A stretch of 64,000 nt of DNA. It comes from Malacoraja senta (Eukaryota). Position numbers and translations under genes: made by a program. Below are positions 1-64,000 of this stretch, in pieces. The stretch lies in assembly GCA_038087875.1 (NCBI GenBank), contig CM075988.1, positions 18,664,001 through 18,728,000 of the forward strand, given 5' to 3'. The first letter of the stretch is position 1. Each line of letters opens with the position of its first letter. The notes beneath the pieces are model-generated. The model was not told where the DNA came from. It saw nothing but the letters and a program-made list of their open reading frames with translations, and searched no databases.

Positions 1-269
1 AATTACCTCATACTGTGGGACAGGCCCTTTGCAGGAAGGACAAATGAGATATTAACATCAATCAATGATCTTCATACTGATTGAAACATTATGCCTCTAA
101 TTGAGGAAGTGCAACTTTTAGAATTAACAAGCAGTAACCAGGAAGCATTCTGAGAGTGAAGTGGGTCACTGACTCTTATGCCCATTGGGACCACTTAAGC
201 AGCCCTGGTTTCCTACATTCATAGTAAATGTGTTGCTTAATTTGGACGCATGAATCTTGAGCTGGTGGG

Positions 270-1043
270 ATACATAGATACATAGATACATAGAAAATAG
301 GTGCAGGAGTAGGCCATTCGGCCCTTCGAGCCTGCACCGCCATTCAATATGATCATGGCTGATCATCCAACTCAGTATCCCGTACCTGCCTTCTCTCCAT
401 ACCCCCTGATCCCTTTAGCCACAAGGGCCACATCTAACTCCCTCATAAATATAGCCAATGAACTGGCGTCAACTACCCTCTGTGGCAGAGAGTTCCAGAG
501 ATTCACCACTCTCTGTGTGAAAAAGTTTTTCCTCATCTCGGTCTTAAAGGATTTCCCCCTTATCCTTAAGCTGTGACCCCTTGTCCTGGACTTCCCCAAC
601 ATCGGGAACAATCTTCCTGCATCTAGCCTGTCCAACCCCATAAGAATTTTGTACGTTTCTATAAGATCCCCTCTCAATCTCCTAAATTCTAGCGAGTATA
701 AGCCAAGTCTATCCAGTCTTTCTTCATATGAAAGTCCTGACATCCCAGGAATCAGTCTGGTGAACCTTATCTGCACTCCCTCTATGGCTATAATGTCCTT
801 CCTCAGATTTGGAGACCAAAACTGTAAGCAATACTCCAGGTGTGGTCTCACCAAGACCCTGTACAACTGCAGTAGAACCTCCCTGCTCCTATACTCAAAT
901 CCTCTTCCTATGAAGGCCAACATACCATTCGCTTTCTTCACTGCCTGCTGCACCTGCATGCCTACTTTCAATGACTGGTGTACCATGACACCCAGGTCTC
1001 GCTGCACCTCCCCATTTCCTAATCGGCCACCATTTAGATAATA
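270..1043 (-). mobile_element. 5'-truncated CR1-clade LINE (HER1-like), ORF2 C-terminus plus 3' UTR
   Basis: ORF 372..1007(-) has CR1 C-terminal motifs (RDLGV, LVRPHLEYC.QFWSP, RRLRGDLIETYK, FFTQRVVNLWNSLP). The tail is (catagata/catagaaa)n octamers at 270-297. Confidence 0.92.
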
Positions 1044-1279
1044 TATGGTGTTCGTGTTCTACCTCTGTGAGCTTTTTATTTTGCCTCTGGGTCTGTAAAT
1101 AATGTTAGTAGTAATGGGACTGTCGAGTTTCACCATCACTGTGGCTAACTCTTCGTACCACACACTTGGACGAAACGTAAAGCTGACCACACATGTGGAG
1201 AGCCACAGTTTACAGGTCCGCTCTAATCTATTGCTCAATTCTTCACTGTTGCAAAAGCAAATGGGCGGCTGCATTTGGA

Positions 1280-1525
1280 GACACAAGCAACTGCAGACGC
1301 TGGAATCATGAGAGAAACACAAAACGCTGGAGGAACTCAGCGGGTCAGGCATCATCTGTGGAGGGAGGAACTGCAGATGCTGGTTTAAACCAAAGTTAGA
1401 CGCAAATAGCTGGTCAGACAGCATCTCTGGAGAAAAGGAATAGGTGACGTTTCGGGTTGGGATCCTTCTTCAGAGCTTTTCTCCAGAGATGCTGTCTGAC
1501 CCTCCAGCTTTTTGTGTCTACCATC
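1280..1525. mobile_element. Cluster of Penelope-pLTR-derived short elements
   Basis: Recurrent motif gctggagtaactcagcggg...cagcatctctggaga...ggtgacgtttcggg...ccttcttcag, present in both orientations. Confidence 0.75.
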
Positions 1526-2296
1526 TGTGGGGGGAGGGGGGGGGGAGATGGACAGGCGCTGTTTCAAGTTGAGACCCTGGTACATGGGTGGATGTCGCTG
1601 TTTTTCATACCTGATCGCGATGATGTAATTTTAACGGATATTGGTACTTTCAGTGGGAATGCAAGGAGTTGGATTTTTTGCTGGGATTTTGCCTGTAGTT
1701 CTGCAGAGACCAGCCTGTAGTCACCTGTGTGATTGTCAGTGGTTTTAGGACGTTATGTGAACGTGGAATGTGCCCGTCCCTCCATGGTCATTCCCTCCAC
1801 GGATGCTGCCTGACCTGATGAGTTACTCCAGCACTTTGTGCTTCGCTCAAGATTCCAGCACCTGCAGTTTCTGGACAGATGACGATTTCGACTTACAGGT
1901 TAAGTTTCGTTAAGTTTAGTTTATTGTCTCGCGTACCGAGGTACAGTGAAAAACATTTGTTGCGTGCTAACCAGTCAGCGGAAAGACACAATCAATCGAG
2001 CCATCCACAGTGTATAGATACATGATAAAGGGAATAACCATGAATAACATTAAGTGCAAGACAAAGTCCATTAAAGTCAGATCAAAGATAGTCCTAGGGT
2101 CTCCAATGAGGTAGATAGTAGCTCAGAACTGCTCTCTAGTTGTTGGATGGTTCAGTTGCCTGATAACAGTGTAATGTTGCTATGAGGGTGTGTTATGGGA
2201 ACACACTGGTCGTCAGGAAGAGGGCGAGGCAGAGGGCAGAGTCATCACGTCATGAGTCAAGTCAAGAATATTTAGTTATCATATCGACCAACACAG

Positions 2297-2454
2297 TTTT
2301 TTTTATATACCAAAAATAACTTAATCAATTATTTACAATAATATGTACAAAATAAATCAAAACCAAACCCACCACCATAAGACAAGTCAAACAAATATAC
2401 TTCAATACTAAATAAACTATTATACAACTATATCACCAGGATGCATTCCACCCC
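2297..2454 (-). mobile_element. 3' end of an L1/Tx1-like LINE
   Basis: Poly-T at 2297, A-rich UTR, minus-strand GVECILVI* terminus, short cacagt duplication in the flanks. Confidence 0.45.
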
Positions 2455-2714
2455 TCACAGTGGTGCAGCAGCAAAGTCGCCGCCTCACAGGGCCAGAGAC
2501 CCGGCTTCGTTCCTGACTACGGGTGCTGTCTGTGTGGAGTTTGCATGACCTCCCGATAACCGCATGGATTTTCTCCGGATGCTCTGTTTTCTTCCCACAT
2601 CCCATAGTTCAGTTTATTGTCTTTATTGTTAGTTTCGGTTTTTTAGTTCTGCAGGTTAATTGTCGCTAATGTGTAGAATGTGGATGAAAAAGTGGGAGGA
2701 CATAGAACTAGTGA

Positions 2715-2829
2715 AGAAGAAGAAGAAGAAGAAGAAGAAGAAGAAGGGTTTCGGCCCGAAACGTTGCCTACTTCCTTCGCTCCATAGATGCTGCCGCACC
2801 CGCTGAGTTTCTCCAGCAATTTTGTCTAC
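2715..2829 (+). mobile_element. Penelope-pLTR-derived insert with an (AAG)n expansion, nested in a SINE
   Basis: Flanked by a perfect 14-bp TSD catagaactagtga (2701-2714 and 2830-2843). Confidence 0.85.
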
Positions 2830-3899
2830 CATAGAACTAGTGAGAATAGGTGATTGATGGTCAGTGTGGACATGGTGGGCCGAAGGACCTATTTCCATAC
2901 TGTATCTCTAAGACAAAAAGTAAAAGCTAAATTCTTGCTTGCCGCAGCTTAACAGATCTGTAACTGCCTACCTGTAATCATTTATCACTTGCCAGACTTT
3001 TCACCCAGGAGTGTTTTGAGGAGATGTAGATCTCATTGTGTGGAATTGTAATGATCTCTGATTAGATGACCTCGCATGTCTTTGGGTAATAATTGGACTG
3101 GTCTGGGTCACAACCTTCAGCTGTCCCTTAATATTTGTTACTTTTGCTGCTGGCTTGAGAGCTTCAAATGTCATTGAAATATGTGACTCACAAAGAACTG
3201 TTGCAATTAAGTTGATTCCTGTTAATGGCCAATGTCTGATAGCTTTTTAATTCCCATGCACAGACAGAAATGATGTGATGTTGCAGTCTCTTCATCATTC
3301 TTACGACTAATGGCTCGTTTGCCATCAGTTTAATTTAGTTTAGAGATATGACGTGGAAACAGGCCCTTCGGTTCACCGAGCCTGCTCTGACCGGCGATCC
3401 ACCCATACATTAGTTCTATCTTACACTCTTACCCAAGCCAATTAACCTACAATTGCATGTCTTTGGAATGTGGAAGGAAACCGGAGCACCCAGAGAAAAT
3501 CCATGTAGTCATAGGGAGAACGTGCAAACTCCGCACATACAGCACCCGTTGAATGGACAGACAACGTCTCGTGATGAGAAAGTTGGGAAATAAACTGAGA
3601 AGGGTTTCAATGAGTTAAGTCCAATGAATGAAATTCATTCTGAGAATTGCAAGAATGCGCCTGGATCTCTGTGTTTGCTGAAAATGATTCATTAGATTGT
3701 TCAATGGAGTTTAATGCAATAACAACGTACATCTGAGCAGATATCATGTATTTTCATTGGTGGATGAATTGCTAGATGAGAACATCACAGGATATTAATC
3801 TGTCACACGTTAATTGGAACCATACTAGGATCAAGAAATAACACTTGGTTTACCTCTTGCCGTTTTTGTTTCTGTTCTTTATATTCTTTCTCAAGGCTT

Positions 3900-4180
3900 T
3901 AGGGATACAGCGTGGAAACAGGCCCTTCAGCCCACCGAGTCCGTGCCGACCAACAATCTCCATACACTAGAAATTTCCTACACATTAGGGACAATTTACA
4001 TTTTTACCGGAACTGATTAATCTACAAACCTGTACGTCTTTGTAGTGTAGGAGGAAACCGGAGCACCCGGATAAAACCCACACGGTCACAGGGAGAACGT
4101 ACAAACTCCGTATAGTCAGGATCGAACCCGGGTCTCTGGCGCTGTGAGGCAGCAACTCTACCGCTACGCCTCTGTGCCGC
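3900..4180 (-). mobile_element. HE1-like tRNA-derived V-SINE
   Basis: Reverse complement of the tRNA-like head (gcggtagagttgctgcc...gggttcgatcc), central domain and ggccgaagggcctgtttcc tail. Confidence 0.85.
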
Positions 4181-4397
4181 CTTCTAAGTCCAACCAACAT
4201 CATCAGTCTGAAATAGTAGCCTGAAATATTCTCTTTCTCGCTCCACAGATGCTGCCTGATCTATTAAGCATTTCAGTCTGAACACCTCTCAGGCATCTCC
4301 CTCAAGTAACAAAGTTTCATGGGTGAATCCAAAGAGTTGGCATGGTGAATGGAAGGGACTTCAGGGCACTTTTTAAACATCAGGTGCAAAGAACTGC

Positions 4398-4708
4398 ATG
4401 GTGATGCAGCAGTAGAGTGGCTGACTTACAGCGCCAGAGACCTGGTTCGATCCTGTCTATGGGTGTTGTATGTTAGGAGTTTGTACATTCTCCCTGTGAC
4501 CGCCTAGGTTTTCTCCGGGTGCTCAGTTTCCTCCCACACTCCAAAGCCGTACAGATTTGTAGGTTCATTTGGATTTGGTAAAAATAAATTGTAAATAATC
4601 CCTCGTCTGTAAGATAGTGTTAGTGTACGGGGACCGCTGGTTGGCGCAGACACAGTGGGCCGAAGGTCCTATTTCCGCGCTGTATTTCTAAACTAAACTA
4701 AACTAAAC
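4398..4708 (+). mobile_element. Full-length HE1-like V-SINE. It represents about 25 copies, e.g. 3330-3550, 7975-8135, 10965-11268, 12125-12440, 16520-16830, 19125-19440, 19755-20050, 20225-20510, 27465-27745, 29480-29680, 34610-34900.
   Basis: Pol III A/B-box-like head (tggtgatgcagcagtagag...ggttcgatcc), central gtttgtacattctccctgtgacc...tttcctcccacactccaaag domain, CR1-like 3' end and (aaact)n tail. Confidence 0.88.
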
Positions 4709-6095
4709 ATCAGGCTCTTGAACACTGCACAACACTAACCTCAAATATGAACTTCTATGCACTGTCTTTAGTTGTAATATGGACTGAAGATGGACACAAA
4801 ATGCTGAAATAACTCAGCGGGACAGGCAGCATCTCTGGATGGAAGGAACGGGTGAAGTTTCAGGTTGAGACCCTTCTTCAGACTATAGACTAGTGGTGTT
4901 TTGCTTGTGTTGCAGTTATTAACTCATTGAATTTTAGTTTAGTTTATTTATTTTTTAGTTTAGTTTAGAGAAACAGGCCCTTCCAGCGCACCGGGTCCAC
5001 GCCGACCAGCGACCCCACACATTAACACTATCCTATACCCACTAGGGACAAGTTTTACATGTACCAAGCCAATTAACCTACAAACCTGTACGTCTTTGGA
5101 GTTATTCCATATTATTTATGTGCATTGTGTTTCCAGGCCTGTTGTGCTGTTACAAGTAAGAATTTCATTGTTCCGTTGTCAGTACATACAACAATGAAAC
5201 ACTCTCTTCTCTCTTGACTCTTCAAGATCAGGCAAGATTCACATTGTCATGCGTATTGTCATGCGTATCTAGGTGCAGTGAACTGCTTTGTTTTGCAGCC
5301 AACTCGGTAAAATCACACAGCAGACCTCACCTGGGCACAACACAAGAATTGCCGACAATGTTACAGAAGTTACAAAATTGAGTTGGATGAAGACCAATCT
5401 TCAAGATTGAGTGACGTTTGTTCAAGAATAGGGACTGGACAAGTTAGTAGGGAAGAACTTGCTTGTTTTTGAACAATAACATTATGGAAACAGTCCCAAC
5501 TCTCTGAAACCTGTGGCCTAGATTTTGGTGCTTAAAATCCATTGACCAGGGCTTGAGCCCACAACATCTTGAATCAGAAACAAGGGAGCGACTGAACAAA
5601 GGGCAACGCTTGCCAAAACCAAACATGAATAAATGCACAAGTTAAAGCTTGGATGCTTTCCGATATAGAAAAATCAATAATTTTCAATGTAGCTATTGTT
5701 ACAAGACAGGGAAGGATTATATTACATTTGCAAAGCTTAAGGTCAAAAACAACATTTGGAAAGTAAATATTTGGGTCAGATTCCATCAAGTGGTTCCAAA
5801 TTTCAGAGCGCATAGGTCGAACGCTGGTGAGTTGTGGATTTTAACTCACATTATGCCTCTGGAGATTCTGAACCATATGTGTAGGAAGTGAACTGCAGAT
5901 GCTGGTTTAAACTGAAGATAGACACTAAATGCTGGAGTAACTCAGCATGACAGGAAGCATCTCTGGAGAGAAGGAATGGGTGACGTTTCGGGCCGAGACG
6001 CTTCGTCACACTATATGAACCAAATGGTCAGATTTAAAGCTCATCAGTCCACTTACACACATGTTTCCAGAGGACCTGCGCCCAGCTATTTCACA

Positions 6096-6333
6096 AAATG
6101 CTGGAGTAACTCAGCGGGACAGGCAGCATCTCTGGAGAGAAGGATGGGTGACGTTTCGGGTCGAGGCCCTTCTTCAGACTGAATAAGGGTCTCGACCCGA
6201 AACATCCAAAATTTCTCGACCTGAAACGTCACCCATTCCTTCTCTCCAGAGATGCTGCCTGTCCCGCTGAGTTACTCCAGCATTTTGTGTCTATCTGCGG
6301 TTTAAACCAGCATCTGCAGTTCCTTCCTACACA
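6096..6333. mobile_element. Fold-back (inverted) Penelope-pLTR element with hammerhead motifs on both strands
   Basis: The left arm is the reverse complement of the right arm. TSD cccagc(t/a)atttcaca at 6081-6095 and 6334-6348. Confidence 0.85.
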
Positions 6334-7643
6334 CCCAGCAATTTCACACCAGACTCCATATTAAGGCATTCAGAGCTGCAAATTATATCTTCAATCAGTA
6401 TTTCAATCTAACACTGGATTGTCAGATTATTCATTTTCGAAGACAGTCCCTTTATCTTGCCCACTCCCTGCCACTGGAAATAGTTTAAGACAAGAAGATC
6501 CAAAGAACGGTATCAACAGCAATATCACATCAAAGGTCTATGATTCCTCAGACATTGTCCTTTGTAGGGGGTTATAGCTGGCACTCACTTTAGATAATAA
6601 ACCATTTCAAGTGCATAACATGCTCTATTACATCAAACGCCGCTGTCATTTTCAAACAATTTTATTTGGAATTGTATACCATTTCATTCTTTGGGTTATA
6701 ATGTATATTTATAGAGTGTTATTACTGTTGGAAATGTCGGCAATTCTCCCTTCATTTTTCAAGCGATAATGCCTTGTTGTTGATAATGCCTAGCTGAGGA
6801 AAAATCTCTTGTCTCCTTCCTCACACGTTATGTTATGTCACTGCGATAAGTACACTCGGACGCCTCCTCAGTCCCGAAGTCCATCTGATTATCACTCAAC
6901 AGACAAGAGGGAAAACAGACTGGAACTGATAAGAAACAGAATGAGAAAAGGTGATTTGTATCATCACATTGTGTGCATAGAAAAGTATGAAAGTTGCAAA
7001 ATCCGCAAATCAGAAATGAAATCAAGATATGCCAGATGTATCCTCCAACATCCTGTAAGGGTCCACGCAGGTTAATACTTTATCTGCCGACCCTTTATAA
7101 ACCAGCTTTCTGAAAAAATCTATGCCTGAAGAGCTGAACTGATTGCAAATCTGCAGTGTTTCGAGCACTGTCTGTTTTAATTATCTTCTTTAATATCTGT
7201 ATGTCTCATAAACTTTATGCAACCATTTAACTTCCTGAGGCAAAACTCTGTAAAAATCTCCTGTATCTCAATATCACAGGACATCTAACTGTCCATTTTT
7301 TTTAAGCTATTCTAAGCTATTTGCCTTCCTGATTAGATGTTGCCGTGACTATGGTGCTTAGAATTGTCCTTGGAATTGTTCACCTGAGAGGGCTGCATAG
7401 AAACTCATAGAACATGCAATATAAAACAGTACAGATAGACAGAAAATGCTGGGGTAACTCAGGGGGACAGGCAGCATCTGCGGAGAGAAGGAATGGGTGA
7501 CGTTTTGGGTCGATCCTCATAAACCTTCTCTGCATTCTTTCCTGCTTAATGATATTCCTCCTACAGTGGGTGACCAAATCTAAACACCATACTCCAAATA
7601 TGGCCTCACCAATGCCTTGTATAACTGTAACATAACATCCTAA

Positions 7644-7963
7644 AACCCCTGTCCCACGGTACGAGTTCATTCCAAGAATTCTCCCGAGTTTGCCCTGATT
7701 CGAACTCGGAGATTTACGGTAATGGCCACTCGTCGGTACTCGGGGCTCTCGTGGACATTTTTCATCATGTTGAAAAATCTTCACGAGTCTTCCCGTGCTT
7801 ACCTGCCGTTAGCGAGTCTTCCCGAGTACCTGCCGTTAGCGCTAAGAGACGTCCCCGAGCTCCGACGTACCCGCTGCGTTCATTCTCCGTGCTTACCACG
7901 AGTTTGATTTTTTTTAAACTCGGGAGAGCTCTTGGAATGAACTGGTACCGTGGGACAGGGCTA
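7644..7963. mobile_element. PIF/Harbinger-type MITE (subfamily A)
   Basis: TIRs of about 45 bp starting aacccctgtcccacggtac / gtaccgtgggacagggcta. TAA TSD at 7641-7643 and 7964-7966. Confidence 0.85.
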
Positions 7964-10900
7964 TAAGTCTACCTACCTACAGACTCGCATGCCTTTGGAG
8001 TGTGGGAGGCAACTGGAGCAACCGGAGAAAACCCACGTGGTCACGGGGAGAACGTACAAACTCCGTACAGACAGCAACCGCAGTCAGGATTGAACCCGGG
8101 ACTCTGGCGCTGTAAGGCAGCAACTCTACCGCTGCCTTATAACTGCAAAACAACATCCTAACTTCTGTACTCAATAACCTGACTGATGAAGACCAATGAG
8201 CCAAAGCCTTCTTTACTGCTCTATGAAGGATGGTAAGTAAAGACTTTGATTACCAGCAAAGTAAACTTGCCATGAATAAATTAAAATAAATCTTCTCCAT
8301 AAAGGGACTCAGTGCGGAGCTGGGATTGGTGGAAAACAGCACCTTTATATAACATCATTACTCAAATAGTGTGAGATTAAAAGCAACAAATAAAATAAAT
8401 CTTCCCTCTCGAGTTACAGGAGTAAATAATTATAGTGGAGTGCTCTGCCTGGCCAAGCGTTGCTGAGGTTTTCTCAGGATTGCCACTTGTTTTGGCCCCA
8501 GAGGAGGCCAGCTCATTACAGGAAGACATCCAAGCACGGCACTAATTTGACAAATTCACTCAACGTGACTTTATGAAATTTAGTTTAGTTTGGAGATGCA
8601 GCACGGAAACAGGCCCTCCGTAGTCAGGATCGAACCCGGGTCCCCGCCGCTGTAAGGCAGCAACTCTACCGCTGCACCACCATGCCACCCCTCATAAACT
8701 GGTACACTTCAAAAAGTTCACCCCTCAGCTCTAATGTCCCCACCACAGCCTACCCAACCTCTCCATGTAACTTGCTCTGGTCTTGCTCTCGTTCCTGTAG
8801 AAACATAGAAACATAGAAAAATTGGTGCAGGAGTTGGCCATTTGGCCCTTCGAGCCATTCAATATGATCATGACTGATCATCTAAAATCAGTACCCCGTT
8901 CCGGCTTTTTCCCCATATCCCTTGATTCCTTTAGCCCTAAGAGCTAAATCTAACTCTCTCAGGAGTTAGGAGTGTCCCGTCAGCAAGCAAGAGGATGCAA
9001 CAGGATGGAAAAGTCCTTTGGAGCGATTTATCCAAAAGCCCAATTCAATTATTTATTATAAGTTGTCTATTACTGGCCATGCACCGATACATCCATTCAA
9101 CATTCTCTTTCATATTTATCCTTCAAGGTCTGCATTCCTAACGAATGCATATGTGCTAATCCTTCATCTCTCCCCGTGTACAACGACCCTGGTACAAGAA
9201 CTCAGTTTCTATCATTTCTACAATTAACATTTTAAAATACGGTTTGATTTTACTCCTGTGGTACTGATGATCTTTCCATTGAATATTCTGATGACTCTGC
9301 ATATTTCAGAGCCGCATGTCTCGTTGGATTTCCTGATAAATTATCTCAATGAATGCTAATGCATGAAGGTTCTTTGATATGCGTTATGCAAATATTGCTG
9401 ATTATCTCCCAAAACTCTAACAAAGCTTTTCCACATAAGACCGTATAAGACCCCACAAAGCCTTCAAACGGTGACTGAGATATCACGCTGTGGATGGCAT
9501 TCTTTGTCCAGTGACACAAGGCTGTAGTTCATGACTCAAGGATCAAGTATCAAGAGTGTTGAATTGTCATATGTACCAACAAGAGAACAAGAACATTCCT
9601 ATTTGCTGCAGCTATGTAAACACAATAACACACAGACAAATATATGATAATCTAAAATACATTAAATTAGCAATCACAATACTAGGTAACCCAAAAAGTG
9701 CAAAACCGAAGTCTGTAATGCAACCAAAGATACTGTCCATGGAAGATTAAGTTAGTCTGAAGAAGGGTCTCGACCCAAAACGTCACCCATTCCTTCTCTC
9801 CAGAGATGTTGCCTGTTCCGCTGAGTTACTCCAGCTTTTTGTGTCTATCTTTAGTTTAAACCAGCATCTGCAGTTTCTTCTTACACATCTGCAGTTCCTT
9901 CTTTTCCACATGATAGTTGCTGAGATCAGTATTGTGCAGGTCACGGTTTTCAGGCTCCTGTATTTTCCTCCACCTATTTGTAGGTTAATTGGCTTGATAT
10001 GATTGTAAATTGTCCCCAGTGCGTGTAGGAGAGTGCTAATGCACGGGGATCGCTGGTCGGCGCGAACTTGGTGGGCCAAAGGGCCAGTTTCCGTGCTGTA
10101 TCTCTACAACTAAACTAAAACTATATTGCTCTAATGCTGCAACATTATATTGTGCGATCTAGGTACTTTTCTTTTTGCACCACCTGTTGTTCTTGTGCAG
10201 AGCTTGTTTGCACTCATGCGTGGTATGACTTGATTTGACTAGATAGCTTGCAACCAAAAGGTTTACGCTGAACCTTGGTAGGTTTCAATAATAACCAAAT
10301 ACCTATCACAGAACACCATTACCCTCACTGAGATCTGATGCTGTTATTAACATCACCATGAGACTATGGTTTGATGCTCACATTTCACTCAGCAAGTGCC
10401 TATTTTAACGGGGGAAATTTAGTTCTCTTCTTGACTTGTCAGTACTGCATTAAAGTTGCATGAAAATATTCCAATAATTATGGACTCGAAGGTCAATAGG
10501 CAAACGTGGAGTGTATAACTTATTAAAACGTATCAAAGCGAAAGATTTCTTAAATCTATACAGATCATTCCGTCTTATGTGAGGTTAATGCTGAATTTCA
10601 GCAGACAGAGAGTGGTATTCTTGTTTGATGATGCTTACTATTGATGGAGTGATTTCAGTTTTACTGTCGAGTGAAGAGCAGAACTTAGGTGGTTTGTAAA
10701 ACAACGCTTGAGCAAAATACCCGATCTGAACATGAAAAGACTGTTGAAGATGTAAATCCACACAAGGTCTTCAGTATGGAAACAACAAGACCTACTCTAT
10801 AATTCCACAAAATAACGCTTCTGCAGCAAGACTTCATACCAGAGCTTGTTCCATGGGCACTTTAAGTAAAAGACAAGCTTGTTAGATTGGTGGTAATGTT

Positions 10901-11951
10901 GGCTGTAGATAAAGGAAATTGATCATTCAAAACCCACTCCAGGTGTTGTGTAGATAGTCAGAGGTTTAGCTTAGTTTAGTGATGCAGCGCGGAAACAGGC
11001 CCTGTGGCCCATTGAGTCCGCCCCCGACCAGCGATCACCCCGTACACTACTAGCACGAGGGACAATATTACAATGACCATATTACCAAAGCCAATTAACC
11101 CCCAAACCTGTACGTCTTTTGAGTGTGTGAGGAAACGGGAGGCCCTGGAGAAAACCCACGTGGTCACGGGGAGAATGTACAGACTCTGTACAGACAGCAC
11201 CCATAGTCAGGATCGAGCTAGAGTCTCTGGTACTGTAAGAGAACAACACTACCGTTGCGCCACCGTGCTGGGAAGAAACTTTTCTTGGAGGTCACAGTTT
11301 TCAAGCTCCTGTACCTTCTTGCCAATGGTATTGGTGAGACGAGAACGTGGCCAGGGTGGTGTGGGTCTCTGATGATGCTGGCTGCCTTTTTGAGGCAGCG
11401 CCTCCTGTAGATCCCTTCAATGGTGGGGAGGTCAGTACCAGTGATGGACTGGGCAATGTCTACCACTCTCTGTAGTCTCTCCTTTGTTCCTTGAGATCCA
11501 AATCCAAATTACACCGACTGCAGAGTATTTTGGGCTGGTGTGAAGGCACTGTATCACTCCAGCACATTCATAAAACATCTTGACAATCCACCACCAATAG
11601 TGAAGGAAAGCGGAATAATTTGTTACAGTTTGGCCCTGCACAGAAGAGCAGAAAATTTATGTTTTGAAGCATCATTCAAAAACTTTGAACGTGGCATTTC
11701 CCCACGCATATTTCATAAATTGAAATTCCCTCGAACATCATAAATTTTAGTAAGAAATTTTAAACTTGTCTTTGCGCGAGGATTGCTGTCAGTGAAAAAT
11801 CCATGCCTTGTAAAAATTCAAATCTTCATATCTCATGTGTCCATCAATTTGATATTTGTAACATCTTATGGGATCAATAGCGTCATATAAAGGTAGATTA
11901 TTGTTGCTACGTGCAGTGTCGGAAGAATCAAACAACTTACATTTGAATTAA

Positions 11952-12045
11952 AGGTGGACTCAGAATGCTGGAGTAACTCAGTGGGACAGGCAGCATCTCT
12001 GGAGAGAAGGAATGGGTGACGATTTGGGTCGAGACCCATCTTCAG
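11952..12045 (-). mobile_element. Penelope-pLTR-derived short insert
   Basis: 13-bp TSD acatttgaattaa at 11939-11951 and 12046-12058. Confidence 0.8.
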
Positions 12046-13433
12046 ACATTTGAATTAATGGAGGATTAGTGTAAATGGGTGGTTTAGGTTTAGTCCATCA
12101 TTGATGGGCTGAAGGGCCTGTTTGTTAGTTTAGTTTAGAGATACAGCATACTAGAGATACTAGCCCTTTGGCCCACTGATTCCATGCCAAACATTGATCG
12201 CCCATTCACACTAGCCCCATGTTGTCCCACTTTTGCGTCCACTCCCTGCACACGAGGGGCAATTTACAGAGCCGATTAACCTGCAAACCTGCACGTCTAC
12301 GGGATGTGGGAGGAAACTGGAGCACCCATAGGAAACCCAAGCGGTCACGGGGAGAATGTGCAAAATCCACACAGACAGCACTCGCGGTCAGGATCGAACT
12401 TTGTTCTCATGCGCTGCGAGGCAACGGGTCTACCATCACTCTATTGTCCAACTGGGGAATATCTATCTAAATCCTTTCTGCTGATATTCTAGCGTGCTGT
12501 GTTGCTATGTAGGATTTGGACCACAGCTGAATCCTCCCCTCCACCCATGCTTGCCTCCCGTGTTTTTCCCCTGGCTGCACTTACTTTTTGATTGAAAGCC
12601 GGCGGCCTCCCTCCTGCAGCTGACAAACAGGGGGGAGAGGATGGTTGTGATCAGGCATGGGTGACGTATCTGGGCCACGCTGGTTGCCTTCAGGTGGACC
12701 GCTGCAGGTAGGAGACTTTGATGCCTCTGATAATCAGACTAACATAAAATGTCTTCCGATGGATACGTTGCAAGAAATGAATAAAGATAAAGAAAATATC
12801 GCGTGTGGTTTCATTGCGATTTTTTTCTTTCCTCCCACGGTGGCACAGTGACAGATCGGGTAGAGCCGCTTCCTCACAGTGCCAAAGACCTCCATCCTGA
12901 CCTCGGGTGCTCTTTGTGTGGAGTTTGCACATTCTCCTTGTGACCTTGTGGGTTTCCTCCAGGTGCTCTGGTTTTGTAGGTTAATTGGCCTCTATTAAAT
13001 GTCCCCTAAAGCGCACGGAATGGGACAACATTGAACTTGTGTGAACAGGCGATCGTTGGTCACTGTGTACATGGTGGGCCGAAGGGCCTGTTTCCATGCT
13101 GTACCTCTAAGCTAAACTCAACTAGAAACAAAGAAATGCAGATGATGGTTTATACCAAAGATAGACACAAAGTGCTGGAGTAACTCAGTGGGTCAGGCAG
13201 CATCACTGGAGAAATAGGATGGGTGACATTTCAGGTTGGGACCCTCCTTCAGACTGCTTCTTCAGAAGATGGTTCCATCCCGAAAAATCACCTATTCTTT
13301 TTCTCCAGAGATGCTGCCTGACCCGCTGAGTTACTTCAGCACTTTGTGTCCATATGTGCCTTTTTAAGTGTTTTAATAAATGCACAATAACCTGCCTGAC
13401 TTCTACAGTACTTGTGTAAAGAGGAACTGCAGA

Positions 13434-14188
13434 CAAGGGCGGAAATCCCGGGGGGACGGGGGACACACGTCCCTCCATATTTTGAGAGGTGGGGGACAAT
13501 CCCCCCCCCCCATATTTTGTAATCCGGATTTTGAAAATTCGGTGAAAAAAAAATCTATTAAAAATCTCCGCTTTCCGCGAGACAGTGGGGGTGGGACTGA
13601 TGGTCGAGGGCGCCGATTGGACGAGAGAGGCGTCGGTCAGCAGGCAATGGGGGGGGCGGGACATGATGATTCCGCGCGATGGTTGGAGGAGGGAGGTGTC
13701 GGTCAGAGGCGGAAATAGGGGCGTGGGACTGAGGATAGAGCGCGGTGATTGGAGGAGGAAGATGTCCTGGTGGAGCAAAGATCATAGAGCGGGGATTGAA
13801 TCGGCCCGTTCGCGGGGCCTTTCATCGCCCGGCGCGGCTTAAAATCGGCCACAGGATCTTCCACCGCCCCGCGGTCAAATTGCTGCGTTGAGGCGATTGA
13901 AGCTCCCGATGTTGAAGCCCCCGCCGGGGGAAGGAAGATCCCGCAGCTGATTTTCAGCCTGCTGGGCGATGAGAGGCCAACGGGCCGATTGAAGCCCCAC
14001 GATTCGGGGCGGACGAAGTTGCTGTTGCTGGAGTTTGGAGTCTGTCACCAACCAGGTCAGCTCCCGATGTCATCGTCCACAGGGCCCACGGCTGAAGCCT
14101 CCGAAGTCTCGCGCATGTGTGTGAGTGCGCGAGCGGCCACCAAGAAATTGTGTCCCCCCGCATGTTTTGATAGCGATTTCCGCCGCTG
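13434..14188. mobile_element. GC-rich non-autonomous DNA transposon, hAT-like
   Basis: TIR caagggcggaaatc / gatttccgccgctg with subterminal ggggac/gtcccc repeats. Inserted into a pLTR element, with ctgcaga on both flanks (imperfect TSD). Confidence 0.65.
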
Positions 14189-14959
14189 AGGTCTGCAGAT
14201 GCTGGTTTAAACCAAAGACAGACACAAGTAGCTGGAGGGTCAGATGGCCTCTCTGGAGAAAAGGAATAGGTAATGTTTCAGGTCGAGACCCTTCCTCAGA
14301 CTGAGGAGATTTCGCAGTGGAGCCTGAAGAAGGGTTTCGACCCTATTCCTTTTCTCCGGCGAGGCTGCCTCCCCCGCTGAGTTACTCCAGCTTTTTGTGT
14401 CTGTACAGAACTTTTTTCTGTTGCAATGAAAGGGAATAATTTAGGTGAAGATTATTTATTATGAGCTAGATTTGAAATCTCAAAAGCTTTAGCAAAGCTT
14501 TATCTCATTGCTGAATATTAGTCTCAGACATTTCAGTTCACAATATATGTAAACACTGGTCTTTGACAGAAGGAGCTGACGTGAATTCAATCAGATGCCT
14601 TGGTTTCACTCCGTGTAATAATATTGACTCTTCATAAAAGCGCATTGAAAAGATTACAAATCCGCAATTCAAAATTCATCAAGGAATTCATTAAAATTTT
14701 AAGATTTCATATAAGTAAGCTGTATCCTAACTCATATTAAGGCAGATTTCCAATCTAGGACATAGTCATAGAGTCATTGAGCTATGCAGCATGGAAATAG
14801 GCCCTTTCTATGGTCTTACAATGACACTTTCTTGCTTCCAATTTCCCCCTACAATCAGTCAGAAGGGACCCGACACGAAACGTCACCTATCTGCAAGGAA
14901 ATCATTCAAAATCCAATTACTGGAGTTAACTATATTGCTTTTTGAGAAACATGGTTTTC

Positions 14960-15950
14960 GGGTGGCATGGTGGCACAGAGTTGCTGCCTTGCAGCCCCGA
15001 AGACCCGGGTTCGAATCCTGACTACAGGTGCTGTCTGTACGGAGTTTGTACATTCTCCTCGTGACCAACATCGGTTTTCTCCGGGAGCTCCGGTTTCCTC
15101 TCACATTCCAGTGCCAGAGACCCAGGTTCGATCCTGACTACGGGTGCTGCCTGTATGGAGTCTGCACGTTCTCCCCGTGACCTGTGTGGGTTTTCTCCAG
15201 GTGCCCCGGTTTCCTCTGACACTCCAAAGACGTGCTGGTTTGTAGGTTAATTGGCTTTGGTAAAATTGCAAACTGTCCTTATGCCCCTGTCCCACTTAGG
15301 AAACCTGAACGGAAACCTCTGGAGACTTTGCGCCCCACCCAAGGTTTCCGTGCGGTTCCCGGAGGTTTTTGTCAGTCTCCCTAATGGTCGAAAGTGGTTT
15401 CCGCTTCTTCTATGTTCTGGCGATTATTTCAAAAAATTCGAAACCGGCCGCGACTAAAAATAGGTTGCCGTTTAAAAAATCCGTAATTTTTTAGTCAAAG
15501 CCGGTTGCGATGCTAGTTGAAGGTGATTGCCGGAGGTTGCAGGTAGTGGAAGGTAAGACCTTTTTTTCACCCAGTTTTATTCCACCAGGGAGGTCTTACC
15601 TTCCACTACCTGCAACCTCCGGCAACCACCTTCAACTAGCATCGCAACCTATTTTTAGTCGCGGACGGTTTTGAATTTTTTGAAATAATCGCCGGAACAT
15701 AGAAGAAGCGGAAACCACTTTCGACCATTAGAGGGAGAGTGACAAAAACCTCCGGGAACCGCACGGAAACCTTGGGTGGGGCGCAAAGTCTTCAGAGGTT
15801 TCCGTTCAGGTTTCCTAAGTGGGACAGGGGCATAAGTGTGTGTAGAATAGTGTTAATGTGCGGGGATCGGTGGTTGGCATGGACTCGGTGGGCCGAAGGG
15901 CCTGTTTCTGCACTGTATCTCAAACTAAACTAAACTAAACTAAACTAAAC
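14960..15950 (+). mobile_element. HE1-like SINE with a duplicated head region, interrupted by a MITE
   Basis: Two tandem head/central segments (about 14960-15110 and 15110-15280). The tail with (aaact)n resumes at 15833. Confidence 0.8.
15282..15832. mobile_element. PIF/Harbinger-type fold-back MITE (subfamily B)
   Basis: Near-complete palindrome tgcccctgtcccacttagg...cctaagtgggacaggggca with arms of about 250-280 bp. Flanked by tta/taa. Confidence 0.88.
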
Positions 15951-18029
15951 TTTGCACCACCAATCAGCGTCTTGAACATTTCACATCGCTAACCTCAGCA
16001 CCTATGATCTGCCTTGGACTGTGTCTTTGGTTGCACTATGGACTCTGGTTTATCACTATTATATTTACCTTGTATTATGATTATGAATTGACTGTATTTT
16101 TGATTATCATATATTTAGCTGCGTGTGTTGCATTTACTGGGCCGTTAAGCTGCAGCAAGTAAGAAGTTCATTGTTCTGCTGTCGGTGTAGAAGACAATGA
16201 AACCAACTTGACTCTTGAACGGTCTTGGCTTGTGCCAAGTAGACAACTCTCAATAGCCCTCAGAACAGGCAAGGGGCTCCGTCTAATGAGTAAGCAATGG
16301 GTAACTAATGCCAGCCTCACCAGCAATACCTACAGCCCTTAAATCGAGTTAAGACAAAACCCAGGCTGAGTCAACCAAAATGACCCTTACAATCTCTGTG
16401 GGGAAGGACTACAGGAAACTAAACGGAAGCAATTAATCTTGGCGTTAGTGATGTTGGCCATTAGTTGCATTCACCCCTGTACATTTAGTCCCAGTGGTGC
16501 GATCCCAGTGTTTTACGTTAGACTTTTAGACTTTAGAGATACAGTGCTGAAACAAGCCCTTCGGCCCACTGGAGTCCGCGCCGACCAATGCCACCCCGTA
16601 CACTAGCACTATCCTACACACTCGGGACAATTGACAGTTTTACCGAAGTCAATTGACCTACAAACCTGTACGTCTTTTGAATGTAGGAGGAAACCGGAGC
16701 ACCCGGGGAAAAACCAACGTCGGTCACAGGGAGAACATACAAACTCCGTATAGGCCGCACCCGCAGTCAGGATCGAACCTGGGTCTGTGGCGCTGTGAGG
16801 CAGCAACTCCACCGCTGCGCCACTGTGCTGCTTGTTGTGACACACTCACTGGTATGGCATACCAGCACCTATCAATAGTTTAACATCATTATCTCATTTT
16901 CCACCACGTTACATGTATGCTTATTAATTGTTCGTACTAGCTCCTTTTAGACTATAAATAATGCACCGTGCAAAAGTGTAGCTCTGCTAAAGAGGAACTT
17001 GAGTAGAACTACACCCTATGATTTAGTGCAATATGTTGATTGCCTTCAATTTCCAAAGTTCAGCTCCCTGGAATATCCTCCCAAATCCCTGTTGATCTCC
17101 ATGTCGCTCTCCTTCTCATTCTCCGTCTCCCTTGCTTTGAGTGGGATTTTTCTCTGCACAGTTTCTCCGCAGCAAAGAGAAGCAGATGTGAGCCGTTCAG
17201 CTCAGAAGCGTGGATACTTTTGCCTGGCAAAATGGGTTAAGCTTTGGCTTTGTGAGTACAGAGAGAGAAAAAAAAATTCAGCCTTCAGAACAGCACCGGT
17301 TCAGAAGCATTTCAGATCCTGTTTGAAGTTGACTACAGCTTGCTGGGTCTGGTCAGATTAATGAGTGCAGCAACCAGTATTTATATACATCGTAATTATT
17401 TCTGAGATGGGTTATTAAGCTGAGTTTCAGTGAAGCCCATGACCTGGCATGTCTGCAACATGATCCGCTCTCCATTTTGCATCATAATAAGTGGGTTTTG
17501 TCTTTTTTTAAACTCTAATTCCAATAGTCAATTTGAGCGTTTTAGCAAAAAGAGATTTGAAGACGGTTCTAATGAGGGAAATACAGTTGAAGTTAATATT
17601 CAATTATTGTAGCATAGAACTCCTTCTGCCCTCTCCAGATAGCTTAAGCATTTCTCCATACTTATTGGCGAGAAATGCGAAATACATTTTTAATGTTTTC
17701 GGGCAAAACTTGCCATGATTATTTAAAGCATTAACATGTATAATCCTTGAGATCAGAGAACACGACAAGGCCATTTCATCCGCTGAACCAGTGCTATATC
17801 CCAATGTATGAAGCAGCTCAAATTCCCAGTAGGACTTTGACCTTTTTTTTTCGCCATCCACGGGTCTGAAGAAGGATCCTGACCCAAAACATCACCTCCA
17901 TGTTCTCAAGAGATGCTGCTTAATCTGCTGAGTTACTCCAGCACTTTGTGCCTTTTTCAGGTCCTGAGCCTCCCGCACCCTCCTGCCAATGACAAATGTC
18001 AGTATTTCTGCAGTTTCCTTGCCTGAACT

Positions 18030-18500
18030 TCAAGGATGTTGCCAGAACTCAAGGGCCTGAGCTATAGGGAGAGGTTGAGTAGGCCAGGACTCTGTTTCTT
18101 GGAGCGCTGGAGGATCAGGGGTGATCTTACGGAAGTGTACAAAATCATCAGAGCAATAGCTTGAGTAAACACACGGAGTCTCTTGCCCAGAGTAGGAGAA
18201 TCGAGAACCAGACAACATAGGTTTAAGGTGAGGTGGGAAAGATTTAATAGGAACTTGACGGGTAATGTTCTTACACAAAGGGTGGTGTGTGTATGGAATG
18301 AGTGGCTGGAGAAGGTAGTTGAGGCAGTTACTATCGTAACATTTAACAAACATTTAGACAGGTATGTGGGTAGGATAGGTTTAGAGGGAACTGGGCCAAA
18401 TGCAGGCAGGTGGAACGAGTATAGATGGGACATATTGGTTGGTGTGGAAAGATGGGCCTGTATCCATGCTGTATGACTCCATCACTCTACAACTCTATGA
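18030..18500 (+). mobile_element. Older CR1 LINE 3' fragment
   Basis: ORF 18183..18476 SRTRQHRFKV...FNRNLTGN..TQRVV..WN, followed by a ctatgact-like tail. Confidence 0.85.
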
Positions 18501-21500
18501 CCCTGAGACTCTCTCCATGACTTCCTCCTCCTGTTTTATGTTCTTCAGGTCTCCGAGCTTCCACTTTGCTGCATTCCAAAATTCTGTTTCACCAGCAAAC
18601 ATCAGTTTCTTTCCTCTTGTGAAAATGGCCAAATCGCTTCTAAAGATGGAAAGTGAGTCATTTCCTAGATTCCTGGTCACAGCGTTCCCACATTGGGAAG
18701 TCAGGAGAACACTCCGCATTCTCCCTCTCTCTGCACCCATGTCGATACATTTCCACGAATATTGCATTCATCTCAATCCCTGTTCATCTGACAGTCCCTG
18801 TAAGTCCTTGTTCACAGTTGCACACTTGTTGTGTCACAGGTATTGAGTTGAATTGAAAGAAACAGGCCCTTTGGCCCACCAGGTCCATACTGACCCTCAA
18901 TCAGCTGAGGCCAGCAGGGGCCAAAGCTTGGGGTACTACGCTTGGGGTACTACGATAAGCATGGGAACCGTAGCACATTTAACAGGCCCACTGCTCCTGC
19001 CTGAAACATATCTATTGGGCAGAGCACGTTACAGATGCACCACTGGAGGAGCACCTATAAATGCAGGTTATTTTTTAACTTGCTTGTATCATTTTAATTG
19101 AGCTCAACTGAAGGAGCAAAAATTAAGTTTAGTTTGGTTTAGTTTAGAGATACAGCATGAGAACAGGCCCTTCAGCCCACCAAGACCGCGCCGACCAGCC
19201 ATCTTCGCATGCTAACACTTTCCTACAGACACTAGGGACAATTTACAATGATGGCAAGCTAATTAACCTACAAACCGGAACGTCTTTAGGGTGTGGGAGG
19301 AAACCGAAAAACCCGGTGAAAATCCACACGGGTCACGGGGAGAACGTACAAACTCCATACAGACAGCACCAGTAACCAGGATCGCACCCAGGTCTCTGAT
19401 GTGTAAGGCAGCAACTCTACTGCTGTGCCACCGTGCCGTCCAAAGAATTGATGGAAATGAAAACTGAAATAATATCCTTTCTTCATTATTCATTCTCTGG
19501 ATATCATTTGCAAAGTCATCATTTGTTAGCCATATCTAATCAACTGGATACAATCCTGTTGCTGTTGCTATGGAGTATTGTATAAACTAGAATGTGTTAG
19601 AGGGTCAGATTTCTGTCAGATGCGTCATGGCATGGAAACAGGCCCTTCAGCCTGCCGTGTCCATGCTGACCAGTTGGCATATTGGGCTGGTTCCATTTGC
19701 TTGCATTTGGCCCATACCCCCTCTAAACTCTTCCTATCCACATATCCGTCCAATTGGGTGGTACAGTAGTGCAGCGGTTGAGTTGCTGCCTTATACGCCT
19801 GAGACCCGGGTTCGATCGTGACTACGGTTGATGTCTGTAAGGAGTTTGCACGTTCGCCCCGTAACCAAGGCGCGGGTTTTCTCCAGGAGTTCCGGTTACC
19901 TCCCAGCTCCAAAGACGTGCAGGTTTGCAGGTTAATTTGCTTTGGTAAAATTGTAAATTGCCACTTGTGTGTAGGTTAGTGCTAGTGTAGGGGGGTGATC
20001 GCTGGTCGGCGCGGACTCGGTGGGTTGAAGGGCCTGTTTCCGCATTGTATCTGCAAATCCAACTCAAAGAAATGTCTTTTAAAAGTCATAATTGTATCCT
20101 CTTCTACAGCTTCCTCTGGCAGCATGTTCCAGATGCGAACTACCCTCTGAGATGTCTGAAAAAGACTCTGAGCATTCACTTTATTCCTGCCCCTCATGAT
20201 CTTGTACATCTCCATAAGGGCAACCCAGTGGTGCAACTAGTAGAGTTGCTGCCTCATAGTGCCAGAGATCCGGGTTCGATCACAATCCTGGGTGCTGTCT
20301 GTGTGGAGTTTGCATGTACTCCCTGTGATTGTGTGGGTTTCCCGCAGGTGCTCTGGTTCCCTCCAACATCCCAACAAATGCTTGTTTGTACGTTAACTGT
20401 CCTCTGTAGGAGTGGTTGTGATGGTGAGATAACGTACAACTGGTGTGAACTGGTAGGTGATCGTTGGTCAGCCTGGACTCGATGGGCCAAAGGGTCTGTT
20501 TCCACGATGCGTCTTTCAATCCAAAGAAAAGGTCAACCCTCAGCCTCCTACACTCCAAGGAAACAGTCCTGGTCTATTCAACTTTGCCCCATAACGAAAG
20601 CCCGCAAGCCCAGGCAATATCTTGGTGAATCTTTCCTGCACTTTTCCAACTTAATGACATCCTTCCTACAGCTGGGTGACCTGAACTGTGGTCCCATAAG
20701 TTCATAGTTCATAAGTTCCAGGAGCAGAATTAGGTCATTCGGCCCATCAAGTCCATCATGGCTGATCTATCTTTCCCTTTCAACCCCATTCTCCTGCCTT
20801 CGCCCCATTACCCCTGGCACCCTTACTAATGAAGAATCTCACCATCGTACAGCCTCATCTCAATGTTCCAACTTTGGTACTCAATGCCCTTCCCAATGAA
20901 TGCAAGCGTGCCACAAGCCTTCTTCACCGCTCTGTCCACCTGACATTAATATTAGGGGACTGTGCACCTTCACTCCCCCATCTCTCTCTTTTCTGCCACA
21001 CTCTCCAGATCTCTCCTGTTTACTGTGTGAGTCAGACTCTGGTCTGACGTACCAAAGTGTTACACCTCACACGTGTCAGACTTGTATTCCCTGAAGGATG
21101 TGAATCAACCTGGTGAGATCCTGGTAAGCGCAGTTGGATAAGGTGGTGGCGATCAGGATGGATGCAAGCTTTTGATGTCGAGAGTTATTTCATTAATTTG
21201 TTTGATGCAGACAGCAACACGGTTGCCATGGCAGCGATCCCTGTTGACTGCACTACGCTGGTTCATGAGGTGTCTCTCTTAAGCAAGGTGGATGCTGATC
21301 TGATGCCGAGCTTCCCTTCCCGCTGTCAGAACCACTGACAGGCGCCAGAGGACAAACTGCAGAAGAATCCTGCTGTCAGCCTCTCCACTCCCCTCTTCCA
21401 ATAGCCCGGCTTGCTTTTAGACGCTCTTCTCAGTGGCCGGCCTGGGAAACAATAAGATAGACACACAAAGCTGGAGTAACTCAGCGGGACAGGCAGCATC

Positions 21501-21659
21501 TCTGGAGAGCAGGAATGGGCGACGTGTCGGGTCGAGATCACACTCGCTCTGACTGAGAAACAATAACACCGAGGCGACATGAGGCCGAGCGGACAACCTC
21601 CCCCTGCCAGGATGAAGCACGAGGCTGATGAGATCGGCCTGAAGGATGGGGAGAAGTTG

Positions 21660-22357
21660 AGATGGAGACCAAGGCGCTGGTGTGGCCACATTTGGAATAT
21701 TGTGAGCAATTCCGGGCCCCATATCTGAGGAAGGATGTCTGGAGAGAAGGTTAACGAGAATGATCCCAGGAATGAGTGGGTTAACATATGATGAATGTTT
21801 GACGGCACTGGGCCTGTACTCGCTGGAGCTTAGAAAAAGAAGGTTTGAATCTTATTGAAACTTACCGGATAGTGAAAGGCCTGGATGGAGTGAATGCGGA
21901 GAGGATGTTTCCACTAGTGGGAGAGTCTACTTTAGGTCATAACCTCAGAATTAAAGGATGTTCCTTTAGGAAGGACATGAAGAGGAATTTCTTTAGTCAG
22001 AGGGTGGTGAATCTGTGGAATTCTTTGCCATAGAAAGCCATCAATGGATATTTTTAAGGCTGAGATAGATAGATTCTTGATTAGCACGTGTGCCAGGGGT
22101 TGTGAGGAGAAGGCTGGGGTTAAGAGAATGGGGTTAACCTTCACGAGGTCCACTCTGCTTCGACGAATGCAATCAACCTGGCGTGCACAAACAGAAAATC
22201 GAACAGAACAAGTTGTCTTACAACTTTAGGCTGTGCACGCCATATTACAAGAAGAAGAAGAAGAGAGAGAGATAGATCAGCCACGGTTGAATGGCGGAGT
22301 AGACCTGATGGGCCGAATGGCCTAATTCTGGTCCTATCACTTATGAACTTATGAACT
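21660..22357 (+). mobile_element. Older CR1 LINE 3' fragment carrying a nested short retroposon tail (about 22138-22263, ending (aag)n)
   Basis: NLIETYRIVKGLD...FFSQRVVNLWNSLP and a (cttatgaa)n tail. Unrelated 125-bp sequence interrupts the CR1 UTR. Confidence 0.75.
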
Positions 22358-22855
22358 TCCTGCCCAAGTATCAGAGAACGATCCTGCTGTCACACGGATA
22401 ATTCTGGTCATGATATCCTGCTCCCCACCACCAGCTGTAGACTCTGAGAGCAAATACTTCTAAATGTGTTCAACATCCTCTAATCTCTCAGTTATCCAGT
22501 CTAGTTTCCAACTGAAGCTTCATCTGGTGGATGCCCTTCAACTGTTGCTGAAGATAAACTTGTACATTGATCCAACCTTAGATGTCAGTCCGTGTTCACG
22601 TTCCCCCCCCACCCCCCACTTTACTGATTAATTTAAGAAGGAAATTTGAACATTAACTTCTCAATGAGTTTCTTTGAGCAAATGAAGTCTAATTTAATTT
22701 TAAGTCTGTTTAATTTTAGTTTTTTTAATTTAGAGACACAACGCGGAAACAGGCCCTTCGGCCCACCAAGCCCGCACCAAACAGCGATCCCTGCGCACTA
22801 ATGCTATCCTACACACACACTAGGGACAATTTTACATTTATACCAAGCCAATTAA

Positions 22856-23188
22856 TAGCCCTGTCCCACGGTACGAGTTCATTCCAAGAGCTCTCCCGAG
22901 TTTAAAAAAAATCAAACTCGTGGTAAGCACGGAGAATGAACGTAGCGGGTACGTCGGAGCTCGGGGACGTCTCTTAGCGGCTCGTACCGCTAACGGCAGG
23001 TACTCTGGAAGACTCGCTAACGGCAGGTAAGCACGGGAAGACTCGTGAAGATTTTTCAACATGTTGAAAAATGTCCACGAGAGCCCCGAGTACCGACGAG
23101 TTACGGCCATTACCGTAAATCTCCGAGTTCGAATCAGGGCAAACTCGGGAGAACTCTTGGAATGAACTTGTACCGTGGGACAGGGCTT
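22856..23188. mobile_element. PIF/Harbinger-type MITE (subfamily A), inverted relative to 7644-7963 and inserted in a SINE
   Basis: Near-identical reverse complement of 7644-7963. Left TAA at 22853-22855. The right TSD is lost together with adjacent SINE sequence. Confidence 0.85.
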
Positions 23189-24099
23189 ACACCCACATAC
23201 GCAGGGCATGGGGAAAACGTACAAACTCCTTAGAGACAGCCACCCGTAGTCGGGATCGAACCCGGGTATCTGGCGCTGTAAGGCAGCAACTCTACTGCTA
23301 CACCTTTGGTAACCTTCAATCTTTTAATATCCAGAAGTTCCCTTGGTTATAGTATTTCTGATCAAAGAAATTCATATTTTAAAAAGTCCCAGCCTCCCCC
23401 TTTAACTCAAGCCCCCCAAGCTCAGGTAACATCTTGATTGAATCTCTTCTGCTCTCTTGCCAACTGAATAACCTCCTTCCTATAACTGGGTGACTTTTCA
23501 ACATAAAAAGTTTAAAGAAACAAAAGAACTTTTTCAGGAATGCAGATTCCGAGCAAGAACCTCTGCAACTTATTATAGACCACAGCAAAAAAAATCCGCT
23601 CTTAACCACAATGAGACTTGCTGGCCTCTACATTACTGGGATTTAGCTTATTAATGCCATTAAATAGCACTGCACAATGCGTCTCTTGACATATTGTGAA
23701 CCGCGCTGTTTAATAAAAATATAAAAAACGCAATTGTGTGCTTATGGACTCAATTTGTTAGTTTGTTCTGTGTTCAAAAGTTTGGGTGACACTTGGAGGA
23801 ACATTATTTCAGGAGAAAGAAGAGCTATTTGCGATCTGCCGCAAACCATACCTTCCGACAGCAATATTCAGTGGCGTAGGTGGCTGCTATTTGTATACAG
23901 TGTGTATGCAAGCAAATAACCTCACTATGTCTCGTCACATGTGACAATAAAGTATTCCTATCCCTATTCCTAATGACTTGGTGAGCCTGGAGTCAGAATG
24001 TCTGCAGTCTCCAATTGACCTCAGCAATCAGATTTAACACGGGGGGAGGGGAGTCAATCTGACATCAAAATTGATCTGACTATCTCATGAAATCAATCA

Positions 24100-24410
24100 A
24101 TGGTGGAGCAGCGGTAGAGTTGCTGCCTTACAGCGCTTGCAGCGCCTGAGACCCGGATTCAATCCTGACTATGCGTGCTGTCTGTACGGAGTTATTACAT
24201 TCTCCTCGTGACCTGCGTGGGTTTTCTCCGAGATCCTCGGTTTCCTCCCACACTCCAAAGACGTGCAGGTTTGTAAGTTCATTGCCTTGGTATAAGTGTA
24301 AATTGTAAATTGTCCCCAGTGTTTGTGTGGGATAGTGTTAATGTGCAGGGATCGCCGGTCGGCGCAGTCTCGGTGGGCCGAAGGGCCTGTTTCCGCTCTG
24401 TATCTCTGAA
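24100..24410 (+). mobile_element. HE1-like V-SINE, subfamily with an extra cagcgcttg segment in the head
   Basis: Complete head, body and tail. A similar extra segment occurs in the copy at 41375-41680(-). Confidence 0.85.
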
Positions 24411-24785
24411 CAAAACATCTCAGAAACAACTGATATCAGGCGACTGAACCATCCTAGCACAACTACAGAGCAGTCCTGAACTACTATCGACCTCATTGGA
24501 GACCTATTAGGACTACCTTTGATCAGACTCTACCTGGCACTAAATGTTATTCCCTTTATCCTGTATCTGTACACTGTGAATGGCTCGGTTGTAATCCTGT
24601 ATGGTCTTTCAGCTTTCTGGCTAGCATGCTACAAAGGTTTTTCACTGAACCTTGTGACAATAAACTAAACTAAACTGAACTAAACTAAACATAGAAAATA
24701 GCAGCAGGAGGGGACAACTCAACACTTTGATTCGCCCTTGCCCTTCAATATGACCACGACTACACAATACTCTTGCTGTCTCTCG

Positions 24786-25432
24786 CAGGGGCGGAAAACC
24801 TGGGGGGTGGGCCAGAGGGGATACGTCCCCCCCATGTTTGGAGAGGTGGGGGACATCCCCCCCAAGTTTTTGTGATCCCGATTTTCAAAATCTCCGCTTT
24901 CCGCGAGGCAGTGGGGGTGGGCCTGATGATCGAGGGCGCGATGATTGGAGGAAGGAGGAGTGGGGGGGGGGACCTGAGGATAGAGTGTGCGGTGATTGGA
25001 GGAGGGAGACGTGGCACAGACCTGCGCCTCATCCGCAGGCAGGATCGATCCCGGCCGGGTCTCCGGCGCTGTCCCGAGTGCCCCCCCCCCACGGGTGGCC
25101 AGAGAGGTCAGCAGTCAGACGTGAGCTGTGCCCCCAGGCCCACAGCCAGCGCAGAGAAACAGCGCTAAACCCAGCTCAACTCTGCCTGTCCCGCCAGGTG
25201 AACCTGCCTCGACTTGCGGGAAATATGGCCAGCATGGAGAAGCAGCGCTGGTGTCCCGCCAGTCCAGACAGGGCTGTAGTTAACCCGGTGAGACAGGCAG
25301 AGTTGAGCTGCATTTAGCGCTGGATTGAGCCTCCGAAGCCTTGCGTGCGTGTGTTTGTGAGTGTGCCCATGCGCGCGCGGCCGCCAAAAAATTGTGTCCC
25401 CCCATCCCCTCCATGTTTTGATAGCGAGTTCC
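24786..25432. mobile_element. Second member of the GC-rich hAT-like family; right TIR eroded
   Basis: Starts caggggcggaaa. About 200 bp at the left end and about 100 bp at the right end match 13434-14188; the interior differs. Confidence 0.65.
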
Positions 25433-26072
25433 ACTCTTCCTCGCACCTCTTGGTGCCTCTGTGGCTCCAGAAACTCCTCAAGTATATTCACCACTTGGCA
25501 TCTACTGCGTTCTGAGGAAAAGGATTCCACTAAGTTTATCACTCTCTGGGTGAAGGGGTTTGTTCTGACCCCGGTTCCATCTGCAAAAATCCATACGTTA
25601 TAGGAACTGAATGAGGCCATTCGGCCCATCAAGACTACTCCATCATTCAATCATGGTTGATCTATCTGTCCCTCTCAACCTCATTCTCCTACCTTCTCCC
25701 CATAACCCCTGACACCCGTACTAATCCAAAATCTGTCAATCTCCGCCTTAACAATATCCATTGACGGCCTCCACACCATTCTGTGGCAATGAATTCCACA
25801 GATTCACCACCCTCTGACTAAAGAAATACCTCCTCATCTTCTTTCTCGTCCATGCATCTGTCTAAATGTATTTTAAACATTACCATTACCATCTGCCACG
25901 TAATAAACATTACCAATAGACGTGTGATTCATTGTTTATCAAGCATCTTGGTCACTCACTGTTGGACTTTGCTAATCAATGAGTGGGGAAATAGATTTAA
26001 GTTTAATTTTAAGACCTGCTACTGTGATCCACATCTTTGTATCGTTGAGTTCAGTTATAATTTTAGGAAATA

Positions 26073-27200
26073 GATACATAGATACATAGAAAATAGGTGC
26101 AGGAGTAGACCATTCGGCCCTTCGAGCCTGCACCGCCATTCGATATGATCATGGCTGATCATCCAACTCAGTATCCCGTACCTGCCTTCTCTCTATACCC
26201 CCTGATCCCTTTAGCCACAAGGGCCACATCTAACTCCCTCTTAAATATAGCCAATGAACTGGCCTCCACTACCCTCTGTGGCAGAGAGTTCCAGAGATTC
26301 ACCACTCTCTGTGTGAAAAAGTTTTTTCTCATCTCGGTCTTAAAGGATTTCCCCCTTATCCTTAAGCTGTGACCCCTTGTCCTGGACTTCCCCAACATCG
26401 GGAACAATCTTCCTGCATCTAGCCTGTCCAACCCCATAAGAATTTTGTACGTTTCTATAAGATCCCCTCTCAATCTCCTAAATTCTAGCGAGTATAAGCC
26501 AAGTCTATCCAGTCTTTCTTCATATGAAAGTCCTGACATCCCAGGAATCAGTCTGGTGAACCTTCTCTGCACTCCCTCTATGGCTATAATGTCCTTCCTC
26601 AGATTTGGAGACCAAAACTGTATGCAATACCCCAGGTGTGGTCTCACCAAGACCCTGTACAACTGCAGTAGAACCTCCCTGCTCCTATACTCAAATCCTT
26701 TTGCTATGAAAGCTAACATACCATTCGCTTTCTTCACTGCCTGCTGCACCTGCATGCCTACTTTCAATGACTGGTTTACCATGACACCCAGGTCTCGCTG
26801 CATCTCCCCTGTTCCTAATCGGCCCTCATTTAGATAATAGTCTGCTTTCCTGTTTTTGCCACCAAAGTGGATAACCTCACATTTATCCACATTATACTGC
26901 ATCTGCCAAACATTTGCCCACTCACCCAGCCTATCCAAGTCACCTTGCAGTCTCCTAGCATCCTCCTCACAGATAACACTGCCCCCCAGCTTAGTGTCAT
27001 CCGCAAACTTGGAGATGTTGCCTTCAATTCCCTCATCCAGATCATTAATATAAATTGTAAATAGCTGGGGTCCCAGCACTGAGCCTTGCGGTACCCCACT
27101 AGTCACTGCCTGCCATTGTGAAAAGGACCTGTTTACTCCTACTCTTTGCTTCCTGTTTGCCAGCCAGTTCTCTATCCACATCAATACTGAACCCCCAATA
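26073..27200 (-). mobile_element. Young 5'-truncated CR1 LINE with an uninterrupted RT C-terminal frame
   Basis: ORF 26168..27280 contains SGVPQGSVLGP, KFADDTKL and the C-terminal motifs. Same family as 270-1043. Octamer tail. Short caatactgaacccc duplication at the 5' junction. Confidence 0.95.
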
Positions 27201-27322
27201 CTGAACCCCCAAGACACAAATGCCTCATCTGTTTCTCTTCCCAGAACAATAAAGAATAAACACAGCCTCAGCAACCACAACTGAACTATTATAACAATTA
27301 CTGGAGGAAATCAACGGGTCAG

Positions 27323-28509
27323 TTTACCTCTGCTGAGACAATATCGGCTGAATATCCTCTTATTGTTCAGCAGTTCTCGATGTGAAATGTTTGTGAATAA
27401 GCTAAAATGGACACTGAAAAAATGGCGCCTGTCCATTTACCTCCAGTTCAATTCCATTTAATTGGGTTTAGTTTAGAGCTACAGTGCGGTAACAGGCCCT
27501 TTGGCCCACTGAGTCCGTGCTGTCCAGCTCTCACCCATCCACTAGGTCTATCCTACACACTAGGGACAATTTGCAGAAGCCAATTAACCTGCATGTCTTT
27601 GGGATGTGAGAGGAAACCGGAGCACCTGGAGAAAACCCACGCGGTCACAGGGAGAAGGCACAAACTCTGTACAGGTAGCACCCGTAGTTAGCATTGAACC
27701 GGGGTCTCTGGCGCTGTTGGGCAGCAACATTACAGCCGTGCCACCCAAAGTTCGTCCAGAGCTGTTTGTTCTTTGCTCAACAACACAGCAACGGCAGTCT
27801 CCTGTGTCTCTATTAAAAGAATTAACTTGCCACAAACAATATACGAGAGCACTTTACTTGTTCCCGTTCCTTGATTAATGTCTGAAGCAAAAATAAAATG
27901 CCTTCAAATGTTTATTTCGCATTTATGAAAAACACAAATAATAGCTATAAAAGAAAGGCTGATTATGTTGTCACTTGTCTGGAAACCAATCTACAGATCG
28001 TGAAACAAGAGAACTCATTCTAAAGTTGAATGTCAAAAACTCTGATAAAAGTGGGCATTTCATTAAAAGACCACAGGAGTCGAAATCTTGGACTGGCTGG
28101 CTTTAGAACTGTTTATGGCTCAGCTAACCTCTGAGGTAAAACGGAGACCCTTTCCAATAGCAAACGCTGTTCTTACACAACATCACGAGTTATAGGAGTA
28201 GAATTAGGCCATTCGGCCCATCGGGTCCACTCCGCCATTCAATCATGGCTGATCTCTGCTTCCTAATCCCATTTTCCTGCCTTCTCCCCATAACCCTTGA
28301 CACCCGTTCTAATCAAGAATTTGTCTAGCTCTGCCTTAAATATATCCACTGACTAGGCACAAATTTGCTACCCTCTGACTGAAGAAGAGTCTATCTGAAA
28401 GAGTTCCCTGCCCAGTCGCACGTGTTCAGCTGCAGGAGGAAACATTTCACATCGAGAACTGCTGAACAATAAGAAGATATTCAGCCGATGTTGTCTCAGC
28501 AGAGGTAAA
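27323..28509. repeat. 70-bp inverted repeat pair (27323-27392 and 28440-28509)
   Basis: Direct reverse-complement match with 2 mismatches. The sequence is not part of any repeat family seen elsewhere in the window. Confidence 0.92.
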
Positions 28510-28790
28510 TCAATTAACAACTGGCAAATATCTTTCCATTATGTTCTAACACAATCTTTCTTTAATCTGGGTATGGTGACGATTTAGTTTAGTTTAGTTT
28601 AGAGATACGGTGTGGAAACAGCCCCTTTGGCCCTCCGAGTCTGCGCCAACCAGCGATCCCATACACTAGCACTATCCTACATTTTTTAACACAGTACGTT
28701 GTGAGTCTGTGGAATTCTCTCCCTCAGAGTGTGGTGGAGGCTGGTTCTCTGGATGCTTTCAATAGAAAGCTAGATAGGGCTCTAAAAGAT

Positions 28791-29332
28791 TTATTTTTAA
28801 TTTTAATTTTTTTTAATTTTTATTTATTAGAAGTACATTAGATTACAACCAATTACATTAGTACTTGCCACGTATATCTTATTACAAATAATGTACTCCG
28901 TTTACTTTTTACACTAATAAAGGGAAAGGATGAGATTGAGAGAAAGAAGAAAGTGAAGGAAAAAAGTGAGTGTGAAAAACGTGACAACACAAAAACAAAA
29001 AACAAAGACCCTATAAGAAAGAAATTAAAAAGAAAAAGAAAGAGTTAAGAAATAGACCCTAAAAAAGAAGAAAAAAAGAAAGAGGGAAAAGAGAAAAACA
29101 AATACTTTTTTGTGAGCATCACGCAAATGGGACATACCAACTCTCCAGCTTTCATCCCCCTTTACCTGACCTCAGTTTATTTTTAAAGTACTTTTGCACC
29201 CTATACTTGTAATAATTCTATAAATGCAGACCACGTCAGGTGGAAGTGATCTGGTTTACCTGCCAGGAGGAGTCTTATCTCTTCTAGGTGTAATGTTTCG
29301 AACATATTTGAAATCCACATGTTTATAGTTGG
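28791..29332 (-). mobile_element. L1 LINE 3' end inserted in a CR1 3' fragment
   Basis: 14-bp TSD gggctctaaaagat (28777-28790 and 29333-29346). The minus strand encodes PTINMWISNMFETLHLEEIRLLLAGKPDHFHLTWSAFIELLQV*. A-rich tail. Confidence 0.85.
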
Positions 29333-29874
29333 GGGCTCTAAAAGATAGCGGAGTCAGGGGATATGGGGAAAAGGCAGGAACGGGGTACTGATTGTGCATG
29401 ATCAGCTATGATCACAGTGAATGGTGGTGCTGGCTGGAAGGGCCGAATAGCCTACTCCTGCACCTATTGTCTATTGACTATCCTAGGGACAATTTACAAT
29501 TTTTACCGATGCCAATTAACCTACAAACCTGTATATCTTTGGAGTGTGTGAGGAAACATGTGTACCCGGAGAAAACCCACGCAGTCATAGGGACAACGTA
29601 CAAACTCTGTACATCAGAATCGAACCCAGGTCTCTGGCGCTGTAAGGCAGCAACTCTACCGCTGCGCCACAGTGCTGCCCCATTTTATTAATTTATTCAT
29701 TGTTCTATTCATTCCTGGAATGTGGTACTCACTGGCATTCATTGCTATCCGAATTCTTCAAATGGCGTTGTATATATTGGGCATACAGTTTTAAGAATGA
29801 ATCATATTGTGCTGTATATCAAGCACTTAACATATAACACAGACCAGTACTCTTCATAGTACGTAAATCCTTTC

Positions 29875-30302
29875 CGTCCTTTGCCACTGTCAGAGTGAGG
29901 CTACACAATAATTGGATGAACAGCACCTCATATTTCACTTGGGCAGCTTACAACCCAGCGTTATAAATGTTGAATTCTCCAATTTCCTAACTCCGCATAA
30001 CCACCCCTCCCCTCCATCCCCCCTCCCCCACCCTAGTCATCCTACCAGTTCCACTGTTGGGATCCTTGTATTCCTCTGGTTAACACGTCTTCCACAGCCA
30101 ACAATGGGCCATTATGAACTCCACCCTTCCTAGGGTCATCTGATGCCGGCCCTGATTTGTTCGGTCCTTTCCAGTTTTCACCTCCGCCTCCACCTTTATC
30201 TTTCAGTCTGAAGAAGGGTTCCAACCCAAAACATCACCTATTCCCTTTCTCCAGAGATGCTGCCCGACCCGCCGAGTAACTCCAGCATTTTGTGTCTATC
30301 TT
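29875..30302 (+). mobile_element. Penelope-like element 3' end (endonuclease C-terminus, UTR, pLTR)
   Basis: EQHLIFHLGSLQPSVINVEFS, then a pyrimidine-rich UTR and the pLTR/hammerhead motif at about 30207-30240. Confidence 0.8.
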
Positions 30303-30837
30303 CCAGAATAGTACAACGCAGGAACATGCCCTTCCTCCCACAATCCCCGTGGCATACATGATGCCAAGTTAAACCAATCTCCAAATGAAACTATCTCCAC
30401 GTGACCCATATCCCTTTATTCTCTGCACAGCCATGTGCCTCTCTACGAGACTCTCAAACCACCCCTGCAAGTGCATCACCGGCAACCATCTTTCTTCTTT
30501 AAACTTTCCCCCTCCTAACTTAAAGCTGTGCCCTCTAGCCCTTGAGATTTCCACCCTGGGACGAGGTTTAATCTGTCTACCCTATCTATGCCTTGCATAA
30601 TTTTATAGAAATCTTTCAGATCACTCCTCATTTTCTGACACTCCAGAGAAAACATTCCAGATTTGTCCAATGTCTCATTACTGCTAATACCCTTCAATCC
30701 ATGCAGTGTTATGGTAAACCTCTTCAGCAGATTCCAAATCCTCCATAGTCCTTCTGTAAAAGGGCGAGCAGAACTGCACAAAATGCTCCAAATGCGGCCT
30801 AATCAAAGTTCTATAAAGCCGCAACATGACTTCCTAA

Positions 30838-31635
30838 AGTGCCTGTCCCACTTAGGCGATTTTTCAGGCAACTGCCGGCGACTGTCAATTCGTAGCAGGT
30901 CGCTGAAAAACCGGTGACTGGAACAGCAACAGTCAGAGTGGAACACACGCACGCACACATCGCTTCCTTCACCAGCCAGTTATGCAGGCGGGGGACAGGG
31001 CAAGCGGGGGGAGCGCCGTCTGAGTGAAATTCACACGGTGCAAAGCCAATGTGATACAGACACACACCGCGATGAACAGGAAGGTTGGCGCTGTAATTAA
31101 GACGGTGAAAGCACAGTGTACGGGAAGGGTCACTTAAGTCCTTTAAAAGAGGAGGGGGAGAGGGGAGAGAAGTGGGGAGAAGGAGCGAAGACAACTTTTA
31201 AGAAGCCAGAGATACCCGGCTGTTAACCTCGGCGGACATTAACATTAACGGTCGGTTATCGTTGGTTCTGAAAACTGACGTTTACGTTTTTTTTTTCTCC
31301 AATGTGCCAATGAAATTCACCGGTCAGCACCGGTGACGACCTACGACAACCTATGACAACCTTCGACCTCCTGGCGACCCACTACCACTGCACCTACGTC
31401 ACGTGAATTCTCGCTACTCTCCATGGCGTCAAAATTCTGGTCGCCGCTAATTTCTCAACATGTTGAAAAATTCGCGACAACCAGAATGAAGCCGAGACTA
31501 GTTACGAGAATGCGGGAACTACTCACCACCATGCAGGCGACACCCCGGCAACCTCCGGCGAACATGTGGCGACCTTGTGGCGACCTCATAGTTTCCTGTA
31601 GTCACCTAAAAAGTTACGTAAGTGGGACAGGCCCA
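30838..31635. mobile_element. PIF/Harbinger-type MITE (subfamily C, 798 bp) inserted in a CR1 fragment
   Basis: TIR agtgcctgtcccactta / taagtgggacaggccca. TAA TSD at 30835-30837 and 31636-31638. Confidence 0.85.
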
Positions 31636-31699
31636 TAACTCTAAGTCCCAGTTCCCCGACCGATTAAGGCAAGTGTACCATAAGCCTGAGATGTATTGA

Positions 31700-32430
31700 G
31701 TCATAGTGATACAGTGTGGAAACAGGCCCAATGACCCAACTTGCCCACACCGGCCAATATGTCCCAGCTACATTAGTCCCACCTGCCTGTGTTTGGTCCA
31801 TATCCCTCCAAACCTGTCCTATCCATGTACCTGTCTAATTGTTTCTCAAATGATGGGATAGTCCCTGCCTCAACTATCTCCTCTGGCAACACCTTCCATA
31901 CATCCACCACCCTTTGTGTGAAAAAGTTACCTCTCAGATTCCTATTAAAGCTTTTACCCTTCACCTTAAACCTATGTCCCCTGGTCCTCGATTCCCCTAC
32001 TCTGGGCAAGAGATTGTGTATCTACCCAATCTATTCATCTCATGATTTTATACACCTCAATAAGATCACTTCTCATCCTCCTGTGCTCCAAGGAATAGTC
32101 CCAGTCTACTCAACGTCTCCCTATAGCTCAGATCCTCTAGACCTGGCAACAAATCTTCTTTGTACCCTTTCCAGCTTGACAATATCTTTCCTAGAACATA
32201 GTGCGCAGAATTGAACACTGCAACACGACCTCCCGACTTCTATACTCAACACTTTGACGGATGAAGACCATTGTGCCAAAAGCCGTTTTGACCACCCTAT
32301 CTACCTGTGACTCTACCGTCAAGGAACCAGGTGCATACCTGTACTCCTGGATCCCTCTCCTCCACAACACTCCCTAGAGCCGTACCAATCACAGTCTAGG
32401 TCCTGCCCCAAGTTTGACTTCCCAAAATAT
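31700..32430 (-). mobile_element. Older CR1 LINE 3' fragment
   Basis: ORF 31773..32009 SRTRGHRFKVKG..FNRNLRGNFFTQRVV. Confidence 0.85.
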
Positions 32431-33078
32431 ATGTCTCTTTGTTCAGTAAAACATTTTTAAGTAACTTTTTTTGTTTCTAATGCATTATTACCCTCCACCA
32501 GAATTCAGTTCCAGAGTGCTTCCCCGTTCAATCTGTCAAATTACCCTGTCCACTGCAAAATCTCAAATGATGTCCCTGAAAGGATGTAAGGAAATTCTTA
32601 AACGAGGATAATTATTGTATTTGTGCCGCTTTGAAGCATTTTTATAAATAATCCATTGCAGCAGACAGATGATACAGAATTATATGCAAACATGAACATA
32701 TGCTAGGAACAGCACACGCTATAATTTACTTTTCTAAATTATAAGCAAGCCACACAGTCAGGAGCAGACCGTTGACAAATAACGCCCTGTGACAAAATGT
32801 AACCACTTGTAAAAGGGCAACTCCGCCCTCGGTAAATTGGCTAAATTGCAGGACAATCTGTGTGATTGGCCTTGATTCATGCCGTTGGACATTAGAAATC
32901 ATCTGTCCCTCTCTCTTTGCCTGGATGTTTGCATTTCACATTGTTTTCATTTGGACAGATCGTGCAGGCAAGGTTTAGAGGGATATATGGGCCAGCCAGC
33001 AGGCTAAAGGGACTAGATTGGATAGGATATCGTGGCCAGCATGAATGAGTTGGGTCGAAGGGCCTGTTTGCATACTTT

Positions 33079-33370
33079 TTTTTAATATGTTTATTTTATT
33101 AGAAGCAATTGTACAAGAATAAAGCAATCAGCATGAGGGTTATACAATTTTCATACACCTTCATTTTTTAACATTTTATAAATTGATACATAAATTGAAA
33201 AAAAGAGAAAAAAGGAAAGAATGAAGAAAAAGAAGAAAGATGCAAAAGAGAGAGAAGAAAAGACCCCTGAACTACCAAAGAAGTGCGAGAAGAAAAAAGA
33301 GCAAGAAGAGAAAAAAAAACGCAGATATGCCCCACTGTCCTCCCCCCCCCCCCCCCCCCCCGCTCACGAG
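33079..33370 (-). mobile_element. L1-type 3' UTR retro-insertion
   Basis: 19-bp TSD gggcctgtttgcatacttt (33060-33078 and 33371-33389). Poly-T and tttattagaag start as in 28791-29332. Confidence 0.75.
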
Positions 33371-33390
33371 GGGCCTGTTTGCATACTTTA

Positions 33391-33638
33391 ATGGCCTGTC
33401 CCACTTGGCGATTTTTTTGGCGACTGCCGGCACATTGACTGACGTATCAGGTCAATGAAAAATGCGCAGCGTGATGCGGCGTGACGCGACGTGATGACGT
33501 ATTGACGCGCGGTGTTTTTTCAAGTGTCGCAACATTATTTTTGTCGCCGCTGGATTTTGAAATGTTCAAAATCTTTTGGCGACCCTGATATGACGCCGGC
33601 AGTTGCCGAAAAAAAAATCACCAAGTGGGACAGGCCCT
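33391..33638. mobile_element. PIF/Harbinger-type MITE (subfamily D)
   Basis: TIR atggcctgtcccacttgg / ccaagtgggacaggccct, with extended inverted subtermini. Flanks tta/ttc. Confidence 0.8.
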
Positions 33639-34069
33639 TTCTATGACATTGCCACAATTCGCCTCTGTGCTTCACCAACATGGTAACAGCTCAGCCTGGT
33701 TACATCTGACATTTTGAAATGCAAAGGGGTTGTGAGACGAACAGACATATTATTTTCTTGTTTGTTCTCTCTCTCCCCAGCGAGATGATTTTGATCAGCA
33801 CCAGAGGTTACCATGTATAAGATCACATTCCATGGATCTTATCCCAGGCACTGTGACCATTGGGATGGATTTACCTGCACTCCGTTTTAGTTTATGTCTG
33901 GTTTAGATCTGAATAAGGGTTTCAACCCGAAACGTCACCTATTCCTTTTCTCCAGAGATGCTGCCTGACCCACTGAATTACTCCAGCATTTTGTGTCTAT
34001 CTTCGGTGTAAACCAGCATCTGCAGTTCCTTCTTACACCTTTTTAGTTTAGTTTAGTTTAGGTTAGTTT

Positions 34070-34608
34070 AAGTCAAGTCAAGTGAGTTTATTGTCATGTG
34101 TCCCTGGTAGGACAATGAAATTCTTGCTTTGCTTGAGAACAACATAACATATTAGGCATTTACTACAAGGCATTCTATAAATATATACACAATGGTCAAT
34201 ATACTGATAAAGTGCAAATAACAGTATTGGCTAGTAAAGTTCAGTGTTATGTCCGAGCCAGGTTTAATAGCCTGATGGCTGTGGGGAAGTAGCTGTTCCT
34301 GAACCTGGTCGTTGCAGTCTTCAGGCTCCTGTACCTTCTACCTGAAGGTAGTAGGGAGATGAGTGTGTGGCCAGGATGGTGTGGGTCCTTGATGATGCTG
34401 CCAGCCTTTTTGAGGCAGCGACTGTGGTAGATCCCCTCGATGGAAGGGAGGTCAGAGCCGATGATGGACTGGGCAGTGTTTACTACTTTTTGTAGTCTTT
34501 TCGCTCCTGGGCACTCAAGTTGCCGAACCAAGCCACAATGCAACCGGTCAGCATGCTCTCCACTGTGCACCTGTAGAAGTTAGAGAGAGTCCTCCTTGAC
34601 AAACCGAC
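34070..34608 (-). mobile_element. Rex1/Babar LINE 3' end
   Basis: KRLQKVVNTAQSIIGSDLPS...HHPGHTL.SLLPSGRRYRS...RFRNSYFPTAIRLLN, closely matching 56760-57130. (cttga)n tail. Confidence 0.88.
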
Positions 34609-36475
34609 TAAACTTTAGTTTAGTTTAGTTTGATTTAGTGATGCAGGATGGAAACAGATCCTTTGCCCCCCCCCCCTGAATCCGTGCCGACCAACGATCA
34701 CCCCATACACTGGTTCTGGACTACACACTAGGGACAATTTACAGAAGCCAATTACCCTACAAACCTGCGGAAGTACGTGGAGGGAACCCACACAGTCACA
34801 GGAAGAACATGCAAACTCCATACAGACAGCACCCGAGGTCACAATCGAACCAGGGTCTATGCTGTGAGGCAGCAGCTCCACCAACTGTGCCACTGTGCCG
34901 CCCCTGGCACAGTGTATTAACCTCAGATGTTGTATCTGCAATGCTGACCTTCACTTGATGTTTGGAGCCAATTTACAAAGAACCTTTCCCAATTGCCTGC
35001 TACAGTCATATGCAGTCATGTACATGTGAGTGTGTAAATATACACACACACTGAACTGCTTTTCTCGTGTATTATATCGTTTACAGTGTACTATGCTTAC
35101 ATACTGTATTCTGTTGTGCTGATGCAAGTAAGAATGTCATCGTTGTATCTGGGACAATAAAACACTCTTGATTCTTGACGCTTGACCAGATCCACAGAAT
35201 CTCCAATAAAATGTCTGGAGCAGGTCATAATTCAAAGGTTTCTGCTGGGCTTTTGTTGAAATTAAGATGAGCCCCGAGGGGATTCTTTTTGGAATTTTTT
35301 TTAATTCCCTTTTCCTCGCGAATGCTTCCCCCGTCTCCTTCTTTAGTCAGAGGGTGGTGCATGTGTGGAAATCATTGCCACAGGTCATTGGCACAGATTG
35401 ACAGATTCTTGATCAGAAAGGGTGTCGGGGGTTATGGGGAGAAAGCAGGAGAATGGGCTTGAGTGGAAAAGATAGACCTGCCATGATTGAACGGGAGAGT
35501 AGACTTGATGGGCCGAATGGCCTAATTCTGCTCCTAAAACCTATGAACTTATGAACATTCTGCTTTTTTTGGAAGCTCTCCTTTCACTGACTGATCCTTA
35601 TTCCCCAGTTTACGTTTCCTTAACTCTTCCACTTCTTGTCTCAATAATTCCCAATTATAGTTACTAAGCTCGGATCTGATCGTTCATCCACCTGTATTGA
35701 TTTGGACAACGGCTGCCTGTTCAAATAATCCACAGCGGACTCCCGAACCAATTCCAGTGACTGATGAAAATCTATGCCCTCCTCATTACAACATCTCTTC
35801 AATCAGATGCTTGATACCAATCATTCTATTCAACTCCCCTTCACTCCGCTTCATCAGCACAAGCGACTCGGCAATCAAGCATTTGATCTTTAATCCTCTA
35901 GTCTCCCAATCAAGCCCTTACACCATTAGTGTCCCCTGTGTTTACCATCGGTACATGGTCCACCGTGTGGTGCATCAGTCCTATCATTCAGACTCCGGTC
36001 ATTTATAGTCATAGAGAGCGGAAACAGGCCCTTCAGCCCAACCTGCCCACGCCGACAAAACATGCCCCATCTACGCTAGTCCCACCTACCTGCGTTTGGT
36101 CCATATCCCTCTAAACCTATCCTAACACGCAACAAAGTCTTTTCACTGTATCTCGGTACACATAACAATCCATCCAATTCTAAAATAGCAACCAAGAAGG
36201 TGGCAATTTGTTGGAACAATTCACCTGGTAAACTAATGCCCTTCAGGGCGGATATCCGCCATCCTTATCTGATAGTTCTGACTTAAACGAAGGAGACTGC
36301 AGAGAGTGGTAGACACTGCCCGCTCCATCACGGGTACTGACCTCCCAACATTGAAGGGGTCTACAGGAAGTGCTGCCTCGAAAAGGCAGCCAACATCATC
36401 AAAGACCCTCACCTCCCTGGCCATGCTCTCAACTCGCTGCTACCATCAAGAAGAAGATACAGGGAAGGTACAGGT

Positions 36476-36882
36476 AGATCGGGAAATCTGGTGCCGTCCT
36501 GGGGGTGGAGTTGGATTAATTGGAGGTGGTCTTGGAGGCGAGGATGCTCGTCAAACTGCGGAGCATCTTGGACAATACAGCTCACCCTGTCCATGACACA
36601 CTAGTCAACCTGAGGAGCACCTTCAGCAACAGACTGGCTCCGCCAAGATGCAGTACAGAACACCCCAGTAGTTCCTTCTTCCCTGTGGCTATCAAACTGT
36701 ACAACTCTTCCCCCATCTGTCATGGGGTAGACAGACTCCCCTCTCCCCCTCCCCCTATCTTTGCTCATCCCCAATCCTTTCTACAATAACTTTAATTTCA
36801 TGTTACATGTATTTTGTGTATTTATGACTGTTGGCAGATCAATTTCCCTCCTGGGATAAATAAAGTTCTATTGTATCGTATC
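36476..36882 (+). mobile_element. Rex1/Babar-like 3' fragment of a second family, nested in another Rex fragment (about 36280-36980)
   Basis: KLRSILDNTAHPVHDTL...STFSNRL..PRCSTE....SFFPVAIKLYN. Tail cctcctgggataaataaagtt. Confidence 0.7.
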
Positions 36883-36998
36883 ATAGGAACCTGAAAACCG
36901 TGACCTCCAGGTTCAAGAACAGACTCTTCCTGGCAACCATCAGGCTCTTGAACACTGCACAACACTATCCTCAGCAACGATGATCTTCTATAGACTGT

Positions 36999-37112
36999 AG
37001 ACAAAAATGCTGGAGAAATTCAGTGGGTGAGTGATGCTGCCTCACCCGCTGAGTTTCCCCAGCATTTTTATCCACCTTCGATTTTTCCAGCATCTGCAGT
37101 TCTTCCTTAAAA
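36999..37112. mobile_element. Short fold-back pLTR-derived insert
   Basis: 16-bp TSD atcttctatagactgt at 36983-36998 and 37113-37128. Confidence 0.8.
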
Positions 37113-39794
37113 ATCTTCTATAGACTGTGTCTTTGGTTGCACAACAGATTTTGGCACTCTTATGGTTAACACTTTACTCTTTTGATGATGAATATGGTCA
37201 AATATTTGTTCTCCCCTCAGTTTGGGATCGTTAGGAATGAGCAACAGAGCCAGACATTGTCAATAACATCAATATACATGTTTTAATAAAAAAACATGAT
37301 GCTGCCTCTTTAACTGTTTTTGATTATATTGCTAGAAGGATAAATCTTGCCTATTTTACTGGGCGAATTCTCCCAGCTCTTTTGTTTACATACATCTGAC
37401 ACCAAAGATGAGTTTTTTAGTTTTTAGTTCAGAGATACAGCATGGAAATAGGCTCTTCAGACTCCAGTCATTTAGAGAGTCATAGAGAGCGGAAACAGGC
37501 CCTTCAGCCCAACCTGCCCACGACGACCAACATGCCCCATCTACGCTAGTCCCACCTACCTGCGTTTGGTCCATATCCCTCTAAATCTAGAAGTAGAATA
37601 GGCCCAACGATACCTGTACATTAGCACCATCCCACACACGAGGAAGAATTTACAATTTTACTGAAGCCAATTAACCTACATCTTTGGAGCATGTGAGGAA
37701 ACCGGAGCACCCGGGGATAACCCACGTGCTCACAGGGAGGTCGTGCAAACTCCTTACAAACAGCAGCCATAGTCAGGATCGATCCGGGTCTTTGGCGCTG
37801 TAAGGCAGCAACACGCCTACACATGTGCAGGTTTGTAGGCTAATTGGCTTGGTAAAATTGTAAATTGTCCCAAATGTGTGTACGATAGTGTTAGTGTGCA
37901 GGGCTCGGTGGGTCGAAGGGCCTGTTTTGAAGCTGTATCTACAAACTAAACTAAACTAAACTAAATTAAATTAAACCAAATTAAACTAAACAGCAGATCA
38001 GATGAAATAGTGGCGGAGCAACTCCGACCTAATAGCTCAGGCCCTCGTGTCCTGGCAACATCCTTGTTAATCTTCTCTGCACTGTTTCCAGCTCAATGGC
38101 ATCTTTCCTACAGAAGGGCGACCTAAACTGAACACAGGACTCCAAGTACAGCCTCACCAACCTCTTGTACTACTGTAACATAATGTCCCAACTTCCATAC
38201 TCAGTGTCCCTACTGATGAAGGCCAGCATTCCAAAAGCCTTCTTCACCACCACATCTACCTGCACCGCCATCACTGTTTGTGGGACCTTCCCTTGTATAA
38301 AATAACTTGCGGTATGTGAGTGAAGAACGACACTTCGTATTGGTTGAACCTGCCTTGAGTCTGTACGAAGGATACAAACCTGAAACGTCACCTATCCATG
38401 TCCTCCAGAGATGTTTTGGAAGGAACTGCAGAGGCTGGTTTGAACCGAAGATAGACACAAAATGCTGGAGTAAATCAGCAGGGCAGGCAGCATCTCTGAA
38501 TGCTGGGAGAAGGAATGTGTGACGTTATGGGTCAAGACACTTCTTCATACTCCAGAGATGTTGCCTGACCTGCTGAGTTACTACAGCATTTTGGGGTTTT
38601 ACTTGTGAAGAGAAGAGACTCGTTTGTAAAGCATCACATTGCAGTAAAAATGTCATGAGGCATAATTCCTACCTATAAAATCCTCCACAGTTAAAACGAT
38701 ATTTCTGGTGAATAATCTCTGCATTTCTTCTTATTGTTCCCTTTGCAATTGGTTCCAGGAAAAATGATTTTAAAAAAGGGATTGTCGTTATTTTAATTGC
38801 CTGCATACTCGACATTCCAGCTCCCTGCACTCCACAGCCAAGATCACAGTGAAACCTGTCCCTGCTTCAGAGTAGCTCTGTGTGAGGCACTTTAACATAT
38901 AACAATGTCGCTCGCAGGTGATAAATATTTCACATGTAGATGCAATGCAGATGGTGTTACAACATCGTAAATGCCTGCTTCCCTCTGCAAAATTCTTCAA
39001 GTAAAAGATTTAACTTCAGTAAGAAGAAGCAGATTGCGTGCGAGTCCGTTAAACTGGTGGAAAACGTACCCGAGGAGGGGAATGGGAGTGAAGAGTGAAT
39101 GGGAAAGCACCCGGCACATTTTCGTAAATTGGTCACTCGGTGACTAAATATAGGATTTAAAACTATGGCAAGATAAAGTTACACCATCAACTTTCTGATG
39201 AGCAGAGACGATTTGAAGAACTGAGAAATATATTCTACACAGTCCATATTCTACACTCTGGAATTTTTCTCTTTGCACCACGTGTTGTACCATTGCATGA
39301 CTTCATTGCCCTGATGTATATCTACTTTGACTTTATAGCTCGCAAGCAACAGCTATTCAGTCCATGAGACAATAATAAGCCAGTACCAATAATTAAAAAG
39401 TCAAAGTGTCCAACACATTCCTTGACTTCTTCTTAAGTGGAATGGGTGATGGGGAATGTGGCTTTCATTGAAGTTGGGTCAATGGAGGTACAGTCATGCA
39501 TTAGGACACAAAGTGCTGGAGGAACGCAGTGGGTCAGGCAGCATTGCAGGAGGACACGGATTGGTGACGTTTTGGGTTGAGACTCTTCTTTGCGTTGATT
39601 GTAGGTGGGAGGGGGAGGCGGGAGAGAAAAGTGGAAAAGGGGAGAGGCAGGAAGTGAGAAAATAAGAAATCTCAGATGTACTTGGGTGAAGATCGGACTT
39701 TGCAGAGACTTGGAGGTTGCAAGATGATGACAGAACGTGGCGACTGTCTGCAGGCTGTTCCAGAAGAGGATCTATTGTACTCATGCATGGCCTA

Positions 39795-40340
39795 CGCTTG
39801 GTCTCACCGATGTAGATCAGCTGACATCTAGAGCAGCGGATGCAATAGATGAGGTTGGAGGAAATGCAGTTGAACCTCTGTCGCACCTGGAACGACTGCT
39901 TGGGTCCTTGAATGGAGTCGAGGGGGGAGGTAAAGCGACAAGTGTAGCATCTCTTGCGGTTGCAAGGGAAAGTGCCCGGGGAGGGGGTGGTGCGGTAAGG
40001 AAGGGAAGAATTGGGAGTTATGGAGGGAGCGGTCTTTGCGGAAAGCAGACAGGGGGGGAGATGGGAAGATGTGGCGAGTGGTGGGGTCACATTGGAGGTG
40101 GCAATGATCTATTCTCCTAGCTAACAATGATCTATTCTACATTTCCCTTAATCCCGCATCTCTTTTGATATCTAATTTTCACACCTTACCCTTCCTTACC
40201 TCTGTGTCTCCCTCTCGCCGACTCTCAGTCTGAAGAAGGGTCTCGAGCGGAAAAGCCACCCACTCCTTCTCTCCAGAGATCCTGCCTGGCCCGCTGAGTT
40301 ACTCCAGCATTTTGTGTCTATCTTCGGTGTAAACCAGCAT
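39795..40340 (-). mobile_element. Penelope-like element: GIY-YIG endonuclease fragment with an upstream inverted pLTR
   Basis: Minus frame TFPCNRKRCYTC...FQVRQRFNCISSNLIYCIRCSRCQLIYIGETKRR (zinc linker plus GIY-YIG). The plus-strand UTR/pLTR at 40110-40340 is inverted relative to the ORF. Confidence 0.88.
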
Positions 40341-41145
40341 CTGCAGTTCCTTCCTGCACACGATGCTGGAATCCGCTACGATTAGCTGAACACGCTGAGG
40401 ATTACTAAGTAAGGAGAACTGCGGAGGGGAAGCTCAGACACACTAAACCAGGAGCGCACCCGATAATACAAAACACTTCATATTGTCGCGGGAACTAAAT
40501 CAGCCGTTCACTTTATTCCACATAGAAATTAGAAGATTAGAATCAATACAAGAGGGAAATGCAGGCATTTCTTGTTATACAATAAAAATCCCAGGAATGA
40601 CTGACACTTATCTCTGATCATACTTGAAATATATATTATTTAACTGGGGATAAATGCATTTCATGAGACTAAGCCATGTCCCATGATATGGTGTTGTCAG
40701 CATCAATTCCACCAGCCATCAGTAATACTCCAAGCCATGAATAAATGCCTACCAAAGTAGAAACATACTTTTTTAAAAACATGACTTACAGTGAGATGAG
40801 TTTGTTTTCATTGTGACAATTCCAACAATGAAGCAGAGATTTCATCCTGAAGGTGGTGATGAGTTTATTTTGGGATTTTCTGAGGCTGTATCACAACCAG
40901 AGACATGGAAGTGTCTCTGTGCCCCCGAATGGGAGTTAGAGAGCTGGGAAACCTGGTCTCCACTTAACATGGGGCATGTTCATAGGGAAACACACATGCT
41001 GCTGGTAGTGGGTTCAAACCCCAACCCAGAGTGGGGTGAAGTGTCGGACCAAACTGCAGATGCTGGTTATACAACGGAGATAGACACAAAATGCTGGAGT
41101 AACTCAGCGGGACGGGCAGCATCTCTGGAGAGAAGGAATGGCAGA

Positions 41146-41176
41146 CTGAAGAAGGGTCTAGACCCGAAACGTCACC
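41146..41176 (+). ncRNA. Minimal hammerhead ribozyme motif in a pLTR (best-preserved copy)
   Basis: CUGAAGA-A-GGGU(CUAG)ACCC-GAAA-CG-UC: canonical core, 4-bp helix II, palindromic ACGU in place of helix III, GUC triplet. Confidence 0.65.
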
Positions 41177-41374
41177 CATTCCTTTCCTCCAGAGATGCTG
41201 CCTGTCCCACTGAGTTACTCCAGCATTTTGTGTCTGTGTCACGCTGGAGTGAGGTATAAATGTATTTGTGTTCCGATATACAGTAAAGGCACAGGTGGCA
41301 TGGTGGCGTAGCAGTAGAGTTGCTGCCTTAGACCCAGGTTTGAACCTGACTACATGTTTTATTTTTATTTTTTT

Positions 41375-41680
41375 TTAGTTTTTGAGATACAGCGCAGAAA
41401 CAGGCCCTTCGGCCCATCAGGTCCGCGCCGACCAGCGATCCCCGCATATTAACACTATCCTACACACACTAGGGACCACCTTGTACATTTACCAAGCCAA
41501 TTAACCTACAAACCTGTACGTCTTTGGTGTGTGGGAGGAAACCGAAGATCTCGGAGAAAACCTACGCAGGTCACGGGGAGAACGTACAGACTCCGTACAG
41601 ACAGCACCCGTAGTCGGGATCGAACCGGGTCTCTGGCGCTGCATTCGCTGTAAGGCAGCAACTCTACCGCTGCGCCACCT
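41375..41680 (-). mobile_element. Full-length HE1-like V-SINE
   Basis: Complete reverse-complement head, body and tail. Head-to-head with a partial plus-strand copy at 41697-41905. Confidence 0.88.
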
Positions 41681-42002
41681 GCTGTGAGCAAGTGTTCTCT
41701 GTACGGAGTTGGTATGTGCTCTCTGTGACTGAGTGGGTTTTCTCCGGGTGCTCCGGTTTCCTCCCACACTCCAAAGACGTGCGGGTTTGTAGGTTAATTG
41801 AGTTCGGTAAAAATTGTAAATTGTCCCTGGTGTGTAGGTTAGTGCTAGTGCATGGGAGTAATTGCTGGTTGGCGAGGACTCGGTGGGCTGAAGGACCTGT
41901 TTCTTGGCTTTATCAGGGTGAAGAGCCTTCATCTCTCCACTTATCATCTCGTGAATTCATAAATTCATAAATTCTAGGAGCAACTCTGCTGAACTGTCTC
42001 GT

Positions 42003-42303
42003 GTCACAGTTTAAGGATAAGGGGGAAGTCTTTTAGGACCGGGATGAGAAAAACATTTTTCACACAGAGAGTGGTGAATCTGTGGAATTCTCTGCCACAG
42101 AAGGTAGTTGAGGCCAGTTCATTGGCTATATTTAAGAGGGAGTTAGATGTGGCCCTTGTGGCTAAAAGGATCAGGGGGTATGGAGAGAAGGCAGGTACAG
42201 GATACTGAGTTGGATGATCAGCCATGATCATATTGAATGGAGGTGCAGGCTCGAAGGGCTGAATGGCCTACTCCTGCACCTATTTTCTATGTTTCTATGT
42301 TTC
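42003..42303 (+). mobile_element. Young CR1 3' end
   Basis: Same family as 26073-27200, with a (tttctatg)n tail. Confidence 0.9.
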
Positions 42304-43439
42304 CCACCACTTTCTGTTTTTATTTTGGATTCCCAGCATCATTTACTGCCTTGATATGATAATTAAACATAAAATAGACACAAAAAGCTGGAGTAACTGT
42401 GGGTCAGACATCATCTCTGGAAAAAAAGGAACAGGTGATGTTTCAGGTCGAGGCCCGTCTTCAGGGAACGTGGTCGACTCTTGGCACTTGTATGCGTTTG
42501 TCTTAAACAGCATGAAGGAACACATCTGGCCCGATGGTTTAGTCTACCCAATCCATCCAACATTGGCTGAACTATGTGTACACCTTCGCAGTGAGTTTGC
42601 AGAGATGATGCTAATTTGTGCCAAATTAGCAGTTACTTGTCAATGAGTTCACACCGAGTGGATGATCTGGTATCTGGCACTTTACTTTGGCACAGACAGC
42701 TTTACGTTGCATTGCACTGCGCATACAATCTGATGTACCAGAGCCATTAGAGAAAGGTTATAACATTTTTATTTGGGAGCTCAATTGCAACACTTGATGC
42801 AACATTTTTGAATCATTTATCATGATTGCTTATCCACTGGTTTTGTTAATTGCCTCAGAAGACAATTTCCTAGATAACATTGTCTTTTGAATAGCTCATT
42901 TGTGACCCTCCTGTCTAGTTAAATTTTAATTAGGTACTCTGAGAGGGGAGGTATAGAGAGAAATAAATAAGTGTCTAAAGATCAAGTCCCAATGGATTAA
43001 TGGTTAAGTGGTTTGCTCAGATATGATAATGAGCCGCGTGCAACAGGGAAGTTTTATGGAGGCATGAGAGACGGCAGAAGATGGAATCGGGAACAGAAGC
43101 AAACTGCTGGAGGGACCCAGTGGGTCGGGCAACATTAGTGGAGGCAACTCACCCCTGGAGCCACAGGAACACCAATGGTGCTACGTGTAAGGAAATCGAG
43201 GTGTGCTAACATTGCTAGGTATGAAATTAGGCAACATTGAATGTAGAGACACACCAAGAAAGGGTCTCGACCCAAAACATCACCAATTCCTTCTATCCAG
43301 AGATGCTGCCTGTCCCGCTGAGTTTCTCCAGCATTTTGTGTCTATCTTCGGTGTAAACCAGCATCTGCAGTTCCTTCTTACACATCTATCCATGAAGGTA
43401 TTAAATCTTTAAAGTCTTTCAAATCACACCAACTTATAA

Positions 43440-44600
43440 GATCATAAGACATAGAAGCAGAATTAAGACATTCGGCCCATCAAGTCCACTCCGCCATTCA
43501 ATTATGGCTGATCTATTTTTCCCTCTCAACCCCATTCTCCTTCCTTCCTCCCCTTAGCTGTTGACTCCTTAATAATCCAGAACCTATAAATATCTGCTTT
43601 AAAAATAGCCAAAGACTTGGCCACCACAGCCGTTTGTGGCAATGAATTACAAAGGTTCACCAGGTCTAGCTAAATAAATTCCTCCTCTTCTCCAGTCTAA
43701 AGGTACGTCCTTTTATTCTGAGGCTGTGCCCTCTGGTCCAAGACTCTCCCTCTCATGGAAATATCTTCTCAACATCAACTCTATCCAGGGCTTTCATTAT
43801 TCGGTAAGTTCCAATGAGATTTTGAACAACGAGAGTTGTTTTTTTAAATGTGCTATACAAATAAAAGTGACTTGACTTGACTTGACTTGAGATCCACCCT
43901 CATCTAAGCTCCAGTGAGTACAAGCCCAGAGCCATCAAATGCTCCTCATAGATCAATCCAATCTTCCCAGGGATTATTCTCATGAACCTCCTCTGGACCC
44001 TCTCCAAAGCCAACACAATCTTCCTCAGATATAAGGCCCCAAATTGCTCACAGTATTCCAAATGTGGCATCCCCTGTGACTTATAAAGCCTCCTTGTTTT
44101 TATATTCTAATCCTCTTGAAATGAAAGCTAACACTGTATTTGCCTTCCATACTACCGACATATGCCGACATATGCTGCAAATTAACGTTTTGGGAATCCT
44201 GCACCAGCACTCCCAAGTCCCTTTGTACCTCCGATCTGCTTCAACCATCAATGCATTCCAGGCACCCACCTCCTTCTTTAAAAAAAACTTGCTCTGCACA
44301 TCTTTAAAATGTTGCCCCTCTCACCTTAAAGCTATGCCCTCTAGTATTTGTTTTTTTCCATTGTGGGGGAAAGGTTCTGACTGTCAACCCTATCTATGCC
44401 TCTCATAATGTTATATACTTCTATCAGGTCTCTCCGCAACCTCCAGCGTTCCAGAGAAAACAATCCCAAGTCTGTCCAACCTCTCCTTGTAGCTAATACG
44501 CCTAACCCAGACATCATTCCGGTAAACCTATTCAAAAGCCTTCCCATCCTTTAAGTACAGGGGTGAACAAAACTGCAGGCAATACTCCAAGCATGAATGA
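43440..44600 (-). mobile_element. Older CR1 fragments, with a 67-bp L2-type tail inserted at 43821-43887
   Basis: KANTVLAFISRGLEYK and RRDLIEVYNIMRGIDRV motifs. The insert ends aataaaagtg(acttg)n and has TSD tgagat. Confidence 0.75.
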
Positions 44601-45001
44601 ACCAAAGACCTAGAATCCAATGAAGGCGAGAGGGGAGAGATTTAAATGTGACCCCCGGTGCAACCTTTTTACCCAGAGGGTTGTCCGTATCTGGAATGAG
44701 CTGCCAGAGGAACCTATAGACGCAGGTACAATTATTAGTATTGTATATTTTATTTCAAACATGTAAAACAAAAAAAGTTAAAACAAAGCAAAATAACAAT
44801 AACATGAAATGAACAATAAACTTATACATAACTCATTGAATAACTTCTCATAAACATCACAAATTAAATCTTACATGTTCGAAAAGGAGTAGAAGTATAC
44901 ACTTATTTATTCCTACCCCTTCCCCGCTACTCATCGATTAATTCACAAACTTTATCTCATCTATATATATCTATATATATCTATACATATCTATATATAT
45001 A

Positions 45002-46618
45002 CAGTGGCATGCAAAAGTTTTCATACCCCTTGAACTTTTCCACATTTTGTCACGTTACAACCACAAACGTAAATGTATTTTATTGGGATTTTATGTGATA
45101 GACCAACACAAAGTGGTGCATAATTGTGAAGTGGAAGGAAAATGATACATGGTTTTCAAATTTTTTTACAAATAAAAAACTGAAAAGTGTGGCGTGCAAA
45201 AGTATTCAGCCCCCCTGAGTCAATACTTTGTAGAACCACCTTTCGCTGCAATTACAACTGCAAGTCTTTTGGGGTATGTCTCCACCAGCTTTGCACATCT
45301 AGAGACTGACATTTTTGCCCATTCTTCTTTGCAAAATAGCTCAAGCTCAGTCAGATTGGATGGAGAGCGTCTGTGAACAGCAATTTTCAAGTCTTGCCAG
45401 AGATTCTCAATTGGATTTAGGTCTGGACTTTGACTGGGCCATTCTAACATATGAATATGCTTTGATCTAAACCATTCCATTGTAGCTCTGGCTGTATGTT
45501 TAGGGTCGGTGTCCTGCTGGAAGGTGAACCTCCGCCCCAGTCTCAAGTCTTTTGCAGACTCTAACAGGTTTTCTTCCAAGATTGCCCAGTATTTGACTCC
45601 ATCCATCTTCCCATCAACTCTGACCAGCTTCCCTGTCCCTGCTGAAGAAAAGCATCCCCACAGCATGATGCTGCCACCACCATGTTTCACAGTGGGGATG
45701 GTGTGTTCAGGGTGATGTGCAGTGTTAGTTTTCCGCCACACATAGCGTTTTGCATTTAGGCCAAAAACTTCAATTTTGGTCTCATCTGACCAGAGCACCT
45801 TCCTCCACATGTTTGTTGTGTCCCCCACATGGCTTGTGGCAAACTGCAAACGGGACTTCTTATGGCTTTTTTTCAACAATGGCTTTCTGCTTGCCACTCT
45901 TCCATAAAGGCCCGATTTGTGGAGTGCACGACTAATAGTTGTCCTGTGGACAGATTCCCCCACCTGAGCTGTGAATCTCTGCAGCTCCTCCAGAGTTACC
46001 ATGGGCCTCTTGGCTGCTTCTCTGATCAATGCTCTCCTTGCCCGGCCTGTCAGTTTAGGTGGACGGCCATGTCTTTGTAGGTTTGCAGTTGTGGCATACT
46101 CTTTCCATTTTCGGATGGTGGATTGAACAGTGCTCCGTGAGATGTTCAAAGCTTGGGATATTTGTTTATAACCTAACCCTGCTTTAAACTTCTCCACAAC
46201 TTTATCACTGACCTGTCTGGTGTGTTCCTTGGGCTTCATGATGCTGTTTGTTCACTAATGTTCTCTAACAAACCTCTGAGGCCTTCACAGAACAGCTGTA
46301 TTTATACTGAGATTAGATTACACACAAGTGGACTCTATTTACTAATTAGGTGACTTCTGAAAGCAATTGGTTGCACTGGATTTTATTTAGGGTTATCAGA
46401 GTAAAGGGGGCTGAATACTTTTGCACGCCACACTTTTCAGTTTTTTATTTGTGAAAAAATTTGAAAACCATGTATCATTTTCCTTCCACTTCACGATTAT
46501 GCACCACTTTGTGTTGGTCTATCACATAAAATCCCAATAAAATACATTTACGTTTGTGGTTGTAACGTGACAAAATGTGGAAAAGTTCAAGGGGTATGAA
46601 TACTTTTGCAAGCCACTG
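45002..46618 (-). mobile_element. Full-length Tc1/mariner transposon, Passport-like
   Basis: TIRs of about 213 bp (45002-45214 and 46406-46618) starting cagtggc, TA TSD on both sides, 1617 bp long. Confidence 0.97.
45220..46239 (-). CDS. Tc1 DD34E transposase, 339 aa, uninterrupted
   Basis: HTH/GRPPK, WSDETK, FQQDTDPKH and SPDLNPIE motifs, with 34 residues between the second D and the E. C-terminus KGGSTKY. Confidence 0.95.
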   Translation of the reverse strand: MKPKEHTRQVSDKVVEKFKAGLGYKQISQALNISRSTVQSTIRKWKEYATTANLQRHGRPPKLTGRARRALIREAAKRPMVTLEELQRFTAQVGESVHRTTISRALHKSGLYGRVASRKPLLKKSHKKSRLQFATSHVGDTTNMWRKVLWSDETKIEVFGLNAKRYVWRKTNTAHHPEHTIPTVKHGGGSIMLWGCFSSAGTGKLVRVDGKMDGVKYWAILEENLLESAKDLRLGRRFTFQQDTDPKHTARATMEWFRSKHIHMLEWPSQSPDLNPIENLWQDLKIAVHRRSPSNLTELELFCKEEWAKMSVSRCAKLVETYPKRLAVVIAAKGGSTKY

Positions 46619-49600
46619 TATATACACATACACAAACATATATACATATATCCACACATAAGCCACATACATACATACATACATATATTATTGCATATGC
46701 ACGCATGCAAACATACATATACACAGTTTATAAACAATTATCCAAATTCTATGTACATCACGAACATCACACTGTCAATAAACTAAAACTTAACCATCAT
46801 CACAGCCCTTCCTCATTTTTATACCTCTGGAAAATAATATTATTGCACTTCTTCTTACACTGAGTAATGTTTATGACTTTTAAAAGACATTTGGACAGAT
46901 ATATGGCTAGGTAGAGATTAGAGGGCCTTATCTGAGGCTGTGCCCTCTAGTCCTAGACTCTCCCTCTCATGGAAATATCTTCTCAACATCAACTCTATCC
47001 AGGGCTTTCATTATTCGGTAAGTTCCAATGAGATCCACCCGTATCATTTGCCTTCAATGAGAGGCATTTCATTGAAGGCCTGAAGATGCTGCTTTTCAAG
47101 CAAATGAGACTAGTTCAATATGCCACCTAGGTCAGCATGGACCAGGTGGGCTGAAGGGCCTATTTCAGAGCTGAACAGCTCTATGACTGTGGTATTTTAA
47201 TACGGCCTGGAAGGTTAGACCTTGTTTCTGCCCGGCATTGTATCTGGTTGGGACTTGATACCACAAACCATCTAACCAAAGAGGTGGATGTGAAAGCAAC
47301 CTAAATAAAGATAAATGATACAATTTGTACAAAATGGATTTGAGATGATATTTTATCAATTATATTTTATCAGTTTCATGCTACATAATTCCACACACAA
47401 TGAGCAGCATATACCTCACAATTAATGATGCAAAACATATGATAAAATGTGTTAATTGACCATTAGCATTAATCCATGCGACCAAATGAAGATTTGATTG
47501 AGACACAAATGAAATGTAGCAACAGTGACAGTTCACTTAATGTTAACTAATCATTGCTGGGACCAGATGATCAATGCAGTCTTACCTAAGGTTGCAGCAC
47601 ATCGCAAAATGCTGGTGGAACTCAACGGGTCAGGCAGCATCTGTGGGGGGAATGGACAGGCTATGTCTCAGGTTGGTACCCTTCTTCAGACCCGTCCCAA
47701 ATCTTTGTTTGTCCGTTCCCTCCACAGATGCTGCCTGACCCGCTGAGTTCCTCCAGCACTTTGTTCTCAAGATTCCAGCATCTGCAGTTCCTTTTGTTTT
47801 CCACAAGGCATGTTTCGTCCAGTGCTTTCATAGGAGTCAGGCCCAAAGTCTGATGCATGGATTAACCTTTGTAGTTCTCTTTTTAATCAGTCCAATGAAA
47901 AGGTTAAGTCCACAAAGCCGTGAAAAGGTCCTCAGTTTTTATACAAATTATAAAACAGATTTCATTGCAATTATCAGGCTGAAGATACAAAAGTTTGAAA
48001 GCATAAGCCACCAGATTCAGAAAATGCTTTTTCCCCACCTTATCAGACTACCGAATGGAACTCCCATAGTCTTGGGTGTAATCCTGATCTTCCAATCAAC
48101 CTCTTTGCGGAACTCGGAATTTTTCTGCAGTCCGGTATTTTTCTCTTTGCACCATCTGTTGTACTTGGATCCGGCTTGATTGTACTCATGTGTAGTATGA
48201 CTTGAGTGGACAGCACACAGACAAAGTATTTCACTGTATGTTGGTACACGGGACTCTAATAAAACAATAGTGTGTGAATTCAGTCTGAAGAAGTATCCTG
48301 ACTCGAAACGTCACAGATCCTTTGTCTCCAGAGATGCTGCCTTACTCCAGCACTTTGTGTCTAAGTGTTGGAAGGAACTGCAGATGCTGGTTTAAACGGA
48401 GGATAGGCGCAAAAAGCTGGAGTAGCTCAGCTTTGTGTCTATCTTTGGTATAAACCAGCATCAGCTATCTACTATCTACCTCATTGGAGATGCTCAGACT
48501 ACCTTTGATCGGACTTTACTGCCTGTATCTTGCACTAAACATTGTTCACATTATTCCCTTAATCATGTATCTGCACACTGTGAATAAGTTAAGTGGAATC
48601 ACGTATTGTTTTTCCGATGACTGGTTAGCACGCAACAAAAACTTTTACTGTACCTCGGTACACGTGGCGATAAATAAACTCACTCACTCACGCACTTGCA
48701 GTTCCTTCCTGCACACATAACCAATAGCAATACTGGCTCGCAGGGCACAGTTTGGCTGCCATGTTTCCCTCTTTATTTCATGGCCCTCACCCGCCACTAA
48801 TATTTAATTGGCTCCAAAGATGCATTCAGCAAATCTTTTTGTGCCTTTTAAAGCCAGTTGTGCTTGTTGATATTATATCCTGGGATTAGCTGCAGACATG
48901 TTGGGCAGTCTCTCGATGCCAGTTGCTTTGTCCAATTGCAGAGTTGAATAGCGCCTGCACCATGATCCAGAACATGGTGCCAGTGGCTTCAATGTTTGCT
49001 TGTTATTTTTTGCCCATTTAAGGCAAATGAACAAGAAGCCTCATGCCAGACTTGGCATCCAGCTGAGAGCGACCGCCAATGGTAGCTGGTGAGAGGGAAG
49101 AATTAAATTAGCTATATAATCAGTGCTGGATTACGAGAATTTGATTTCCAGCTTCAATGAAGGCAAATGGCTCCCTGATTATCACATTAAGCTGCATCAT
49201 TGAACCCTAGTGTTTCTGGATTTTTTTTTCCCATAATCAGATTTGGATTATTAAAATCTGGCTTGTTATTTACCTTAATTATTTATCCGCGTTTGGAGAT
49301 AACTCATTTTGAAATTATGAGATGAGGAAGGTTTAACAAATGTCATTGTGTATCTGTATGGATTTTAGCAATTAATAACTGTCAATTTAGTTCGCTTAGT
49401 TTAGTTTATTGCCACATGTATCAAGATACAGTGAACAGCTTTTGTAGTGTGCTATCCAGTCAGCGGAAAGACAACATGTTTAAGAAGGAACTGCAGATGC
49501 TGGGAAATCGAAGGTAGACAAAAGTGCTGGAGAAACTCAGCGGGTGCAGCAGCATCTATGGAGTGAAGGAAATAGGCAACGTTTCGGGCCGAAACCCTTC

Positions 49601-50224
49601 TTCCAGACTGATGTAGGAACACTGGATTACAATTGCGCCATTTACAGTGCATATAAATAGTAAGATTAAACGAGAACTTACCAGTTTGAAGTTTTATCTT
49701 TGTTTTATGAGGAGTTACGTTGAGGGATTACGTGAAGACCCCGCCAGCACGCATGCGCGTCAATCTTCAAAGCAGCGGTGTGAAATCACAGATAACAGAA
49801 GCCGAACTAAACATAGTAAGATAAGAGAACTAGAGTACCAACTGACTTTTATGATAGGGGGTTGGGTGTGGAGGGCACGTAATCCCTCAATGTAACTCCT
49901 CATAAAATAAAGATCAAACTTCAAACTGGTAAGTTCTCGTATAATCTTACTATTTTACTTCGGAGTCACGTGAGTGACTACGTGAAGATTTCAAAGCTCT
50001 GTGATTTCATGCCGTGGAAACGAGTCCATGCGTCACACACTGCATCAGTTGACCAATGATGAGTGAACATGAATAATGCATTCACACATGACATAGATAT
50101 AGACATGTTGATGCTTTTAATGAACAAATAATGATAATAGTAACCTCCCTCAACCCGGAGGAAACTATTTAAACATAACCTAACATAGAGTTGGCAAATA
50201 CCCCCAATCTGGTAATGGGTTAGT

Positions 50225-50830
50225 TCTAAACGTTTGGAAAAATCATTTGTTTGACCACCCTGCAGCCGCTAGGATGTGGTCCACTAACGTCCATAACCCA
50301 GCTGCTGAGGTTGTTGCAGCCCTGGTGGAGTGAGACTTGAAAATGTCAGTGTTCACTCCTGTATAAGCCAGACCCGTTATAACCACCTGGAGATGGTCTG
50401 TAGTGATACCTTCTTACGAGGCTTTATGTAACTAACAACATTGCTAGTTCTGTGTCGCTAAGGCTCTTAGTGACCTTTACATTCTGGTGTAGATGTGTGC
50501 CACACACAACCGAAGGTCCATGAGATATGCAAACAATCTAGTTTGAGAACTGATGCCCCTGGTCTACTCTGCTTGACTAAGTCATAAACATAAAATGTTA
50601 TTTAGCCCGCAGATATAATCATCCTGTCCAGTCACTGCTAATGCCATGACTGGACTTGTTACGCTGAACTCAGCGCCATGAGCATAACCACTTGTAAGTG
50701 AGTTTGACCAAGGACAGGGATGTAGCTGGAGCCCACCAGCGAAGCGACGTAGCACAATGTTAACATCCCATATCTCTGCCTACCTAGGCCTGGGAGGTTT
50801 TGAGTTGAAGATACCCTTCACAACCTAAAT
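50225..50830 (-). pseudogene. DIRS tyrosine recombinase remnant
   Basis: KGIFNSKPPRPR*AEIWDVNIVL, GVNTDIFKSHSTRAATTSAA (HxxR at 50321-50332), ILAAAGWS (50255-50263). Contains stops and frameshifts. Confidence 0.88.
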
Positions 50831-51149
50831 CTGAGAGGGTGAGATCCGACAGAGTGGATTCTGCTCCCCGCAGCCAACATGATGAGAAGGCACTTTAGGC
50901 ACAGTAAATAGCACTTTAACTTAATGAATGTCAACCCCATATAAAACTGACCTTCAAGACGTCACTCATCCGTGCCAAATTAAATGTAATATAAGCATAA
51001 AACAAATACCTCCCATCTCCTTATGAGGAAATACTGCTGTTTGGTGCTATCCCTGCAATCTGCAGTGAGCACGTCCAAGGTTTGGTCTAACAACCCGAGC
51101 CGCAGGAACGGTCTTCTCAGAGTCTGCAAGTCAAAGAATTGATTATACC

Positions 51150-52260
51150 ATGCAGAGGATGGTTTCCCGAGTCACGGCTAAACCAGCAAACTTTGTGTCC
51201 AGAAATAACCATAAGGTTCTATTATCATTCCCCACATCAGCGGGAACCATGGCTGTATAAGCCAGGCAGGCATTACGAAAATGCCTGAAGCGGGAACTTG
51301 CTGAATTTTTGCAAGACCCATCTGATGAGCCAAAATGGAGGAAGACATAAAAGAACATTGTAGCGAGAATGCATCCATCGCCATTGATATGCCACATATT
51401 TTGCAACTGGTAATTGAGCCTGGATGCAAACATTTCGATCTTTAGCGTTCCATCGAGCCACAATGGCATTTAAATACTTTGTGATCCAAACATCAATTCT
51501 GTGTTGACAATTGATGATATACCTGTGCTAAATGAGGTTAGGTAAAACTATCACCGGATAGTTTGACTTGATTATACCCATGTGATTAACATATACCACC
51601 ACCAAAGTGAATCAACTTGGACTTAAGCATGCAGATATGCATATTCACACAACCCTTTAATCCACAGAATGCACCTGGTGTCTATAGGTAGTTGATACCA
51701 TATAACTGAACAATTGGTAACTCATGCCAATCCCATCCGCCTTGGTATTAGTAATTTTTCATCTTTGAGCAATAGCATCAGTTTGTAATTAACTGAAGAT
51801 TTATTGATGAAAAGTTAATGGAGCAATGCTGAATACTGTTCGTCCACCATGGTGACTTTGATAGTTTCAGCTGGGAATAGCAAAGGTCTGGTAACAATGG
51901 TACGTGAGAATTAATTCCAATCTCTTGCCTCAGGGTGGAGTCCCAGACAAATTAATAGAGTTAATTGTAAATCCCAATAATCAATAATTTCAGTTGGTAT
52001 CAACGTAAATTTAACTTAAATTTAACTGGATGGATGAGAAACCAAATTTCTCAAGTTTAGTTTTGTGGCTGATACAGCTAATTTAGCAAAATACAGTGTT
52101 TAGAATATCATCCTGATAGGCCATAACAATTGTTTTTAGCTCTGAGCAGCCGAAGCACTGGTTGTAGTAATTTGGTAAATAAGCTGGGAGCCCATTTTGC
52201 AACGATTCTGACTGTATCATTGCCCCATCCAGCTAAATTTCAAATACCTCTGGTGCCCTG
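51150..52260 (-). pseudogene. DIRS RT / RNase H / N6-adenine methyltransferase-like remnants
   Basis: FTKLLQPV and MAYQDDIL (YxDD at 52107-52118), LQTDA (RNase H, about 51775-51790), EMFASRLN and LPPF.LI..VLQK (MT-like). Heavily frameshifted. Confidence 0.8.
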
Positions 52261-53341
52261 TGAATGGAAACTGATCCCATGGAAGTTAACAGTCACGAAG
52301 TTCCCTATTCAGAAATGTCTATACTGCACATGCGAGTTGAACCTGTTAACAATGAACAGGCCACATCTGCCACAATTGCGAGCCTGCCTTGAAAGGCACT
52401 CCAGACATATTTTCGAGAGCTCTGGTGCTTGTATGCTGTGCAGTATAAACTAATCTCATGTTATTTATCGGTACGAAAACCAAGTGTAAATATTACCAAC
52501 TTGTATCCGTGACAGGAAGTATCATATATATGGTTCCATCTTCATCCTACATATCTCCGAATGGGAGGACTTATGCAGCCTGACCCAGGAGCTGCCTCAA
52601 CCAGCTTCATGCTTCATACGTCCGAATGGGAGGACTTGTGCATCCTGAGCCAGGAGCTGCCTCTGGCATGTGTGCATGCATTTTAGCACCATCTCCATCA
52701 CTACGTTCGATCGAGTGGGAGGAATTGCAATCCTGAACCAGGTGTCGCTTCAGGCACATGTGCACTTCTGTAGCACCCTCTACCACTCCGCTCATTTGAG
52801 TGGAGGAATTTGCAACCCTGAACCAGGAGCTGCTGCCTGACATGCCTTAGGATGGAGCGTTCTTGACTGCGACGAGTCGCAATCTTGTCTGACATAGATG
52901 CCCCAAACTTGGCACTCACTCTGAGTTGGGGTTTGTCAGGTTGCTTCCTTCAGCAGCCGCCAGCGCTAGTTGTGCAAATGGATGCTCTGTTGGCATCTTC
53001 TTTACCAAACAGGCTGCACGCGCTAGTGACTCTGAGTCCTGCTCCTTTCCGAATGAATGCAGTCTGCTGGGAAGGACAGGAGCACCTCTGGCCCCTGTAC
53101 GCTAGACATAGTGGGAGAAATGCTGGAAAACCTGCCAGTTATTTGTCTTTGTATGAACGGAGCCGCCCATCCCAGTTAAATCAAAGATTTGATTTCTTTA
53201 TATGAATAAACTCGGCGTGTAGGGGAAAATCTTCCACAGTCCCTTTATTGAATGGAATTACCACGACACCACCATGTGTAGCTCGCACAGGAGGCTTATT
53301 GGTACAGGGGCTTTCCAGGCCAGGGATCCAGATCGCCATGG

Positions 53342-53541
53342 NNNNNNNNNNNNNNNNNNNNNNNNNNNNNNNNNNNNNNNNNNNNNNNNNNNNNNNNNNN
53401 NNNNNNNNNNNNNNNNNNNNNNNNNNNNNNNNNNNNNNNNNNNNNNNNNNNNNNNNNNNNNNNNNNNNNNNNNNNNNNNNNNNNNNNNNNNNNNNNNNNN
53501 NNNNNNNNNNNNNNNNNNNNNNNNNNNNNNNNNNNNNNNNN
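53342..53541. other. Assembly gap (200 N)
   Basis: Run of N. The sequence on either side is duplicated (about 52774-53341 and 53542-54107). Confidence 0.99.
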
Positions 53542-55949
53542 ACCCTCTACCCACTCCGCTCATTTGAGTGAGAGGAATTTGCAACCCTGAACCAGGAGCT
53601 GCTGCCTGACATGCCTTAGGATGGAGCGTTCTTGACTGCGACGAGTCGCAATCTTGTCTGACATAGATGCCCCAAACTTGGCACTCACTCTGAGTTGGGG
53701 TTTGTCAGGTTGCTTCCTTCAGCAGCCGCCAGCGCTAGTTGTGCAAATGGATGCTCTGTTGGTATCTTCTTTACCAAACAGGCTGCACGCGCTAGTGACT
53801 CTGAGTCCTGCTCCTTTCCGAACGATTGCAGTCTGCTGGGAAGGACTGGAGCGTCTCTGGCCCCTGTACGCTAGACATAGTGGGAAAATGCTGAAAACCC
53901 TGCCAGTTATTTGTCTTTGTATGAACGGAGACGCCCATCCCAGTTAAATCAAAGATTTGATTCTTTATATGAATAAACTCGGCGTGTAGGGAAAAATCTT
54001 CCACAGTCCCTTTATTGAATGGAATTACCATGACACCACCATGTGTAGCTCGCACAGGTGGCTTATTGGTACAGGGCTTTCCAGGCCAGGGATCCAGATC
54101 GCCATGGCAGGTCTCATTCCACTGGGCAGGATGATTCATGTATGATACCAGGAACAACCCCTGAAGTAGCATAATGGTGCTCACTCTGTATAGCCGTATA
54201 TTTGAAAGAATATAATATAACTGCCATGGGGCATAGGGGTGTTTAGCCAACGCTCATGAATGGCAGCGTGTGCCATGGACATTCCTCTGGGGTGGGGTCA
54301 GTCACACACTGACCCATGCACACCCCTTCATCGAGAGGGAGATCTGTGAGCAGCCCTGTCACAGGTTAAGCCTGTGACCTGTGCTGACATGGCCCTGTTT
54401 TAGTGGACCATGTCAGGCTGGGTAAGACGTCCCCTAGAATGTCGGAGGGAGACCCTCCTGACCAGGACCCCACCTTTCTCGTCCAGCCCGGCCTCTCCGA
54501 CTCTGTTTGGTTGCCCCCTTTGGGCTGCCCAAGTCGAAGTCGCTGACCGTGCGACCCAGAGAGTCACCGGCTACCCGCTCTCCCGTGGTCCGTAGCCGGC
54601 ATCTGTAGAGTGAAATAGTGGCTTACCCTCAAGCGGGTTGCCTGGGTGCTACCGGCACCAGTATGAAGCCGCTGGCTCCACTGCCAGTGACTCGAACAGG
54701 CGAATTTGACCGCCGCCCGCTACCTGCATTCCGTGGTCTCCGTAGCGAGTTCCGCGGTCCGTGGGCGGGATTCCCGAGGTCGTGACTGGGATTCCCTGTG
54801 GTCCGTGACTGGGGTCCCCCGCGGTCCATAAAGGTTCTTCCGTGGCCCATCCGGACTTCGGCCCCGAAATTTAGCAGGACCTCTGTAAGGCTGACAGAGA
54901 TTCCTGCAAAACATAACCTGGAAAAAAGTTAAAAAACTTACCTTCAGGTTTGGCTGCTGTTGGAGCAGTTCTCCCCCCCCCCCCCCAGCCAGTCGTGCGC
55001 AATGCGATAGACGATATGACGCGCATGCGTGCTGGCGGGGTCTTCACGTAGTCACTCACGTGACTCCGAAGTAAAATGTTGCTGTGGGAATAGAGATTTA
55101 AGAGTGTGATTGTAATATGTGTAGGAAGGGAACTGCAGGTACTGGTTTAAACCGAAGATAGACATAAAAAGCTGGTGTAACTCAGGCGGAATGTATGGAG
55201 AGAAGGAATGGGTGACGTTTGAGTCGAGACCCTTCTTCAGACTTCAGTCAGAGATGCTGCCTGTCCTGCTGAGTTACTCCAGCTTTTTATGTCTATCTTC
55301 TATTGTAATATGTGATTGTAGATCTGCTTCTGTGGCTAGTGTAGATTGGTCACTTATTATTATTAGAAGTTCCGCCTACTACACTGTTCATATTATCGCA
55401 ACCCAACTCGTGCTGGCAGTCAACGCTGCTCCACAGCTGAAGCAACATGCTGCAGTGTATTATAGTGCCTTTCAATAAATACTGGTGCACCATGTTCGTG
55501 AGTATGACCGGGTCATTCGACAGCTAGCTAGCAAATTAGTTGCCTGCGTTGAGTGCCATGTTGGAAGCATTGTGCTAATCATAAAAATGGTTTCCATTTC
55601 TGGACATCATCTGATGCTGGGATCCAGCCGTGATCAGTGGTCGAGAGTGGGCAGAAACTAGGGTCAGAATGTGCTCAAATATGAAGTATAGACATTCAAA
55701 CCAAACCCAGAGGCCTGTGTAAACTGTCCCATGATATACTCTCCCCTGAAGAAGGGTTTTGAACCAAAATGTCATCCCTCCATTCCCTCCACACATGCTG
55801 CCTGACCCGCTGTGTTCCTCCAGCACTTTGTGTTTTTTCTAAAACTCAACGTTCCAGCATCTGCGTTTCTGGTGTTCAACGTTTCATTCAAGAGAGGGAA
55901 CATGCGGTGTCCACGGGGACTCCGAAGGCCTTCCATGAGCGCTGGTCAT

Positions 55950-57334
55950 CTCAAGAAGAGTAAGGTGACGTGCCTCAATGACTATCGACCAGTGGCACTA
56001 ACGCCTGTGGTGATGAAGTACTTTGAGAGGTTGCTCATGGCGCAAATCCAACTCCTACCTCGACAAAACCTGGACCCACTGCAGTTCGCTTACCGCCACA
56101 ACAGATCAACGGTGGATGCGATCTCGCTGGCCCTCCACTCCGCTCTGGACCACTTGGACAACAAAAACTCATACGTCAGGCTGTTATTCATTGATTACAG
56201 CTCGGCATTTAATACTATCATCCCCTCCAAGCTGGTTACCAAACTCGCAGAAATGGGTCTCTGCGCATCCTCTGCAATTGGATCCTCGACTTCCTCATTC
56301 ACAGACCACAGTCTGTTCGTATTGGTGGAAATGTGTCAGACTCGATAACAATCAGCACGGGAGCACCTCAAGGCTGTGTGCTCAGCCCCCTGCTGTACTC
56401 TATACTCATGACTGCGTAGCTGGTCATAATGCGAACTCCATCATCAAGTTCGCTAACGACACCACTGTTGTGGGACGTATCACTGATGGGATGAGTCAGA
56501 GTATAGAAGAGAGATCGAGCGACTGTCCATATGGTGCCAGCACAATAACCTGGCCCTCAACACCAGCAAAACCAAGGAACTGAACGGAAGGCGTAGGATG
56601 GGGACCCACAGTCCCGTTTATATCAATGGGTCGATGGTGGAAAGGGTCAAGAGCTTCAAATTCCTGGGCGTGCACATCTCTGAAGATCTTTCCTGGTCCG
56701 AGAACACCATTATTAAGAAAGCACATCAGCGCCTCTACTTCCCTGAGAAGATTACGGAGAGTCGGTTTGTCAAGGAGGACTCTCTCTAACTTCTACAGGT
56801 GCACAGTAGAGAGCATGCTGACCGGTTGCATCGTGGCTTGGTTCGGCAACTTGAGCGCCCTGGAGAGGAAAAGACTACAAATAGTAGTAAACACTGCCCA
56901 GTCCATCATCGGCTCTGACCTCCCTTCCATCGAGGGGATCTACCACAGTCGCTGCCTCAAAAAGGCTGGCAGTATCATCAAGGACCCACACCATCCTGGC
57001 CACACACTCATCTCCCTGCTACCTTCAGGTAGAAGGTACAGGAGCCTGAAGACTGTAACGTCCAGGTTCAGGAATAGCTACTTCCCCACAGCCATCAGGC
57101 TATTAAACTTGGCTCGGACAAAACTCTGAACATTAATAGCCCATTATCTGTTATTTGCACTTTATCTGTTTATTTATTCATGTGTGTATATATTTATATA
57201 ATGGTATATGGACACACTGATCTGTTCTGTATTCATGCCTTCTATATTCTGTTGTGCTGAAGCAAAGCAAGAATTTCATTGTCCTATCTGGGACACATGA
57301 CAATAAAACTCACTTGAATCTTGAATCTTGAATC
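55950..57334 (+). mobile_element. 5'-truncated Rex1/Babar LINE (RT plus 3' UTR), frameshifted
   Basis: [65 protein letters not shown] (degenerate FADD). Tail (cttgaat)n. Confidence 0.92.
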
Positions 57335-57622
57335 TCGTGTCTCTGCTGAAACAGCAACCCCCTCAGCCCACGCGGCAGAACCACACCGCATTTAGCAACC
57401 AAAGAACGATTGATAGCTGTAAAAGACTTTTGGATAAAACAGTGTTAAACAGTGAGCAGAAAACGTACATACTTCAAAGGACCAGCTGGGAGCTCTGATA
57501 CGAGATGTGGTGGCTTACTTCTTGATTGATGTTCTTAGCTGGGTGGTATCAACTTCTTTCTCTGCATTGATTTTACAATCAGATCAAAAATGTTGTTGAA
57601 GGTGATAAAAGGCTCTCTTTGT

Positions 57623-57770
<148 letters not shown>

Positions 57771-57774
57771 CAAT

Positions 57775-58831
57775 TGGGTCCTTTTCAGAATGGCAGGCAG
57801 TGACTAGTGGGGTACCGCAAGGCTCAGTGCTGGTACCCCAGCTATTTACAATATATATTAATGATTTGGATGAGGGAATTGAATGCAACATCTCCAAGTT
57901 TGCGGATGACACGAAGCTGGGGGGCAGTGTTAGCTGTGAGGAGGATGCTAGGAGGCTGCAAGGTGACTTGGATAGGCTGCGTGAGTGGGCAAATGCATGG
58001 CAGATGCAGTATAATGTGGATAATGTGAGGTTATCCACTTTGGTGGCAAAAACAGGAAAGTAGACTATTATCTAAATGGTGGCCGATTAGAAACGGGGAG
58101 ATGCAACGAGACCTGGGTGTCATGGTACACCAGTCATTGAAAGTAGGCATGCAGGTGCAGCAGGCAGTGAAGAAGGCGAATGGTATGATAGCATTCATAG
58201 CAAAATGGATTTGATTATAGGAGCAGGGAGGTTCTACTGCAGTTGTACAGGTCTTGGTGAGACAACACCTGGAGTATTGCGTACAGTTTTGGTCTCCAAA
58301 TCTGGGAAAGACATTCTTGCCATAGTACAGAGAAGGTTCACCAGATTGATTCCTGGGATGTCAGGACTTTCATATGAAGAAAGACTGGATAGACTCGGCT
58401 TGTACTCGCTAGAATTTAGAAGATTGAGAGGGGATCTTATAGAAACTTACAAAATTCTTAAGGGGTTGGACAGGCTAGATGCACGAAGATTGTTCCCAAT
58501 GTTGGGGAAGTCCAGGACAAGGGGTCACAGTTTAAGGATTAAGGGGAAATCCTTTAGGACCGAGATGAGAAAAACATTTTTCACACAGAGAGTGGTGAAT
58601 CTCTGGAACTCTCTGCCACAGAATGTAGTTGAGGCCAGTTCATTGGCTATATTTAAGAGGGAGTTAGATGTGGCCCTTGTGCTAAAGGGATCAGGGGGTA
58701 TGGAGAGAAGGCAGGTACGGGATACTGAGTTGGATGATCAGCCATGATCATATTGAATGGCGGTGCAGGCTCGAAGGGCCGAATGGCCTACTCCTGCACC
58801 TATTTTCTATGTTTCTATGTTTCTATGTTTC
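57775..58831 (+). mobile_element. Young 5'-truncated CR1 LINE with many small indels
   Basis: SGVPQGSVL, KFADDTKL and C-terminal motifs spread across shifted frames. (tttctatg)n tail. Confidence 0.93.
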
Positions 58832-59204
58832 TCTCAATCTGAAGAGCATCAGAGGCCACGGAACTGATTTGACGTTTAAAAAAAAAGCAAAATATGGGTA
58901 GCATTCAGGATAATTCTGCGACTATAAAACAGAATGAATCACAGGGAAGGTGCTGGAGGAACTCAGTGGGTGAGGCAGCATCTATGGAGAGAAGGAATAA
59001 GCGAAGTTTTGGGTCGAGACCCTTCTTCAGACTTGTCTACCTTCAATTTTTTCCAGCATCTGCAGTTCTTTCTTAAACATGAATCACAAGGAAGTGGTTT
59101 TGTAAAGATCTAGGATTGAAACGTCTCACCAATAATGAGGTGAGAATTGACATTGTGAATAGGATTTTACAGACATTGATGACTGGAGCCCTCACAGCTA
59201 TTTG

Positions 59205-59826
59205 CCTCAGCGACTGTTTGGCCAAACACTTGAGCTCGGTTCACCAAGTCCCACTGGATCTCCCGGTTGCTCACCATCTTAACTTCCCTTTCCATTCCCA
59301 TACTGACCTTAGATAGACACAAAACGCTGGAGTAACTCAGCGGACAGGCAGCATCTCTGGAGAGAAGGAATGGGTGACGTTTTGGGTCGAGACCCTTCCT
59401 CAGACCCGAAACGTCGCCCATTCCTTCTCTCCAGAGATGCTGCCTGTCCCGTTGTTACTCCTGATATTTGTGTCTATCTTCAGTATAAACCAGCATCTGC
59501 AGTTCCTTCTTACCCAACCTGGACCTTGCTGTCGTGGGCCTCCTCCATTGCCAGAGTGAGGCCACACGCAAACTGGAGGAACAGTACCTCATATTCCTTA
59601 CAGCCCAATGGTATGACATTGAATTATCAAATTTTAGGTGACTACAGAGCCCCCCCCCCCCCCCCTCCACCTACATTCCTTCCTCCAGCCTCACAATTCA
59701 CAACTCTTCAATCCTTTTGTCTCACACCTTTTGTTTTTTCATCTCTGGTCTTTGCCCAACCATCTTCCCATTAACCTCCTCCCCCTCATCTGTACCAACC
59801 TATTACCTGCTAGGCTTTGTCCTGCC
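59205..59826 (+). mobile_element. Penelope 3' fragment interrupted by a fold-back pLTR insert (about 59311-59515); the UTR resumes at 62062-62150
   Basis: PVAHHLN...HSHTDL and LEEQYLIF..LQPNGM remnants, pyrimidine-rich UTR. Confidence 0.7.
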
Positions 59827-60034
59827 CAAAGATCAAGATAGTCCACTCGATTAAAAAGCCGTAGTAGGTCGTGGGTAATCTTTAGCGCCATTTCAGTAAT
59901 CAGCTTCCGTATCTGCTCTAGTATATTTGCTTTGATCATGGCGTCTTTATATTGCTGTTATTTTACCAAATACCACACAAATCGTCTTTGTTTTGGTCCC
60001 TCCCTCGGTCTCTAGTGTAAAACCCCACATCGTC

Positions 60035-60047
60035 CCCCCCCCCCCCC

Positions 60048-60098
<51 letters not shown>

Positions 60099-60600
60099 CG
60101 CTCACTACTTTAACTCTCCCTGTTTCATTTCAGTCTCTCCGTCCACCTCTCCCCAACCCACCCGTCCCCTCCCTCTCTCCTCTCACGGCCTCGCGTTCTT
60201 ACCCGCTTGTCCCGCAGTTCTCTCTCTCCTCCCCGATCTCTCCCTCTACCCTCTCTCTTGCTGTCTCTCGTTCTGATCCCGTCCTGTCCCTCGCTCTTCC
60301 CCCCTTCTCTTCCCCACTCTTTCCTTCCGTGACCTCTCTCCACTCCCCTCTGCTTCGCAGTGTCCACCTTCGCCTCTTCCTATTGTCCGTTCTTCCCTCC
60401 CTCTCCCTTCTCTCCTCTCCCTCCCCTTCTCGCTCCTCTCTCCTTCCCCGTCTCTGTCCCCCTCTCTCCTTTCCACCCTTTCTCCCATTCCTCTCTCCCT
60501 GCTCGCTCTCACCTTCCTTCCCTCCCTCTCTCTCTCCCTCCCTCCTTCTCTCCCTGCCTGCTCCCTCTCCCTTTCTCCCTCCCACTCTCTCTCCGCTCTC
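60035..60600. repeat. Polypyrimidine/(CT)n low-complexity tract
   Basis: About 560 bp, almost entirely C/T on the + strand. Confidence 0.9.
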
Positions 60601-60607
60601 TGTGGCA

Positions 60608-61379
60608 AACATAGAAAACATAGAAAATAGGTGCAGGTATAGGCCATTCGGCCCTTCGAGCCTGCACCGCCATTCAATATGATCATGGCTGATCATCCAA
60701 CTCAGTATCCCGTACCTGCCTTCTCTCCATTCCCCCTGATCCCTTTAGCCACAAGGGCCACATATAACTCCCTCTTAAATATAGCCAATGAACAGGCCTC
60801 AACTACCCTCTGTGCAGAGAGTTCCAGAGATTCACCACTCTCTGTGTGAAAAATGTTTTTCTCATCTCGGTCCTAAAGGATATCCCCTTATCCTTAAACT
60901 GTGACCCCTTGTACTGGACTTCCCCAACATCGGGAACAATCTACCTGCATCTAGCCTGTCCAACCCCTTAAAAATTTTGTACGTTTCTATAAGATCCCCT
61001 CTCAATCTTCTAAATTCTAGCGAGTACAAGCCGAGTCTATCCAGTCTTTTCTTCATATGAAAGTCCTGACATCCCAGGAATCAGTCCGGGGAACCTTCTC
61101 TGCACTCTCTCTATGGCTATAATGTCCTTCCTCAGATTTGGAGACAAAAACTGTACGCAATACTCCAGGTGTGGTCTCACCAAGACCCTGTACAACTGCA
61201 GTAGAACCCCTCCTGCTCCTACACTCAAATCCTTTTGCTATGAATGCTAACATACCATTCGCTTTCTTCACTGCCTGCTGCACCTGCATGCCTACTTTCA
61301 ATGACTGGTGTACCATGACACCCAGGTCTCGTTGCATCTCCCCTTTTCCTAATCGGCCACCATTCAGATAATAGTCTGC
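60608..61379 (-). mobile_element. Young CR1 3' fragment nested in the hAT-like element
   Basis: Near-identical to 270-1043, with a catagaaa tail. Confidence 0.92.
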
Positions 61380-62589
61380 CTATTATCCCAAAGATCATAG
61401 ATGCTCTGTGAGTTACCTCACACTCCCCAGTGAGATGAATCCTCGTGTGTTTGTTTACCCCTCTCTGCGCACATCCTGTGCTGGTGCTACGAATGCGAAG
61501 CGTGAGCGGAGAGGCAGAGAGGGTTCGCCTTTATAATGAGGGCAGTTTCTCTCTGCTGGGAACAGCGTCTTGTGCAGGGAGCGCCAGGATCGGTGTCACT
61601 GCCGCCCGCGGGTGTTGTTTCCATTGGAAATGGTTGTTACCGGCCGAGAGAGGTCGAAGATGGACTGTTAGCGCTGGGGCTGGTATCCCTACTGTGGGAT
61701 TCCGGTAGCAGGGTTCCTTGTACTGAAACTCCACCCTGACTCAATAACTTGTCGTCTGGCTAGCAGAGTCCGTGTAGTGACAGTGCCAGTGATTGATTTA
61801 ATAGTCTGCCTTCTGGTAGCAGAGTCTGTGAGTGTTGCCCCGGGGGGCTGGATACGCAGTCTGTGTGTAGGGCTCCAAGCAAAGATACTATAAACATAGT
61901 AAACACAAACTGTTCCCCCGCAACGCTGATTACACTGCGAGAGGCATAACTGGTCGGGTCGGGTTTACTGAAATGGCGGAAGTTACGCTCCATTACGTAC
62001 TACACGTCACTCCATTGGATTTTGCAGGAGTAGTCTATCTCGCTCCGCTCTATGATCTTTGGTCCTGCCACCTCCACTCTTCCAGCTTTCTTTCCCACTC
62101 CCCCACAGTCAGTCCTGACTCAAAACATCACCAATCCATGTTCTCCAGGGAAGCTTTCAGAGAATGCAAAAGCAAAGCTCTGGGCCTAGTGTGTGTAGGA
62201 TAGTGTTGGTGTGCGGGGATCGCTGGTCGGTGAGGCCTCGGTGGGCCGAATGACCTGTTTCTGCGCTGTATCTAAACTAAACTAAACTAAAAAAGACTGT
62301 GGAAGTAGCTGGGATGTCAAGGAACCCATGGGTTTAAGAACGTTGGCAATGGGTTGAGTCGAAGTGAGTTAACAACAAACTCTTCAAAGATGCTAAAGAG
62401 ACTCAGAGATTTTTGGAAACATCACGTTGGGTATTAACTATTCTTCAAATTCACAGGAAACTTTATAAAAGAAATCAAAAAAATGCATCTCATCCATGGG
62501 ATTATGAGGAACTCCAGTTATTGGTGTAGAGTTGGCACCATGGACCTTTCATTACTAATATTTCATCGACAGATAAAAACTCAACTCAA

Positions 62590-64000
62590 ATAATGTGTTC
62601 GAGAACTATCAAGGGGCAATAGACAAGGATGTTCATTATCACCGCTGTTATTTGCTTTAGTAATTGAACCCCTTGCTGAAAAAATAAGAACACACATGGA
62701 TATTTACGGTTATAATACAAAATATTCAAATAACAAAATATCCCTATATGCCGATGATGTACTACTGTACATCACAAAACCACAAATTAGTATACCAAAT
62801 ATATTAAATTTAATTGAGGACTTTGGATCCTTCTCAGGATATAGAATAAATTGGAACAAAAGTGAAATTATGTCGATAAAACCAAAAGACTCAACACACC
62901 TCAGGAAATTCCCCTTTAAAATAGCTACAGAAAAATTCAAATATTTGGGAATTGAAATTACTAGAAATTACCAGGATATGTTTAAAGCCAATTATAATCC
63001 CTTACTTAATAAATTAAATAATATGATTAAATTCTGGAAAACACTTCCGATGTCCCTAATAGGCAGAATAAATGCTATAAAATGATTTTCTTACCACAAA
63101 TCCTATACCTATTTCAATCAATACCTATATATCTCCCAAAAAAGTTTTTCAAAAAATTGGACAGACATTACAAATTTTATATGGGATTATAAATCCCATA
63201 GAATACAAAGAGCTCACCTTAATAAACGAAAAGAGTTGGGGGGGTCTCGCGCTCCCTAACTTTATGTATTATAATTGGGCAGTAAATATTAAAAATATGA
63301 TTCACCTGCTGGACAATTCTGCCCAGCAGGCGATCTAGATTGTAATGGAAAAAGGGGACTGCTCCCCGAGTAATATAGGAGCGATTATTCTCTCTCCAAT
63401 AAATTTGAATAATAAAAATTATAATAAAAATCCAATTATAAATAGCACAATTAGAACATGGAAACAAATAAAACAGAATCTAAAATTAAGAAACCTATCT
63501 CTCTCAATACCAATAGTTAATAATCCATCGTTTAAACCTTCAACCATAGACAAATCATTTATACAATGGGAAAGAATGGGAATCAAAACGCTCGAAGATC
63601 TGTATGAATTGGGAAAATTACTATCATTTCAACAACTACAACTGAAATATAATTTGAAAAATAACCAATATTTTAAATATCTACAAATTCGGGATTACCT
63701 GAAAAAACACACAAAAGACTATCATAATATGCCTCCCGACTTACTAGATGAAGCAATGAAGACAAAGGCGGAATCAGCTAATTTAATATCGTACTTATAT
63801 AATATCATTTTAAACATAGAAATACCCACAACAGATGGAATTAGAAGAGACTGGGAACAAGAATTAGCTATAAAAATTTCAAAAGAGAGCTGGGATAACC
63901 ATTTACTACAGGTGCATAAATGTTCGATCAACGTACGACATACGCTCATCCAATTCAAAACATTACATAGACTATATTATTCAAAAACTAAATTAAATAA
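62590..64000 (+). mobile_element. L1-clade LINE ORF2 (RT region), frameshifted, runs off the window
   Basis: GNRQGCSLSPLLFALVIEPLA, KISLYADDVLLY, SGYRINWNKS, FKYLGI, SLIGRINAIK. Confidence 0.92.

Follow-up and report, generated by a model that had tools for sequence, protein, structure and literature searches.

The window, a 64,000-nucleotide stretch of Malacoraja senta DNA (assembly GCA_038087875.1, contig CM075988.1, positions 18,664,001 to 18,728,000 of the forward strand), is crowded with short copies of one repeat unit that carries a hammerhead motif, and with pieces of a Penelope-like element to which the same unit is attached (Table 1). No host exon was found: all 299 frames of at least 42 aa outside self-repeats gave only transposon domains in a Pfam search, which short exons could escape. 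Other repeats include a Tc1/mariner transposase, possibly a young copy, whose frame of 343 aa is unbroken and encodes both an HTH and a DDE domain (45220-46251, minus strand), and non-LTR reverse-transcriptase fragments at 372-1058, 26168-27310, 57539-58747, 55806-57129 and 62594-63085, with Pfam RVT_1 matches at 26171, 55806 and 62594. At 15001-15226 a 116-bp unit occurs twice in tandem, each time with a B-box-like motif close to its start, and is probably a tRNA-derived SINE; a 200-N assembly gap lies within 53181-53704. Positions in the repeat unit are numbered with C3, the first hammerhead core base, as 0, which puts the A of the TCAGT just before it at -3, the canonical cut after +27, the body end near +93 and the tail end at +130.

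Table 1. The focal two-arm insert, other inserts of the unit and Penelope pieces in the window
Feature	Position	Strand	Remark
Focal insert: left TSD	6081..6095	+	15 bp, 1 mismatch to 6334-6348
Focal insert: left arm, TCAGT start to near body end, without tail	6096..6182	-	unit -5 to +86
Focal insert: minimal hammerhead core C3-C17	6150..6177	-	all core letters kept; one C-A mismatch in stem II
Focal insert: inversion centre at the unit's own short palindrome TTCAG-N-CTGAA	6173..6183	.	from the junction sequence
Focal insert: right arm, core with G8 to U, short internal duplication, body	6179..6296	+	restart at 6214
Focal insert: optional Penelope tail	6297..6333	+	37 bases, one arm only
Focal insert: right TSD	6334..6348	+	
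Two-arm insert nested in older copy of the unit	1357..1522	.	9-bp TSD
Single arm	2701..2843	+	14-bp TSD; (GAA)n run at start
Single arm	4788..4884	-	A(-3) to body end
Single arm	5878..6012	-	A(-3) to tail end
Single arm	9754..9887	+	A(-3) to tail end
Single arm	11939..12058	-	13-bp TSD
Two-arm insert	13130..13353	.	left tail, right body end
Two-arm insert	14193..14402	.	left partial tail
Penelope fragment	29737..30301	+	GIY-YIG domain end, 3' untranslated part, unit to body end
Single arm with tail	33908..34038	+	10-bp duplication
Two-arm insert without hammerhead	36983..37128	.	16-bp TSD
Two-arm insert within another copy	38418..38593	.	
Inverted Penelope ORF piece	39737..40105	-	Cys linker and GIY-YIG start (Neptune type)
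Penelope end	40106..40360	+	pyrimidine-rich upstream; A(-3) = 40227, C3 = 40230; cut site 40257/8; body end 40323-25, tail end 40360
Two-arm insert	41041..41235	.	right arm is the sole strictly intact core
Two-arm insert	47605..47793	.	divergent sequence group
Copy whose own body end holds an inserted, inverted tailed arm	48280..48465	.	inverted arm 48364-48431; 11-bp TSD
Two-arm insert	55109..55314	.	13-bp TSD
Inverted insert with non-overlapping arms	58934..59094	.	-3..+79 inverted, +85..+130; 16-bp duplication; twin-priming pattern
Two-arm insert inside Penelope GIY-YIG fragment	59311..59516	.	fragment 59206-59635

The hammerhead motif, allowing up to two mismatches, matched 18 times in the window where 0.00 matches were expected, and none of 100 shuffles reached 18. 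A BLAST search with the focal copy as query gave 77 pieces in the window, and these were grouped by hand into 29 short insertion events; the older interrupted copy near 1280-1590 was left out of the scoring of the 29. Beyond the short events there were five ends with pyrimidine-rich, Penelope-type upstream sequence (14855, 30200, 39590, 40227 and 62118). Unit sequence accounted for 4,173 bases, or 6.5% of the window, and short insertions occurred at a density of about one per 2 kb, most of them consisting of only the 95-135 base element end. With 18 motif matches and at least 29 short insertions in the window, the many-copy repeat family described in the initial annotation is real, and the coordinates given for its focal copy, 6081-6348, run exactly from TSD to TSD of one two-arm insert. 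All five TSD pairs named there were present, i.e., 2701/2830 (14 bp), 6081/6334 (15 bp, 1 mismatch), 11939/12046 (13 bp), 36983/37113 (16 bp) and 55109/55302 (13 bp). A TSD score of at least 9 was obtained for 10 of the 28 inserts tested, versus 1 of 250 mismatched flank pairs used as a control; in the other 18 inserts the TSD was weak or none was seen. Thus the earlier view that the copies were inserted independently stands, but "many" copies with their own TSDs amounts to only about one third. The palindromes reported to carry the motif on both strands fared similarly: there were 11 two-arm inserts, but most of the core was found on both strands in only three of them (6096, 13130 and 14193). 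Exact-pattern scans for the unit in viral contigs and metagenome contigs gave no match. One TSD-flanked copy contains a (GAA)11 microsatellite, at 2713-2746, that has grown out of the first hammerhead box.

With ten related proteins as queries, GIY-YIG coding fragments were found at 29737-29986, 39737-40105 (inverted) and 59206-59635. The frame at 39791-40105 (minus strand) contains a C-x4-C-x2-C linker (P0001) and the start of the GIY-YIG domain. Two named relatives of this ORF piece, 74-78% identical, are annotated in skates, and it also matches proteins of 816-891 aa with RVT_1 plus GIY-YIG at the C terminus (P0059, P0152), the Pfam scores being below cut-off for both domains of P0059 and for the GIY-YIG domain of P0152 (E<=7e-4). 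Neither an RT piece of the parent Penelope nor a full-length Penelope copy was found in the window, and the start of the ORF could not be located. The features of EN+ Penelope elements that were found are an RT followed by a C-terminal GIY-YIG domain in the related proteins, the Cys-rich linker, the optional tail and the inverted pLTR. The parent is presumably of the Neptune rather than the Nematis clade, judged by host range. The Cys linker between RT and EN is common to both clades (PMC8557442). The unit terminates real Penelope fragments, with ends at 30301 and 40360 and GIY-YIG coding sequence attached, as had been proposed. This attachment, together with majority letters that spell a minimal hammerhead, bears out an origin from a hammerhead-bearing Penelope pLTR, and the TSDs and the link to GIY-YIG fragments support the proposed mobilisation by Penelope RT/GIY-YIG. 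That the short copies, or stubs, are Penelope-derived and Penelope-mobilised is virtually certain. The skate proteins P0002 and P0003 end in the element's GIY-YIG region fused to host sequence; these fusions are likely gene-prediction artefacts or exonisation.

The stubs have a fixed 5' end. In 21 of the 29 events the 5'-most base lay within -5..+1 of C3, the mode being -3 (7 events), and the remaining eight events started at +2, +6, +11, +13, +24, +41, +45 and +63. Against a crude uniform null, and with the five ends carrying Penelope-type upstream sequence left out, the clustering of starts had p=6e-15. Four of the 21 fixed starts lie at the limit of the scored unit (-5), and their true ends may be a few bases farther out. 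By eye, a TSD or the other arm borders about 15 of the 21, and these starts are therefore not explained by upstream sequence having decayed. The initial annotation had suggested looking for insert ends clustered at the GUC cut; no start among the 29 window events fell there (+25..+31).

The same start was seen when contigs of four public runs, X1, X2, X15 and X18, were mapped on 39780-40440; at least 266,852 pieces were mapped in X1 and at least 147,654 in X2. X1 may come from the source sample, and X15 and X18 are possibly RNA, but as contigs they carry no information on expression. The long pieces listed in the four runs start at 40220-40228. Among the joints listed, head-to-tail joints from 40360 to 40227, i.e., to A(-3), were found in 24, 18, 2 and 1 contigs of the four runs, and joints from 40319 to 40228 in 11, 4, 0 and 1 contigs. 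No joint at the GUC cut was present among the 15 joints listed, 351 further joints in the four runs lying outside the listing. At 40217 the summed depth of every one of the four runs increases roughly tenfold, a step that is weak evidence because the ORF piece is covered as deeply as the hammerhead (in X1, 1.0-6.9 million versus 2.1-3.6 million). The depth step may partly reflect divergence between subfamilies in the upstream sequence.

The TCAGT at the start fits the initiator consensus, and the odds are somewhat better than even that the fixed 5' end is a transcription start at this initiator-like sequence. Single-arm copies show no added G ahead of A(-3), such as a cap usually leaves behind. 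The start also overlaps a short palindrome and a YAG splice-acceptor-like site, and because of this coincidence other causes are confounded with a transcription start. A spliced 5' exon was ruled out, there being no shared sequence upstream of the copies, as was a ribozyme cut in another register, C(-4)/A(-3), in which, by eye, helix I and III cannot pair. In D. virilis Penelope an internal promoter with an initiator lies in the pLTR (PMC2377424). Unlike the start seen here, that of the D. virilis element is about 120 bases upstream of the ribozyme, beyond the intron (PMC2377424, PMC4209133).

At their 3' ends the copies terminate at either of two sites 35-37 bases apart, the body end or the tail end. 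In X1, X2 and X18, loose ends with random continuation clustered at 40323-25 and at 40360; in X15 the clusters were at 40318 and 40360. The two ends are those of the known Penelope tail, which is delimited by two internal reverse-transcription start sites (PMC11167929). Among single arms, eight were tailed and nine untailed, and one was interrupted. In the two-arm inserts, all 11 pairs consist of an arm that ends at +116..+130 and another that ends at +79..+98; by a hand estimate, the chance of such a one-tail-per-pair rule is about 0.5^11. A helix between body and tail, of eight pairs, was 88% paired, without covariation.

Inverted pLTRs, known from Penelope-like elements and invoked in the initial annotation, are thus represented by 11 two-arm inserts with one tailed and one untailed arm each. 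Arms within one insert share non-majority letters at 19 of 546 sites (3.5%), versus 41 of 5,481 (0.7%) between inserts, and none of 5000 re-pairings gave sharing as high; ten of the 11 pairs were used, the non-overlapping pair being left out. Judged from these shared letters, the arms of one insert derive from a single template lineage or became homogenised afterwards. Inversion centres differ among the two-arm inserts, and it follows that the palindrome is built at insertion rather than copied from a master. In X1 and X2, inverted joints connect 40316-25 with 40359-61, and the window holds such a case at 48364-48431, with an 11-bp TSD. Body end to inverted tail end is the largest joint class among those listed, with seven of the 15 rows listed and at least 209 contigs in X1, which suggests insertion of the element into its own end, a self-targeting hot spot.

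Rotifer Penelope elements are the precedent for a fold-back, or self-priming, model of inverted pairs, the one favoured there (PMC3846280). Here the fixed 5' end might likewise be an artefact of processing or folding: while an ordinary long Penelope RNA is being copied, the cDNA would stall, or fold back on itself, on reaching the short palindrome or the splice-acceptor-like site. The centres of inserts 6096 and 41041 do lie within the short palindrome, and a short deletion would be enough to derive those of 47605 and 59311 from it; fold-back is compatible with 10 of the 11 two-arm inserts, provided that later deletions are allowed. Further, palindromes occur in rotifer pLTRs at the 5' ends and the inversion junctions (PMC3846280), and the D. 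virilis intron ends at helix I (PMC4209133). Telling against such an artefact, TSD-bearing single arms stop at the same place (4884, 6012, 12047, 33908 and 2740), the copies have no shared upstream exon, and head-to-tail joints use the same base. Insert 58951, moreover, has non-overlapping arms, so that two primings on RNA are required and a fold-back copy is impossible, while the other ten two-arm inserts fit either twin priming or fold-back at the start palindrome. An artefactual 5' end is improbable on this evidence.

The majority letters of alignment A1 give a minimal type I hammerhead that is complete, its stem II being 4 bp and its helix I only 2 bp long. The minimal type I hammerhead of Cervera and de la Pena consists of CUGANGA, an extra base, stem II, GAAA, palindromic 15.2-16.2 and UH (PMC4209133). 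Its definition has a helix I of 4-5 bp; the helix here has 2 bp, as in the D. virilis variant (PMC4209133). Individual copies are mostly broken. A strictly intact hammerhead was found in only 1 of the 24 arms spanning the core, or 2 of 24 when stem II is allowed to have 3 bp, and G12, which lies in a CpG, is A in 11 of 30. Non-CpG identity was 248/267 (92.9%) for the core versus 1563/1740 (89.8%) for the body; a core more conserved than its surroundings, which the initial annotation had named as a check, was therefore not significantly indicated (p=0.12). No compensatory two-sided change was found in six pairs. One-sided G-U changes preserve stem II and helix I in one sequence group.

Folding gave a similar picture. 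In five single arms that were folded, the pairing probability of stem II was at most 0.13, and the dimer scaffold came to -10.5 versus -19.8 kcal/mol for the best fold. RNAalifold, given the gappy alignment, returned no predicted pair. A transcript running through a two-arm copy would form a hairpin predicted at -26 to -167 kcal/mol; for the focal copy the predicted fold is a hairpin of -174 kcal/mol (z -21.9). The focal minus-arm core is predicted to be paired within this hairpin, and the plus arm has G8 changed to U; in palindromes generally, the hammerhead core is predicted to be buried in the hairpin. The Rfam search that had been suggested gave no match at gathering score in the window, and the 15 weak matches at 40100-41400 included no hammerhead family. 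Rfam hammerhead models expect helix III. Weak Rfam matches to miRNAs were set aside, since they reflect the hairpin only. The idea that transcribed copies would add self-cleavage sites to host transcripts is not sustained by one strictly intact arm in 24 and a G12 that is A in 11 of 30, and such added cleavage is unlikely for nearly all copies. The low stem II probability fits the protein requirement published for the anole ribozyme (PMC11167929). The units also caution that genomic hammerhead counts overstate the number of active ribozymes.

The initial annotation had read the units as a retrozyme-like family, in which the RNA would be cut by dimeric hammerheads, possibly circularised, and reinserted. 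The master sequence does have every letter of a minimal hammerhead, in one group stem II and helix I are preserved through the one-sided G-U changes, and tandem retrozymes have been described in one cartilaginous fish (bioRxiv 10.64898/2026.07.22.740005). In addition, head-to-tail dimers exist genome-wide and could form the hammerhead dimer in cis. These dimers, rare in the runs (at least 24 contigs in X1), could individually qualify as retrozyme tandems. The ribozyme-processed reading nevertheless runs counter to the ends and to the state of the hammerheads. None of the 29 starts is at the cut, the dimer junction is at A(-3) and not at the cut, and copying of a circular template would not end at a single base. 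The 34 tandem-repeat rows in the window include no array of the unit, so that neither the tandem layout nor the cut-defined ends of retrozymes are seen there. Helix I has only 2 bp, stem II is seldom predicted to pair, the dimer scaffold lies above the best fold, and compensatory change is lacking. A retrozyme-like origin is very improbable, and the insertion ends are very probably not set by the ribozyme.

We favour instead, with a probability of roughly 0.55, a model in which the stubs are products of internal initiation: the Penelope RT would begin close to the 5' end of its RNA, on one or both of the nicked target strands, and copy as far as the first base, the likely transcription start. 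Penelope RNA would be terminally redundant, with a protein-binding site near the 5' end as well as the 3' end, and because of this redundancy internal initiation would be possible at the 5' copy. The Penelope endonuclease would nick the target; the nick would prime cDNA at the body-end or tail-end site of the 5' RNA copy; and the cDNA would stop at A(-3), the template's end, leaving a stub. An inverted pair would be formed if both target strands were extended, or if the first cDNA folded back at the start palindrome, and a jump to a second RNA would give the rare head-to-tail dimer. Afterwards the copies would decay neutrally, the ribozyme being a passenger that does not set the ends. Purified Penelope protein has been found to cleave and extend both strands, with internal starts at the two sites that delimit the tail, and to need no ribozyme cut (PMC11167929).

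A different possibility is that the stubs form a self-renewing, SINE-like family, with an internal promoter of their own, transcribed into the flank and picked up in trans, as an internal RT start needs no defined RNA 3' end. The window has 29 short events versus three ORF-bearing fragments, both ends of the unit are fixed, and one well-supported group (2738, 49611; 100/98) has no Penelope-attached member in the window. Rotifer pLTRs suffice in cis for mobilisation (PMC3846280), and the D. virilis pLTR provides a precedent for an internal promoter (PMC2377424). On the other side, the three Penelope-attached ends are scattered among the stubs, each in a separate part of the tree (three changes, in a tree with 1 of 27 branches well supported), and the variable inversion centres show that the palindrome is not a master. 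There is also no tRNA-type head: as to the structural-RNA head of SINEs, no tRNA and no Rfam match was found in the window, and the unit is wholly Penelope end. A self-renewing family of this kind is possible, at odds of well under one in two. Its most specific form, a pLTR-only family in which a Pol II initiator would renew the 5' end, an internal RT start would renew the 3' end, and one protein dimer would prime both strands from the two sites of one RNA, is doubtful. A SINE-like pLTR family would, if true, explain how the upstream pLTR of Penelope is regenerated. We also considered an antisense polymerase III model, from a loose A-/B-box likeness on the reverse strand (by eye), and rejected it because the target-primed outer ends of inverted pairs are sense 3' ends.

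A stub-rich genome would show, at single-base resolution, where the RNA has its 5' end and where both primings occur, and the rule of one tail per pair directly predicts what the PMC11167929 in vitro system should yield. The literature searched, Repbase and Dfam not included, contained no dense family of solo pLTR stubs whose 5' end is fixed just before the ribozyme, and the available parts of PMC5753468, PMC8969392, PMC6765202 and bioRxiv 10.1101/2025.06.08.657570 contain no description of this family.

The units resemble metazoan non-LTR retrozymes in being short, non-coding, dispersed monomers with a type I hammerhead motif and kinship to the Penelope pLTR (PMC7229834). Retrozymes are described as head-to-tail tandems of 150-450 bp with mostly canonical ribozymes and circular RNA (PMC7229834; bioRxiv 10.64898/2026.07.22.740005), whereas the units studied here seldom occur in tandem, lie head-to-head, and carry a minimal ribozyme that is broken in most copies. 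The tandem retrozyme families of the cartilaginous fish average 363 bp (bioRxiv 10.64898/2026.07.22.740005) and may include dimers of this unit. Non-autonomous Chlamys elements (MRC1) are similar in that they are non-coding and share the 3' end of an autonomous Penelope-like family, but elements of this type are longer, are often head-to-tail, and belong to a clade without canonical hammerheads (PMC8557442).

The closest likenesses are to autonomous Penelope elements. As in Neptune-clade elements, GIY-YIG follows a Cys linker, the pLTR has a minimal hammerhead, the second copy is inverted and 5'-truncated, a tail of 30-40 bp is present on one end only, TSDs are of 9-16 bp, and insertion into the element's own copies occurs (PMC8557442, PMC3846280); unlike those elements as described there, the copies here are mostly 95-135 base ends, and their 5' end is fixed rather than variably truncated. 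As in Poseidon PAc of the green anole, two adjacent RT starts would delimit the tail and both strands would be extended, and in PAc the ribozyme cut is unneeded and is unseen at read ends (PMC11167929). PAc belongs to another clade, and solo stubs with a fixed 5' end are not described in the available part of that source (PMC11167929). The behaviour of the skate element is mostly known Penelope behaviour, and each of its ingredients has already been published for Penelope-like elements.
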